Below, one piece after another: positions 1 to 48,415 of a stretch of 48,415 bases of DNA. The stretch spans positions 1 to 48,415 of the forward strand of contig CBDUTA010000002.1 in assembly GCA_965369785.1 (NCBI GenBank), given 5' to 3'. This DNA comes from an uncultured bacterium. Its GTDB lineage: Bacteria > Acidobacteriota > UBA6911 > RPQK01 > JADFOI01. The notes below the pieces were generated by a model, which was not told the DNA's origin, did not search any database, and saw only the letters and a program-made list of their open reading frames with translations. The position numbers and the translations under genes are program-made. Positions within the stretch are counted from its first letter, which is position 1, and the number at the start of each line of letters is the position of its first letter.

Positions 1-40
1 ACCCCTTTTTATTTCTGGGTTTTTTGGGCGCCCTGCCGGC

Positions 41-154
41 CCCCCCGACACAAGAAACCTGGGGCCAGCCCACTTTTGAGACACTCTCGGTCGTGCGCCC
101 CCTAGACAAGAAACCTGCAGATCACCCGGTTTTTGAAACCGTCTCACCGACTCT
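41..154 (+). repeat. Two tandem ~56-57-nt direct repeats upstream of the nar promoter; candidate upstream activating sequence
   Basis: The cores ACAAGAAACCTG (50-61 and 106-117) and TTTTGARAC (74-82 and 131-139) recur with a 56-57 nt period. The repeats sit about 70-180 nt upstream of the predicted sigma54 start site. Confidence 0.6.
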
Positions 155-196
155 CCCCTGTCTCTGCGACCACCCAATCGAACGAGCCTTCGCAAT

Positions 197-211
197 TGGC
201 ACGTAAGTTGC
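197..211 (+). promoter_or_regulatory. Sigma54 (-24/-12) promoter, TGGCAC-GTAAG-TTGC
   Basis: The read is TTGGCACGTAAGTTGCT, with GG at 198-199 and GC at 210-211, the canonical 12-nt GG-to-GC offset. It lies 62 nt upstream of the GTG at 274. Confidence 0.65.
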
Positions 212-273
212 TCCCACTAGCATTTCTTGCTGAGTCAAGATAAACAGGTCCGATTATCCGAAAAGACTGGAAA

Positions 274-1161
274 GTGAACCCAACGCTGAAGCTGAACACT
301 CGGAGAGCATCAACGATTCAGAGGATTTCCTGGCTTGGAGTGTGGGCGTTTCTTTTAGCCGCTGTCCTCTCCACCTCTACTATTGCCGTGCTCGGCCAAA
401 CCACCCAAGAGTATTTCACGAAGAACTGTGCGGGCTGCCACACCATCGGGAAGGGACCGCTGATGGGACCGGATTTGAAGGCAGTCTCCCAGCGGCAAAG
501 CAGAGAGTGGCTGGTCAAATGGCTGCTGGATCCGGAGGGCGTGTTGTCCGGTGGCGACCCCTATGCGATGAAACTGCAGAAAGAGTCCCGCGGTGCTTTG
601 ATGCCGCGTTCCCCCGGCATGACCGGGACTCTGGCCGACACCCTGCTGGATTTTATTGATGAGCAGTCGTTAGTGGAGAGCCCCACAACAGCGGATACCG
701 AAGCCCCTGAGGCGCCCCTGCTTTCAGAGGACATCCAAGCAGGCAGGGCGCTTTTTACCGGCAGGCGGCTATTGAAAAATGGAGGTCCCGCTTGTATCGC
801 CTGCCACACTGTGAGTGGACTAGGAGGTCTTGGAGGAGGACGTTTAGGGCCAAATCTGACTCGCTCCTATGCCGGACTTGGAGGGCGCCAGGGGCTTGTG
901 GCCTGGCTGAGTAGCCCCCCCAGCCCGACCATGAACCCCATCTTTCAGGAGCATCCCTTGGAGAAGGATGAGGTGGTATCGATCATGGCCTTTCTCAAGG
1001 ACGAAACTGAACAGGATGAACCGGAAGACTCAACAGCATTGGTGAACTTTCTGCTTTTTGGTATCGCAGGTGCCGTGCTGTTGCTGGCCATTTTCGATCG
1101 CCTCTGGAACAGGCGTTTCAGCGGAGTCCGGCGAGCGATGGTCAGGCAGGCAAATCAATGA
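274..1161 (+). CDS. Membrane-anchored dihaem cytochrome c, NarC-like first gene of the nar cluster
   Basis: There are two CxxCH motifs (NCAGCHT and CIACHT), an N-terminal signal/anchor helix and a C-terminal TM helix ([15 protein letters not shown]). The gene ends 10 nt before narG, matching the architecture of the Thermus narC-narGHJI arrangement. The GTG start is uncertain. Confidence 0.7.
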
Positions 1162-1171
1162 GGAGGAATCC

Positions 1172-4100
1172 GTGAGCAAAATCTCGTGGATCAGAGACGA
1201 CGTTGCTCCCGAACAGAGAAGTTGGGAGCAGTTTTACAGAAACCGATGGCAATACGACAAGATTGTCAGAAGCACTCATGGGGTGAATTGTACAGGAGGG
1301 TGCACGTGGAACATTCACGTGAAAGACGGCATTGTCACCTGGGAAATGCAAGGGTTGGATTATCCAAAACTAGAGGCCCGATTACCGCCCTATGAGCCGC
1401 GGGGATGTCAGCGGGGCATTTCCTTCTCCTGGTACTTATACAGCCCACTGCGGGTGAAATATCCTTACGTGCGCGGTGCTCTTATTGACCTGTGGCAGAA
1501 GGCGCGATCGGAGTACGACGATCCGGTGGAGGCCTGGACCTCCCTGGTGGAAAATCCCAAAGCCCGGAAGCGCTGGCAAAAAGCTCGGGGCAAAGGGGGG
1601 TTTCGCAGAGCCTCCTGGGAAACGGTCCTGGAAATCATTGCTGCCTCCACTATCCATACCATCAAGAAACACGGACCGGACAGAATAGCCGGTTTTTCTC
1701 CCATTCCGGCCATGTCCATGCTCAGCTACGCCTCCGGGTCACGTATGTTGCAGCTCATGGGTGGATCGTCACTTTCCTTTTACGACTGGTACTCCGATTT
1801 GCCCAACGCCTCACCCGAGACCTGGGGCGAGCAAACGGATGTCCAGGAATCCGCCGACTGGTTTAACGCCAAGCTATTGGCAGTCATGGGCTCCAACCTG
1901 AACATGACTCGAACGCCCGACTGCCACTTCGCGGCGGAGGCCAGACACAACGGGACCAAAATGTACGTCTTCTCCCCTGATTTTAGTCAGGTCTGCAAGT
2001 TCGCCGACGAGTGGATGTCCATTAATGCGGGGCAGGACGGTGCCTGGTGGATGGCTGTCAATCATGTCCTCTTGAAGGAGTTTCACCATGAGGAGCAGAC
2101 GCCTTACTTTCTCCAGTATGCCAAGAAGTACACCGATTCTCCTTTCCTGGTGGAGCTCAAGAAAGATGGCGAGACTTATGAAGCGGGCCAGTTACTTCGT
2201 GCCAATCGGCTGGGGAAATACGCGGACCAGGAAAATGGGCAGTGGAAATTTCTGGTGTGGGATTCTGGTGAGGGCATTCCCAAGATGCCCTTGGGCAGTG
2301 TAGGTCATCGTTGGGGAAAAGAGAAAGGGAAGTGGAACCTGCTGCTCAAGGATGGAGTCGATGGCAGCAAGATCGATCCCACCCTGAGTTTTCTCCAGGG
2401 GAACGATGGTGAAGTGCTGGTTCGCTTCGATGATTTTGGAGAAGGCAGCAGTGTTGCCCGCGGAGTTCCCGTCAAGGAAATCGAAACCAAAGATGGAACG
2501 GTCACCGTGGCCACCGTCTATGACCTGCTCATGGCTCAATATGGCGTCCCCAGGGGGTTGAAAGGGGAGTATCCGGAGAGCTACGATGACGAAAATGCCC
2601 CCTATACCCCAGCCTGGTCGGAGAAGTATACGGGTCTGTCCCGCGACGATCTGCTGAGATTTGCCCGGCAGTGGGCGGTGACCGCTAAACACACCAACGG
2701 AAAGTGTACGGTCATTATCGGGGCTGGAATCAACCACTGGTATCACGCCAACCTGATGTACCGAGCCGCCATTCAGGCCCTGCTTTTCACTGGTTGTGTG
2801 GGGGTCAATGGTGGAGGATTAGCACATTACGTGGGACAGGAAAAACTGGCACCTGCTGAGCCCTGGGGGGCAATCGCCTTCGCCAAAGACTGGATCTCCT
2901 CGCCGCGTTTGCAAAACGCTCCCAGCTGGCATTATGTAAATACGGACCAGTGGCGCTACGAAAAGGCCTTTACCGATTATCATACGGTTCCACAGAAGCA
3001 GCCTGAGAACTCGTTGGCCCGCGGCCACACCATGGATACCCAGATCCGTGCCGTCCGTAACGGCTGGATGCCCTTCTATCCCCAATTTCAGAAAAGTTCT
3101 CTCGCTCTTGCACAGGAAGCCATTGAGGCTACGGGTTCAAGTGAGGCGAAGGACATCATCGACTATATCGTCCAGCAGCTGAAAAGCAGAAAGCTCAAAT
3201 TTTCGGTGGAAGATCCCGATTCTCCGGACAACTGGCCGCGCATCTGGTTTATCTGGCGCGGCAATGCATTGATGTCCAGTGCCAAAGGACATGAGTATTT
3301 TCTGAAACATTATCTGGGTACTCACACCAATGCCATCGCCGACAGCGAGTTTGCAAGGGAGACGGTCAAGGAAGTGACCTGGCACGACAAAGTCCCTGAG
3401 GGAAAGATGGATCTGGTGGTGGATCTGAACTTTCGCATGGATACCTCCGCACTGTATTCAGACATTGTTTTGCCTGCCGCAACCTGGTACGAGAAGGCGG
3501 ATCTGAATACCACCGATCTTCACAGTTTTATCCACCCGCTATCCCCCGCCGTTCCGCCTTGCTGGGAGTCAAAGAGTGACTGGGACATTTTCAAAGCCAT
3601 TGCCCAGAAGTTCTCCCAACTGGCGGAAAAACACTTTCCAGAACCGGTCCCCGATATTGTCACCATGCCGCTGGCTCATGACACGCCCGCCGAGATTGCC
3701 CAGCCGGAGATCGAAGACTGGATTACAGGGGAGGTGGAGGCCATTCCGGGGAAAACCATGCCCGGTATGGAGTTGGTCTATCGCGATTATCGAAATCTAT
3801 ACAACCAGTTTATCGCCTTCGGTCCACTGGCACGAAAAAACGGGATTGGAGCGCACGGCACACACTATGACATCGACGATTTCTACGACAAGCTCGTGGA
3901 AACCGGTCCCACGGTCCAGTGGAATGGCAGTCACTACCCTTCCCTTCGGGAGGCTGAAGAGGCCTGCGACGTCGTCCTCTGCCTGGCCACCGTCACCAAT
4001 GGGGAACTGGCCTATCGATCGTACAAGAACATGGAGGAGAAAGTGGGACTGCCCCTGGGTGATCTGGCTGAGAAGTCCCGCGACATCCGGGTCAATTTCC

Positions 4101-4810
4101 AGGACATCCAGGCCCAGCCCCGACGGTTTTTGAACAGCCCTATGTGGTCGGGACTGCTGACCGACGGAAGGGCCTACTCACCGTTCACCTACAACGTGGA
4201 GAAACAGGGTCCCTGGAGAACCCTGACTGGAAGGCAACACCTTTATCTGGACCATCCCGGGTATCTTCAGTTCGGCGAGCATCTGCCCACCTACAAGCCC
4301 AAACCCACCCCTTCTCAATATGCAGATTTGGTCTTCACCAAAGAAGAGACCCAATCGATGATGTTGAATTATCTTACACCGCACGGGAAATGGCACATCC
4401 ATTCCACCTTTAGCGACAACCACCGGATGACGACCCTCTCCCGGGGCGTTGAACCGCTTTGGATCAATCACAAGGACGCAGAGGAGTTGGACATAAACGA
4501 CAACGATTGGGTTGAAGTCTACAATGACCACGGCGTCGTCGTCACCCGGGCCTGCGTGAGTGCGCGCATTCCCCGGGGAATTTGCATTCAATACCATGCT
4601 CCTGAACGCACCCTCTCTGTCCCCAAGTCACCTTTGAGAGGGAATCGTCGTGCCGGGGGCCACAACAGTCTCACCAGAGCACGCCTCAAACCCAACTTTC
4701 TGATTGGTGGTTATGGGCAATTCACCTACAGCTTTAATTACTGGGGCCCGACTGGGTGCAACCGGGATACCCACATTCTGGTCAGAAAACTTCCGGCTCT
4801 GAAGTGGTAG
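1172..4810 (+). CDS. narG: Respiratory nitrate reductase alpha subunit
   Basis: GTG 1172 is preceded by AGGAGG at 1161-1166. The N-terminus [22 protein letters not shown] carries the NarG H-x3-C-x3-C FS0 motif. The product is 1212 aa with no twin-arginine signal. The ORF-track start at 1058 is an upstream extension overlapping the previous gene. Confidence 0.97.
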
Positions 4811-4834
4811 ATATGAGAATTGGAGTGTCGTGAC

Positions 4835-6325
4835 ATGGATATCAGATCACAAATTTCTATGGTCTTCCATCTGGATAAATGTATCGGCTGCCACACCTGC
4901 ACCGTCGCCTGCAAGAATATCTGGACGGACCGAAAAGGGACCGAGTACATGAATTGGAACAACGTCGAGACCAAACCAGGCACCGGTTTTCCGACCAAGT
5001 GGGAGGATCAGGAACAGTACAAGGGTGGTTGGGAAAACAAAAATGACAAGCTGGAACTCAAGTCCACCAGCAAAGAGAAATTGGTCTTCAATATCTTCCA
5101 TCACCCTAACATGCCCAGTATGGATGATTACTACGAACCTTGGACCTATAAGTACGATGACCTCTTGAACGCTCCGGAGGGAGACGATCAACCCACGGCC
5201 ATACCGGTCTCCATGATCACGAACGAGTACATAGACATCGAGTCCGGACCCAATTGGGATGACGACTTAGGGGGGTCTCCTATCTACGCAAAGAACGATC
5301 CGAATCTGGATGTTCTGACAGCCGAGCAGCGAGACCAGCTAAACGCTGTGGAGCGTCTGGTCATGTTCTACCTGCCGCGCATCTGCAATCACTGCCTGAA
5401 TCCCTCCTGCGTGGCCGCTTGTCCTTCCGGGGCTCTCTACAAAAGAGGAGAGGACGGTATCGTACTCATCGATCAGGAGCGCTGCCGGGGATGGCGTTCC
5501 TGTGTTGCTGCCTGCCCCTATAAGAAAATCTATTACAACTGGTCAACCGGAAAATCGGAAAAATGCATTCTCTGTTTTCCCCGACTTGAATCGGGTCAGG
5601 CTCCCGCCTGCTTTCACTCCTGTGTGGGGCGCATTCGCTATCTGGGCGTGCTTCTGTACGATGCGGAACAAATGGAGGAGGTGGCCAAGAAGCCGGATGC
5701 TGAATTGGTGGAGGCCCATCGCGGCATGATTTTGGATCCCTTCGATCCGGAAGTGATCAGAGCAGCTGGGGAGAACGGCATCCACGAAGATGTGATCCGG
5801 TCCGCACAAAAATCTCCCGTCTACAAGTTCGTCAAGGAATGGAAAATCGCCCTGCCACCGCATGCTGAGTACCGCACGCTTCCCATGCTCTTTTATGTGC
5901 CGGCCATGCTGCCCGTCATGTCCAGCTTCGACGGCAAGACAGTAAAGAATTTGACGGAAGGAATCTTCCCTGACTTTGAAAAGGCACGCGTTCCCATCGA
6001 GTACCTGGCTAACCTTTTCTCCGCAGGAAATCAAGGCATCCTGCGTTACGTCCTCAAAAAACAGATGGCGGTGAGAACTTATCGACGCGCGGTGACGGTG
6101 GGTGATGTGGAGATGGAGGTGGCACAGAGAATGTTGCTTGAAGCGGATTGTTCTCCTGAGGAAGCAGAGGCCATCTACCGCCTTACTGCACTGTGTAGCT
6201 TTGATGACCGTTTCGTGATTCCTCCGGCCCACCGCGAGGAAGCGATCGAGATGATGCGTGATCCTTTGGAACACAAGCAGTCGGTGGGCTTTGGCTTTCG
6301 TGATGAACCGCAGCGGGGGGCTTAG
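4835..6325 (+). CDS. narH: Respiratory nitrate reductase beta (Fe-S) subunit
   Basis: The N-terminus MDIRSQISMVFHLDKCIGCHTCTVACKN is classic NarH, and several ferredoxin-type Cys clusters follow. GGAG lies 9 nt upstream of ATG 4835. Confidence 0.97.
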   Translation: MDIRSQISMVFHLDKCIGCHTCTVACKNIWTDRKGTEYMNWNNVETKPGTGFPTKWEDQEQYKGGWENKNDKLELKSTSKEKLVFNIFHHPNMPSMDDYYEPWTYKYDDLLNAPEGDDQPTAIPVSMITNEYIDIESGPNWDDDLGGSPIYAKNDPNLDVLTAEQRDQLNAVERLVMFYLPRICNHCLNPSCVAACPSGALYKRGEDGIVLIDQERCRGWRSCVAACPYKKIYYNWSTGKSEKCILCFPRLESGQAPACFHSCVGRIRYLGVLLYDAEQMEEVAKKPDAELVEAHRGMILDPFDPEVIRAAGENGIHEDVIRSAQKSPVYKFVKEWKIALPPHAEYRTLPMLFYVPAMLPVMSSFDGKTVKNLTEGIFPDFEKARVPIEYLANLFSAGNQGILRYVLKKQMAVRTYRRAVTVGDVEMEVAQRMLLEADCSPEEAEAIYRLTALCSFDDRFVIPPAHREEAIEMMRDPLEHKQSVGFGFRDEPQRGA

Positions 6326-6595
6326 TGTCTCGTCCCATGAATACCATGATGTTTGCTGATGGGGCTTGCGAGGGGAGGTCAAGGAGCGAGGAGGAGGCGA
6401 TGCAGGGACATCGGCGACGACGAGCGACACAGAGATCGTCCGCAACCTCCATCAGCCCGAAGGGTGGCGGCGGGACGGCATCGATTTCTTTGTCGCTCCT
6501 CCTCCACGATGCACAGACATCGCGTCGTCGTCGCTTCGCGAACTCGACGCCGTCGCGCTCGCCACAAACGTCACCGTATTTATGGAACGAGACAC
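6325..6595. mobile_element. 271-bp non-autonomous element (MITE family A) with 19-bp imperfect terminal inverted repeats and a TA target-site duplication
   Basis: The left end is GTGTCTCGTCCCATGAATA (6325-6343). The right end is TATTTATGGAACGAGACAC (6577-6595), whose reverse complement GTGTCTCGTTCCATAAATA matches 17 of 19 positions. TA flanks both ends (6323-6324 and 6596-6597). No protein-like ORF lies inside. Confidence 0.75.
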
Positions 6596-6607
6596 TAACT
6601 AGAGAAA

Positions 6608-7153
6608 ATGTACATTCATTTAGCTCATTTACTCAGTTATCCGGACAGTCGGTACAAGCAGTACCTGGATGATTTGATCCAGTCATTAGGGTCGGATCTG
6701 GCTACCACTCGGAAGTTGGAGCCCTTTTCGGACTTCATCAACCAAAGCGAAATCAAGGTTGTGGAGGAGCTGTTTACCAGGACCTTTGATATGAATCCCG
6801 CCACCTGTCTGGAGGTGGGCTGGCACCTCTATGGTGAAGATTACAAGAGGGGAGAGTTCCTTGCAAAAATGCGTCGGGCGCTGGTCCAAGAAAAGGTGGC
6901 GGAATCGGTGGAGCTTCCCGATCACATGAGTCACTGTCTGAAGCTGCTGGCGAACCTGGAACTCCATGAAGCAAGGGGCTTTGCTCAAGAGTATCTCTTG
7001 CCGTCAATTTCAAAAATCCTGGAGGGCCTGGAACAGGACAATCCCTTTCGATACCCCATTGACGCGTTAAAGAGCCTGTTGGTGAATCGGCTTGGAGCCG
7101 ACCCCACAGCAAAGGAAAACACACGGTTGTACGACCTGGAAGGTGTTGGATAG
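6608..7153 (+). CDS. narJ: Nitrate reductase molybdenum-cofactor assembly chaperone (delta subunit)
   Basis: A 181-aa acidic helical protein sits between narH and narI. It has TorD/NarJ-like segments (FTRTFDMNPATCLEVGWHLYGEDYKRGEFLAKMR, ELPDHMSHCLKLL). Confidence 0.8.
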   Translation: MYIHLAHLLSYPDSRYKQYLDDLIQSLGSDLATTRKLEPFSDFINQSEIKVVEELFTRTFDMNPATCLEVGWHLYGEDYKRGEFLAKMRRALVQEKVAESVELPDHMSHCLKLLANLELHEARGFAQEYLLPSISKILEGLEQDNPFRYPIDALKSLLVNRLGADPTAKENTRLYDLEGVG

Positions 7154-7162
7154 GTAAGTGTT

Positions 7163-7906
7163 ATGACTGAAGCATTGACAACCCTCGATTACTTCAATGT
7201 GGCTTGTTTTACCGCTTTGCCCTACGTGGCAGTGTTTGTGTTTTTCCTGATCACCATTCAACGCTATTCCAACCGTGGCTTTACCTATTCCAGTCTTTCT
7301 TCGCAGTTTCTGGAGAACAGAATCCATTTCTGGGCACTGGTTCCCTTTCATTACGGGATCCTGCTGGTTCTCACCGGCCACGTGGTGGGGTTCTTGATTC
7401 CCCGGCAGGTCATGATTTGGAATAGTCAGCCTCTCAGATTGTATGTGCTGGAGGTCTCGGCATTTATCGGGGCTATTTTCACTTTGGTGGGTCTTGTGAA
7501 CATCCTGATTCGCAGATTAACCAACGCCAAAGCCTACATGGTGACCAGTCCCGCGGACTGGATGGTGATCGGAATCCTGATTTTTCAAGTGGGAACGGGA
7601 ACTTACACCGCGATCTTCCATAGCTGGGGCAGCTTCTGGTTTGCTTCCTCTCTTTCTCCTTATTTGTGGTCCGTTTTGACACTCAACCCGGACATCTCCT
7701 TCGTGACACCCCTGCCCGTAATGGTGAAGCTTCACATCATCGGGGCTTTTACCATTATCCTGCTCTTTCCCTTTACGCGGCTGGTGCACATTCTGGTGGT
7801 TCCGAACCCCTATCTGTGGAGAAAACCGCAACTGGTCCGCTGGTATTGGGACAGGAAAGCCATTCGAAGAACCAGCTTTCAAATCAAAAACAAAACTTCC
7901 ATGTGA
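7163..7906 (+). CDS. narI: Respiratory nitrate reductase gamma (dihaem cytochrome b) subunit
   Basis: A polytopic membrane protein of 247 aa carries the two His pairs expected for NarI haem ligation (FHYGILLVLTGH and KLHIIGAFTIILLFPFTRLVH). Confidence 0.9.
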   Translation: MTEALTTLDYFNVACFTALPYVAVFVFFLITIQRYSNRGFTYSSLSSQFLENRIHFWALVPFHYGILLVLTGHVVGFLIPRQVMIWNSQPLRLYVLEVSAFIGAIFTLVGLVNILIRRLTNAKAYMVTSPADWMVIGILIFQVGTGTYTAIFHSWGSFWFASSLSPYLWSVLTLNPDISFVTPLPVMVKLHIIGAFTIILLFPFTRLVHILVVPNPYLWRKPQLVRWYWDRKAIRRTSFQIKNKTSM

Positions 7907-7930
7907 AAGAAGCTCGGAGATTTCCAAGGA

Positions 7931-9481
7931 ATGACAGCCGACAAAAGGCCGATAACAGTACTGACCATGAACACCCTTGCCTTCACGGTGTGCTTTGCCG
8001 TGTGGATGATGAACGGCGTATTGGTTACCTTTCTGGTCGACAACTCCGTATATCCATGGACGAGTTCCCAGATGGGATGGTTGATCGGCATACCCGTATT
8101 GACCGGTTCCGTTTTTCGTCTGCCCGTAGGCATCCTGACGGACCGGTATGGTGGCCGCATCGTCTACACGATTCTCATGACAGTAGCGGCGGTGGCAACC
8201 TATTTGTTGAGTTTTGCCGATTCCTACGGGGAATTCCTTGTTGCAAGCCTGGGATTTGGAATCAGTGGTGCGTCGTTTGCTGTGGGCATCGCCTACACTT
8301 CAGTCTGGTTCTCACGGAAGCATCAGGGTACGGCACTTGGGATCTTCGGTGCCGGTAATGCGGGGGCTGCCCTCACCGCCATTGGGGCACCGCACCTGCT
8401 TACCTATCTGACAGACAGCGGTTCGAACCTGGAAGGATGGCGTAACATGCCCGCACTCTACGCCCTGGTTCTGTTTGTCATGGCTGTGGTGTTCTATCTG
8501 ACTACCCATTCCAGACGAGTGGAAAGCGCCCAGGTGAAATCTCTGGCTGAACGTCTGGCTCCTCTCAAGAAGATGCAGGTCTGGCGCTTTGGTCTCTATT
8601 ACTTTCTGGTTTTCGGCGGATTTGTGGCTCTTTCCCAGTGGTTGATCCCCTATTACGTGAACGTTTATGTCATGACCGTGGGGATGGCGGGGTTCATGAG
8701 CTCGATTTTCAGTCTCCCTTCAGGATTGATTCGCGCCGCCGGCGGCTGGCTGTCTGACAGGTGGGGACCGCGTCCCATCATGTACTTGGTGTTGAGTTCC
8801 TGCGCCATAGCCTGTGGCCTGTTAGTCATCCCCAGGATGGTGGTGGAGTCTCCCGGTGAAGGAGTCATGGCCAGGAACTCAGGAATCGTGACCGAACTGA
8901 CCACTGATCGGATTGTTGTGGATGAGAGGACCTACCCTTATATCAGTAAGAGTACAGTCAATTCGTACACAGACCTGTCTGCTGTGGAAGTCGATGTGAT
9001 CGTGCTCCCACAAACCACCTTCTGGCAGGAACCTCAGGTAAAGCTGGGAGACTCGGTCAGCAAAAGACAACTGCTGGCCCGGGGCGTGACGCATATCTTC
9101 TTCCAGGCCAATGTCTGGATTTTCACAGTCCTGATTTTCATCGTGGGAATCATGATGGGAATCGGAAAGGCGGCCGTGTACAAATTCATCCCCGACTACT
9201 TCCCGGAGGATGTGGGGGTGGTGGGTGGCATGGTGGGGGTGGTCGGTGGCCTGGGCGGGTTCGTGTGTCCAGTCCTTTTCGGATATCTGTTGGGCAGCAC
9301 AGGAATTTGGACCACCTGCTGGATGTTCTTTTTCCTCCTCTCCGTAGGTTGTCTGGTGTGGCTGCATGTGGTGATTCGCCAGATGATGAAGACCAGGGTT
9401 CCTGATCTGCTGCGCGAGATTGAGGAGGGTATCGGCACATCCAACTTTTCGCCGGAACTTGGAGAAGCAGAACATGGCTAA
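7931..9481 (+). CDS. narK: NarK-type MFS nitrate/nitrite transporter with an ~89-aa extra-membrane insertion
   Basis: The hydrophobicity pattern is a 12-TM MFS, with Gly-rich NNP-like helices (GGMVGVVGGLGGFVCPVLFG). It lies directly downstream of narI. The insertion is at about 8840-9106. Confidence 0.8.
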   Translation: MTADKRPITVLTMNTLAFTVCFAVWMMNGVLVTFLVDNSVYPWTSSQMGWLIGIPVLTGSVFRLPVGILTDRYGGRIVYTILMTVAAVATYLLSFADSYGEFLVASLGFGISGASFAVGIAYTSVWFSRKHQGTALGIFGAGNAGAALTAIGAPHLLTYLTDSGSNLEGWRNMPALYALVLFVMAVVFYLTTHSRRVESAQVKSLAERLAPLKKMQVWRFGLYYFLVFGGFVALSQWLIPYYVNVYVMTVGMAGFMSSIFSLPSGLIRAAGGWLSDRWGPRPIMYLVLSSCAIACGLLVIPRMVVESPGEGVMARNSGIVTELTTDRIVVDERTYPYISKSTVNSYTDLSAVEVDVIVLPQTTFWQEPQVKLGDSVSKRQLLARGVTHIFFQANVWIFTVLIFIVGIMMGIGKAAVYKFIPDYFPEDVGVVGGMVGVVGGLGGFVCPVLFGYLLGSTGIWTTCWMFFFLLSVGCLVWLHVVIRQMMKTRVPDLLREIEEGIGTSNFSPELGEAEHG

Positions 9482-11009
9482 CCCTCTCTCCTATTGGGAT
9501 CCTGAGGACGAAAAATTCTGGAATGAATCGGGGAAGGCCACGGCCTACCGGAACCTGTGGGTGTCCATACCCTGCCTGCTGTGCGCCTTCGCCGTCTGGA
9601 TGTACTGGTCCATCATCATCGTCCAGATGCAGAATCTTGGCTTCCCCTTCAGCAAGGAGCAGCTCTATACCTTGACCGCCATTGCCGGACTGCTGGGAGC
9701 CACTTTACGCATACCCCACTCCTTTTTCATTGCTTTATCGGGTGGACGGAATGTCATCACCACCACTACGGCGCTCCTGCTTCTGCCTGCCATTGGTGTA
9801 GGTATAGCTCTGGGGAACATCAATACAAGCTATGGGTCCTTTGTGGTTCTGGCGGCTCTGTCAGGAATCGGAGGAGGAGCCTTTGCATCGTCCATGTCCA
9901 ACATCAGCTACTTTTTTCCCCGGCGAATGCAAGGGCTTTCACTGGGCTTGAATGCGGGTCTGGGCAATGTGGGTGTCAGTGTGATGCAGATTCTCATCCC
10001 TTTCGTGATGACCTTTTCCTTCTTGGGTGCTCTGGGAGGAAAAGGGCTTCCGTTGCTGGAAGAATTGGGAGGCCAGGTGATCTGGATCCAGAATGCGGGA
10101 TGGGTCTGGGTACCCGTCCTGGCAGTCCTATCGGTTCTTTCCTGGGTACTCATGGATAACCTCCCGATACATAAGGTAGGTCCGGCAGCTCCGGCCATCA
10201 TGAAGGTCCTCTGGTTGGTGTTTCTCAGTTTCGTCGGTGGAGGAGTGGGCAGTTACCTGCTGGTGGGACTGGGGTGGAACATGTGGATCGTGCTTCCCCT
10301 GACCATTATCCTGACCCTGGCGCTGGTGAGGTATCTTGCCCCGAAATCTGTTCGAACGAATCTGGGCGAGCAGTTCGTGATCTTCAGGGAGAAGCACAAC
10401 TGGGTCATGACCTGGCTCTATACCATGACTTTCGGGTCCTTTATCGGTTACTCAGCGGCCTTTCCCAAGCTGATTCAGGATGTTTTTGGGTTCTTACCTG
10501 ATGGATCCATCAACCCCAGTGCTCCAAATCCATTGGCCTATGCCTGGTTGGGTCCCCTGGTGGGCTCGTTAGTGCGTCCCATCGGAGGTTATCTGTCTGA
10601 TAAGTGGGGGGGAGCACGGGTGACCCAATGGGACACTCTGGTGATGGTTGGATCCGCGCTGGGGGTAGCCTACTGTGTCCAGCTGGCGGGAACCTCGCAG
10701 ACTCCGGAGACCTATTTCATACCCTTTTTGATTCTGTTCCTACTGCTTTTTACCACCACCGGCATCGGCAATGGGTCCACCTTTCGGATGGTACCGACCA
10801 TTTTCCAATCCAACCTGGCCGGACCCGTGTTGGGGTGGATTTCCGCTGTAGCAGCCTACGGAGCCTTTATTGTCCCGCAAGTCTTTGGCAGGCAGATTCA
10901 GCGTGGTACCCCGGAGTACGCCTTGTACGGGTTTGCCCTTTATTACATCAGCTGTCTGATTGTGAACTGGTGGTTTTATGCACGACGCGATGCGGAAATT
11001 CCTTGCTAA
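9474..11009 (+). CDS. narK: NarK-type MFS nitrate/nitrite transporter (second paralog)
   Basis: The N-terminus MANPLSYWDPEDEKFWNESGKATAYRNLWVSIPCLL is typical of NarK2-like antiporters. ATG 9474 overlaps the preceding stop by 8 nt. The ORF-track start at 9420 is an upstream extension. Confidence 0.85.
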   Translation: MANPLSYWDPEDEKFWNESGKATAYRNLWVSIPCLLCAFAVWMYWSIIIVQMQNLGFPFSKEQLYTLTAIAGLLGATLRIPHSFFIALSGGRNVITTTTALLLLPAIGVGIALGNINTSYGSFVVLAALSGIGGGAFASSMSNISYFFPRRMQGLSLGLNAGLGNVGVSVMQILIPFVMTFSFLGALGGKGLPLLEELGGQVIWIQNAGWVWVPVLAVLSVLSWVLMDNLPIHKVGPAAPAIMKVLWLVFLSFVGGGVGSYLLVGLGWNMWIVLPLTIILTLALVRYLAPKSVRTNLGEQFVIFREKHNWVMTWLYTMTFGSFIGYSAAFPKLIQDVFGFLPDGSINPSAPNPLAYAWLGPLVGSLVRPIGGYLSDKWGGARVTQWDTLVMVGSALGVAYCVQLAGTSQTPETYFIPFLILFLLLFTTTGIGNGSTFRMVPTIFQSNLAGPVLGWISAVAAYGAFIVPQVFGRQIQRGTPEYALYGFALYYISCLIVNWWFYARRDAEIPC

Positions 11010-11024
11010 CTCGTACACTTGCTT

Positions 11025-11690
11025 ATGAACTCGGAGCTTCGAAAGCAAATATCGCTCCTGTGCGCCGTTGGCATCATTGTTGTCCTTGCCATCTTTCTCT
11101 CAAAAGCAGATTTTCGCCTGCCTGGAAATCATCAGGGATTTGCGCCTGAGCAACCCATCGAGTTTTCACATCGGCTGCACAGCGGCGATCTGGGGATTCA
11201 ATGTCTGTATTGTCATTCCGGTGTCGAACAGAGTCGCTCTGCGGGGATTCCCTCTGCCAGCACCTGCATGAATTGTCACCGCTTTGTCCTCGGGAATTGG
11301 AATGAGACCCGGATCGAGCAGCAGAAGGCCAATGAGGAAGATCGTGAAGTCCGACCTGTGGTTTCCTCGGAGTTGATCCAGCTCTACCAGGCAGTCGGAT
11401 TCAACAGTGAGGAGATGAGATACGAAGAGAACAATGGCGGCGGGTCTATTGAGTGGGTACGAGTACACCGTTTGCCGGACTTCGTCTACTTCGACCATCG
11501 TCCTCATTACACGGCCGGCGTCACCTGCCAGACCTGTCATGGTCCGGTGGAGACCGTGGAGAGAGTGTCCCAGTACTCAGACCTTTCCATGGGTTGGTGT
11601 CTGAATTGCCATCGCGATGTCAACAACGGAAGTGTTCCTGAACTGGTAGGAAGATTTGCCTCAACACAGTGCGGAGTCTGTCATTACTAA
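11025..11690 (+). CDS. actA: Alternative Complex III pentahaem cytochrome c subunit
   Basis: Five CxxCH motifs (CLYCH, CMNCH, CQTCH, CLNCH, CGVCH) follow an N-terminal TM anchor. TTG 11019 is an alternative start. Confidence 0.85.
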   Translation: MNSELRKQISLLCAVGIIVVLAIFLSKADFRLPGNHQGFAPEQPIEFSHRLHSGDLGIQCLYCHSGVEQSRSAGIPSASTCMNCHRFVLGNWNETRIEQQKANEEDREVRPVVSSELIQLYQAVGFNSEEMRYEENNGGGSIEWVRVHRLPDFVYFDHRPHYTAGVTCQTCHGPVETVERVSQYSDLSMGWCLNCHRDVNNGSVPELVGRFASTQCGVCHY

Positions 11691-11716
11691 CCAAGGAGGA
11701 TCGATTGGGTGGGTCT

Positions 11717-14700
11717 ATGTCCCTTGACGAAGGAAAAAAATACTGGAAAGGTAGCGAGGAACGCGAAGATACGAAGGCATTCCAGGAGACTCTCCAAAGC
11801 GAGTTTCCTGAACCACCACCGGTGGTTTCATGCCCGCAAGATTCCCAAATTCTGGAAGAATCCGTCTCACGTCGTTCCTTCTTGAAGGCAGCCGGGTTTT
11901 CAATTGCCGGGACGACTCTGGCTTCCTGCTCTCGAAGCCCTGCGGAGAAGGTGATACCCCTCCTGAACAGGCCCGAGCAAATGATACCCGGTAAGGCTTA
12001 CTGGTATGCCTCCACCTGCCAGGGCTGCAGCGCTGGATGCGGAATCCTGGCAAAAAATCGGGACGGGCGCCCTGTCAAGATCGAAGGCAATCCTGAACAC
12101 CCCCTTTCCAAGGGCGGTCTTTGCGCCGTAGGGCAGGCCATGGTGCTGGGTTTGTACGACTCGTTTCGGCTCCACAGTCCCATGATGGGTGGCAATCGCG
12201 TGACCTGGCCAGAACTGGATGGTTCCATCACAGAACACCTGGATTCACTTACCTCGGGTGTCTATTTCCTGACCGCGACGGTCACCAGTCTCACCGAGCG
12301 GGCTCTGATCAACCAATTTCTAAGCCGCTTTCACGAGAGCGAACATGTGGAATACGATCCCGTTTCCTACTCGGCCATTCTGGATGCACACCGGCAAACC
12401 CACGGACAACGATTGTTACCCCATTACCGTTTTGAGCGTGCCCAGGTCATTGTCAGCTTTGATGCCGATTTTCTGGGTACCTGGGTGTCACCCGTGGAGT
12501 TCACAAAGGCCTATTCCAGTGGCAGAACGCTGGAGGGCACTGCGGCTCAACTCTCTCACCACCTGCAGGTCGAGGGAAGAATGTCCCTTACAGGAGCCAA
12601 TGCGGACAAACGAATCAAAGCAACCCCTTATGAGATTTCCGGTTGGTTGCAGGCGCTGGCCGGGAAACTGGCCGGGCAAGCTGGTGTCAGCAATCCTGTG
12701 GAAGAAGCCGCCGTAGAGGTGGATGAAGAGATCTTGGATGAAATTGCCAGCCGGCTTTGGGATGCGAGAGGGGAAAGTTTGGTGGTTTGCGGTGTGAATG
12801 ATCTGGACACCCAGTGCCTGGTCAATTTCATCAACCATATCCTGGGAAACTACGGAAAGACTTTAGACATCGAAAGACCTTCCTTTCAATGGAATGGCCA
12901 TGACCAGGCCGTGTTGGATCTGCTTTCCAAGATGCAGGCGGGCCAGGTGGCAGCACTGTTCGTTTCCGGTGTGAATCCGGTTTACAGCATGCCTCGCGGG
13001 CAGGAATTTGCCCGGGCTCTGAGCCATGTTCCCTTGACGGTAGCTTTCGGCGATCATCTGGACGAAACGGCAACTCTGACCCAATATGTGTGTCCCCTCC
13101 ACCATCCTCTGGAGTCCTGGGATGATGCGGAATTGGTCTCAGGAGTGATCAGCGTTTCTCAACCGACTCTGGCCCCCTTTGGGGATACTCGTTCTGTTCG
13201 AGAGTGCCTGGCCGCCTGGATGGAGCAATCGGGCGATGATCTCCACATTCTGCAAGAACACTGGCGGGAGGAGGTCTTTCCTCGCCAAAAGGTGGAAAAA
13301 TCATTTCAACAGTTCTGGAATAAGTCTGTTCACGATGGCTACACCCTGGTGGAACCCAGGTCTGTACCCGTATCGACCTTTCAGGACCCGGCTGTCAGTC
13401 GGTTGGCTTTGTCCGCCCCGGCGCAAGAGGGCAGCTATTCACTGGTACTCTACCAAAAGGTTTCCATGCGAGACGGGCGCCATGCCCACAATCCCTGGCT
13501 TCAGGAACTGCCCGATCCGGTGACCAAGGCGGTCTGGGACAACTACGTCTGCCTGGCTCCTGCTGCGGCCAGCAGGCTGAACATCGAGGAAGGCGATTTG
13601 GTGACGGTCTCTACCGGAGCAGTGAGCCTCCAACTCCCGGCACAGATTCAGCCTGCTCAGCACGAGAAGGTGGTGGCTGTTGCGCTCGGTTATGGCCGCC
13701 AAGGGACGGATCGCTTTTCTAAGATCGGGCCGCAGTGGCTTCAGAGCACTCTGACCGTACCGGAAGGTGGAACCGTGGGGAAGAACGGCTTCGTTTATGT
13801 GAGAAGACAGGGTGGAAACCTTGCTTTTTCCAACACGGTCACACTGATACCAACAGGTCAGAGATCTCCCCTGGCCCTGACCCAAACCCATCATACGGTG
13901 ACCGTCCCGAAAGAGCTGGGAGAAAGCAACAGGCACATGGTCCGGGAGACCAGTCTGCCTGCATATCTGGAGGATCCCGCCTCGGGAAACCATTTTGAAC
14001 ATGAGGTTCTGCAACTCTGGCCTGAGGACCACCAATACACAGGGCATCACTGGGGGATGGCCATTGACCTGAATCGCTGCACCGGGTGTTCAGCTTGCGT
14101 GATCAGCTGCCAGGCTGAAAATAACGTATCGGTAGTGGGCAAGGACGAAGTTTACCGGCGCCGGGAAATGCACTGGATTCGCATCGACCGGTACTACAGC
14201 GGTACCGAGGAGGAGGTGGAAGTGATTCATCAGCCGTTGATGTGCCATCATTGCGACCACGCTCCCTGTGAGGCCGTCTGTCCCGTCCTGGCCACGGTGC
14301 ACAGCGATGAGGGCATCAACCAGCAGATCTACAATCGTTGTGTGGGAACCCGATATTGTGCCAATAACTGTCCCTACAAGGTTCGCCGCTTTAACTGGTT
14401 CAACTACGGAAATCGAGAGGCAAGGGAGAACCTGGTTCTGAATCCGGATATTACTACTCGAACACGCGGGGTGATGGAAAAGTGCTCCTTGTGTATCCAG
14501 CGGATTCAGGAAGTAAAAATCGAAGCCAAGAAAAACGGAAGACGTCCTGCTGACGGTGAGATTCAGACAGCATGCCAGCAATCTTGTCCGGCAGATGCCA
14601 TTGTCTTTGGTGATCTGAACGATCCCAATAGCCGGGTATCACAAATGAACGAGGATCCTCGCCATTATCGAATTCTGGAGGAAATGAATTTCAGGCCGAC

Positions 14701-14758
14701 GGTGGGATATTTGACCAAAGTACGGAATGTCGAAAAAGGGAAAGATCTACAGGGATAG
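11717..14758 (+). CDS. actB: Alternative Complex III molybdopterin-like/Fe-S fusion subunit
   Basis: It has a twin-arginine signal (SRRSFLKAAGFSIAG), an N-terminal molybdopterin-oxidoreductase-like domain and a C-terminal 4-cluster ferredoxin domain (CTGCSACVISC, CHHCDHAPCEAVCP, CVGTRYCANNCPYKVRRFN). TTG 11705, placed 4 nt after AGGAGGA, is an alternative start. Confidence 0.88.
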   Translation: MSLDEGKKYWKGSEEREDTKAFQETLQSEFPEPPPVVSCPQDSQILEESVSRRSFLKAAGFSIAGTTLASCSRSPAEKVIPLLNRPEQMIPGKAYWYASTCQGCSAGCGILAKNRDGRPVKIEGNPEHPLSKGGLCAVGQAMVLGLYDSFRLHSPMMGGNRVTWPELDGSITEHLDSLTSGVYFLTATVTSLTERALINQFLSRFHESEHVEYDPVSYSAILDAHRQTHGQRLLPHYRFERAQVIVSFDADFLGTWVSPVEFTKAYSSGRTLEGTAAQLSHHLQVEGRMSLTGANADKRIKATPYEISGWLQALAGKLAGQAGVSNPVEEAAVEVDEEILDEIASRLWDARGESLVVCGVNDLDTQCLVNFINHILGNYGKTLDIERPSFQWNGHDQAVLDLLSKMQAGQVAALFVSGVNPVYSMPRGQEFARALSHVPLTVAFGDHLDETATLTQYVCPLHHPLESWDDAELVSGVISVSQPTLAPFGDTRSVRECLAAWMEQSGDDLHILQEHWREEVFPRQKVEKSFQQFWNKSVHDGYTLVEPRSVPVSTFQDPAVSRLALSAPAQEGSYSLVLYQKVSMRDGRHAHNPWLQELPDPVTKAVWDNYVCLAPAAASRLNIEEGDLVTVSTGAVSLQLPAQIQPAQHEKVVAVALGYGRQGTDRFSKIGPQWLQSTLTVPEGGTVGKNGFVYVRRQGGNLAFSNTVTLIPTGQRSPLALTQTHHTVTVPKELGESNRHMVRETSLPAYLEDPASGNHFEHEVLQLWPEDHQYTGHHWGMAIDLNRCTGCSACVISCQAENNVSVVGKDEVYRRREMHWIRIDRYYSGTEEEVEVIHQPLMCHHCDHAPCEAVCPVLATVHSDEGINQQIYNRCVGTRYCANNCPYKVRRFNWFNYGNREARENLVLNPDITTRTRGVMEKCSLCIQRIQEVKIEAKKNGRRPADGEIQTACQQSCPADAIVFGDLNDPNSRVSQMNEDPRHYRILEEMNFRPTVGYLTKVRNVEKGKDLQG

Positions 14759-14830
14759 TTTTTGATTTCACAGACTCTGCTGAACACAAGGGTTTAGGGG
14801 AGGAAATTTCAACAGGCAAGCAGACACAAC

Positions 14831-16276
14831 ATGTCCCGAAACTATTCCACACTCAGAAAACCCCTGATTGAGGGGAATAAAAACCTGGGCGATGTTACGG
14901 CTGAGGTGGCAAGACCTCTGGAAGCGGGAGCCACCAAACTGTGGTGGTTCTCCTTTCTGACCTCCTTTACCGTTCTGGCCATAGGTGCTCTGGCGGTAGC
15001 TTATCAGATCAAGACCGGCATCGGGACCTGGGGGCTGAACAAGACGGTGGGCTGGGGATTTGACATCACTAATTTTGTTTTCTGGGTGGGGATTGGTCAC
15101 GCCGGTACTCTCATATCGGCCATCCTCTTCCTGTTCCGACAACGATGGCGTACCTCGATCAATCGCTCTGCGGAGGCCATGACGTTGTTTGCCGTCATGT
15201 GTGCCGGCTTGTTTCCCTTGATTCACATGGGTAGGCCATGGCTCTTTTTCTGGATAGCGCCCTATCCCAATTTTCGGGGTCCCCTCTGGGTGAATTTCCG
15301 CTCCCCTTTGCTGTGGGACTTTTTTGCCATCAGTACTTACTTCATCATCTCCGCCGTTTTCTGGTATCTGGGTCTGATCCCAGACATGGCCACATTGCGA
15401 GACCGCGCCCAGTCGAAGGTCCGAAAGGCAGTGTATGGGTGGATGAGTTTCGGATGGAACGGCTCAATGCGTACCTGGGTACGCTATGAAACCGTTTATA
15501 TGCTGCTGGCCGCTTTTGCGGCACCGCTGGTTTTGTCTGTCCACTCCATCGTGAGCATGGATTTTGCCACCGCAGTGATTCCGGGTTGGCACAGCACAAT
15601 TTTTCCTCCCTATTTCGTGGCGGGAGCAGTTTTCTCAGGTTTCTCCATGGTCCTCACCTTGCTGCTCATTGCCAGAAAGGTTCTCAACTACGAGGAATAT
15701 ATCACCGTGGACCATGTCGAGAAGATGTGCAAGATCGTGCTGGTGACAGGGGGAATCCTGGGCCTGGCTTATTTCCTGGAAGCCTTTATGGCCTGGTACT
15801 CAGCCAACCAGTATGAGCGATTTGTGTTCATCAATCGGGCTCTGGGACCCTACTCCTGGGCTTATTGGACCATGGTTTCCTGTAACGTCATTATCCCCCA
15901 GCTGCTGTGGATCAGAAAGGTGAGGAGAAATCTTGTTGCCGTGTTTGTCCTGGCCATTGTCATCAATATTGGAATGTGGTTTGAGCGCTTTGTCATTGTG
16001 GTCACCTCCCTTCATCGGGATTTCCTGCCCTCCAGTTGGGCCATGTATTCGCCTACAGTCATAGAGATCGCCACACTGGCGGGAAGCTTCGGACTGTTTT
16101 TTACCTGCTTTCTGCTCTTTGCCCGATTCATTCCCTTTATTGCCATGGCAGAGGTGAAAGCAGTTCTCAGTGATGGAAGGGTGTCAGAAACGGTGCCGGC
16201 TTCAAAGAAGGATCGAGCCGTTGCAACGGCCTCCTTGAGTTCAATGAATAAGAGTGAATTTGCACTGGAGGAATAA
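14831..16276 (+). CDS. actC: Alternative Complex III NrfD/PsrC-like quinol-interacting membrane subunit
   Basis: A 481-aa polytopic membrane protein with an NrfD-like sequence follows actB. Confidence 0.85.
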   Translation: MSRNYSTLRKPLIEGNKNLGDVTAEVARPLEAGATKLWWFSFLTSFTVLAIGALAVAYQIKTGIGTWGLNKTVGWGFDITNFVFWVGIGHAGTLISAILFLFRQRWRTSINRSAEAMTLFAVMCAGLFPLIHMGRPWLFFWIAPYPNFRGPLWVNFRSPLLWDFFAISTYFIISAVFWYLGLIPDMATLRDRAQSKVRKAVYGWMSFGWNGSMRTWVRYETVYMLLAAFAAPLVLSVHSIVSMDFATAVIPGWHSTIFPPYFVAGAVFSGFSMVLTLLLIARKVLNYEEYITVDHVEKMCKIVLVTGGILGLAYFLEAFMAWYSANQYERFVFINRALGPYSWAYWTMVSCNVIIPQLLWIRKVRRNLVAVFVLAIVINIGMWFERFVIVVTSLHRDFLPSSWAMYSPTVIEIATLAGSFGLFFTCFLLFARFIPFIAMAEVKAVLSDGRVSETVPASKKDRAVATASLSSMNKSEFALEE

Positions 16277-16279
16277 CTG

Positions 16280-16801
16280 ATGTCTGTTCCGCTGTTCCTG
16301 GGGATCTTCGAAGATGAAGATGATGTGATTCAAGCAACTAGGGCTACTCGTGCCCTGGGCTATGAAATTTTCGACGTTTACACTCCCTACGCCGTGCATG
16401 GCCTGGATGAGGCCATGGGATTGAAGCCAAGCCGATTGACCTGGATCTGCCTTGCCTTTGCTTTGGGTGGTCTCCTGGGAGCCAGCGTGGCACAGTTTTG
16501 GATTGGTTCCATTGACTGGCCTCTCAATGTGGGTGGGAAGCCCTTCAACTCTCTACCTGCCTACCTGCCTGTGATGTTTGAAATGACGGTTCTCATCGGT
16601 GGATTGGGCACAGTTTTGGCCCTGCTGATTCGGGCCGGCCTGTATCCCGGAAAACCGGCACGGGTGGTTCATGAAGAGGTGACGAACGATCGGTTTGTTT
16701 TGGCGCTGGAACAAAAGGACTCCTCATTCGATCCAGCAGTGTTGTGTGGCCTCTGGGAGCAGTATCACGTCGTGGACACCAAACAACTGGTGGAGGAATA
16801 G
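16280..16801 (+). CDS. actD: Alternative Complex III small membrane subunit (DUF3341-like)
   Basis: The N-terminus GIFEDEDDVIQATRATRALGYEIFDVYTPYAVHGLDEAMG is typical of ActD. It starts 3 nt after actC. Confidence 0.8.
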   Translation: MSVPLFLGIFEDEDDVIQATRATRALGYEIFDVYTPYAVHGLDEAMGLKPSRLTWICLAFALGGLLGASVAQFWIGSIDWPLNVGGKPFNSLPAYLPVMFEMTVLIGGLGTVLALLIRAGLYPGKPARVVHEEVTNDRFVLALEQKDSSFDPAVLCGLWEQYHVVDTKQLVEE

Positions 16802-16802
16802 G

Positions 16803-17369
16803 GTGAAGAAAGTTATTTTTTTGACGTGTGTTGTGCTGATGGGACTTTTTGTGCTCCAGCAGATCCTGGGATACTCTCCCGACAGACGAAACTGGGAGTT
16901 TCTTCCAGATATGGTCCGATCCAGGGCCTACCGATCCCAATCCTCCAGCCCCCACTTTTCAGATGGAAGGATGCAGCGGGAACCAGTCGCGGAGACGATT
17001 GCCCGGGGGTACATGCCCTTTGACTACGGAACTTCAGTGCAAGAGAGCGAGCGTTCCGGTCGGGAACTGCAAAGTCCTTTTGATGCCCGGCAACCCGCGG
17101 AGTTGGAACGTGGAGAGGCCATCTGGAAGACTTATTGTCAGGTCTGCCACGGCACGGAAGGTGAGGGAGACGGACCCGTGACAAGGCGGGGTTATCCCCC
17201 GCCGCCCTCACTGCTCTCTGGACGGGTGGAGGCCATGAAGGAGGGTCAGATCTTCCACATCATCACTTTCGGAAACGGAAACATGCCTTCCTACGGCTCC
17301 CAGATAGATCGTCGGGACCGCTGGCAGGTGGTGCAGCACCTCCGCCGGCTGCAGGAGAATCAGCAATGA
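16803..17369 (+). CDS. actE: Alternative Complex III monohaem cytochrome c subunit
   Basis: GTG 16803 is preceded by GGAGGA at 16792-16797. The product has a signal-like N-terminus (VKKVIFLTCVVLMGLFVL) and a single CQVCHG haem site. The ORF-track start at 16695 overlaps actD. Confidence 0.8.
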   Translation: MKKVIFLTCVVLMGLFVLQQILGYSPDRRNWEFLPDMVRSRAYRSQSSSPHFSDGRMQREPVAETIARGYMPFDYGTSVQESERSGRELQSPFDARQPAELERGEAIWKTYCQVCHGTEGEGDGPVTRRGYPPPPSLLSGRVEAMKEGQIFHIITFGNGNMPSYGSQIDRRDRWQVVQHLRRLQENQQ

Positions 17370-18541
17370 GTCAGGATTTGCCCGTATTGCAAGTGCCCAA
17401 TTCGATCAGGAAGCTGCTGCTGAGCATGATGGTCTTCGGCCTGGGAGTTTTCATCATGGGCGTCCTTCTCAGGCCAGAGCGCATCTGGCCCAATTTCCTG
17501 ATTGCAGAATTTTACCTCTTGAGCCTTGGACTGGGAGCGACCTTTTTCATTGCCGTTCTCTACGTGTCCAATGCCGGGTGGGGTGTGGCCATTCGACGGG
17601 TGCCCGAAGCCATCACCTCAGTGCTTCCCGTAGCGGGCTTTGGGGGGGCCGTTTTGATTTTTGGAATACACACCCTGTATCACTGGAGCGATGAGGCGGC
17701 CGTTGCCCAGGATGAAATCATCCAAGCCAAGAGTGCCTGGCTCAATGAAGAATTTTTTATTGCCAGACTGGTGCTGTATTTCGCTATCTGGATCGTGATG
17801 AGCAAAATGATCGTGAGGAACTCGGTGCGACAGGACACCGACGGTGACATGATCCACACTCGAAGAAACGTGCGTAATTCCGCCATTTTTCTCATCGTGG
17901 GATCCTTTACCGCATGCCTGGTCAGTATCGATTTACTGATGTCACTTCAGCCTCACTGGTACAGCACTATATTTGCCTGGATGAGCTTATCGGGAATGTT
18001 CCTGAGTGGTCTGGCCATGATCAGCGTGTTTGTGGTCATCCTGAGAGGGATGGGCTGTGGGCATGTCTTTACCACCGATCACTTGCACGATCTGGGACGA
18101 CTGATGCAGGCCTTTAGTTTTTTCTGGGTGTACATGTGGGTTTCTCAACATATGCTCATCTGGTACTCCAATATTCCCGAAGAAACCTCCTATTACATTT
18201 TTCGGCATTTTGGAGGCTGGGGGTCACTGTCATTTTTGAATGTACTCTTGAATTGGCTTATTCCGTTTGTGGTGCTGTTGCCAAAGCGCAACAAGCGAGA
18301 TGACAAGCTCATGCTTCAGATGGCAACGGTCATTCTGATAGGACGTTGGTTGGACCTGTACATCATGGTCATGCCGGCCACCTTTGGCGAAGAGCCAACA
18401 CTGGGCCTGTGGGAAATTGGTCCAATGATAGGGGCCCTGGCACTGTTCTTCTGGCTGGTGTTTCGAGCCCTGGGCAAGCAAGCTCTGGTGCCGATCAAGG
18501 ATCCTTATCTCAGCGAGAGTCTGCCTCAGGAAGGGCATTGA
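17366..18541 (+). CDS. actF: Alternative Complex III second NrfD-like membrane subunit
   Basis: A 391-aa polytopic membrane protein overlaps actE by 4 nt. Confidence 0.8.
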   Translation: MSQDLPVLQVPNSIRKLLLSMMVFGLGVFIMGVLLRPERIWPNFLIAEFYLLSLGLGATFFIAVLYVSNAGWGVAIRRVPEAITSVLPVAGFGGAVLIFGIHTLYHWSDEAAVAQDEIIQAKSAWLNEEFFIARLVLYFAIWIVMSKMIVRNSVRQDTDGDMIHTRRNVRNSAIFLIVGSFTACLVSIDLLMSLQPHWYSTIFAWMSLSGMFLSGLAMISVFVVILRGMGCGHVFTTDHLHDLGRLMQAFSFFWVYMWVSQHMLIWYSNIPEETSYYIFRHFGGWGSLSFLNVLLNWLIPFVVLLPKRNKRDDKLMLQMATVILIGRWLDLYIMVMPATFGEEPTLGLWEIGPMIGALALFFWLVFRALGKQALVPIKDPYLSESLPQEGH

Positions 18542-18583
18542 GCGGAAGCCACCCACCCGCTGTAACCACCACCGATCTAAATT

Positions 18584-18604
18584 TCCGGATGCATGATCCG
18601 GGCT
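18584..18604. repeat. Collapsed mini-copy of the MITE family B termini
   Basis: TCCGGATGCATGATCCGGGCT matches the right TIR TATGCATAATCCGGGCT at 15 of 17 positions. It is itself a CCGGAT/ATCCGG hairpin. Confidence 0.45.
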
Positions 18605-18750
18605 GGGAACACTAAAGCCTTCCCGATTCTCACCGATATGATCCATGGTCCCTGTTTGCTCATGAAAGGTGAAGTCCACCCAGTCTTGCTCTCACAGATC
18701 ATTTTGGTACCTGACCTCACAACAGGCTGGCACCGGTTGGTTTCTGTAGA

Positions 18751-18947
18751 GCCCGGATTATGCATAGGTTCTTGTCACGAAAGGGGTGGCGCCGACCTGA
18801 GTGCGCTGCGCCACGCGCGACTGAGGCCCCCGCAAACGTACTGTAGGGTACGTTGAGGAGGCCGGGGGCACCCGCTTGCGGGTCGCGCAACGCTGGCAGG
18901 ACGGATGATTTCGCCGCTGCAGTAGAGAATTTATGCATAATCCGGGC
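18751..18947. mobile_element. MITE family B, full copy 1 (197 bp), with perfect 16-bp TIRs GCCCGGATTATGCATA
   Basis: The left TIR is at 18751-18766 and the right TIR TATGCATAATCCGGGC at 18932-18947. The interior holds GC-rich hairpins (ACCCGC-TT-GCGGGT and ACGTAC..GTACGT). The element ends 20 nt before the HDOD gene start. Confidence 0.8.
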
Positions 18948-18967
18948 TAAGGTAAAGGAGATAAACG

Positions 18968-20044
18968 ATGAATGCTCAGATGCAAGCGAGTCTCAAGAAT
19001 TGTAAGACTTTGCCGACTTTGCCGGGTGTTGCCATTCAAATCCTTGAGTTGTGCCAACAGGAGGATCTTAACCTTTCCAGAATGGCCGATCTCATCGGGA
19101 AAGATCCCGCTCTCAGTGCCAAAGTGCTGCAAATAGTGAACTCACCTTATTACGCTCTTTCTCGCCAGGTCGCCACGCTTGATCATGCCGTGTCGCTCCT
19201 GGGTATTCATGCTGTACGGACGGTGGCGTTAAGTTTTTCGATTATGCGTGGTCTGCTTCGAGATGAGGCCAGTGGTTCCGGTCTGTCCTGTTTCTGGCGT
19301 CGTGCCCTCATTTCTGGAGTTGCTGCTCGCTGCTTGGGCCAGTCCAACCAGGAAGTGCTTTTTCTGGCAGCGATGCTCCAGGATATCGGCATGCTCGCTT
19401 TGAGAGCAGTTTTGCCCGGGCAGTATGAAAAGCTTCTCGCGGGATCGGAGAACGACCATTTGCGTCTTGAGGAACTGGAAAAGGAGGAGCTGGGTGTGGA
19501 CCATGCAGAAGTGGGCGGCTGGCTGGTCCAGCACTGGCATTTGCCGGAAATATTTGAATTTTCACTCCGAGGCAGTCATGATCCCGACCCAGATCAGGTC
19601 CCCTCCGAGTTGCTACCGATTGTGCAAATCGTAGCACTCTCAGGCTTATTCGCGGACATCTGGATCATCGAAGATCCCGTCGTTGCTACTCAGTACGCTG
19701 GAGCTGCTGCAAAAAAAATGCTGGGCATGGAACAGGAGGACGTTCGAGGACTGGTCATGGCAATTTCCGAGGCACTCCCGGAAATTTCCGTCCTATTCGA
19801 AATTGACCTGGGTGACTCGGATAGTCTCGATGAAATCCTTGAGAGAGCGAAAGAAGCCCTGATGACTGCCGGCGTGCTGACCGCTCAACATGCCCAGGAT
19901 ATCCAAAAGGCGGCCGACAAGGCGACTTCTGACAAGTTGAACTCTGATGTAATATGGGTTAAAGAACTGACTACTGATGACGAGGACTCAACGGAACCGT
20001 TGAAAGGGAACCTTTCGACACGATCTAGCCCGGATGTCGGCTGA
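18968..20044 (+). CDS. HDOD-domain signalling protein
   Basis: The N-terminus LPTLPGVAIQILELCQQEDLNLSRMADLIGKDPALSAKVLQIVNSPYYALSRQVATLDHAVSLLG is a typical HDOD signature. AAGGAG lies 8 nt upstream of the ATG. Confidence 0.8.
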   Translation: MNAQMQASLKNCKTLPTLPGVAIQILELCQQEDLNLSRMADLIGKDPALSAKVLQIVNSPYYALSRQVATLDHAVSLLGIHAVRTVALSFSIMRGLLRDEASGSGLSCFWRRALISGVAARCLGQSNQEVLFLAAMLQDIGMLALRAVLPGQYEKLLAGSENDHLRLEELEKEELGVDHAEVGGWLVQHWHLPEIFEFSLRGSHDPDPDQVPSELLPIVQIVALSGLFADIWIIEDPVVATQYAGAAAKKMLGMEQEDVRGLVMAISEALPEISVLFEIDLGDSDSLDEILERAKEALMTAGVLTAQHAQDIQKAADKATSDKLNSDVIWVKELTTDDEDSTEPLKGNLSTRSSPDVG

Positions 20045-20088
20045 TCCAGGTTTCCTGTGTAAGGGCTGACCGCCTAACCGGCATGAAA

Positions 20089-20140
20089 GCACGAACGCAC
20101 AGCGTGACGGAGTCACGCCCAGCACGAACGCACGAACGTA
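20089..20140 (+). repeat. CACGAAYG-octamer / GCGTGAC-hairpin repeat, copy 1
   Basis: The sequence is GCACGAACGCACAGCGTGACGGAGTCACGCCCAGCACGAACGCACGAACG, with the hairpin GCGTGAC-GGA-GTCACGC at 20102-20118. It lies between two convergent genes. Confidence 0.7.
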
Positions 20141-20143
20141 CAG

Positions 20144-21532
20144 TTAGCGCCGGTTGACAATGTCCAGAGCAGCCACACGGTAGGCTTCGGCAAGAGTTGG
20201 AAAATTGAAGATATTTTCTACGAAGACGTCGACTTGGCTCTTCGCCAGAAGTCCCATCTGGCCCACATGGATTAATTCCGTCGCTCCTTCGCCAACGATC
20301 TGTATTCCCAGGAGTTTTTTCCCCTCAGGGTCGGCGACCATCTTGAGGAGGCCCTCTTTGAGTCCGGCGATCTGGCCGCGCGCCACTTCATCGAAGCGAG
20401 CCCGGCCGACCATGGTTTCGCCGTGGCGTTCGATAGCTTCTTTCTCGGTGATCCCAACGCTGGCCATTTCAGGGATGGTGAAGATGCCGATAGGGATGGT
20501 CTCAGGAGAACTGGGCAAATCAATTCCCGTGGCATGGCGAACTGCCCGGCGCCCCTGTTCCATGGCCGAGGAGGCCAGGCCGGGAGGTCCGACCACATCC
20601 CCCACTGCGTAAATATGAGGGACAGACGTCCGGCAGTATCCATCCACGCTCAGCAGTCCCCCCTCCGTGGCCTGTAACCCAGCAGCTTCAATCTTCAGAT
20701 CGGCCAGGTTAGCAACCCGTCCCAAAGCAACCAGCATCTTCTCACTCTTCACCGTCTCACCACTTTCCAGGGTCGTTACCACCTGGGACCATCCGTCCCA
20801 TTGGACTTGCTTGACTGTTTCTTGTCCCAGGTATCGACCACCGTGTTCTCGAAAGCTTTGCAGAAACTGGTCGGTGAGTTCCCGATCCATAAAACCGAGG
20901 GGACGTGCTCGTTGGTCGATCACCGTCACCTTCACGCCCAGAAGGGAGAAGATGGATGCGTACTCACTGGCAATGACCCCCCCACCCAAGATGGTGAGGG
21001 ATCGAGGGAGGTAGATCATAGAGAGAATGGAATCACTGTCCAGGATATGCTCATGGTCTATCGGTATACTCTCACCAATGCGCGGCACCGATCCTGTAGC
21101 TATCACAATAGTGTCGGCTTTGAGAGATTGCCGGGATCCGTCCACGGCCGTGACGCTGACGATCCGATCGGAGAGGAATTGAGCTCGGCCATGAAATCGG
21201 TTGATCCCATTTCGGTCCAACTGACCACTGATGTAAGCGACATGGGCTTCAATGACCTGGTTCATCCGCGTCATGAGGGTTCGGACTTGCAGCTCTTTAC
21301 GAAGCTGAAACTCAAACACATGGGCATGGCGCTTGAGCCGGGCCACATCCAGGGCACTTTCTCGCAGAGTTTTACTGGGGATGGTACCCCGATGAACACA
21401 GGTGCCTCCCACTGCGCGCTCTCGCTCAATAATGGCAACGTGTTTACCGATTTTGGCCCCTTGGATGGCGGCCTTTTGTCCACCCGGTCCACTGCCAAGA
21501 ACAACAATGTCGTAACAAGTCACTGTACTCAT
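20144..21532 (-). CDS. sthA: Soluble pyridine nucleotide transhydrogenase-like flavoprotein (SthA/UdhA type)
   Basis: An FAD-binding GSGPGG motif is present. The site GGTCVHRGTIPSK has a single Cys rather than the CxxxxC of lipoamide dehydrogenase, as in SthA. The 462-aa product has the class-I disulfide-reductase fold layout. Confidence 0.7.
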   Translation of the reverse strand: MSTVTCYDIVVLGSGPGGQKAAIQGAKIGKHVAIIERERAVGGTCVHRGTIPSKTLRESALDVARLKRHAHVFEFQLRKELQVRTLMTRMNQVIEAHVAYISGQLDRNGINRFHGRAQFLSDRIVSVTAVDGSRQSLKADTIVIATGSVPRIGESIPIDHEHILDSDSILSMIYLPRSLTILGGGVIASEYASIFSLLGVKVTVIDQRARPLGFMDRELTDQFLQSFREHGGRYLGQETVKQVQWDGWSQVVTTLESGETVKSEKMLVALGRVANLADLKIEAAGLQATEGGLLSVDGYCRTSVPHIYAVGDVVGPPGLASSAMEQGRRAVRHATGIDLPSSPETIPIGIFTIPEMASVGITEKEAIERHGETMVGRARFDEVARGQIAGLKEGLLKMVADPEGKKLLGIQIVGEGATELIHVGQMGLLAKSQVDVFVENIFNFPTLAEAYRVAALDIVNRR

Positions 21533-22422
21533 AAGCCCATCGAATCTGTTATTTGGAGGATTTCTTCCCGCTTTTCCAGAAGCGCGCTCACGTCCTCCGG
21601 GTAAAGATTCAAGTCGGTAATGACTGGATGGTCTCGCACTTTTTCCTCGTCGAAGGGTTTTTCAGCACTGGTGTGAGTGGCCAGGTGGCTGGCAAGGCAG
21701 GTGATTCTCACCTCCTGGACAAACGAGGACGCTTCACAGTAATCCCTATAATAGAGAATGGATTCCTTGACTGGATCCGGAAGCGCCCATTTGCGGGCGA
21801 TGAGCGCCCCCAGCTTCACATGAAACTCGTCCATGAGAGTGAACAGATCATCTCTTCTCAGTCGGACATCCAGGCTCTTCTCCACCTCTGCGATGGCAGG
21901 AAGTGCAACAGATTTTCCAATACTGTGAAGGAGCCCGCAAAGGAAGGAGCTTTCCTGATTTTGACGGCGCATGCGGGCGATCTCTTTGGCGTATGCCGCA
22001 CTGACTACAGAATGAAACCACAGTTGCTTCATTTCGGCTTTGTAATCGGGCAGGGCAAAGAGGCGATTTTTGACGCAAACAGCAAAGGCAATTTCGCGCA
22101 GCCGGTTGAAACCTAACCGAGCGATTGCTTGCTGAAGAGACACGATGGCCACTCGGCCACCGAAGGCGGCCGAGTTGGCTATTTTAAACAGGTGTCCGGC
22201 CAGGGCCTGATCCCTGTGAATGAGCCTACAGAGAGTCGAAGCGTCTGTCTGGTCGTTGTTGGTGAGGCTTAAAACTTGGTTGGCGATTTGGGGCAACAGT
22301 GGAAGCTGGAAGTGACCCTTCACAATTCGCTGGGTGAGGGCAGCTCGGAATTGAACCATGGTTTGGACGTCCGTTACCTCAGGCGTGTGTTGTGATTCGG
22401 GCGGACCTTTGCCTTTTAGCAT
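21529..22422 (-). CDS. HDOD-domain signalling protein
   Basis: LPLLPQIANQVLSLTNNDQTDASTLCRLIHRDQALAGHLFKIANSAAFGGRVAIVSLQQAIARLG is an HDOD signature. Its stop overlaps the sthA start (ATGA). Confidence 0.8.
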   Translation of the reverse strand: MLKGKGPPESQHTPEVTDVQTMVQFRAALTQRIVKGHFQLPLLPQIANQVLSLTNNDQTDASTLCRLIHRDQALAGHLFKIANSAAFGGRVAIVSLQQAIARLGFNRLREIAFAVCVKNRLFALPDYKAEMKQLWFHSVVSAAYAKEIARMRRQNQESSFLCGLLHSIGKSVALPAIAEVEKSLDVRLRRDDLFTLMDEFHVKLGALIARKWALPDPVKESILYYRDYCEASSFVQEVRITCLASHLATHTSAEKPFDEEKVRDHPVITDLNLYPEDVSALLEKREEILQITDSMGL

Positions 22423-22461
22423 CGCTAGTTACTTTTTCGGTCCAATCAGGAAAATTCTTTA

Positions 22462-22494
22462 GACCGCATTATGCATAGGCTGTCGTGGCAAAGC
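22462..22494. repeat. Degenerate single end of MITE family B, preceded by TA
   Basis: GACCGCATTATGCATAGGCTGTCGTGGCAAAG aligns with the copy-1 left end GCCCGGATTATGCATAGGTTCTTGTCACGAAAG. Confidence 0.55.
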
Positions 22495-22516
22495 GGCGTA
22501 GGGCCGGCCTGACTCA

Positions 22517-22546
22517 GGACTGAGTGATGAGGACTGAGGACTGAGC
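22517..22546 (+). repeat. GGACTGAG octamer micro-repeat (3 copies)
   Basis: GGACTGAG occurs at 22517-22524, 22531-22538 and 22539-22546. Confidence 0.7.
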
Positions 22547-22590
22547 ACAGTCGGTAGACCACAGCCGGCAGACTGGCTGATCACCAGACC

Positions 22591-22646
22591 CACACGAACG
22601 CACGAATGCACAGCGTGACGAAGTCACGCCCAGCACGCCCAGCGCC
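22591..22646 (+). repeat. CACGAAYG-octamer / GCGTGAC-hairpin repeat, copy 2
   Basis: The sequence is CACACGAACGCACGAATGCACAGCGTGACGAAGTCACGCCCAGCACGCCCAGCGCC, with the hairpin at 22613-22629. Confidence 0.7.
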
Positions 22647-22802
22647 GAAGTAACTTTGTCAAGTTTCTGTCAAGATCTCGCCTTCTTTGACGGTCGACAC
22701 CGAGGGTACTGGGCTGGTTGAACCAGACACTCAGTGCATCGCAAGCTCCTTCTACAGACGTTGTCGTGTTTCGGAAACTAGGAACGTAGTCCTTCAGAGT
22801 GT

Positions 22803-22817
22803 TGGCACGCCCCTTGC
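22803..22817 (+). promoter_or_regulatory. Sigma54 promoter, TGGCAC-GCCCC-TTGC, for the fliL operon
   Basis: The -24/-12 match is perfect. The predicted start site is near 22829, just upstream of AGGAGG (22834-22839) and the fliL TTG at 22844. Confidence 0.75.
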
Positions 22818-22843
22818 GTTAACTCCTGAGAACAGGAGGAAGC

Positions 22844-23398
22844 TTGTCAACCGAGGAACTCGAAAAAGATCCAGATCCTGATTCAACTGAACCACCCGTT
22901 TCTAAAGGTCGAGGTAAAAAAAAGTGGGTCTTACTTGGGATTGGATTCTTAGTACTGGAAATTGGAGTGTTTGGGGTGGTGTATTTTTTTGGCCTGTCTT
23001 TTGAGGCAGAATCGTCGGAAGAGACGGAAGAAATTGAAGAAGTTGAAGAGGTCGAAGAAGTTGAGCCTGAGCGACAGGTCAATGAGGTGTTTGAAATACG
23101 GCCTTTTGTCATCAATTTGGCCGATCCAGATGGAATTCACTACCTGAGACTGGGGATTGGTTTGGGTGTTTTCAATCCAAAACCGGGATCCCCGGTTATC
23201 GACAAGGATATTTTGTTGCCCAAGCTCAAGGACTATCTGCTTACCGTCGTTGGAAGGAAAACGTTGTCGGAAATCGTTTCTCCCGAGGGGAGAGTCAAAC
23301 TCAAGAGAGAAATTCTAAAGGGGACGAGTAGGCTCCTGCCCTCCAGCAAGGGGGTAAAAGTCCTGGAAGTATACCTGACGGAATTCATTGTTCAGTAA
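22844..23398 (+). CDS. fliL: Flagellar basal-body-associated protein FliL
   Basis: A single TM helix and an acidic linker are followed by FEIRPFVINLADPDG..YLRLGIGL and a C-terminal VLEVYLTEFIVQ, as is typical of FliL. The start codon is TTG. Confidence 0.85.
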   Translation: MSTEELEKDPDPDSTEPPVSKGRGKKKWVLLGIGFLVLEIGVFGVVYFFGLSFEAESSEETEEIEEVEEVEEVEPERQVNEVFEIRPFVINLADPDGIHYLRLGIGLGVFNPKPGSPVIDKDILLPKLKDYLLTVVGRKTLSEIVSPEGRVKLKREILKGTSRLLPSSKGVKVLEVYLTEFIVQ

Positions 23399-23409
23399 GA
23401 GTCGACGTT

Positions 23410-23733
23410 ATGGAGCTACCTAACGGACAACAGTATTCGGATGAGGCACTTAAGGAACACGCTCCGGAAATGTTGGGCTTTTTGGATGTCGAATATCGGC
23501 TGGAGATACACGTTGGAGGAGCCCTCTTAACGGTTGGAGAAATCCTAAACCTGAAGGTTGAAGATGTCGTTAAATTGGATCAGTTAGCTACGCAGGCGGT
23601 TATCCTGACCGTCGAGACAATACCCGTGGCCTCCGTGGAAGTGACCACCGGAGAGATGGGCACCAGTCTAGATATTGTTGCAATTGAGGGTGGGGTGAAT
23701 TGTGTAGCTGTCACCAGCGGGAGGGCAGAATGA
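23410..23733 (+). CDS. FliN-family (SpoA-domain) flagellar switch protein paralog
   Basis: The 107-aa product carries LEIHVGGALLTVGEILNLKVEDVVKLDQLATQAVILTVETIPVASVEV, a SpoA/FliN C-terminal domain pattern. It occupies the usual fliN position upstream of fliO. Confidence 0.75.
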   Translation: MELPNGQQYSDEALKEHAPEMLGFLDVEYRLEIHVGGALLTVGEILNLKVEDVVKLDQLATQAVILTVETIPVASVEVTTGEMGTSLDIVAIEGGVNCVAVTSGRAE

Positions 23734-24059
23734 TCTATCTGCAAAGTATTTTGGCGCTACTTTTTGTACTGGGTTTAATCGGAGCGCTTCACCTTCTTTT
23801 GCAGCAGTTGGGAGGCAGGATTCCAGGTGTGAAGACGAAACAGATTAGGGTCATCGAATCGGTTTCTCTGGGTGAGAAGAGAAACCTGTTCCTGGTGGAG
23901 GTGCAGAAGGAATGTTTTCTCCTTGCTGCCACAGGTCACCACATTTCCTTGCTCAGAACTGTGGAGCCCAACAAGGAGACAGTTGATGTTGAGCCACAGC
24001 GTAAACCCATTTTGGCAAGGTTGAAGAAACTGAGCCTGAGACACAGCGAGACGGAATAA
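23730..24059 (+). CDS. fliO: Flagellar export apparatus protein FliO
   Basis: ATG 23730 overlaps the upstream stop (ATGA). A single N-terminal TM helix is followed by IRVIESVSLGEKRNLFLVEVQKECFLLAAT, which is FliO-like. The position before fliP fits. Confidence 0.7.
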   Translation: MIYLQSILALLFVLGLIGALHLLLQQLGGRIPGVKTKQIRVIESVSLGEKRNLFLVEVQKECFLLAATGHHISLLRTVEPNKETVDVEPQRKPILARLKKLSLRHSETE

Positions 24060-24061
24060 CG

Positions 24062-24796
24062 ATGCGATCGTATCTTATTGTACTGGTTGTCCTGGCCAGC
24101 ATGGCCACAGCCTCGGCTCAGGATTCCCAGGCCTGGTCACTCCAATTGGAATTTGGGGAAGGGGGGGGATCTTACTCCATACCGGTACAGATTCTGGTCC
24201 TTTTGACCCTGTTGACTTTCCTTCCTGCCATGCTGATCTCGGTCACATCGTTTACCCGCGTCCTTTTAGTCACTCATTTTCTCAGACAAGCCATGGGGAC
24301 TCAGGGCGCCCCCAACAACCAGGTTCTGTTAGGGCTCAGCCTATTCTTGACTTTTGCCATTATGGGGCCGACTTGGGACCAAATATATGAAGAAGCGGTT
24401 GTGCCCTACCAGGAAGGTAACCTCGAGCAATTACAGGCCTTTGAAAAGGCATCCGCTTCACTCCGTCTGTTCATGTTGAAGCATGTACGGGAGAAGGATC
24501 TGGCGCTGTTCGTTCAAATCACAAAGTTATCTCAACCGCGGAGTCGTGATGATCTGCCGCTGCGGGTGATCGTTCCGGCCTTTATGATTTCCGAACTCAA
24601 GTCAGCCTTCCAAATCGGCTTCGTGATTTTTCTTCCTTTCCTGGTCGTGGATATGGTGATTAGTGCCACTTTGCTTTCCATGGGTATGATGCAACTTCCT
24701 CCTATCATCATTTCAACACCCTTTAAGATCCTGTTATTCATTCTGGTCGATGGATGGAATCTGGTGATCGGTTCCCTTGTGGAGAGCTTTGTCTAG
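24062..24796 (+). CDS. fliP: Flagellar export apparatus protein FliP
   Basis: It has a signal peptide and conserved FliP segments (FTRVLLVTHFLRQAMGTQGAPNNQVLLGLSLFLTFAIM, AFMISELKSAFQIGF). Confidence 0.95.
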   Translation: MRSYLIVLVVLASMATASAQDSQAWSLQLEFGEGGGSYSIPVQILVLLTLLTFLPAMLISVTSFTRVLLVTHFLRQAMGTQGAPNNQVLLGLSLFLTFAIMGPTWDQIYEEAVVPYQEGNLEQLQAFEKASASLRLFMLKHVREKDLALFVQITKLSQPRSRDDLPLRVIVPAFMISELKSAFQIGFVIFLPFLVVDMVISATLLSMGMMQLPPIIISTPFKILLFILVDGWNLVIGSLVESFV

Positions 24797-24818
24797 CATT
24801 TATGAAACGAGGCACTAA

Positions 24819-25088
24819 GTGACTGATCTAACCATCGTGCAATTAGTCAGAGACACCTTTATCACCACATTGATGGTGGTGGCGCCCATACTGTTGATAT
24901 CGATGATCGTAGGATTGACCATCAGCATCACTCAGGTTGTGACATCAATCCACGATCCGACCTTGAGCTTCGTGCCCAGAATGCTGTCCATGGTGGTGGT
25001 GGTTCTGGTGCTGATTTCCTGGATGGTGGAACGGGTGACTGCCTTTACGACTCAGTTGTTCTCAGAGTTGTCGAGTTTTATCCAGTGA
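24819..25088 (+). CDS. fliQ: Flagellar export apparatus protein FliQ
   Basis: An 89-aa two-TM protein with a FliQ-like sequence, starting at GTG. Confidence 0.9.
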   Translation: MTDLTIVQLVRDTFITTLMVVAPILLISMIVGLTISITQVVTSIHDPTLSFVPRMLSMVVVVLVLISWMVERVTAFTTQLFSELSSFIQ

Positions 25089-25870
25089 CGGGCACCCACT
25101 TCGAGTTTTCCCTGGTCTTGTTTCTATCGTTTGTGGCGCTGCTGGTGCGGGTCGGAGGGCTAATGGTTTTCGCTCCCTTCCTGGCCAGCCTGAGCATTCC
25201 CACCCGAGTTCGGGTAGCTTTAGCTGTCACCATAAGCCTCGCTCTTTTCCCCCTGCTGCAAAACAAAATTCCCACTCTTCCGGTGGACATGGTTTCTGTA
25301 ATCCTGGTGTTGTTTCATGAACTGATGATCGGACTGCTGTTGGGTTTTGTAGGTCATCTTCTTCTGGCGGCATTTTTCATGGCGGGACAGATTATGGGTT
25401 TCTCGATGGGTTTCAGTCTCATCAGGCTCATTGATCCTCAGACTCAAGTTGAGTCCTCTGCTCTTGCCCTGTTCGAAAATCTGGTGGGTGTAACCGTGTT
25501 TCTTTCAATGAACGCCCATCATTGGTTTATTCAGGCGCTGGTGGAAAGCTATGACCTGATTGTCCCTTTTACGATGAATCAACCGGGAGCACTGGCTACC
25601 CAGTTGATTTCGCTGTTTGGGCAAGTTTTTGTGGTGGGATTTAAGTTGGCAGCTCCAGTGACCCTGGTCTTGGTCATCGTGGACGTTCTTTTTGGCGTGA
25701 TCGGTCGTGCCGCTCCTCAGGTACAGATCCTCATTATAGGGATGCCTCTCAAGCCCTTGATTGGATTCGTGCTTCTGGCAGGGACGGTGCAGGCCCAAAT
25801 CCTCTTTTCCACTCGATATATTAGCCAGCTGCGCGAACTGCTCCATGTCTTTTTACAGATGATTCGATAA
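25085..25870 (+). CDS. fliR: Flagellar export apparatus protein FliR
   Basis: A 261-aa polytopic membrane protein in the position fliQ-fliR-flhB. Its GTG start overlaps fliQ by 4 nt. Confidence 0.9.
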   Translation: MTGTHFEFSLVLFLSFVALLVRVGGLMVFAPFLASLSIPTRVRVALAVTISLALFPLLQNKIPTLPVDMVSVILVLFHELMIGLLLGFVGHLLLAAFFMAGQIMGFSMGFSLIRLIDPQTQVESSALALFENLVGVTVFLSMNAHHWFIQALVESYDLIVPFTMNQPGALATQLISLFGQVFVVGFKLAAPVTLVLVIVDVLFGVIGRAAPQVQILIIGMPLKPLIGFVLLAGTVQAQILFSTRYISQLRELLHVFLQMIR

Positions 25871-25873
25871 GCC

Positions 25874-26935
25874 ATGTCTTCTTCTTCAGAGCGCACCGAA
25901 AAACCCACCGCCAAAAAGCGGCGAGACTCTTTGAAAAAGGGCCAGATGGCCCGCAGCAAAGAAATTCCAGGGGTCCTGGTCTATTTGAGCGGTCTGCTTT
26001 ACTTTGCTGTTTACGGACCACAATTCCTGGAGCAGTTAAAGAACTTATTCAGGTTTTTTTGGCGCACCTTCCTGCTGGTTGAGATAGACGCAGAAACGGG
26101 TCCCCAGCTGATTTATATAGTCCTGACCAGTGTCTTTCAGGTGGCCGGTCCCATAATAGCGTTGGTACTGTGTGTAGGCGTCACAAGTAATCTCATGCAA
26201 GGGGTGGCGATCTCGACCTATCGTCTACAACCCAAGCTGGACTCTTTAAATCCGACCACTAATGTCAAGAAGCTTTTTTCCATGCGCGGCCTGGTGGAAC
26301 TCGCCAAAGCTGCAGGGATTGTATTGTTTATCGGATACGTGGCCTGGGATGTCTTGGGGGGAGGGTTTACCTGGTTTCAAAAAATGATCTTTCTGGACAT
26401 AGGGAGTCTCTTAGCCGAATTCTCAACGCTTCTGTACACCATCACTATTCGGGTTGCCCTCTTCATGATAGTCGTGGCAGCGGGCGACTATATCTTTCAA
26501 AAATATACCCACGAGAAAAGTCTGAAGCAGACCAAGCAGGAGGTCAAAGACGATACGAAAGCAACCGAGGGTAGCCCGTTGATTAAAAGTCGAATCCGTA
26601 GTGTGCAGAGAGAGATGTCCCGCAGACGCATGATGGCGGATGTGAAGGATGCAGATGTCGTGGTGACCAATCCAAACGAGTATGCCGTGGCTTTGAAGTA
26701 CGACGTGAACAACATGGCTGCTCCCCGAGTTATTGCGAAAGGAAGAGGACATGTGGCTCTGCGGATCAAGGAGGTCGCTCGTCAATTCAATGTCATAACC
26801 GTCGAAAATATTGCGCTTGCACAGGCTCTTTACAGAGCAGTTGAAATTGGCGCAGAAATCCCGGACTCACTGTATAAGGCGGTGGCTCAGATTCTTGCCT
26901 ATGTTTACAAGCTGCGAGAGACCCATTGGCACTGA
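25874..26935 (+). CDS. flhB: Flagellar export switch protein FlhB
   Basis: The N-terminus SSERTEKPTAKKRRDSLKKGQMARSKE, four TM helices and a C-terminal autocleavage region are present. The cleavage motif reads NPNE rather than NPTH. Confidence 0.93.
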   Translation: MSSSSERTEKPTAKKRRDSLKKGQMARSKEIPGVLVYLSGLLYFAVYGPQFLEQLKNLFRFFWRTFLLVEIDAETGPQLIYIVLTSVFQVAGPIIALVLCVGVTSNLMQGVAISTYRLQPKLDSLNPTTNVKKLFSMRGLVELAKAAGIVLFIGYVAWDVLGGGFTWFQKMIFLDIGSLLAEFSTLLYTITIRVALFMIVVAAGDYIFQKYTHEKSLKQTKQEVKDDTKATEGSPLIKSRIRSVQREMSRRRMMADVKDADVVVTNPNEYAVALKYDVNNMAAPRVIAKGRGHVALRIKEVARQFNVITVENIALAQALYRAVEIGAEIPDSLYKAVAQILAYVYKLRETHWH

Positions 26936-26941
26936 GATTGC
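26927..26941 (+). promoter_or_regulatory. Internal sigma54 promoter, TGGCAC-TGAGA-TTGC, spanning the flhB stop and upstream of flhA
   Basis: The -24/-12 match is perfect, with GG at 26928-26929 and GC at 26940-26941. It lies 49 nt upstream of the flhA ATG and overlaps an 8-bp-stem hairpin at 26932-26957. Confidence 0.55.
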
Positions 26942-26989
26942 TTTAGAGAATCTCAGTTTAGTGCAAGAGATCGTTATTGTTGAACCGAT

Positions 26990-29077
26990 ATGACCGAGAC
27001 AAGCTCGCAGATTCAGACCTACGAATTACCGAAAATACCCTCGAACCCTGAGGCTATTCTTGCCCTATTTGTGATGGGAATCATTGGGGTCATGTTGATT
27101 CCTATGCCATCGGTAATGCTGGACTTCCTCATTGCCTTGAATATCACACTGTCCGTAACCACCCTTCTGGTATCTCTTTATATTTCTGAACCTCTTCGTT
27201 TCTCGGTTTTCCCCACCCTTCTCCTACTCCTTACTTTGTTTCGACTGTCCCTTAACGTAGCCAGTACCCGGCTGATTCTCTTGCATGGAAATGAAGGGTC
27301 TTCTGCGGCGGGACGCGTGATTGAGTCCTTCGGTCAATTTGTGGTCGGTGGCAACTTTGTTGTGGGTGGCGTCATTTTTCTGGTCCTGATTGCCATCCAA
27401 TATGTCGTGATCAACCATGGCGCAGTGCGTGTTTCCGAGGTGACAGCTCGCTTCACACTGGATGCAATGCCAGGAAAACAGATGAGTATCGATGCCGACC
27501 TCAATACGGGGGTCATTGATGATCAGGAAGCGCGCAAAGGTCGAGAGCATATCGCTAAGGAAGCCGAGTTCTACGGATCCATGGACGGAGCCGTGCGGTT
27601 TACCCAGCGCGATGCTGTCGCCGCCATCATTATTACTTTGATCAATATCCTGGCTGGATTTGCTATTGGAGTGCTTCAGCAGGGCGTGCCCATGGCAGAG
27701 GCCTTCGTAACCTATACGATTTTGACCATTGGGGACGGCCTTGTCAGCACGATACCCTCTTTGATGATCTCAGTAACAGCCGCCATTATGACGACCCGTG
27801 CAGCCTCTGAGTCGAATTTGGGTGGAGAAGTCGGCCAACAATTATTCGGTGATTCCAGGCCCATTGCCGCGGCCGCAGGCTTGCTTCTACTCATGGCGCT
27901 GGTTCCGGGCTTACCCTTTATGGCCTTTTTCTTCCTCAGTGCGGCTGCTGGTTCGATCGCCTGGTTCGCTCGTCGTCAGGAGGCGGTCGTCGCTGAGCCT
28001 GTTGAAATGGTGGAAGCTGGAGAGAATCAGGAACTCGCCCAGGAAGAGCAGATCGGCTCCTTGATGCGAGTCGATCCATTGGGTTTGGAACTGGGGTATC
28101 AGCTCATCCAGTTGGTGGACAACAAACAAGGAAGTCATTTTCTCTCCAAAGTCCGGTCGATTCGTCACCAACTTGCTCTGGATTACGGAGTCATTATTCC
28201 CCGGGTGCACATTACCGACAATCTCCAACTGAAACCAAAGGAGTATCGTATTCTGCTCAAGGGAGCTGAGGTGGCGCGCAGTGAGTTAATGCCGGGAGCT
28301 GTTATGGCCATCAATCCGGGACAGGCGACCGGTGAGATCGATGGTGTTTCCACCCAGGAGCCAACCTTCAACCTACCCGCCTTGTGGATTCAACCCGAAC
28401 AACGAGAAAGAGCTCAGTTGGAGGGCTACACCGTTGTTGATAATACCACCGTGATGGCCACCCATCTGACGGAGGTGATCAAGACGAGTATCCACCAGTT
28501 GCTGGGACGTCAAGAGCTTGCGACCTTGATTGACACGGTCAATGAGACTCACCCCAAGGTTGTAGAAGAGCTGATTCCTAAGGTTTTGAGTGTGGGACAG
28601 GTCCAGAAAGTATTGCAGAACTTGCTTCGGGAGCGAGCTTCCGTCCGTGACATAGTGACCATTTTAGAAACTCTCGCCGACTATGCGCCCTTGACTAAAA
28701 ACGTCACCCTCCTGACGGAATACGTCCGCCAGTCACTTGGGCGTTCCATCTGTCAGTCCCACTTGAACGAGCAAGGAGAGCTGAAGGTTTTCACGTTGTC
28801 CCCGGATTTGGAAAAAATCTTCACTGATGCAGTGACGGTCACCGAGCAGCACAGCTATTTGGCCCTCGATCCTGAAGTTGCCGGTCCAATCTTGGAGCGG
28901 ATGAAAAACACTATTGAACAAAGCACTTTTGAAGGTTATCCGGTCTTGCTCACCGCCACCGGGATTCGGCTTCACGTCAAGCAATTCTCAGAGCATCTGA
29001 TGCCCACTCTGGTGGTTCTTTCCCACAATGAGATCCCTCTTCATGTCAAGGTCATTTCTATAGGGGAGGTGGAATAA
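26990..29077 (+). CDS. flhA: Flagellar export apparatus protein FlhA
   Basis: The 695-aa product has conserved FlhA segments (FVVGGVIFLVLIAIQYVVINHGAVRVSEVTARFTLDAMPGKQMSIDADL). Confidence 0.97.
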   Translation: MTETSSQIQTYELPKIPSNPEAILALFVMGIIGVMLIPMPSVMLDFLIALNITLSVTTLLVSLYISEPLRFSVFPTLLLLLTLFRLSLNVASTRLILLHGNEGSSAAGRVIESFGQFVVGGNFVVGGVIFLVLIAIQYVVINHGAVRVSEVTARFTLDAMPGKQMSIDADLNTGVIDDQEARKGREHIAKEAEFYGSMDGAVRFTQRDAVAAIIITLINILAGFAIGVLQQGVPMAEAFVTYTILTIGDGLVSTIPSLMISVTAAIMTTRAASESNLGGEVGQQLFGDSRPIAAAAGLLLLMALVPGLPFMAFFFLSAAAGSIAWFARRQEAVVAEPVEMVEAGENQELAQEEQIGSLMRVDPLGLELGYQLIQLVDNKQGSHFLSKVRSIRHQLALDYGVIIPRVHITDNLQLKPKEYRILLKGAEVARSELMPGAVMAINPGQATGEIDGVSTQEPTFNLPALWIQPEQRERAQLEGYTVVDNTTVMATHLTEVIKTSIHQLLGRQELATLIDTVNETHPKVVEELIPKVLSVGQVQKVLQNLLRERASVRDIVTILETLADYAPLTKNVTLLTEYVRQSLGRSICQSHLNEQGELKVFTLSPDLEKIFTDAVTVTEQHSYLALDPEVAGPILERMKNTIEQSTFEGYPVLLTATGIRLHVKQFSEHLMPTLVVLSHNEIPLHVKVISIGEVE

Positions 29078-30372
29078 TGAAAATGAAGACTTACCAAACA
29101 GAGTCGGTTCCCAAGGCACTGAAACAGATCAGGAAGGATCTGGGGCCAAAGGCCACCATTCTGCACACCCAAAGGACTCCCAAGCACAAGTTGCTGGGCT
29201 TACTCCGCGGCTTCACCTACACGATTACTGCCGCCTCGGATTCGAACGCAAAAGAAGAGAGCGTTCAGCAAGAATCCCCTGAAACCTACGAGGCCGCCAC
29301 GACGCCCTTAGCGCTCCCGCAAACCAAACCGACCACCGATTTCAAAGAGAATGGCTCCCAGGCAACCCCTCTAACCTCCGGTTCCTGGATGAATGCTGAT
29401 TCTGACAGTGCCGCTGCCAGCCTCACTGCACACCTGCAAAAGCTCAGTGCCGACATCCAGGAAATGAAACTGATCGTGGGTTCCAGGAAACTACTGTTGC
29501 CACCGCTGCAGTATCCCCACAATGATTTGCTGTGTGAACAATTTTGGCGCCTGACTGGCAATGGACCCGGTCCTAAGTCCGACTGGAAGAAAACACAGCT
29601 ATTGTTTGAGGAATTTCAACATCTCCAAGGGCAGGGATTGGACGAAAACATCATTTCGTCACTTCTTCAGCTTGCCGCGCGGGATCTCTCGCCTGAAAAA
29701 GACACAAAATCGCAGTTGAGGCAGCGTTTGAACACAGCCCTGGCAGAGTTGATCAGAACCTCTCCGATTACGGAATCCCCAAGCTGTGCAACGCGTGCGA
29801 TATTTTTGGGGCCCACTGGGGTAGGGAAAACGACAACCATCGCGAAGTTGGCGGCCATTCTGGCTTTGGGAGAGAGGAAAAAAGTTCAGCTCATCACGCT
29901 GGATACCTACCGAATCGCTGCTGCCGAGCAGCTCAAGACCTACGGTGAAATTATTGGGGTTCCGGTGCGAGTCGTTTCCTCTGTCGCTGAGTTGGATCAG
30001 GCTCTTTCAGAGTCTGGTGAACGGGACAATATATTAATCGATACCATTGGCCATAGTCACAAAACGGTTTCTAAGTTCAGGGAGTTGTCTTCTTACTTGT
30101 GCGGTAACCGAAGTGTGGAGAAGCATCTCGTCTTGAGTACCGCAACCAAACAGGAAGACTTAAGCGAAATGATCGCGAGTTTTGAAGTCTTTGAACCCGA
30201 CAAACTGGTTTTCACAAAAGTGGACGAGTCTTCAGCTTTTGGAACGATTGCAAATGCATTGATTCGTACCGGCAAGCCGCTTTCTTATCTAACTAATGGG
30301 CAGGCGGTGCCGGAAGATCTCCTTGTTCCCACACCAACATCGGTAGGGGATTTACTGATTCCCCTGAATTGA
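29077..30372 (+). CDS. flhF: Flagellar SRP-type GTPase FlhF
   Basis: The C-terminal NG domain carries GPTGVGKTTTIAKLAA, DTYRIAA and DTIGHS. The start overlaps the flhA stop (TAATG). Confidence 0.9.
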   Translation: MKMKTYQTESVPKALKQIRKDLGPKATILHTQRTPKHKLLGLLRGFTYTITAASDSNAKEESVQQESPETYEAATTPLALPQTKPTTDFKENGSQATPLTSGSWMNADSDSAAASLTAHLQKLSADIQEMKLIVGSRKLLLPPLQYPHNDLLCEQFWRLTGNGPGPKSDWKKTQLLFEEFQHLQGQGLDENIISSLLQLAARDLSPEKDTKSQLRQRLNTALAELIRTSPITESPSCATRAIFLGPTGVGKTTTIAKLAAILALGERKKVQLITLDTYRIAAAEQLKTYGEIIGVPVRVVSSVAELDQALSESGERDNILIDTIGHSHKTVSKFRELSSYLCGNRSVEKHLVLSTATKQEDLSEMIASFEVFEPDKLVFTKVDESSAFGTIANALIRTGKPLSYLTNGQAVPEDLLVPTPTSVGDLLIPLN

Positions 30373-30382
30373 AGGCGCAAGT

Positions 30383-31222
30383 ATGTTTGATCAGGCAGCC
30401 GCAGTTAGATCGATAGCACAACAAGGAGGGGGACCGGTGTCTGGACTGGGTTACGATACAGGTTGTCAAGTCATTGCGGTAACCAGCGGCAAAGGAGGTG
30501 TTGGAAAGACGAATGTGGTGGTGAATGTCTCCATTGCGCTGCAGCGAGCTGGTCAGAAAGTGGCGATTCTGGATGCCGATTTTGGACTTGCGAACGTCGA
30601 TGTGTTTTTTGGGCTGACCCCAACCTATCACGTGGGGCACGTCCTGGAAGGCAGCCGCACTCTGGAGTCAATCGTCCAAGAGGAAGCCGAGGGTGTTCAC
30701 ATTATACCGGCCAGTTCGGGTATTCAGGAACTGACCGAGATCGACGATGAACACCGGGAAAGGATCTTCCTTCAGCTGAACGAAATTCTGAACCACTACG
30801 ACTTTCTTCTCATTGATACGGCAGCGGGGATCTCTGACAACGTCATGAGTCTTCTCACTGTCTCTCGCACAGTGGTGGTGGTCTCCATGCCGGAACCCAC
30901 TGCGATGCTGGATGCTTATGCACTTATTAAGGTCTTGCTCAGGAGAAACAAGGCCAAAGAGGTTTTGCTTCTCATGAACTCTGTTCGAAACAGACATGAG
31001 GCGCATCAGGTGTTTCAGAAGTTGGCTCATGTAGTTGAGAGATACCTGGGTCAAACGGTCAAGTTGCTCGGCTTTGTCCTGAAAGATGAAAAGGTCTCCC
31101 AAGCCGTGTGCCAACAGGTCCCTCTTCTGGTGAGCCACCCCGGTACACGAGTCAGTCGGTGTTTTACTGAGATTGCAGACTCCTTACTGAGTGCTTCGTT
31201 CTGTAAATACGATGAGGTTTGA
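30383..31222 (+). CDS. flhG: MinD/ParA-type flagellar number regulator FlhG (FleN/YlxH)
   Basis: It has the deviant Walker A SGKGGVGKTN. The position between flhF and fliA fits. Confidence 0.88.
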   Translation: MFDQAAAVRSIAQQGGGPVSGLGYDTGCQVIAVTSGKGGVGKTNVVVNVSIALQRAGQKVAILDADFGLANVDVFFGLTPTYHVGHVLEGSRTLESIVQEEAEGVHIIPASSGIQELTEIDDEHRERIFLQLNEILNHYDFLLIDTAAGISDNVMSLLTVSRTVVVVSMPEPTAMLDAYALIKVLLRRNKAKEVLLLMNSVRNRHEAHQVFQKLAHVVERYLGQTVKLLGFVLKDEKVSQAVCQQVPLLVSHPGTRVSRCFTEIADSLLSASFCKYDEV

Positions 31223-31330
31223 TGATGGGTTTTACGAGGGGGGACAAGGAGAGGGAGAGTTCGGGGACAGTTCCCGGAATCTCCCTATTCCCCTAAAACA
31301 GAAGACGTTCAATTGAAGTGATTTATTGCT

Positions 31331-32098
31331 ATGACATCTAATGCCTTAAAGACAAGAGCGTATCAGCAGGACGACGAAAGAGAGCAGCTCATCCTCCAGC
31401 ACCTTCCGCAGATCAAGTACATCGCTCAGAGGATTGCAGTGGGATTGCCGGCCCACGTGGAGGTGGAAGATCTGGTTAGTGCCGGTGTCATTGGTCTAAT
31501 GGATGCGCTGGAAAAGTTCGACAAAGGCAAGGGAGTTCAGTTCAAAACCTACGCAGAGGTCAGAATCCACGGGGCAATTCTAGATAGCCTGCGGGTACAG
31601 GATTGGGCACCGCGTTCGCTGCGAAGAAAGATCAAAGAAGTCGGAAAGGCTTATGCCAAAGTAGAGCAGCAGCTAGGACGTGCGGCAAGCGATGAGGATA
31701 TTGCCCGGGAGTTGGGGGTTGAAATCGGGGCATTTCATGTACTGCTGGATCAGCTCAAGGGTCTCAACATTGGACATTTCCAGTTTGCAGGAAAGGAGAA
31801 CAGGGGATTGGATGCCGACAATGTTGCTCTCCAATATACTTCCTCCCAGGAAGTGGATGTCCCATTTCAGCTCTGTCTGAGACAAGAATTACGGGGTATC
31901 TTGGCGGAGCTGATTGAGCAGCTGCCTGAGCGAGAACGACTGGTCATCACGCTGTACCACTACGAGGAACTGACTATGAGAGAGGTGGGCGAGGTCCTGG
32001 GTGTTAACGAGTCTCGCATCTGTCAGCTACATACACGGGCCATGCTGCGCTTGAGAGGCAAGTTGCAGAGGAGATTGAAAAGGAAAGAGCCCAAGTGA
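31331..32098 (+). CDS. fliA: Flagellar sigma factor sigma28 (FliA/WhiG family)
   Basis: Sigma70 regions 2, 3 and 4 are recognisable (DLVSAGVIGLMDALEKFD, YHYEELTMREVGEVLGVNESRICQLH). Confidence 0.92.
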   Translation: MTSNALKTRAYQQDDEREQLILQHLPQIKYIAQRIAVGLPAHVEVEDLVSAGVIGLMDALEKFDKGKGVQFKTYAEVRIHGAILDSLRVQDWAPRSLRRKIKEVGKAYAKVEQQLGRAASDEDIARELGVEIGAFHVLLDQLKGLNIGHFQFAGKENRGLDADNVALQYTSSQEVDVPFQLCLRQELRGILAELIEQLPERERLVITLYHYEELTMREVGEVLGVNESRICQLHTRAMLRLRGKLQRRLKRKEPK

Positions 32099-33105
32099 CG
32101 GAAAACATACTCTCTCAGGATGAAGTCAACGCACTTCTGCAAACGATCGATCAGCCGACTCCTCCAGTTGAAACAGCAACAGGCTCAGAAGCTGCTTCGG
32201 AGGAAGAGTCCCTTGAAGAAACCGTTGAAGAAGCTGCTTCACTATTATCCAGTAAGGACGTTTTTCCGAGACTCAGATCACAAACCCTTACGGAGGAATT
32301 GCAAGCGGCCCTGGCCCTTGTGCATGATGGGTTCGCTTATAGCATCGGATCCACGCTCTCGGTAGGCCTGAGAGCCCAGACGCACGTCAAACTGGAGAGT
32401 ATGCAGGCGCTTTCCCACGATGAATTTCTTGAGGAACTCCCGGAACCTTCTTCTGTCTGGGCTTTACGCCTGGAATCCCGCAGAGCACAGATCATGGTTT
32501 GCTTTCAGCCTTTACTGGTTCACACCATGATCGACTTCTTGATGGGTGGAGCAGGCCTCATTCCGAAAGGTCGGGAGAGCATTACCGACTTGGATCAGGC
32601 GGTGATCCGAACCGCGGTTGAGTCGTTTTGCAAGGAGCTCAACAACGCCTGGCAGCGGATGCTGGAATTTGACTTAGAAATCGATTCTCATGAAACCAGA
32701 CCCGGATTTCTCCATATTCGTTCACCCAATCAGCAGGTTATTCTGATCACACTCAGTATGATCGTCGGCCAAACTGAAGGACAGGTGTTTTTAGGGATTC
32801 CGGAATCGGTGATTGATGAACTTTCGGAGCGACTGAATCTCCAGAGTCAAACACGTAACGAACAAGGGGGCGAAGAGTCCATCAAGAAAGTCAAAGAGGT
32901 GGTGTTGGATGTGTCGAGCACTCTGGAGGCAAATCTTTCTGAAACGATGATTACTGCTAGTGAGCTACTCAGAGTTAGAGTGGGCGATGTCATCAAATTA
33001 GACCACCGAATCACTGATCCGATATCCATTACCGTCAATGGTTTGAACAAGTTTTCAGCGAATGTTGTTGCTTCCAATAAAAAAAGGGTCATCGAGATCG
33101 TATGA
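32095..33105 (+). CDS. fliM: Flagellar motor switch protein FliM
   Basis: The N-terminal LSQDEVNALL is a CheY-P-binding-type motif, and a C-terminal SpoA-like domain is present. The GTG start overlaps the fliA stop. Confidence 0.9.
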   Translation: MTENILSQDEVNALLQTIDQPTPPVETATGSEAASEEESLEETVEEAASLLSSKDVFPRLRSQTLTEELQAALALVHDGFAYSIGSTLSVGLRAQTHVKLESMQALSHDEFLEELPEPSSVWALRLESRRAQIMVCFQPLLVHTMIDFLMGGAGLIPKGRESITDLDQAVIRTAVESFCKELNNAWQRMLEFDLEIDSHETRPGFLHIRSPNQQVILITLSMIVGQTEGQVFLGIPESVIDELSERLNLQSQTRNEQGGEESIKKVKEVVLDVSSTLEANLSETMITASELLRVRVGDVIKLDHRITDPISITVNGLNKFSANVVASNKKRVIEIV

Positions 33106-33117
33106 GAGGGGACGACC

Positions 33118-33642
33118 ATGGGATCAGACAAGAAGGCTGCTGAGGGAGAAGTTGTAGAGCAGGCTCAGGAAACAGAGGATGTCCAGGCCACTGAAGGTCA
33201 AGCGGAAGAAGCTGAAGAGACCACCGATTCTCCGTCGCAGGAGACCGCAGGATCAGACAAGAAGGCTGCTGAGGGGGAAGTTGTAGAGCAGGCTCAGGAA
33301 ACGGAGGATGTCCAGGCCACTGAAGGTCAAGCGGAAGAAACTGAAGAGACCACCGATTCTCAGTCGGGGGAAGAGGATCTAACGAATATCCAGCGCATTC
33401 TGGACATCGAACTTCCATTGACAGTCACGTTCGGGGCCACACGGAGATCGTTGCGCGATGTTTTGCACCTCGCTCCAGGATCCAGATTCGAACTGAACAA
33501 CAGAGCTAATGAACCGGTGATTGTGACCGTTAATAATAAGATATTCGCGCGCGGCGAGGTGGTGGTGGTGGACGGACACTATGGGATCCGAATTCAGGAG
33601 ATCGAGACCGCTGCTGAGCGCATTGCTTCCCTTGGAGACTGA
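33118..33642 (+). CDS. fliN: Flagellar motor switch protein FliN with a duplicated acidic N-terminal extension
   Basis: The C-terminal part ILDIELPLTVTFGATRRSLRDVLHLAPGSRFELNNRANEPVIVTVNNKIFARGEVVVVDGHYGIRI is a canonical FliN SpoA domain. Confidence 0.92.
   Translation: MGSDKKAAEGEVVEQAQETEDVQATEGQAEEAEETTDSPSQETAGSDKKAAEGEVVEQAQETEDVQATEGQAEETEETTDSQSGEEDLTNIQRILDIELPLTVTFGATRRSLRDVLHLAPGSRFELNNRANEPVIVTVNNKIFARGEVVVVDGHYGIRIQEIETAAERIASLGD
33121..33367 (+). repeat. 129-nt (43-codon) in-frame tandem duplication, about 1.9 copies, inside fliN
   Basis: Unit 1 is 33121-33249 and unit 2 starts at 33250. There are only 3 mismatches over the first ~112 nt. Confidence 0.9.
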
Positions 33643-33643
33643 T

Positions 33644-34105
33644 ATGGACTATTTCACAGCAATCAAACCCGGATGGTTTGTTGTTTTCTCCCTGATGGCA
33701 TCTTGCCTGGTGCAGCTGTCTTTCTTTGCCGTTCTGATGAGGCGTTGTAATCGGAGAACCTCACGCATTCTTGGCCAGCTGGAGCAGGATAGGAAGCAAA
33801 TTCTGAGCGACCTGAAGGAGCAGTTCAATGAACTGCAGAAATCAAATAATGAATCTTCCGACCAGATGGATCAAAGAGTCGGTGAGGCTGCTTTACAGCA
33901 GCCGTTACCTTCTGAAACTTCCTCTTCTCAATGCTTCGGAATCGACAAGAAGCGCCAGGTTTTTGGTCTGGCCGAAAAGGGGTTGAGTCCAAAAGACATC
34001 TCACGCCGGTTAGAAATATACCAGGGAGAAACTGAGCTTGTGTTGAGCTTGAGAGGATACCTGTCTGGTCGAGGGGCTAATGATGAACCGGAGATTTTGC
34101 AGTAA
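33644..34105 (+). CDS. Small membrane-anchored coiled-coil protein, DUF2802-like (flagellar-cluster-associated)
   Basis: ATG 33644 lies 1 nt after the fliN stop, with GGAGA upstream. The product has an N-terminal TM helix, a charged helical middle and a C-terminal GLSPKDISRRLEIYQGETELVLSL helix-turn-helix-like tail. The family assignment is from memory of the motif only. Confidence 0.55.
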   Translation: MDYFTAIKPGWFVVFSLMASCLVQLSFFAVLMRRCNRRTSRILGQLEQDRKQILSDLKEQFNELQKSNNESSDQMDQRVGEAALQQPLPSETSSSQCFGIDKKRQVFGLAEKGLSPKDISRRLEIYQGETELVLSLRGYLSGRGANDEPEILQ

Positions 34106-34880
34106 CTCTTTGTGTACTCACAGTAAATTGGGATGGCAGTTGTTGAGCAGTGGGTATTTTGTGCAAGGAGAGTGGTACTGTTCTATTCCCTGTCTGAGAA
34201 GAGCCGTGCGCTCATTGGTGCGACACTTCTTACTTCGCCCCAAGGAGCAGTCTCCGCCTGCGCTGCGAAAGACGCGTATTGGCGCCATCTTAGTGAGCAG
34301 GCGGTTGATCACACAAAATCAGCTCAAGGCTGCATTGGAGAAGCAGCGAAGAGAAGGGAAGCTTCTCGGCGAGTGTTTGCGAGAAATGCATTACATCTCT
34401 TGTCGCGATTTGACTATTGCCCTGAGCGAACAGCAGGGGTTGCCCTGGATGGAAGAGATCACTCCCTCGGTAAGCGATAGAGTGCTCAACTTCATTCCCA
34501 AGAAGTTGTGTCAGGTGTTCAAGGTCTTTGCCGTAGGATACCGCTCCCAGAACCAGGCCTTGATGGTCGCTTTAGGGGGACCATCGGAACAGACACTCAT
34601 CCCCCTGCTTCGGAGAATGCTGGAGTGTGATGTGTATGCCTTCGTCAGTGATGACGAGAAGGTCTCGCAGCTCATTAAGCGATATGTCGAGCCCAAGCCA
34701 GACGAGGATACTCACAAGGCTTACTCTGTTGGACAGGATCCGGTGAGTGTCACTCAATCCATTATGGATGCTGGAAGCTCTCTTGGTTCGCGGCGGATTC
34801 TGATCGATTCCTTCAAGGATACGCTGTGGGTGCGTTATGGCATGAAACAGAATTTCCGAAATCTCTTTCTAGAGTTTTGA
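34080..34880 (+). CDS. Orphan MshEN / T2SS-protein-E N-terminal-domain protein with an N-terminal 4-Cys motif; putative c-di-GMP receptor
   Basis: The Cys pattern is C-x4-C-x21-C-x3-C at residues 7-38. It is followed by RIGAILVSRRLITQNQLKAALEKQ, RREGK and LLGECLREMHYISCRDLTIALSEQ. The C-terminal part matches the GspE-N pattern (LNFIPKKLCQVFKVFAVGY..ALMVALGGP). ATG 34083 is an alternative start. Confidence 0.7.
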   Translation: MMNRRFCSNSLCTHSKLGWQLLSSGYFVQGEWYCSIPCLRRAVRSLVRHFLLRPKEQSPPALRKTRIGAILVSRRLITQNQLKAALEKQRREGKLLGECLREMHYISCRDLTIALSEQQGLPWMEEITPSVSDRVLNFIPKKLCQVFKVFAVGYRSQNQALMVALGGPSEQTLIPLLRRMLECDVYAFVSDDEKVSQLIKRYVEPKPDEDTHKAYSVGQDPVSVTQSIMDAGSSLGSRRILIDSFKDTLWVRYGMKQNFRNLFLEF

Positions 34881-34990
34881 GTGATCAGATGGGGTGTCAA
34901 TCGGGTTCCAGGCCGCATTTCTCACACCAGGTGGTGGCGGAACGGCGGAAGGGCCGATGCAGGAGAGCGGGTGTAAAACATGCGGGGTTA

Positions 34991-35181
34991 GCCCGGACTA
35001 TGCATAAATTTTCTACTGTGGCGCCCAAACCATCCGCCCTGACTGCGTTGCGCTCGCTCGGCCTCCTCGACGTACCGTACAGTACGTCTGCGGTGCCCGA
35101 CCCGCAAGCGGGTGCCCCCGCGCGCCTGGTCAGGACGGCGTTTTCGGCGCCTCGCTACGAAAACCTATGCATAATCCGGGC
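34991..35181. mobile_element. MITE family B, full copy 2 (191 bp), inverted relative to copy 1, flanked by TA/TA
   Basis: The TIRs are GCCCGGACTATGCATA (34991-35006) and TATGCATAATCCGGGC (35166-35181). TA sits at 34989-34990 and at 35182-35183. The interior aligns with the reverse complement of copy 1. Confidence 0.8.
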
Positions 35182-35264
35182 TAGAGAAAGTGTTCACAGG
35201 AAGTCACCAGAGAGCGGAGGTTTTCTCCACAAAAGGGAATCAAGGGGACAAATTTTCCGCCACA

Positions 35265-35283
35265 GTAGGCAGAATTTGCCTAC
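35265..35283. promoter_or_regulatory. Perfect 19-bp palindrome GTAGGCA-GAATT-TGCCTAC upstream of the flgF sigma54 promoter; candidate activator site
   Basis: The arms are 7 bp each. The centre is about 76 nt upstream of the predicted start site. Confidence 0.4.
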
Positions 35284-35323
35284 TGAAAGAGAATTCCCTC
35301 GTCCAAAGGGCCTGCCGCGGACT

Positions 35324-35338
35324 TGGAACCGTATTTGC
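35324..35338 (+). promoter_or_regulatory. Sigma54-type promoter, TGGAAC-CGTAT-TTGC, for flgF-flgI
   Basis: The GG-to-GC spacing is correct (GG 35325-35326, GC 35337-35338), with one deviation from TGGCAC. It lies 40 nt upstream of the flgF ATG. Confidence 0.55.
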
Positions 35339-35377
35339 ATATAGATTCTTGCTAATTGTCGACTGGAGAGATACGAA

Positions 35378-36112
35378 ATGAACCATGCACTCTATATCGC
35401 TTTTTCCGGGCTTCAGAGCCGAGCTCAGGCAGTGGATGTTGCGGCCAACAATATGGCCAATATGAGCGTGCCGGGGTTCAAGAAAGATCGAGTTTACTAC
35501 AACACTTTCAATAGAGTCGCAGAACACAGTCGAAATGAGTTGGAGATTTCCCTGGCTGACTCTCGGGTGGCTGAAAAAACAGTCATCGACTTTAGTGTAG
35601 GAGAGCTTGTGGCAACGGGTAATTCTCTTGACCTGGCCCTTTCCGAGGAAGGGTTCTTTGTGGTGGATACGCCACAGGGTGAGCGCTACACGCGCAATGG
35701 GGCCTTCAGGCTGAATCCAGAAAGAGAATTGATCACCGGCGCCGGATTTTCCCTAATGGGGGAGGGAGGGGAACTGGTTATTCCCCAGGGAGACATTCGA
35801 ATTTCCCAGGAAGGACTGATCAGTGTTGAAGGGGTAGAGGTCGGCCGATTGCAAATCGTTCATTTCGAAGATCTTTCCCAGCTCAGTAAAGAGGGCAGCT
35901 CATTGTTTAAAGCCAGTCGGGAAGCTCAGCAGCGCCCTCCTGTCTTATTGACCGTCCATCAGGGCTATCTGGAACACGCAAACTTGAATCCCATAGAAGG
36001 CGTTGCCTCGATGGTTTCTCTGATGCGAAGCTTTGAATCGCTGAGTCTAGCTATCCGCTCTCTGATCGAGCGAGTCAATCAAAAGGTGACGGACGAAGTT
36101 GGAAGAGTATAA
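35378..36112 (+). CDS. flgF: Flagellar basal-body rod protein FlgF
   Basis: The N-terminus ALYIAFSGLQSRAQAVDVAANNMANMSVPGFKKDR and the C-terminus GYLEHANLNPIEGVASMVSLMRSFES are rod-protein signatures. Confidence 0.88.
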   Translation: MNHALYIAFSGLQSRAQAVDVAANNMANMSVPGFKKDRVYYNTFNRVAEHSRNELEISLADSRVAEKTVIDFSVGELVATGNSLDLALSEEGFFVVDTPQGERYTRNGAFRLNPERELITGAGFSLMGEGGELVIPQGDIRISQEGLISVEGVEVGRLQIVHFEDLSQLSKEGSSLFKASREAQQRPPVLLTVHQGYLEHANLNPIEGVASMVSLMRSFESLSLAIRSLIERVNQKVTDEVGRV

Positions 36113-36136
36113 ACACCCTTACAAAGGAGGTTCTTT

Positions 36137-36925
36137 TTGCTGAGAGCACTATACACCGCGGCCAGTGGAATGGAGGCAATGCAGCTCAATATTGATAACA
36201 TTGCCCACAATCTCTCCAATGCGAATACTACCGGATTTAAACAGCGTCGGACCCAGTTTCAAGACCTTTTGTATCAAACCCTGATTGCTCCCGGTAGCAG
36301 TGCATCCTCATCTACCGAGATTCCTTCAGGCCTTCAAATTGGACTTGGAACCCGTGCCGTCTCCAATGAGATTCTCTTCTCGCAAGGTGACTTCGTTGCC
36401 ACTGAGAACCCGTTGGATCTAGTCATTGAAGGGGGCGGATTCTTCCAGATCAGACTTCCCGACGGACAGATCGCTTACACGCGAGCAGGTGCTTTTCATC
36501 TAAACGGTCAGGGAAGCATTGTAACTGCCACAGGTGATCCACTGGAACCTCAGGTTGTTTTGCCTCAGGAGGCGCTCAACACGACTATCGCCCAGGATGG
36601 AACTGTCTCGGTCACTCTCCCGGGGCAAACCATCGCTCAGCAAATCGGCAGCATCGAATTAGCCGGTTTTGCTAATCCTGGTGGGCTGAACAGCATTGGT
36701 AAGAACCTTTATCTCCCCACCGCTGCAAGTGGGGACCCAGTGACGGGTACTCCAGGCCAAAATGGATTAGGTTCCCTCGGTCAGGGCTTTCTCGAGCAAT
36801 CCAATGTCAATGTTATTGAGGAGATGATCAACTTGATCATTACCCAGCGTGCCTATGAATCCACTTCTCGGGTCATTCGGACAGCCGATGAAATGTACCA
36901 GAATGTCAACAACATGGGCAGATAA
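36137..36925 (+). CDS. flgG: Flagellar distal rod protein FlgG
   Basis: The TTG start is preceded by AAGGAGG with a 6-nt spacer. The N-terminus is LRALYTAASGMEAMQLNIDNIAHNLSNANTTGFKQRR and the C-terminus is GFLEQSNVNVIEEMINLIITQRAYE. Confidence 0.93.
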   Translation: MLRALYTAASGMEAMQLNIDNIAHNLSNANTTGFKQRRTQFQDLLYQTLIAPGSSASSSTEIPSGLQIGLGTRAVSNEILFSQGDFVATENPLDLVIEGGGFFQIRLPDGQIAYTRAGAFHLNGQGSIVTATGDPLEPQVVLPQEALNTTIAQDGTVSVTLPGQTIAQQIGSIELAGFANPGGLNSIGKNLYLPTAASGDPVTGTPGQNGLGSLGQGFLEQSNVNVIEEMINLIITQRAYESTSRVIRTADEMYQNVNNMGR

Positions 36926-36929
36926 TCCT

Positions 36930-37877
36930 ATGCTTAAACAACTTCTCTATTTGTCAGTCTTTTTCAGCCTCGGTTTCGATGGATGGGCTCAGGTTGTACG
37001 AATCCCTGATCAGGTTGAAGTGTCCTCTGACACCCTGGTTTTGGGTGACATTGCCGGAATAGACACTCCATTAGCCGAACTGGCCGAGATCCCTATTGGA
37101 CACGCTCCTTATCCAGGGCACTACAGGTGGCTGAAAAGAGTGGATCTTGAGAGATACTTGCGGAAATGGGGAGTTGACCTGCGTCTGGTCCAGATCGAGA
37201 TGGAAGATCCGGTATTGATCACTCGGGCAAGTCAGGGTGCGCCGAGAGAGTTGATTCTCCGTGCAGTCGAGTCCTTCTTGAAATCGGAGCGTCCTGATGT
37301 GGAGTTCTTGATCGAGAAGATCAACATCCCTGCCCAGGTCATTCTTCCTCAAGGAGACATCAGCGTTTATGTGAATCTGGCCGGCGGGTTAGTTCATCTC
37401 AATAATATTAGCTTGAAGCTGGATTTCATCGTAGATGGAGAACATCACAAGAGCCAGTGGATTCAGGTGGCACTGCGGGCCCGGGTGTTGGCGGTCGTGA
37501 CCCGTCGTGCTGTCCGGTACGGGTACCGGCTTCGGTCTTCTGACCTGGTGCTCCGGGAGAAGGAACTCCACCGGCTTGATGAATTTTTTGCCAGTATTGA
37601 TGGTGCAGTGGGTAATGTGACCAAAAGAAAACTGCAGGCCGGGGAGATCGTCAGAGAGCAGGATTTGAAAAGACCCACCCTGGTGAAAAGAGGGGATGAC
37701 GTCACCGTAATAGCGCAAGGAAACAGTTTCATCGTGAGCACATTGGGACGGGCCCGTGATGGGGGCTCTATGGGAGATCACATTCAGATTGAGAATCTGC
37801 ACAGCAAGCAAACCCTGCGAGGCATCATTGTTGGGGAAAGAAAAGTGCAGGTGCAATTCTCGGAGACGCTGCCATGA
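36930..37877 (+). CDS. flgA: Flagellar P-ring assembly chaperone FlgA
   Basis: It has a signal peptide (MLKQLLYLSVFFSLGFDGWAQV) and a C-terminal SAF-like segment (LQAGEIVREQDLKRPTLVKRGDDVTVIA). The ORF-track start at 36849 overlaps flgG. Confidence 0.8.
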   Translation: MLKQLLYLSVFFSLGFDGWAQVVRIPDQVEVSSDTLVLGDIAGIDTPLAELAEIPIGHAPYPGHYRWLKRVDLERYLRKWGVDLRLVQIEMEDPVLITRASQGAPRELILRAVESFLKSERPDVEFLIEKINIPAQVILPQGDISVYVNLAGGLVHLNNISLKLDFIVDGEHHKSQWIQVALRARVLAVVTRRAVRYGYRLRSSDLVLREKELHRLDEFFASIDGAVGNVTKRKLQAGEIVREQDLKRPTLVKRGDDVTVIAQGNSFIVSTLGRARDGGSMGDHIQIENLHSKQTLRGIIVGERKVQVQFSETLP

Positions 37878-38566
37878 AGTATACAATCCGTTTCTTTGAA
37901 GTCTTGATCCTCTTGGCCTGCCTTTCTTGTGTAGGTTCGTCCAGGAAAACCGGACCCGTCCAGAGTGGCTTGGAGGACTATATCCGTCAGGCCCGGGATC
38001 TCAAAAAAGAGAACAACGAAAATCAGGGTTCACTTTGGACGATGACCTCGAGTCTAGCGGCAGGGTTTCGCGATTTGAAGGCCCGTCAGGTTGCTGACAT
38101 TGTCATCATCGAGGTCCTTGAAAGCACCAGCGCAGTGGCCGAAGCCACCACCCAAAGCACCAAGGACAGTAACATCGAGGGTGGTGCGGCCAGTCTCTTC
38201 GGAATTGAAGGCAAAGTGGCCGAGTTGTCGAACCTGGTCGATTCTACTCGCTCCAGCGAGTTTAGTGGAGAGGCATCGACGACCCGTACCAGCCTACTGA
38301 ATACCAGTATCACGGCTAGAGTGGTTGAAGTGTTCGCCAATGGCTTCTTGCTACTGGAAGGCAACCGCGAGATTGTTATTAATGATGAGAGACAGATCGT
38401 CACGGTACGAGGGATCGTTCGGCCGGAAGACATTTCACCACAGAACGTGGTCTTGTCCAGGAATGTGAGTGAACTGGAGGTAGAGGTCAAAGGTCGGGGA
38501 CTGGTCTCAGAAACTCAAAAACCGGGCGCTTTGTTCAAAATTCTTTCGGGTCTTTGGCCCTTGTAG
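37874..38566 (+). CDS. flgH: Flagellar L-ring lipoprotein FlgH
   Basis: A lipobox is present (LLACLSC), along with conserved ARQVADIVIIEVLEST and ITARVVEVFANGFLLLEGNREIVINDERQIVTVRGIVRPEDI. Confidence 0.92.
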   Translation: MKYTIRFFEVLILLACLSCVGSSRKTGPVQSGLEDYIRQARDLKKENNENQGSLWTMTSSLAAGFRDLKARQVADIVIIEVLESTSAVAEATTQSTKDSNIEGGAASLFGIEGKVAELSNLVDSTRSSEFSGEASTTRTSLLNTSITARVVEVFANGFLLLEGNREIVINDERQIVTVRGIVRPEDISPQNVVLSRNVSELEVEVKGRGLVSETQKPGALFKILSGLWPL

Positions 38567-38581
38567 GTGGAATCTTTGAAG

Positions 38582-39685
38582 ATGAGAAACTGGATAATCC
38601 TTGTGGTGATGCTTACCCTGGTGCATTCGACTTCCTGGAGCGTGGCTTCGGTGTCGCGCATCAAAGATGTGGCCTCTTTCCGTGGAGTCCGGGACAATCA
38701 GCTGATCGGCTATGGGTTGGTGGTGGGTCTGGATGGGACCGGAGACAGCCGGCAGACTTTTTTCACGACCCAGACTCTTGCCAATCTTCTCAATAGGGCG
38801 GGTATTAGTGTCCCGGCACGAGCCATGCAGATTAGTAACACGGCAGCCGTCATCGTAACCGCCACACTGCCGCCCTTCGCGCGCCTCGGAACCAGAATTG
38901 ATGTGACCGTATCTTCCCTGGGAGATGCCGCCAGCTTACAGGGTGGTATCCTGCTCATGACTCCTCTTCAAGCAGCTAACGGTGAAATTTACAGCGTTGC
39001 CCAGGGCCCTGTTTCCATCGGTGGTTTCGCCGTACAGACGGGTACCTCCGCGGTGCAAACGACTCATCCTACGGTGGCCAGAATCCCGGAAGGAGCGATC
39101 GTTGAACGGGAAGTCCAGTTTTCGCTCCAGGGAAAAGAAGTTTTGGATCTGATTCTTCGAGAAGCAGACTTTACTACCGCTAGCCGATTGGCGACAGTGA
39201 TCAATCAAAAGATGAACTCCTCTCTTGCCCACCCTGTCGACAGCCGAACCGTTCAGCTCTTCGTTCCGGAGGAGTATCGCTTCAACATCGTCGAATTCAT
39301 CACCACCATCGAGAATGAAAGCGTTGAACTGGATCGAGTCGCCCAAGTGGTCTTCAACGAGAGGACAGGGACCATCATTTTCGGTGCGGAAGTCCGAATT
39401 GCTCCGGTGACCATCGTGCACGGCGCGCTGTCGGTTCTCATTGGAACTCAATTTATTATCTCTCAGCCGGAGGCTTTTTCAGAGGGTGAGACTGTGGCCA
39501 TCCCCACTCAAACCATACAGACTAGTGAAGAACCGGCAAACCAGATCGCCATAGAAGAAGGTGCCACGATTGAGGAAATCGTTCGGGCTCTCACTGCGGT
39601 GGGAGCCACGCCGCGCGATATCCTGGCAATCCTCCAGGCCATCAAAGCAGCTGGAGCTCTACTGGCCGAATTAAAGATTATTTAG
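38582..39685 (+). CDS. flgI: Flagellar P-ring protein FlgI
   Basis: A signal peptide is followed by RIKDVASFRGVRDNQLIGYGLVVGLDGTGD, a canonical FlgI sequence. GTG 38567 is an alternative start. Confidence 0.93.
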   Translation: MRNWIILVVMLTLVHSTSWSVASVSRIKDVASFRGVRDNQLIGYGLVVGLDGTGDSRQTFFTTQTLANLLNRAGISVPARAMQISNTAAVIVTATLPPFARLGTRIDVTVSSLGDAASLQGGILLMTPLQAANGEIYSVAQGPVSIGGFAVQTGTSAVQTTHPTVARIPEGAIVEREVQFSLQGKEVLDLILREADFTTASRLATVINQKMNSSLAHPVDSRTVQLFVPEEYRFNIVEFITTIENESVELDRVAQVVFNERTGTIIFGAEVRIAPVTIVHGALSVLIGTQFIISQPEAFSEGETVAIPTQTIQTSEEPANQIAIEEGATIEEIVRALTAVGATPRDILAILQAIKAAGALLAELKII

Positions 39686-39696
39686 CCCGGATTATG
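39685..39696. repeat. Solo 12-nt terminus of MITE family B at the flgI stop codon
   Basis: The read is TA|GCCCGGATTATG. The G of the TAG stop (39683-39685) is the first base of the TIR match. Confidence 0.45.
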
Positions 39697-39715
39697 AAGC
39701 GGAGATTTTAAAAAC

Positions 39716-40117
39716 ATGCAAGTGGATTTCTTGGAGACACTTCCCCATTTCGGGGACATGACGGCAAATATTCGGCAAGGAGCCACGCTGGAGAAGATGG
39801 CTCAGGAGTTTGAGGCAATCCTGGTGACTCAAATGCTTCAAGTGATGCGAGAGAGCGTAGGCTCTTCAGGTCTTTTTGAAGACGCTCCGGGTAAGGATCT
39901 CTATAGGGGGATGATGGATCAGGAAGTGGCCAGGGCGTTGGTTCAAGGAGGAGGTTTTGGCCTGGCACAACACATCACACAGGCTTTGGAGAGAAGAGCC
40001 CAGGCCCCCTCTACTAGTGCCCAATCCTTGGAGAACTCTCCTGTGACCTCCGCCATCGAAGAGGTCAATGAGAATGAAAAAGATACCGAAAAGGCTAAAG
40101 TTCCAGCTCTGGACTGA
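39716..40117 (+). CDS. flgJ: Rod-binding-domain protein (FlgJ N-terminal domain only, no muramidase domain)
   Basis: EFEAILVTQMLQVMRES is a rod-binding-domain pattern. The product is 133 aa and sits after flgI. Confidence 0.75.
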   Translation: MQVDFLETLPHFGDMTANIRQGATLEKMAQEFEAILVTQMLQVMRESVGSSGLFEDAPGKDLYRGMMDQEVARALVQGGGFGLAQHITQALERRAQAPSTSAQSLENSPVTSAIEEVNENEKDTEKAKVPALD

Positions 40118-40123
40118 CGATAA
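40096..40123 (+). promoter_or_regulatory. Sigma28 (FliA) promoter, TAAAGTT-N12-GACGATAA, upstream of flgM
   Basis: The read is CTAAAGTTCCAGCTCTGGACTGACGATAAGG, against the consensus TAAAGTTT-N11-GCCGATAA. It lies in the 3' end of the flgJ-like gene, 48 nt before the flgM ATG. Confidence 0.6.
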
Positions 40124-40170
40124 GGAAAATAAAGTTAATAAACCTATATCTAAAGTGAGGGAAATATCCC

Positions 40171-40479
40171 ATGAAGATTGATGGAAATGTGCCCTATGTC
40201 AACCCTGAGCAACTGAATGTCCAAGACAGTCAACAGAAAAAGAAGAATACCAAGGGGAATCAGTTACAGTCAGTGGATTCTGGAGAAGACAGGCTGGAGC
40301 TTTCGACTGATATTAGAAAAATTGAGTCCTACCAGAAAATAGCTCAAGAAGCCCCGGAAGTGAGAAAAGAACGAGTGAATGAGCTCAAGGAAAAAGTGGA
40401 CACGCAAACCTACGACATCAAAGCTGAGGAGGTCGCAGAATCGCTCATTAAGGGTAGTATCGTAGATGAACTGGCCTGA
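40171..40479 (+). CDS. flgM: Anti-sigma28 factor FlgM
   Basis: The 102-aa product has a C-terminus RKERVNELKEKVDTQTYDIKAEEVAESLI typical of FlgM. Confidence 0.85.
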   Translation: MKIDGNVPYVNPEQLNVQDSQQKKKNTKGNQLQSVDSGEDRLELSTDIRKIESYQKIAQEAPEVRKERVNELKEKVDTQTYDIKAEEVAESLIKGSIVDELA

Positions 40480-40552
40480 AAACTGTAGCCCATGACGTTT
40501 TGTTTCGGGTTAGCCGGGCTGGGACCAGCGACAGCGGGAGGCGAAGATCATT

Positions 40553-40720
40553 ATGCTCAAAGGTGTAGCCGAGATTAGGATCCCCGTGCAACCCGTGGAG
40601 ACGGACAACCCCTCCCGGCGCCGAAAAAGAAAGCGCCAGCCCGCGAAGCCTGACACCCGCAAGAAGTCTCCGAAATCTGACTCGGAGGACTCTTCACAAC
40701 ACCTCGATATCAGAGCATGA
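40553..40720 (+). CDS. Unlisted 55-aa highly basic ORF, translationally coupled to flgN
   Basis: I translated it by hand as MLKGVAEIRIPVQPVETDNPSRRRKRKRQPAKPDTRKKSPKSDSEDSSQHLDIRA. GGGAGG lies 10 nt upstream of ATG 40553. Its TGA overlaps the flgN ATG (ATGA). It is below the ORF-track size cut-off. Confidence 0.45.
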   Translation: MLKGVAEIRIPVQPVETDNPSRRRKRKRQPAKPDTRKKSPKSDSEDSSQHLDIRA

Positions 40721-41181
40721 AAGATCCAAATCCAGACCTCATCGTCGAATTACTCAATGAAGGAATCGTTCTTTGTCAGGAGCTCTTGAAAGAGGGGAGC
40801 CAAAAGATAGATCTTTTCCTCCAGAGAGACGCCGAAGTTATGGAACAAGCAATCTCAAGAGACCAAAAACTCTTGAATGAGCTGAGAATTTGGAGGCGAA
40901 AATTAGAAAAGGCATTGCCGGCAGGTTCCCTTTTCCAATTTCTAGAGCAAATGCCGGATCCCCTGCGTCCCACAATCGAAGGTCCTCTTGAGAGTCTGCT
41001 GGGATTGTTCCGAGATCTCAGGTGCGCGAACGTGCCTAATTTCCAGTATATTCAAAGATCATTGCACTTTACCCAGGGACTGCTGCAGGCAATCCTTGGG
41101 GACACTCCCACCTATGATGTTTCCGGGCAGCCGCAAACTTCCGGGGGACTGGACTACAGAAGAGTGACTTTGCAGTTATGA
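40717..41181 (+). CDS. flgN: FlgN-like export chaperone for hook-associated proteins
   Basis: A 154-aa helical protein sits between flgM and flgK. Its N-terminal pattern LIVELLNEGIVLCQELLKEGSQKIDLFLQRDAEVM resembles FlgN. It overlaps flgK by 4 nt. Confidence 0.55.
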   Translation: MKDPNPDLIVELLNEGIVLCQELLKEGSQKIDLFLQRDAEVMEQAISRDQKLLNELRIWRRKLEKALPAGSLFQFLEQMPDPLRPTIEGPLESLLGLFRDLRCANVPNFQYIQRSLHFTQGLLQAILGDTPTYDVSGQPQTSGGLDYRRVTLQL

Positions 41182-42548
41182 GCGGATTGCTTACAAGCCT
41201 GATAACCGGAATAAAAAGTTTGTCTGCTGCTCAGAGTGCTCTGTCGGTCGTCGAAAACAACATCGCCAATGTGAATACGCCGGGCTACACTCGCAAGAGG
41301 ATCACTTTCACGCCCAGTCCACCTCAATTTCGTTCCTATGGAGTGCTCGGGACTGGAGTAGACATTGAGAGGATCGACTCCATTCGAGACAGATTTATTG
41401 AGAGGCGGCTTCTCAATGAGCTCCAGATCAAAGGGCAGTTGGAAGGCCAGGAATTCGCCTCAGCACAAATTGAGATCATCCTATTTGCTTCTGAAGGCTC
41501 TGGAGTTTCAGATCAACTCTCACGGTTCTTTAATAGTTTCTCGGAATTGGCAGCCGACCCATCCTCGATAGCAAAGCGTGGGGTCGTTCTCGGGGAGGGG
41601 CAGAAACTGGCGAGTACGATTTCCTTCACCTCCACTCAATTAAAGGGAGTGCGCGTGGACAATAGAGCACAGATTCGAGACTCTGTTGACAAGATCAACT
41701 CCTTTCTGGATCAGATCGCCAGCCTCAACTCCCAGATTGGAGGCCTGGAACAAGGGGGAGGGGACAGCGGTGTCCTGGGGGATGAGCGTCAGCATCTGAT
41801 GAATCAATTGGCTGAGGAAATCGGTTTGGCAAGCTACCAGGACGATTCCGGAGTACTAACGATTACGACCAACTCGGGACGACTTCTTTTGGTTGGTGAC
41901 ACGGTTTTTAAACCGATAGTGACCGACACAGCCAGCCAGACCACCGTCACACTCTCCGGACAGGACATCACCTCCGAGTTAACAGCTGGAAAGCTAAGCG
42001 GATTTCTCAAGATGGACAATTCTACCCTCCCCGGTTATTTGGACTCTTTGAACTCCCTGGCCAAGGAGTTGGCGACAGAAGTGAACACCGTTCACAGCGC
42101 AGGCGAAGGACTGGATAACACGACGGGTCAGAACTTCTTTAGTTTTTCCGCTGGTGATCCTGCCGGTTCCCTGAGCGTGCTCATCACCGATGAGAAGAAG
42201 GTGGCAGCAGGCCAGGTGGGAAGCGGTTCTGGTGACGGTACTGTTGCACAGCAAATTGCCGACCTTCGAGACAAGAGCATCACCAATTTGGGAGACCAGA
42301 CGTTTGTGGGTCATTTCTCCCAACAGGTTTTTAAGGCGGGCCTGGAATCGCGTCAAATTGGCTTGGGCCTGGAGGCACAAAGGACCATTGTTGGAGAGAT
42401 CCGGAATCAGCGTAATTCCGTCTCCGGCGTTTCCTTGGATGAGGAGGCGATTCATCTGATCCAGCTGGAGCGCCTCTACCAGGCCAGCTCCCGCTTCTTG
42501 GTAACGGTCGATCAATTACTGGAAGAAACCATGAACTTGATTCGTTAG
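41178..42548 (+). CDS. flgK: Flagellar hook-associated protein 1 FlgK
   Basis: The N-terminus is SLSAAQSALSVVENNIANVNTPGYTRKR and the C-terminus is VSLDEEAIHLIQLERLYQASSRFL. Confidence 0.92.
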   Translation: MSGLLTSLITGIKSLSAAQSALSVVENNIANVNTPGYTRKRITFTPSPPQFRSYGVLGTGVDIERIDSIRDRFIERRLLNELQIKGQLEGQEFASAQIEIILFASEGSGVSDQLSRFFNSFSELAADPSSIAKRGVVLGEGQKLASTISFTSTQLKGVRVDNRAQIRDSVDKINSFLDQIASLNSQIGGLEQGGGDSGVLGDERQHLMNQLAEEIGLASYQDDSGVLTITTNSGRLLLVGDTVFKPIVTDTASQTTVTLSGQDITSELTAGKLSGFLKMDNSTLPGYLDSLNSLAKELATEVNTVHSAGEGLDNTTGQNFFSFSAGDPAGSLSVLITDEKKVAAGQVGSGSGDGTVAQQIADLRDKSITNLGDQTFVGHFSQQVFKAGLESRQIGLGLEAQRTIVGEIRNQRNSVSGVSLDEEAIHLIQLERLYQASSRFLVTVDQLLEETMNLIR

Positions 42549-42572
42549 TGTCTCGACACACAGGAGTAGGTT

Positions 42573-43457
42573 ATGCGAATCTCCGACAACATGGCAGTGG
42601 AGAATTTTCTGAGAGATCTCGAGAAGATCCGAGAACGGCTTTTTGAGCGGAGTGCTCGAGTTAGTTCGGGTAAGAAGTTGAGGCGTCCTTCTCAAGATCC
42701 ACAGGGTAGTGACCGGGTGATTCGAATTCGAGACCAGGTTTCTCGGGTCAACCAATATTTCAGGAACATTCAGCGGGCACGTCTGGAACTAACCAGCACC
42801 GAGAATGTCCTCACCACGTTGAGAGAAAGTAGCACTACAGTGATTCAGAAAGTGCAGCAGGGCCTCAATGACATCATCACTCAGGATGATCGGGACATGA
42901 TTGCTATGGAAATCGAGGAAATTCTGGGGGGGATGTTTCAGCTCTCAACCACCAGTATCGATGGGAAGAGACTTTTTTCCGGTGGCGCTCTCTCCACCGA
43001 CCCCGTGCTTCTCAATGCGGGCACCTATTCTTACCAGGGTGATGGGCTAGTTCGAATGGTGGAGATCGCGGAAAACCAAAAGATTCAGACCAATGTTTTA
43101 GGATCTACTGTCTTTACTGGAGCAGGCTCCGATCTGCTCAACACGGTTAAGCAACTGGCCGATGCCCTGCGGGTCTCCGATACCAGCACTGCAACCGCTC
43201 TTCTAGACAAGATGCACGCGTCCATTCGTGCCATCGATTTAGCCAGAACCACCGTTGGAGTCACCCTCAACAAGCTGGACAGTACGAAAGCCCTGCAAGA
43301 TCAACTCATGTTGTCCTTGACTATAGAAGCTTCCAATCTCGAGGATGCGGACCTGGCTAAAGCCATTTCAGAGATGACTCAAAGTGAAACAGCTCTATCC
43401 GCGATACTGGCCGTGGGCTCCAGGCAACGGACCAGTCTCTTTGACTTCTTTGGCTAA
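42573..43457 (+). CDS. flgL: Flagellar hook-associated protein 3 FlgL
   Basis: The sequence begins MRISDNM and has a flagellin-like N-terminal helix. The C-terminus is LEDADLAKAISEMTQSETALSAILAV. Confidence 0.88.
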   Translation: MRISDNMAVENFLRDLEKIRERLFERSARVSSGKKLRRPSQDPQGSDRVIRIRDQVSRVNQYFRNIQRARLELTSTENVLTTLRESSTTVIQKVQQGLNDIITQDDRDMIAMEIEEILGGMFQLSTTSIDGKRLFSGGALSTDPVLLNAGTYSYQGDGLVRMVEIAENQKIQTNVLGSTVFTGAGSDLLNTVKQLADALRVSDTSTATALLDKMHASIRAIDLARTTVGVTLNKLDSTKALQDQLMLSLTIEASNLEDADLAKAISEMTQSETALSAILAVGSRQRTSLFDFFG

Positions 43458-43891
43458 TGACAAATCGAATCGACACCATTCATTTTGGCGGGATCGATTT
43501 TGGTGAGCAGGAAATCATCCATTTCCAAAGGGGCATACCAGGCTTCGAAAGACTGACCAGGTTTCTCTTGATTCAGGGTGAGGACTATCAACCTTTCAAG
43601 TTCCTTCAGTCAGTAGAAGACCCTACTATTTCCTTCCCTTTGCTCAGCCCCCTGATGATTCGCTCGGACTACCATTTTGCGCTTTCCGAGCAACAACGAA
43701 GCGAGCTCGAGTTGGAGGAGCCTAAAGAGGCACTTATTTACTGTATTGTGACCGTCGCCGAGGATCCGACCCAGACCACAGCCAATCTGTTTTCTCCGGT
43801 CGTGATCAATTCCGAGAAGAGAAAGGCAGCCCAGCTAATGCTTCTGGAGAGTGGTTATCCTGTCGACGAACCTGTTCTGAAAGCGGATTGA
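43457..43891 (+). CDS. fliW: Flagellar assembly factor FliW (CsrA antagonist)
   Basis: IHFQRGIPGFERLTRFLLIQ..YQPFKFLQSVEDPTISFPLLSP is a FliW signature. It lies immediately upstream of csrA. Confidence 0.9.
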   Translation: MTNRIDTIHFGGIDFGEQEIIHFQRGIPGFERLTRFLLIQGEDYQPFKFLQSVEDPTISFPLLSPLMIRSDYHFALSEQQRSELELEEPKEALIYCIVTVAEDPTQTTANLFSPVVINSEKRKAAQLMLLESGYPVDEPVLKAD

Positions 43892-44116
43892 ATGCTCGTT
43901 GTTACCCGCAAGTCCGGCCAAAGTTTGATGATCGGCGACAACATTGAGGTCAAGGTGTTGTCAGTGACCGGAGAGAAGATTCGCATTGGAATTCAAGCTC
44001 CGAAAGAAATTACCGTTCACCGAGGCGAGGTTTACCAGGAAATCGCCCGCCAGAATCAGCTGGCTACCCACTCTCACATTCCTTCTCCCGCACTGCTGTC
44101 CCAATTGAAAAATTAG
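43892..44116 (+). CDS. csrA: Carbon storage regulator CsrA (FliW-partnered type)
   Basis: MLVVTRKSGQSLMIGDNIEVKVLSVTGEKIRIGIQAPKEITVHRGEVYQEI is canonical CsrA. Confidence 0.95.
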   Translation: MLVVTRKSGQSLMIGDNIEVKVLSVTGEKIRIGIQAPKEITVHRGEVYQEIARQNQLATHSHIPSPALLSQLKN

Positions 44117-44130
44117 GTCCTGGCTCAAGT

Positions 44131-44193
44131 GTCGTGCGGTCGCGCTTGCGTCACTTCGTGACGCCGTGCTTTCGTGAATTCGTGAATTCGTGC
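44131..44193 (-). repeat. CACGAAYG-octamer / hairpin repeat, copy 3 (inverted orientation)
   Basis: The hairpin GCGTCAC-TTC-GTGACGC is at 44148-44164 and is followed by TTCGTGAATTCGTGAATTCGTG. A related diverged unit, (CGTG)n octamers plus the GCTCG-CTT-CGAGC hairpin, is at about 44290-44337. Confidence 0.65.
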
Positions 44194-44196
44194 CGG

Positions 44197-44228
44197 CAGA
44201 GCCGTGGGCTTTAGCCCACGGGCCTCTG
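44197..44228 (+). other. Strong GC-rich hairpin AGAG-CCGTGGGCT-TT-AGCCCACGG-GC-CTCT
   Basis: A 9-bp perfect stem (44202-44210 with 44213-44221) is extended by 4 outer base pairs. No U-tract follows. Confidence 0.6.
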
Positions 44229-44336
44229 GAATGTGGGAGGCACATCAGGTGCCGAATCCCCGCTGTCCCAGGCTACCTCTCTGCCTCCCCTTCGTGTTGT
44301 CGTGCATTCGTGCTGTCGGAGCTCGCTTCGAGCGCG

Positions 44337-44420
44337 TTCCAGGCTCCAGGTTCCAGGTCCGGTTTGGAATTTGGAATTTTAAATTTGTTTGGGATTTGGG
44401 ATTTTGAATTTTGGGTTTTC
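44337..44420 (+). repeat. 7-8-nt periodic low-complexity block: (TTCCAGGN)x3, then (TTTGGAA)x2 and (TTGGGAT)x2, ending in T-tracts
   Basis: The read is TTCCAGGCTCCAGGTTCCAGGTCCGGTTTGGAATTTGGAATTTTAAATTTGTTTGGGATTTGGGATTTTGAATTTTGGGTTTTC. Confidence 0.8.
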
Positions 44421-44566
44421 CGGCCTCCGGCCGGTGCTTTTACACCGCAAACCTGCTCCTCGCCCACTGTCAGGAATTTGTCGGGATGACGTTTCCGTGA
44501 CGGCATTAAACACCCTCAACCTCTTAATTCATTGAAAACAAGCCGGAAATTGAAATCGATCAGAGC

Positions 44567-44581
44567 TGGCACGGGGTTTGC
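44567..44581 (+). promoter_or_regulatory. Sigma54 promoter, TGGCAC-GGGGT-TTGC, for the maf / pse module
   Basis: The -24/-12 match is perfect, with GG at 44568-44569 and GC at 44580-44581. The predicted start site, near 44593, falls downstream of the first ATG (44585) of the next ORF. Confidence 0.6.
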
Positions 44582-44584
44582 TTT

Positions 44585-44971
44585 ATGAATAAAGCCCAAG
44601 CAATGCAACAAAAAGAGGTGATGCAGCAAACAATCTTGGAGGCCCGGAAATACGGGCGAAAACTGGCTGCAGCCTGTTCGATGATCAGTGACTGCTTTGA
44701 GCAGGGGGAAAAACAGGAAGGAATCTGCTTGTTAGGAGAGTTTTTTGAAGGCCTGGAATGGTTTAGCAGTGCCGTATGTCTCACTCAGCCTCTGCAGCTC
44801 GATCAGGATATATCGATCAATTTAGGACAGCTTCCCGCCAGTTTGAATCCCCTGGTTGAGGCGTTACAGAACCAGGATTACGTTCTGGTGTCAGACGTCT
44901 TGCTTCACGAAGTACAGCCTGTCCTCCATTCCTGGTCCGATGAGCTGGCCAAGAGCAACGGAATAAATTAG
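44585..44971 (+). CDS. Hypothetical small protein upstream of the Maf-family gene; true start probably 44603 or 44621
   Basis: The 128-aa ORF ends 1 nt before the next gene. I recognise no motif. The start is uncertain because of the overlapping sigma54 element. Confidence 0.5.
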   Translation: MNKAQAMQQKEVMQQTILEARKYGRKLAAACSMISDCFEQGEKQEGICLLGEFFEGLEWFSSAVCLTQPLQLDQDISINLGQLPASLNPLVEALQNQDYVLVSDVLLHEVQPVLHSWSDELAKSNGIN

Positions 44972-46807
44972 ATGTCCTCTGCCATTAGTCGGAACATGAG
45001 CATGTCAAGCGTCGAGAAAGTCGAAGCAAAGAATGGGCAGCCTACATTGCGGCTCAGGTCGAAACAAGGCCGGCAAGTGTTCTTACATAGCAGCTACGAT
45101 CCCCAGAAAGAGGCGGACAGCTGGGCTAGTAAGCTGGATTTTGGCCCAGACAGCATGATGGTCTTGTTCGGCTTGGGACTGGGCTATCACCTACGTGCCC
45201 TGTTGCCTCTCGTGCAATCTTCCACCAAAATTATCGTCATAGAGCCCAACGATGAAGTTGTGCAAGCGGCCCGGGAATTGGAGGGCAATCGAAGCCTCTT
45301 CGATCAAGAGACAATACATATTGTGAAGGATTGGAACGGTTTTAAGGAGACCTACTTGAGAGTCGGAAACCCTTGGGACAACCTCTTCTTTTCTAAAATC
45401 CCTGTCTACCCTCAAGTGTATGAGAACGAATATCTTTCCTTTATCAAAAAGTTCCAGAAAGAAGTCAACAGCTTGCGAGCTAATCTCTGTACGGTGCTTT
45501 TTTTTTCCGAGAGGTGGCAGAGAAACTTGTTTAAAAATCTCCGATTCCTGAAGGAGAGTGCTCGAGTCGCTTCGATTTTTGGAGAATTCAAGAAAAAGCC
45601 GGTAATTATTGTCTCTGCAGGGCCCTCTTTGATGGAGAACATTGACCAGCTTCACAAGGCCAAAGGGAAGGCGTTGATCATAGCGGTCGGGACAGTGATT
45701 AAGCTGCTGCTTCATCATGATATCCTTCCTGATTTGGTGATTTCCTTTGATGGTGGACCAGAGAACTACGAGGGCCATTTTAAGGGAGTCAAGATTTCCG
45801 ACGTTCCCCTCGTCTATGATCCGACCATCTACTACAAGATCGTCGAAGAGTATGGAGGTCCCAAGGCTCTCATGCTCATTGATCCTGGAAACCTTTGGCT
45901 CGAGGATTACCTGGACGGGCCCATTGGTTTTTTAAAGACCGGCCCCTCCGTCGCCAACACCGCCCTGAGTTTAGCCTGCCGATTGGAAGCAGACCCGATT
46001 ATTTTCGTGGGTCAAGACCTGGCCCATACCGGAGGACTCACCCACGCGGAACATACTCATGGCGAAGGACATGACTATCGAATTCAGACCAACGAAAAGA
46101 CTGTCTGGCTCGATGGTTTTGACGGGAAGTCGGTCCCCTCAGACAAAAAAATGCTGACCTATCTACACTCCTTAGAAGAGGAGATCCGATTGATTGAGGG
46201 AAAGCGGACGATCATCGATGCAACGGAAGGTGGAGCCAAGATTGCGGGAACGAAAATCATCCCTCTCTCCAAAACCCTGGAGTTATATTGCACGGAGGAT
46301 CTGTCCGAGAGGATTGAGTTCGTGAAGGCCGAGTGTTCGACACCTCAAGCCTGCGATCTCAGCCCTCTGGTTTCTTATCTGGAATCAGCCAAGACCACTA
46401 TGGAGAAACTCATCCCTCAGTGTACCAAAAGTATGCGTCTGGCTCGCAAGTTGGTCCGTCATTTCTCGGATAACAAACCCTGCAATATTCGGAAAATTCT
46501 CATAAAACTGGAAAAAATGGACAAGAAGCTGAAAAAGGAACAGGCGAAATATCCCCTGCTCCATTATTTGTTGGCTCCCTTGGGACTGGTGAGGGAAGCG
46601 AAGGTGGAAGCCTGGAAAGATCTGGAGGTCAGTGAGCAGTCTTATCAATTGTATGCAAGTCTGAAGCGAGCGTTCGCGTACTCAGTACCGTTTCTAGAAG
46701 AGTTGATTACGGCCTTGGACGACGGGATTCCGGAGTCTGTGGGGTTCAGCGCGGTGCCTTCTGAACCAACCACCTCTGGGTCGGCTTCAATGAGGCTTCA
46801 CAGTTGA
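44972..46807 (+). CDS. Motility-associated factor (Maf) family / MptE-like putative flagellin glycosyltransferase
   Basis: KPVIIVSAGPSLMENIDQLHKAKGKALIIAVGTVIKLLLHHDILPDLVISFDG is the DUF115/Maf core pattern. The product is 611 aa and lies next to pseB and pseC. Confidence 0.75.
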   Translation: MSSAISRNMSMSSVEKVEAKNGQPTLRLRSKQGRQVFLHSSYDPQKEADSWASKLDFGPDSMMVLFGLGLGYHLRALLPLVQSSTKIIVIEPNDEVVQAARELEGNRSLFDQETIHIVKDWNGFKETYLRVGNPWDNLFFSKIPVYPQVYENEYLSFIKKFQKEVNSLRANLCTVLFFSERWQRNLFKNLRFLKESARVASIFGEFKKKPVIIVSAGPSLMENIDQLHKAKGKALIIAVGTVIKLLLHHDILPDLVISFDGGPENYEGHFKGVKISDVPLVYDPTIYYKIVEEYGGPKALMLIDPGNLWLEDYLDGPIGFLKTGPSVANTALSLACRLEADPIIFVGQDLAHTGGLTHAEHTHGEGHDYRIQTNEKTVWLDGFDGKSVPSDKKMLTYLHSLEEEIRLIEGKRTIIDATEGGAKIAGTKIIPLSKTLELYCTEDLSERIEFVKAECSTPQACDLSPLVSYLESAKTTMEKLIPQCTKSMRLARKLVRHFSDNKPCNIRKILIKLEKMDKKLKKEQAKYPLLHYLLAPLGLVREAKVEAWKDLEVSEQSYQLYASLKRAFAYSVPFLEELITALDDGIPESVGFSAVPSEPTTSGSASMRLHS

Positions 46808-46839
46808 ACTCAGCCGTCCAGCCAGGTGGTAGAAGCGAA

Positions 46840-47889
46840 ATGATAAGAGATAAAACAATACTCATAACGGGCGGAACCGGTTCCTTCGGAAGGAAGTTTG
46901 TCGAAATCGCACTCCGCGATCACGCACCAAAGCGCATTATCATTTTCAGCCGCGGGGAACTCAAGCAAGAGAAAATGCGCAGAGAGTTCAACGATTCCAG
47001 AGTCACTTTTTTTATCGGGGATGTGCGCGACCGTGATCGACTTCACCGGGCTTTTGAGGCCGATCTGGATCTCGTCATTCACGCGGCGGCACTCAAGCAG
47101 GTACCGGCCTGCGAATACAATCCCTTCGAGGCAATCAAGACCAATGTGCTGGGAGCGGAGAACATCATCGACGCAGCCATTGACAGTGGCGTTCCCAAGG
47201 TCATTGCGCTCAGCAGCGACAAAGCGGTCAGTCCCAACAACCTGTATGGGGCCACAAAGTTATGTGCGGAGAAGCTGTTTGTGCAGGGAAATTCCTACGC
47301 CGGCAAAAGAGAGACACGTTTTAGCTGCGTTCGTTACGGCAATGTATTGGGAAGTCGAGGCAGTGTGATTCCGCTTTTTTTGTCACAGCGTAAGCTGGGC
47401 AAGATCTCCGTCACAGACCGGCGCATGACTCGTTTCTGGATGACCCTGGAACAGGCTGTGGAACTGGTCATTTGCTGTGCCAGACTGATGCGGGGCGGAG
47501 AAGTGTTTGTGCCGCGGATTCCCAGCATGGGAATCCTGGACATGGTCCAGGCCGTGGCTCCGGATTGCGAAATCGAATTCAGCGGAATCCGACCTGGAGA
47601 AAAATTGACTGAAACGCTGATTTCTGCGGAGGAAGCACGCCATACAGTTGCTCTCGATGAGATATACGTGATTCAACCGGAGCATCACTGGTGGGGTCAG
47701 AAGAATTGGATTGAAGGTCGGCCGCTGCCTCAGGGCTTCGCTTTGACCAGTGAATCCAATGATCTTTGGATGACCTGCGAAGAGTTGCTGGAAATCGTGG
47801 GAGAGGGAATCAATGAACAAGACGATGGTTTCCCCTGGCAGAGCCATGCGGCGGCAGACACCTCTGCCTTACGGGCGACACTGGATTGA
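46840..47889 (+). CDS. pseB: UDP-N-acetylglucosamine 4,6-dehydratase (inverting), pseudaminic acid pathway
   Basis: ILITGGTGSFG, FFIGDVRDRDRL, the YGATK catalytic motif and RYGNVLGSRGSVIP are present. The ORF-track start at 46804 (TTG) overlaps the upstream stop. Confidence 0.85.
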   Translation: MIRDKTILITGGTGSFGRKFVEIALRDHAPKRIIIFSRGELKQEKMRREFNDSRVTFFIGDVRDRDRLHRAFEADLDLVIHAAALKQVPACEYNPFEAIKTNVLGAENIIDAAIDSGVPKVIALSSDKAVSPNNLYGATKLCAEKLFVQGNSYAGKRETRFSCVRYGNVLGSRGSVIPLFLSQRKLGKISVTDRRMTRFWMTLEQAVELVICCARLMRGGEVFVPRIPSMGILDMVQAVAPDCEIEFSGIRPGEKLTETLISAEEARHTVALDEIYVIQPEHHWWGQKNWIEGRPLPQGFALTSESNDLWMTCEELLEIVGEGINEQDDGFPWQSHAAADTSALRATLD

Positions 47890-48415
47890 CGAAAGCGATA
47901 TTGCAGCGGTCATCCAGGTCCTTCGTTCCGATTGGCTCACCACGGGTCCGAAAGTAGAGGAATTCGAAAGAGCTTTTGCTGACCGTGTGGGTGCTCGAGA
48001 AGCGGTTGCGTTAAGCAGTGGCACTGCCGGACTGCATGCCGCCATGGCCGCTTTGGACATTGGTCCCGGACAGGAGGTCATCGTGTCCCCGATGACCTTT
48101 GCCGCCAGCGCAAATTGCGTGCTCTTTCAGGGAGGCACTCCGGTCTTTGCCGATGTCGATCCGGATACACTGCTGCTGGACCCCTCTCAGGTGGAAGGCC
48201 GAATCACTCCTCGCACCAGGGCCATTATCGCCGTGGATTATGCCGGCCAACCCTGCAACTATCAGGCTCTAAAAACAGTAGCTGAGGAACACGGGCTGGC
48301 CCTGGTAGCAGACGCCTGTCACGCACTGGGAGCCAGTTGCAAAGGTCGTCCGGTGGGAACACTGGCTGACTTGAACACCTTTAGTCTTCACCCCGTGAAG
48401 CACATCACATCGGGA
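47813..48415 (+). CDS. pseC: DegT/DnrJ/EryC1-family aminotransferase (PseC-like), 3'-truncated by the window end
   Basis: I translated it by hand: ..LPYGRHWIDESDIAAVIQVLRSDWLTTGPKVEEFERAFADRVGAREAVALSSGTAGLHAAM..FSLHPVKHITSG. It is absent from the ORF track because there is no stop in the window. GAGGG lies 5 nt before ATG 47813, and ATG 47846 is an alternative start. It overlaps the pseB 3' end. Confidence 0.8.
   Translation, partial: MNKTMVSPGRAMRRQTPLPYGRHWIDESDIAAVIQVLRSDWLTTGPKVEEFERAFADRVGAREAVALSSGTAGLHAAMAALDIGPGQEVIVSPMTFAASANCVLFQGGTPVFADVDPDTLLLDPSQVEGRITPRTRAIIAVDYAGQPCNYQALKTVAEEHGLALVADACHALGASCKGRPVGTLADLNTFSLHPVKHITSG

Follow-up and report, generated by a model that had tools for sequence, protein, structure and literature searches.

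The nitrate reductase genes narH and narJ are separated by 282 nt in the 48,415-nt stretch of DNA analysed here (the window). This raises the question of what occupies the junction, how it came there and what it may do to the nar mRNA. The beta subunit gene narH (4820–6325, + strand) was identified by the Pfam domains Fer4_11 and Nitr_red_bet_C and by a C-terminus, ..RGA*, that aligns with those of its relatives. narJ (6608–7153, + strand) starts at the ATG at 6608 and encodes a chaperone whose homologues carry PF02613. The original prediction placed a MITE on the narH stop codon, bounded by terminal inverted repeats and flanked by TA on both sides, and all of these features are present in the sequence at the coordinates it had given. 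The best explanation overall, to which we assign a probability of about 0.85, is that a MITE copy was inserted at the narH stop codon, is tolerated there and probably acts at the RNA level.

A MITE copy on the narH stop codon

The element is a full-length copy of 271 bp on the + strand (6325–6595). Its boundaries follow from the identity to other copies of the family and from the divergence points of metagenome contigs, which part from the window sequence exactly at 6323/6324 and 6596–6598. The left terminal inverted repeat (6325–6355, + strand) is of the C-type, with the diagnostic bases C10, G15 and C21, and the right one (6565–6595, − strand) is of the T-type, with T10, A15 and G21 read inward. 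The left end reads GTGTCTCGTCCCATGAATA (6325–6343) and the reverse complement of the right end (6577–6595) reads GTGTCTCGTTCCATAAATA. They agree in 17 of 19 positions, and the two mismatches stem from the hybrid character of this copy with its C-type left and T-type right end. The inverted repeat reaches 34 nt at 85% identity (6322–6355 against 6565–6598), and only 0.01 occurrences of the end motif are expected by chance in the window when up to three mismatches are allowed.

The left copy of the duplicated TA (6323–6324) combines with G6325 to give today's narH stop codon TAG, whose last base thus comes from the element. This is seen in the narH open reading frame, in agreement with the original prediction. 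The right copy (6596–6597) would be the TA of an ancestral TAA stop within a TTAA target, as indicated by the Y-TA-R logo of C-type targets and by the end residue of NarH in relatives. The window's own flanks, TTA on the left and TAA on the right, correspond to a TA duplication in TTAA. A plausible reconstruction of the junction before insertion is ..GCT TAA CTAGAGAAA ATG, in which narJ starts 9 nt after the narH stop codon.

The narH–narJ junction of relatives, proposed as a check on the insertion, is in keeping with it. The closest nar clusters (NarJ 53–60% identical) have the same gene order, narG-H-J-I-MFS, and are devoid of the element. Their NarH proteins end with ..RGA*, RGF* or RGY* at the same residue as NarH of the window, and narJ begins 1–2 nt past the narH stop codon. 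An exact look-up of the window's NarJ gave no match and the nearest protein in a homology search was 60% identical; with relatives this distant, a true empty allele of the exact site was not available. Among metagenome reads, whose depth at the locus is low, none joined the flanks by skipping the element. Taken together, these sequence comparisons suggest that the site was once empty, and the main interpretation, insertion of a MITE on the narH stop codon, holds.

The element is not protein-coding. Its copies vary by indels of 1, 2 and 14 nt (lengths 269–274 nt), and 32% of the variants are synonymous compared with 27% expected at random. These frame-breaking indels and the near-random synonymous fraction contradict a conserved protein, the counter-case named in the original prediction. 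A peptide from position 76 of the element (window 6400), where an ATG is conserved, was considered because of an excess of third-position variation; it failed the synonymous/non-synonymous test, and indels in the loop break its frame. Downstream genes starting at an ATG inside the right end were no more frequent than expected from chance frame matching. That the region is a native, conserved narH–narJ spacer or a small gene rather than an insertion is hardly credible. In 66 of 97 copies one frame runs open from end to end, and the ATG at position 76 has an SD-like GGAGG ahead of it, but the nearest nar clusters contain no such sequence in their short gap, the same 271 nt occur at many unrelated sites (at least 78), copy lengths differ by non-multiples of three, and synonymous changes are no commoner among the variants than expected at random. 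The spacer should be annotated neither as a gene nor as a regulatory RNA.

We also considered whether assembly of a repeat longer than the reads could have created the window copy artificially, or at any rate its hybrid structure. If the assembly was made from short reads, the interior and the hybrid ends could have been threaded from other copies, since the repeat, at about 271 nt, occurs in many copies. Contig breaks within the repeat are frequent in the MAGs, three contigs (L038, L048 and L061) share their left flank with one locus and their right flank with another, and mixed ends are rare: the C-left/T-right combination was found in only two of 121 copies, and a few others are mixed differently. 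However, narH and narJ are natural neighbours, and a misjoin would not give a clean TA duplication and a reconstructed junction like that of relatives. Moreover, another C-left/T-right copy, L063, comes from an independent assembly. An artefact is thus improbable for this locus. In general, tens of copies per genome and a second family nearby fragment short-read assemblies of marine-sediment Acidobacteriota, and copies of the repeat also explain some chimeric contigs.

Copies, subfamilies and mobilisation of the family

By its sequence, 6325–6595 is one copy of a high-copy family of non-autonomous DNA transposons (MITEs) of marine Acidobacteriota, which is very abundant and apparently undescribed. 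The further copies that the original prediction called for were found in large number: 216 loci contained 124 full-length copies (75–96% identical to the window copy, median 92%) and 111 partial ones, distributed over no fewer than 78 distinct sites in MAGs of Acidobacteriota and metagenomes of marine sediments. The exact end motif matched 91 stretches, nearly all from about eight Acidobacteriota MAGs, and a metagenome scan contributed 120 further loci. Between the window and the matched stretches, similarity covered the element alone and the nar flanks had no match. The length of the copies has its mode at 272–273 bp, with variants of 162–288 bp. In four marine-sediment metagenomes the summed contig depth was approximately 2,500–6,000 on the element and 0–40 on its flanks, a difference of about 100-fold. 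A search of a plasmid collection with the element gave no match.

In three MAGs, independent insertions of different subtypes lie 0–5 nt apart after one orthologous stop codon. Together with nested copies, truncated copies and lone ends, these insertions point to ongoing mobility; a 35-bp copy consisting of the two ends alone was found as well. Copies within one MAG are 91.7% alike and those of different MAGs 90.5%, while the flanking genes at shared sites are sometimes only 59–82% identical. When orthologous copies were examined for selection, the most divergent shared site turned out to represent independent events, and in closer pairs element and flanks diverge about equally. Two relics of the family are present in the window itself. 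A lone T-type right end (24797–24815, − strand) fills the fliP–fliQ junction directly after the fliP stop codon TAG and is followed by TAA; copy L059 has the identical 18 nt, ATTTATGAAACGAGGCAC, at its right end, and fliP was identified by Pfam. The second relic is a diverged (approximately 83%) left end of about 70 nt (31192–31260, + strand) upstream of a fliA-like sigma factor gene, and the stop codon of an FlhG-like gene (30383–31222) is located within it.

The ends of the family fall into two co-varying subtypes, C-type and T-type, which share an almost identical interior. Among C-type copies, 26 of 45 have TA on both sides, with a Y-TA-R target logo. T-type copies show identical TAA/TAA or TTA/TTA flanks, within C-TWA-G, in 32 of 68 cases and plain TA/TA in only two of 68. 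Strict TA duplication is therefore a property of the window copy and the C-type subfamily and not of the family as a whole. The original prediction had taken the TA duplication as the hallmark of mobilisation by IS630/Tc1-mariner. This assignment found no confirmation, as half of the family duplicates the 3-bp TWA in CTWAG and a matching transposase was not found in the 216 loci. In the loci examined, no IS630 element was seen, and pairs of ends 320–4000 bp apart in the 216 loci all belonged to separate MITE copies rather than to a parent transposon. Open reading frames adjoining lone ends in four loci (L007, L044, L050 and L051) were rejected as parts of such a transposon, being housekeeping genes or a transposase lying outside. 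The sole transposase seen near a copy, which from reading its sequence we take to be IS1380-like, lies outside the repeat end. As no transposase bounded by family ends was found in the 216 loci (8-kb genome blocks), it is the anatomy of the elements alone that points to mobilisation in trans. Such a transposase would have cut and pasted the element into the TA of T-TA-A, the presumed ancestral TAA stop of narH, thereby duplicating the TA.

As far as the enzyme is concerned, and only there, a transposase of the IS5/PIF-Harbinger type instead of IS630/Tc1-mariner is a serious candidate, at slightly less than even odds. Duplication of TTA or TAA inside CTTAG is the signature of PIF/Harbinger, whose transposases have bacterial relatives in the IS5 family, some subgroups of which generate duplications of 2–4 bp at YTAR-like targets. 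The T-type subfamily, which includes the right end of the window copy, conforms to this by its preference for TWA within a palindrome over TA/TA, and the range of 2–4 bp would also cover the TA of C-type copies in Y-TA-R. On the other hand, IS630 would account equally well for the C-type subfamily and for the flanks of the window copy, and a transposase of neither family was found beside matching ends.

Orientation bias, interior structure and the nar mRNA

The position on a stop codon is not peculiar to narH. In 24 of 121 family copies, too, TA+G terminates an open reading frame of 80 codons or more; judged from these reading frames, landing on stop codons is a habit of the family. Every copy begins with G, so that the stop codon is restored in place and NarH is left unchanged. 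Furthermore, translation that enters the element from either end meets a stop within 35 nt in two of the three frames. In tightly packed operons a stop codon is therefore a safe place for the element to land, and one that the family often uses.

Copies between co-directional genes are strongly biased in orientation. With gene orientation called by a simple long-ORF heuristic and not by a gene finder, 39 copies lie with the genes and seven against them, or 29:5 when sites are deduplicated (p = 4 × 10−5). The window copy, on the + strand, has the preferred sense orientation. Replication strand was rejected as the cause, for the 14 copies in the complete chromosome OY760074.1 occur in both orientations within the same GC-skew arm. 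The bias is also unlikely to arise at the insertion step because the targets are palindromic. This strong bias, of which the original prediction made no mention, makes an effect at the RNA level plausible. The residual spacers around copies are short, as in operons. Members of the family are contained in metatranscriptome contigs and continue there into diverse flanks; these data are unstranded assemblies, possibly with some DNA among them, and include none from the nar locus.

The interior consists of two modules on the + strand. Module 1 (6388–6423), with a majority frequency of 0.94–0.96 across the family, comprises A (GAGGAGGAGG, 6388–6397), a hairpin (CGATGCAGGGACATCG, 6398–6413) and B (GCGACGACGA, 6414–6423). 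Module 2 (6496–6534) comprises A′ (CTCCTCCTCC, 6496–6505), a hairpin (CGATGCACAGACATCG, 6507–6522) whose loop differs by 0, 1 or 2 nt among copies, and B′ (TCGTCGTCGC, 6525–6534). Both hairpins have the form CGATG-N6-CATCG. A is perfectly complementary to A′ and B to B′, and the predicted stabilities of the two helices are −18.1 and −17.6 kcal/mol, respectively. The predicted fold of the whole RNA has −141.7 kcal/mol, with z = −8.3 against shuffled sequences. The suggestion that the interior forms mutually exclusive helices or a pseudoknot was not supported. Both helices exist and are stable, but a single long hairpin is the minimum-energy prediction, and none of the interior helices is backed by covariation among family copies, which vary too little and often break pairs at their variable sites. 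Only the terminal 30 nt show compensatory changes, and interior pairs tolerate mismatches; in the ends such changes are expected anyway, because binding of the transposase needs matching ends. The interior is more conserved (majority frequency 0.94–0.99) than the inverted ends (0.87).

Rfam gave no match for the whole window at the gathering score and only chance-level hits for 6300–6620 under permissive settings (E ≥ 0.29). Neither a promoter nor a terminator was found by consensus scan of 6150–6750. The central stem followed by ATTTCTTTG was rejected as a terminator, since folding of the first 185 nt leaves the U-rich run base-paired inside the stem.

If the nar transcript includes the window copy, as we suppose, its 271-nt RNA would fold into a long imperfect hairpin, the base of which would bring the narH stop codon to approximately 13 nt from the narJ start. 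The near-perfect terminal stem of about 30 bp would be a plausible target for an RNase that recognises double strands or acts according to orientation, like those that act on Correia and ERIC elements. The element probably alters processing, stability or coupling of narGH relative to narJI and is unlikely to be silent. Here, 282 nt of a predicted, very stable hairpin stand between narH and narJ, compared with a gap of 1–2 nt in relatives. Altered coupling or mRNA processing should be expected when nitrate respiration or operon structure is modelled in this organism.

Could the element be kept because it serves the host as a portable RNA module at cistron boundaries? It might act as a processing or insulation site, as a stabiliser of the upstream mRNA or as a hairpin holding stop and start together for translational coupling. 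The orientation bias, the conservation of the interior above that of the ends and the short, operon-like spacers would fit such a function. The same applies to the fact that copies within a MAG are no more alike than those between MAGs despite their diverged flanks, and to the pairing of one interior with both end types, whose target duplications differ in length. However, conservation and the star-like pattern would be equally expected if a constrained master element keeps being copied or if the family spreads horizontally, greater harm from the opposite orientation is enough to produce a bias, and the interior structure has neither covariation nor an Rfam family on its side. In addition, the frequent occurrence of truncated copies and lone ends suggests that copies are dispensable. 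We therefore consider a host function unlikely. Somewhat more doubtful still is the specific version in which the interior of about 210 nt is a transcribed hairpin module under selection, coupled to TA- and TWA-duplicating ends, spreading to boundaries between cistrons in marine Acidobacteriota and retained in one orientation. If true, the family would be a mobile operon-punctuation element and not a purely selfish MITE, with processing, insulation or the keeping together of stop and next start at the stem base as possible actions on the operon mRNA. A MITE that is tolerated at the narH stop codon remains our preferred reading.

Comparison with known repeat families

The family lends itself to studying why certain MITEs show an orientation bias and keep a conserved sequence from species to species, and its paired TA and TWA subfamilies with a near-identical interior offer a clean case for MITEs switching transposase partners. 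The family is comparable to two classes of MITEs. IS630/Tc1-mariner-derived (Stowaway-like) MITEs share with the window copy and the C-type subfamily the TA duplication at a Y-TA-R (CTAG/TTAA-like) target. They differ in that the T-type sister subfamily, in spite of its near-identical interior, does not duplicate TA, and neither an IS630 transposase nor matching ends were found in the loci examined. Tourist-like MITEs (PIF/Harbinger, eukaryotes) and IS5-derived bacterial MITEs resemble the T-type subfamily, which likewise duplicates TWA in CTWAG, the target signature of PIF/mPIF. In contrast to the Tourist-like elements, the family has a bacterial host, its C-type members duplicate only TA, and an IS5-like partner was not found beside the copies.

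With regard to placement, the pneumococcal BOX, RUP and SPRITE repeats are comparable, being high-copy, structured, intergenic, co-transcribed and non-randomly placed (PMC3049150). Their architecture (modular in BOX) and hosts are different, and there is no sequence relation to the window family. The ERIC or IRU (RU-1) elements of enterobacteria and Yersinia are imperfect palindromes that are transcribed, intergenic and conserved across species (PMC10969869, PMC3049150, PMC2229807). ERIC affects transcripts through RNase E in an orientation-dependent manner (PMC10969869, PMC3049150). ERIC is 127 bp long and unrelated in sequence, and an orientation effect in the window family is suggested only by its biased placement.

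The Correia elements of Neisseria (CREE/NEMIS) share several features with the family described here: they are small and non-coding, have terminal inverted repeats and duplicate TA, and many copies lie beside or between genes, are co-transcribed and form a long hairpin, as is predicted for the window element (PMC10969869, PMC3049150). mRNAs containing Correia elements are cleaved by RNase III at the inverted ends (PMC10969869, PMC3049150). Correia elements differ in size (approximately 100–155 bp compared with 272 bp), occur in another phylum, show no sequence similarity and lack the second subfamily with 3-bp TWA duplication. RNase cleavage, a promoter and an IHF site belong to the Correia side of the comparison.

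The element at the narH-narJ junction

The original prediction described a 271-bp MITE with 19-nt ends matching at 17 positions, flanked by TA on both sides and supplying part of the narH stop codon. All of these features were found in the sequence. The MITE copy occupies positions 6325-6595. Its termini are GTGTCTCGTCCCATGAATA on the left and, reading inwards, GTGTCTCGTTCCATAAATA on the right (17 of 19 positions identical), and the inverted repeat extends to 34 nt with 85% complementarity. The end motif has a chance expectation of 0.01 in the window, and the G+C content is 60.5% for the element compared with 52.4% for the window. The flanking TA dinucleotides are located at 6323-6324 and 6596-6597. 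The narH ORF (4820-6325) ends with a TAG composed of the left TA and the first G of the element, and narJ starts at 6608. The identities of narG, narH and narI, as well as those of an MFS transporter, fliP, an FlhG-like ATPase and a FliA-like sigma factor, are backed by Pfam, and that of NarJ by homologues.

Removal of the element and one TA restores the predicted empty junction, ..GCT TAA CTAGAGAAA ATG, and the flanks (TTA on the left, TAA on the right) are consistent with TA duplication in TTAA. No close relative of the source genome was found, the closest NarJ relative of the window protein sharing 60% identity. Gene order is shared with the nearest nar clusters; their NarH proteins stop at the residue homologous to the final one in the window (..RGA, ..RGF or ..RGY before the stop), and narJ starts 1-2 nt past the narH stop. 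The other junctions within the window cluster measure 9, 9 and 24 nt. We conclude that the element inserted at the narH stop codon; the core reading of the original prediction is right and the finding real. The N-terminus of the window NarJ (6608-6640, MYIHLAHLL..) is about 6 residues shorter than those of its nearest homologues in loci L092, L095 and L096 (MRTGNPLYLHLGHL..). Because the NarJ N-terminus is not conserved, this late start may be unrelated to the insertion.

A high-copy family with two subfamilies

Scanning one genome per prokaryotic species for the exact end motif yielded 91 stretches, nearly all from about eight Acidobacteriota MAGs; the carriers include a complete chromosome (OY760074.1, 3.59 Mb). 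Similarity of these stretches to the window is confined to the 271 bp, the nar flanks being unmatched. A second scan, of metagenomes with the conserved interior motif, added at least 120 further loci. The search for further copies proposed with the original prediction thus returned at least 124 full-length copies at no fewer than 78 distinct insertion sites, with 75-96% identity to the window copy (median 92%) and, among the matches listed, mostly 272-273 bp long. The points at which metagenome contigs cease to follow the window and branch into a variety of sequences are exactly 6323/6324 and 6596-6598, and the element boundaries are therefore independently fixed. Many short-read contigs terminate within a copy, and the summed contig depth in four marine-sediment metagenomes is about 2,500-6,000 on the element versus 0-40 on the flanks. 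The copies represent a high-copy MITE family that is new but of a kind already known; its new details are two subfamilies with different duplication lengths, a hybrid copy, the stop-codon habit and an orientation bias. Two short contigs in bins outside the Acidobacteriota (L013, labelled Nitrospinota, and L032, labelled Actinomycetota) carry family members, a full copy and one of 162 bp, probably due to binning errors or possibly to horizontal transfer.

The subfamilies can be told apart solely by roughly the outermost 21 nt of the ends (C10, G15 and C21 in the C-type; T10, A15 and G21 in the T-type), and both ends are of one type in almost all copies among the matches listed. Among these matches, the C-type duplicates TA within Y-TA-R (TA/TA in 26 of 45 copies, identical 3-mers in none of 45) and the T-type a 3-bp TWA (TAA or TTA) within C-TWA-G (identical TAA or TTA in 32 of 68, TA/TA in only 2 of 68). 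In the window copy, a C-type end on the left is combined with a T-type end on the right, and the two mismatches between its termini are precisely the positions diagnostic for subtype. Among the matches listed, just 2 of 121 copies, this one and L063, show the combination, for which recombination or gene conversion between copies and an assembly chimera are both possible explanations.

Several copies are rearranged. In L001:1612-1884 the first CGATG..CATCG hairpin has an intact stem but an inverted loop, TCCCTG instead of CAGGGA, which looks like a hairpin-mediated flip. Extreme deletion derivatives (L055:130-164, L025, L023, L039) comprise a 35-bp palindrome of the two ends alone (GTGTCTCGTCCCATGAATACCATGGGACGAGACAC) and lone ends beside genes. 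One copy (L038/L048/L061) has a right flank in common with another MAG's copy (95%) and a left flank matching a third locus (96%), reflecting either repeat-mediated rearrangement or chimeric assembly at the repeat.

Indels of 1, 2 and 14 nt distinguish the copies (lengths 269-274 nt), 32% of the common variants are synonymous versus 27% expected at random, and Rfam gave no match. The element is neither a gene nor a known RNA.

A second family, MITE-like and about 195-200 bp long, with inverted ends GCCCGGATTATGCATAGG.. and TA flanks, is represented in the window by two copies in opposite orientations (18750-18948 and 34989-35183); copies sharing 72-84% identity occur in more than 15 loci from the same Acidobacteriota MAGs. 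It adjoins a first-family copy in L028, L040 and L090 and is nested inside one in L057 and L172. Some first-family copies (L012, L036, L090 and, among the matches listed, a 284-288 bp class of 12 copies) carry a 14-nt insertion, CCGCAAGCGGGTGCCCC. Read as its reverse complement, this insertion falls within GGGGCACCCGCTTGCGGGTC, the interior motif of the second family (window 18868-18887), which suggests an exchange of modules between the two families. In addition, a low-complexity GGAATTT/GGGATTT-rich region without inverted ends (44315-44445) has 75-83% similarity to sequences from five of the Acidobacteriota and metagenome loci (L064, L128, L150, L197, L200).

Stop codons as landing sites and the search for a transposase

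The first family habitually lands on stop codons. Among the matches listed, 24 of 121 copies and 17 of 78 distinct sites have, at either end, an ORF of at least 80 codons whose TAG stop consists of the flanking TA plus the terminal G. Other copies lie directly behind a TAA stop or provide a stop within their first 35 nt; two of the three frames entering either element end are closed within this distance. Three MAGs have each independently acquired an insertion at the end of the same orthologous gene; these insertions are of different subtypes and lie 0-5 nt from one another, demonstrating repeated, separate transposition into such sites. The window itself contains two relics, both exactly at gene ends within the flagellar cluster: a lone right end (24797-24815) fills the fliP-fliQ junction, and the FlhG-like gene has its stop inside a diverged left end, about 70 nt long (31192-31260), upstream of fliA.

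Mobilisation had been attributed to IS630/Tc1-mariner elements on the basis of TA alone. This attribution was not confirmed: no transposase gene bounded by first-family ends, and no suitable end pair, was found in the 216 collected loci. ORFs adjoining lone ends were inspected as partner transposases and none qualifies. PIF/Harbinger elements and their IS5 relatives in bacteria typically duplicate TWA in CTWAG. In OY760074.1, a 464-aa transposase ORF (L044:2641-4035, minus strand), which from its sequence we take to be IS1380-like, lies just outside a truncated first-family copy; the ends of the repeat do not bound it.

Predicted RNA structure and orientation bias

The interior order A (6388-6397), B (6414-6423), A' (6496-6505) and B' (6525-6534), with two CGATG-N6-CATCG hairpins, is present as predicted. 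The plus strand is predicted to fold into one long imperfect hairpin (-141.7 kcal/mol, z = -8.3; minus strand, -132.3 kcal/mol, z = -6.2), in which pairing is poor for A with B' (-7.9 kcal/mol) and for B with A' (-1.4), and the sequences of the two small hairpins are paired to one another. The original prediction envisaged mutually exclusive helices or a pseudoknot. A:A' (-18.1 kcal/mol) and B:B' (-17.6 kcal/mol) are indeed perfect helices and cross, hence would form a pseudoknot if both form; a nested fold with B:B' enforced reaches -126.6 kcal/mol and falls some 15 kcal/mol short of the minimum-energy fold. Such alternative conformations appear physically reasonable on these calculated energies. 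Covariation speaks neither for nor against these or any other interior structure, interior pairs being invariant or disrupted by one-sided changes. Compensatory changes occur in the terminal 30 nt only, where transposase binding would call for matched ends.

Between co-directional ORFs, 39 copies are oriented with the genes and 7 against them among the matches listed (29:5 after collapsing shared sites, p = 4e-5). The targets are palindromic, so that orientation should not be set by the insertion step. Replication direction does not explain the bias either, since the complete chromosome has both orientations in the same GC-skew arm. Residual spacers at the copies are short, typical of operons. 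The majority frequency is higher in the interior (0.94-0.99) than at the ends (0.87), and similarity is not higher within MAGs (91.7%) than between them (90.5%). Marine-sediment metatranscriptome assemblies, which are unstranded and may include DNA carry-over, contain family members on contigs running into diverse flanks.

Taken from sequence patterns, these are signs of an RNA-level or transcription-level effect, and an influence of the element on narH/narJ expression is plausible. Orientation-dependent RNase E effects are documented for ERIC, and RNase III cleavage at paired ends for Correia elements (PMC10969869, PMC3049150, PMC2229807). The patterns described above for the first family recall both ERIC and Correia elements.

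Follow-up and report, generated by a model that had tools for sequence, protein, structure and literature searches.

The control of flagella by c-di-GMP is known almost wholly from Proteobacteria and Firmicutes, in the form of PilZ brakes, FleQ/FlrA, and FliI, with YcgR, MotI, and FlgZ as effectors that act at the rotor/stator. The Acidobacteriota are abundant in soil, and their motility control is, to our knowledge, essentially unstudied. A further c-di-GMP receptor domain, MshEN, is found in MshE of Vibrio cholerae (VC0405; PDB 5HTL) and in the GSPII-B domain of Thermus thermophilus PilF, where two 24-residue motifs separated by a 5-residue spacer belong to a four-helix bundle that is followed by an alpha/beta subdomain. 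Six ligand contacts per motif have been assigned (R1, L2, G3, L17, L21, and Q24), and the glycines at position 10 (G18 and G47) are required for the helix turns, the relaxed motif permitting G, A, or S (Wang et al. 2016). MshEN also serves as a c-di-GMP switch on non-ATPase outputs, as in NfrB and in fusions with CheA, CheX, and REC (PMC5013675; PMC8669469) or HD-GYP (PMC8669469), and of the fusions described so far none has been reported from a flagellar cluster. The same domain, termed N1E in the GspE/PilB/PilF (T2SSE) ATPases, can act as an interaction module: the N1E of XpsE/GspE binds GspL, and Xanthomonas PilB-N binds PilZ. Our literature search found no prior account joining MshEN, T2SSE_N, or PF05157 to flagellar genes, the C-ring, or Acidobacteria, and the text and supplement of Wang et al. 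(2016) make no mention of Acidobacteria, zinc, or a flagellar context. A second described system that bears on the locus below is FipA, the name now given to DUF2802, an FlhF-binding polarity factor of gamma-proteobacteria in which G110, E126, and L129 are invariant and FlhF binding depends on the G and the L (PMC11620751). In the 163-aa FipA of V. parahaemolyticus, DUF2802 covers residues 68-135, equal to the model length of 68 (PMC11620751).

The window, by which we mean the whole 48,415-nt stretch of DNA analysed here, comes from an uncultured bacterium of the Acidobacteriota and carries an early flagellar operon in the order flhA-flhF-flhG-fliA-fliM-fliN, with a gene for a 266-aa protein (hereafter X) in last position. 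The features on which the analysis rests are as follows.

29077-30372, forward strand: flhF, with a Pfam SRP54 match; FlhF is the predicted target of the DUF6115 partner protein.
30383-31222, forward strand: flhG, of the MinD/ParA-type FlhG orthologues.
32095-33105, forward strand: fliM, with Pfam FliM and FliMN_C matches (jointly with fliN); FliM is a predicted physical partner of X.
33118-33642, forward strand: fliN, with Pfam FliM and FliMN_C matches (jointly with fliM); FliN is a predicted physical partner of X.
33644-34105, forward strand: partner gene, 153 aa, Pfam DUF6115, FipA-like architecture.
33968-34054, forward strand: DUF2802-like C-terminal motif of the partner, residues 109-137, GLAEKGLSPKDISRRLEIYQGETELVLSL, an ungapped match to profile positions 39-67.
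34080-34105, forward strand: overlap of the partner gene and gene X, 26 nt.
34080-34880, forward strand: gene X, encoding a 266-aa zinc-ribbon/MshEN/C-terminal-domain protein (from the ORF list, family alignments, and AF2).
34098-34193, forward strand: N-terminal C-x4-C-x21-C-x3-C module of X, residues 7-38, a putative zinc ribbon or treble clef.
34275-34433, forward strand: putative MshEN_N c-di-GMP-binding module of X, residues 66-118, made up of motif 1 (RIGAILVSRRLITQNQLKAALEKQ), the 5-residue spacer RREGK, and motif 2 (LLGECLREMHYISCRDLTIALSEQ).
34437-34694, forward strand: MshEN_C alpha/beta subdomain of X, residues about 120-205 (PF05157 below threshold, TIGR02538, Foldseek).
34701-34877, forward strand: C-terminal domain of X, residues 208-266, beta-alpha-beta-beta-beta, with conserved W250 and R252.
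35324-35338, forward strand: sigma-54-type -24/-12 element, TGGAACCGTATTTGC, 39 nt 5' of flgF (pattern search, one mismatch).

The preliminary description of this locus had the partner gene starting 1 nt after fliN and overlapping gene X, with flgF beyond, and these boundaries hold: the partner ORF opens at 33644, one nucleotide past the fliN stop codon (33640-33642), and the next gene after X is flgF, which starts at 35378. The overlap with the partner gene implies that X would be translationally coupled to it; among 11 further distinct loci with both genes, 8 likewise show an overlap of about 5-26 nt, and in the remaining loci (L017, L021, and L024) the two are separated by 13-46 nt. Since a Shine-Dalgarno-like GAGGGG sits at 34071-34076, 5' of X, the true start of X may be the second ATG, at 34083. 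The sigma-54-type element 5' of flgF, which in this window is a consensus match only, recurs at 51 nt 5' of flgF in the relative locus L001, and on account of it X is taken as the final gene of the flhA..fliN operon. In the spacer at 34881-35377 neither an Rfam family nor a sigma-70-like promoter was found, and nothing behind X made a convincing terminator; a 172-aa ORF at 34826-35344 was discarded, being located in this spacer and in overlap with a MITE-like repeat. The same cluster contains a FlgM-like anti-sigma-28 gene at 40171-40479 (PF04316 in relatives).

The domain identity and fold of X are established. NCBIfam model NF053729 ('c-di-GMP_motif, MshE-related') aligned end to end (positions 1-53 of 53) with residues 66-118 at 58.6 bits (E 3.9e-16; curated cutoff 38), so that the bipartite motif with its 5-residue spacer, claimed in the preliminary description from the letters alone, is far beyond chance. 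A profile of the X family matched the N-domains of PilF, PilB, and MshE in the PDB (E 7e-45 to 6e-13), positions 2-145 of PilB TIGR02538 aligned with residues 67-212 of X, and positions 480-626 of NfrB with residues 63-212. Pfam MshEN (PF05157) scored 16.3 bits on residues 120-203, under its gathering threshold of 23.1; the relatives P0003-P0008 carry precomputed PF05157 matches. The AF2 model of X (pLDDT 82.3, pTM 0.79) placed helices at residues 60-73, 79-92, 96-102, and 108-119, ahead of an alpha/beta part, and its best Foldseek match was c-di-GMP-bound MshE, 5HTL_B (E 2.3e-7, target TM 0.79, rmsd 2.9 A over 139 columns). PilF-GSPIIB was also among the top matches, 137-148 columns being aligned with the N-domains of MshE, PilF, and XpsE, and the structural neighbours included XpsE and PilB-N/PilZ complexes. 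By this model, the MshEN domain of X is complete, with the N-terminal four-helix bundle and the alpha/beta C subdomain spanning residues about 60-205.

The reported lack of an ATPase domain stands: X yielded no T2SSE (PF00437) match in Pfam, its scores against the ATPase equivalogs lay far under the cutoffs (44.5 vs 675 for PilB), and the protein stops about 55 aa past MshEN. The idea of a stand-alone MshEN module was thus right as to the missing ATPase and too narrow as to extent, since X holds not just the 53-aa motif pair but a full MshEN and a C-terminal domain. X differs from MshE and PilF in that no ATPase follows, in the 4-Cys module and the 55-aa C-terminal domain that flank its MshEN, and in a context that is flagellar rather than pilus or secretion; relative to GspE/PilB/PilF it is without the Walker A/B core and most of N2E, which leaves it a sensor or adaptor only. 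No PilZ or YcgR match was found in X among Pfam and NCBIfam models at E up to 1. A weak DUF4388 match to residues 62-98 (E 0.056) was treated as a cross-match of the MshEN helices.

X retains 11 of the 12 published c-di-GMP contact residues. All six are present in motif 1 (R66, I67, G68, L82, L86, and Q89), with a conservative L to I change at position 2, and five of six in motif 2 (L96, G97, L111, L115, and Q118), where R1, the equivalent of MshE R38, is replaced by L95. The turn glycines at position 10 are replaced in both motifs, by R75 and H104, just as the preliminary description had read them, and one hydrophobic core position of the motif is occupied by R. With mismatches to the relaxed published motif at 4 of 22 specified positions, X ranks with the 7 worst-fitting of the 67 family members; the pLDDT nevertheless reached 85-92 over residues 71-120 of the four-helix bundle despite the missing glycines. 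In the closest relative of X (P0003, 51% identical), the Gly at position 3 of motif 2 is changed to Glu, and because the equivalent MshE change, G40I, abolished c-di-GMP binding, the constraint on binding may be relaxed in the subclade of the window. X is predicted to bind c-di-GMP.

The domains on either side of MshEN are less readily placed. The four cysteines (C7-x4-C12-x21-C34-x3-C38) that had been pointed out in the N-terminus are indeed there and are nearly invariant throughout the family; they form a knuckle followed by a beta-hairpin and then W-Y-C-S-x2-C opening a helix, AF2 placing the hairpin at 26-33 and the helix at 36-52. Zinc binding by this module is predicted, and the C..C...[FY]CSxxC pattern presumably resembles a TRASH/FCS-type zinc finger. 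When the segments of eight family members were compared with Pfam at E up to 10, no usable match was obtained, the sole match being an insignificant one to zf-FLZ (E 0.066), and the YHS, TRASH, and zf-FCS models were unmatched. The C-terminal domain folded with a pLDDT of 86 when modelled alone. In hhalign it was weakly collinear with the start of N2E ('ASDIHI..VRFRIDG' vs the family's 'ASEIRL..WVRL'; local P 0.033), and its best geometric Foldseek match was EpsE of V. cholerae (1P9W; 45 columns at an rmsd of 2.1 A with 20% identity, E 0.51), nothing being returned at E <0.09; segments from two family members gave nothing usable against Pfam at E up to 10, and a PDB sequence profile search gave noise alone. 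The domain may be left over from the first half of the GspE/PilB N2 domain, which we keep as a lead, and is a probable output or interaction surface.

The family of X comprises at least 67 clusters with a zinc ribbon, a complete MshEN, and a C-terminal domain of about 55 aa, and NF053729 matched all 45 of the diverse members examined. In this set of 45, with identities of 19-51%, C7, C34, and C38 never vary and C12 is kept in at least 90%; the most conserved positions are the four Cys, G68, G97, Q89, Q118, L82, L115, and L71, together with a basic residue at position 64, and apart from the Cys and position 64 these are the published c-di-GMP contacts. Gly occupies each turn site in 36 of the 45. 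The family is also tied to the switch genes. X lies directly 3' of fliN, counted with or without the DUF6115 gene between, in 14 of the 18 distinct loci, which reach down to about 20% identity (the window, L001, L003, L006-L010, L012-L014, L017, L019, and L023), and in two more (the P0025 locus and L016) it lies within a flagellar cluster. These counts are not phylogenetically independent, the loci representing essentially two or three clades, with all named genomes in the Acidobacteriota. The gene pair noted in the window is strongly syntenic with flagellar genes in relatives, and this outcome, like the NF053729 match and the MshEN fold, favours the preliminary description on a condition that it had set for its own refutation. 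In a clade without FlhF/FlhG and DUF6115, X stands between fliN and cheY-cheX. Two members have non-flagellar contexts (L015 and L018, the latter with a GGDEF gene adjoining the X homologue), and one paralogue sits after a REC-OmpR-FliM fusion and a FliN-like gene, outside any flagellar cluster.

The partner had been called DUF2802-like, a claim that survives in part. Formally it is DUF6115, as PF19610 matched residues 42-136 (profile 42-133 of 134) at 34.5 bits against a gathering threshold of 27, and DUF2802 (PF10975) reached 15.8 bits (E 0.016) over residues 109-137, under its threshold of 33.5. The resemblance is nonetheless consistent, with all ten partner orthologues matching DUF2802 below threshold (best E 4.4e-4) and nine of the ten matching DUF6115. 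The transmembrane and heptad-rich regions, read by eye from the sequence, comprise a helix at residues about 9-32 followed by RRCNRR and a coiled coil at about 41-80, ahead of a C-terminal helix-turn-helix-like motif, which fits the FipA layout of a short outside N-terminus, one transmembrane segment, a cytoplasmic coiled coil, and a conserved C-terminal domain. Mapped through the Pfam profile on the assumption of no gaps, G113, E129, and L132 of the partner would correspond to G110, E126, and L129 of V. parahaemolyticus FipA; among the ten orthologues the first two never vary, and L132 is kept in at least 90%. The DUF6115 gene is present only where FlhF/FlhG are, ten distinct loci having all of them and four having none, in a small sample of loci that are not phylogenetically independent; FipA, too, is found only with FlhF/FlhG and in the flhF-flhG-fliA operon region. 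It differs from FipA in its domain scores, in its phylum (one named orthologue is from an Acidobacteriota MAG), and in the position of its gene, after fliN and overlapping an MshEN gene. A homologue search from the partner returned same-family orthologues only, none annotated DUF2802. By analogy, the FipA-like partner should bind FlhF, which suggests that FipA-like FlhF cofactors extend well beyond the gamma-proteobacteria under the Pfam name DUF6115 and is relevant to the anchoring of FlhF/FlhG systems more generally.

We favour, with a probability of about 0.5, the reading that X is a non-enzymatic c-di-GMP sensor derived from the regulatory N-terminus of a T2S/T4P ATPase and recruited to the flagellar switch complex in an accessory role. 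Of the ancestral enzyme X would retain MshEN (N1E) and probably a stub of N2E but not the ATPase core, and it would have acquired a zinc ribbon at its N-terminus; one c-di-GMP would be clamped by the paired 24-residue motifs in the four-helix bundle, the bundle would shift relative to MshEN_C, the C-terminal domain, and the zinc ribbon, and the shift would alter the binding of X to FliM/FliN, which are SpoA-domain proteins, at the C-ring. Like the MshEN fusions, X would place the domain upstream of a non-ATPase output; unlike them, it has no fused catalytic or signalling output, so that its output must be protein-protein contact. We infer the binding of X to FliM/FliN, the interaction of the FipA-like protein with FlhF, and the direction of the effect. 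X appears to share transcription and translational coupling with early basal-body genes and, in this clade, also with a FipA-like membrane protein; a role in the initiation, number, or placement of flagellar assembly or in the composition of the C-ring is therefore favoured, a late YcgR-type brake being less likely. More tentatively, the zinc ribbon/MshEN/N2E-stub protein may dock on FliM/FliN and, with the FipA-like protein and FlhF/FlhG, tie the initiation or placement of a new flagellum directly to c-di-GMP; if so, it would add to PilZ and the FleQ/FliI-type ATPases a third structural class of c-di-GMP effector for flagella, and would form an evolutionary bridge from pilus-type to flagellar regulatory parts. 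On the favoured reading X is a new variant of a known receptor class and a candidate new link between c-di-GMP and the flagellum. The family puts a high-affinity c-di-GMP receptor fold directly into the fliM-fliN operon, would extend the uses of MshEN to a non-enzymatic flagellar adaptor, and makes X a concrete candidate for coupling the motile-sessile switch to the flagellum in Acidobacteriota.

It is possible, though we hold it doubtful, that X does not sense c-di-GMP at all and that its MshEN/N1E is an interaction module that, while the C-ring assembles, tethers the FipA-like protein, FlhF/FlhG, or both to FliM/FliN, with the nucleotide site decaying in the lineage of the window. Such a module has a model in the N1E of XpsE, the GspE of X. 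campestris, which has the same fold and a degenerate motif and, with PilB-N/PilZ, is a structural neighbour of X; changes comparable to those of X and P0003 (R38G, G40L, and others) explain the lost binding in XpsE. The loss of both turn glycines and the motif-2 Arg, the Arg in the hydrophobic core, the Gly to Glu change in P0003, and the sub-threshold Pfam score all agree with it. In XpsE, however, eight key residues have gone, among them Q61 and the glycines of both motifs, whereas X has lost a single contact, and NF053729 scores 20 bits over its cutoff; the bundle is confidently modelled without the glycines, and the contacts are the most conserved positions of the family, which is hard to explain without a ligand.

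A brake or clutch of the YcgR kind, in which X, once loaded with c-di-GMP, attaches to FliM/FliN or FliG in the completed motor to slow or bias its rotation and the FipA-like neighbour is just a co-transcribed bystander, is unlikely. X may share with YcgR/MotI/FlgZ and FleQ the character of a small c-di-GMP receptor acting on the rotor/switch or on flagellar biogenesis, the first three are precedents for action at the rotor/stator, and in the clade without FlhF/FlhG/DUF6115 X has its place between fliN and cheY-cheX, genes for signalling at the level of the switch. Against this, the fold of X is unrelated to theirs and has no PilZ or AAA+ domain or similarity to YcgR, and X ends an early operon, tied to FliN and seemingly coupled in translation to a membrane protein, whereas ycgR of E. 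coli is a late (class 3) flagellar gene. Least probable is a zinc-dependent regulator of flagellar gene expression, such as an anti-sigma factor or co-regulator acting on FliA or sigma-54, in place of a motor-associated protein. Zinc-binding anti-sigma factors exist, X lies in the fliA operon just 5' of a sigma-54-type promoter, and an OmpR-type response regulator is the partner of one paralogue; but the N-terminus of X has no DNA-binding or ZAS-type motif and no Pfam match, the cluster already has its FlgM-like gene, and the closest genomic tie of X is with fliM/fliN, not fliA. The switch-complex accessory remains our preferred reading.

Public records label members of the X family 'hypothetical protein'. 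A Myxococcales locus (L011) was excluded from the family, as it had an MshEN match only and flagellar neighbours were absent, and a metagenome scan with the narrower family alignment A6 yielded 5 further loci.

The gene order between fliN and flgF, including the overlap of the X gene with its partner (26 nt), agreed in our ORF coordinates with the preliminary description, which had proposed an orphan MshEN-type putative c-di-GMP receptor (X) paired with a DUF2802-like protein. The sequence GGAGA lies five nucleotides 5' of the partner-gene start.

32095-33105, fliM
33118-33642, fliN
33644-34105, partner gene (153 aa), starting 1 nt past the fliN stop
34080-34880, X gene (266 aa)
35378 (start), flgF

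Residues 66-118 of X (RIGAILVSRRLITQNQLKAALEKQ-RREGK-LLGECLREMHYISCRDLTIALSEQ) were matched end to end by NF053729 ('cyclic di-GMP-binding domain, MshE-related', 53 positions) in an NCBIfam scan, at 58.6 bits (E 3.9e-16) against a curated cutoff of 38 bits, which upholds the bipartite MshEN motif reported for this segment. The four-cysteine cluster C-x4-C-x21-C-x3-C was likewise found, as C7-x4-C12-x21-C34-x3-C38, and Pfam and NCBIfam scans detected no ATPase domain in X, as had been claimed. PilB and NfrB models align across residues 63-212, and Pfam MshEN covers residues 120-203 alone (16.3 bits, under the 23.1 cutoff). An AlphaFold2 model built from an alignment of eight homologues (pLDDT 82.3, pTM 0.79) contained the following parts.

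Residues 19-52, N-terminal hairpin and helix module
Residues 56-63, disordered linker
Residues 60-119, four helices
Residues to ~205, alpha/beta subdomain
Residues 211-265, beta-alpha-beta-beta-beta C-terminal domain

Searching this model against the PDB with Foldseek returned c-di-GMP-bound MshE 5HTL (E 2.3e-7, target TM 0.79, rmsd 2.9 A) and c-di-GMP-bound PilF GSPII-B at the top, with XpsE and PilB-N next, and the same proteins were recovered with a sequence profile of the X family. Since model and profile agree on MshE, PilF, XpsE, and PilB-N, X holds a complete MshEN/N1E domain that extends beyond the 53-residue motif. Pfam gave no match for the Cys module or for the C-terminal domain. 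In hhalign, the C-terminal domain was collinear with the beginning of the GspE/PilB ATPase N2 domain at a local P of only 0.033, the family's 'A-S-E-I-R-L ... W-V-R-L' aligning to the N2 'A-S-D-I-H-I ... V-R-F-R-I-D-G'. Modelled by itself (pLDDT 86), this domain had no significant PDB neighbour in a structure search, its best superposition being on Vibrio cholerae EpsE (2.1 A, 45 columns, 20% identity, E 0.51). The collinear placement and the EpsE superposition suggest that X may derive from a truncated ATPase.

A word-indexed search with X found 8 relatives only; 19,888 MshEN-containing proteins came up when the search was exhaustive and profile-based, and among the best 150 of these were 67 proteins of 240-350 aa sharing the three-part architecture of X. 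All genomes bearing names in this family are Acidobacteriota (five MAGs and Alloacidobacterium, Terriglobia), and the public name, where given, is 'hypothetical protein' (HTZ90388.1, Alloacidobacterium sp.). NF053729 matched 45 of 45 diverse members with 19-51% identity to the window copy. Because the top conserved positions in this sample include C7, C12, C34, and C38 and the motif positions G68, G97, Q89, Q118, L82, L115, and L71, the strongest constraint is on the presumed metal ligands and c-di-GMP contacts; a basic residue at position 64, P122, P140, W250, and R252 also rank among them.

In Wang et al. 2016 (PMC5013675), each motif has six contacts (R1, L2, G3, L17, L21, and Q24) and, at position 10, a turn glycine. 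Of the 12 contacts in total the window copy retains 11, having L95 in place of the motif-2 Arg; both turn glycines are replaced, by R75 and H104, as noted previously, and an Arg occupies a hydrophobic core position of motif 2. When the 67 members were scored against the relaxed motif of Wang et al., the window copy had 4 mismatches in 22 positions and ranked among the worst 7, and in P0003, a relative 51% identical to it, the motif-2 Gly is Glu. Binding is thus plausible across the family but genuinely uncertain for the window copy; the main rival to a c-di-GMP-responsive role holds that the MshEN fold of X is purely an interaction module whose ligand site is decaying in the window lineage. 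In the window clade Arg opens motif 1 and a non-basic residue opens motif 2; in the other clade Pro, which the relaxed motif permits at the motif-1 start (PMC5013675), opens motif 1, Arg stands two residues before it, and Arg or Lys opens motif 2. This position of the motif Arg changes with flagellar-cluster layout (with versus without flhF-flhG and DUF6115).

A survey of relatives, as suggested in the preliminary description, found X syntenic with flagellar genes in two arrangements, and the locus of the relative P0025 and locus L016 are also flagellar, with small insertions.

Type 1, flhA-flhF-flhG-fliA-fliM-fliN-DUF6115-X: ten distinct loci (window, L001, L003, L006-L010, L017, and L023)
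Type 2, flhA-fliA-fliM-fliN-X-(cheY-cheX)-flgF, lacking flhF/flhG and DUF6115: four loci (L012, L013, L014, and L019)

In type 1 loci flgF-flgG-flgA-flgH come next, except in the truncated L017, and three short contigs displayed the core fliN-DUF6115-X-flgF. We take FliM/FliN, the denominator common to these contexts, as the best evidence on a candidate physical partner of X.

The partner protein scored above the Pfam threshold for DUF6115 and under that for DUF2802, the latter also in 10 of 10 orthologues; the DUF2802 resemblance first described thus stands at a sub-threshold level, although the formal family is DUF6115. DUF2802 is FipA (163 aa in V. parahaemolyticus), a membrane protein in which a TM helix at the N-terminus is followed by a coiled coil and a C-terminal domain; it is found solely alongside FlhF/FlhG, its invariants are G110, E126, and L129, and its binding of FlhF needs G110 and L129 (PMC11620751). 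The partner is alike in architecture, its G113, E129, and L132 fall on these invariants by ungapped mapping via the Pfam profile and are (near-)invariant among orthologues, and it tracks FlhF/FlhG exactly (both in 10 loci, neither in 4). As the mapping rests on the Pfam profile and a homologue search from the partner family gave no bridge to the DUF2802/FipA family, we call it FipA-like rather than FipA.

A sigma-54-type element (TGGAAC-N5-TTGC, 35324-35338) lies 39 nt 5' of flgF and has a counterpart in L001 (11022-11036) 51 nt 5' of flgF, the FlgF proteins being 62% identical. This conserved -24/-12 element suggests that the rod/ring operon may be sigma-54 dependent, and since neither a sigma-70-like promoter nor a clear terminator was found 3' of X, X appears to be the final gene of the early flhA..fliN operon. 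The best-supported reading of these sequence comparisons is that X would serve the FliM/FliN switch complex as an accessory that responds to c-di-GMP. It would have its origin in a secretion/pilus ATPase, of which it keeps the regulatory head, and in the window clade it would be coupled to an FlhF cofactor of FipA-like type. Its expression from an early operon and its translational coupling incline us toward control of flagellar assembly, number, or placement over a late brake. A FlgM-like gene further downstream in the cluster argues against X as the anti-sigma factor. Both the MshEN domain and the control of flagella by c-di-GMP are well established, and a published list includes fusions of MshEN to CheA, CheX, and REC (PMC5013675); in the literature searched, we found no paper that connects MshEN with flagellar clusters, with FliM/FliN, or with Acidobacteria.

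A paralogue subgroup of this Zn-ribbon MshEN family sits outside flagellar clusters. At the P0085 locus (JGI 3300050046) a paralogue follows a 455-aa REC + Trans_reg_C + FliM + FliMN_C fusion and a FliN-like gene, an OmpR-FliM fusion being unusual in its own right; in the syntenic L018 (5357-6855) the paralogue comes after an ordinary OmpR-type regulator, and a divergent GGDEF gene is adjacent. The L015 member (7001-7825), with a fully canonical double motif (0 mismatches), has secD/secF and a 207-aa unknown gene on one side and tatD on the other, in a non-flagellar context, and the X architecture is therefore not exclusively flagellar.

Within the window no GGDEF or EAL gene was found, and the flagellar cluster has two HDOD-domain proteins at its upstream edge (18968-20044, + strand; 21529-22422, - strand); in another lineage, at the P0025 locus, fliN and the MshEN gene are separated by an inserted HDOD+HD protein. 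The window fliN contains a 129-nt tandem duplication (33121-33366; 1.9 copies, 96% identical) encoding a repeated acidic 43-aa segment of the FliN N-terminal extension, and such extensions are of very unequal lengths across related loci (170-317 aa). The window carries two or more copies of a ~195-200-nt intergenic element (34989-35183 and 18749-18949, plus a partial match at 22460-22478) with inverted repeats of 25 nt at its ends (TAGCCCGGAYTATGCATAR...; 5 terminal-repeat matches vs 0 expected by chance), and this element makes up much of the long 497-nt X-flgF spacer (248 nt in L001). It had no Rfam match and resembles a repeat of the MITE or REP type. Upstream of the flagellar cluster, ORFs 6608-7153 and 17366-18541 had no Pfam match, and the region also carries a NarG/H/I-type respiratory nitrate reductase (1058-7906), two MFS transporters (within 1058-18541), and an Alternative Complex III-like set (11019-18541: cytochrome c7, molybdopterin/FeS, NrfD, ActD, and cytochrome c).
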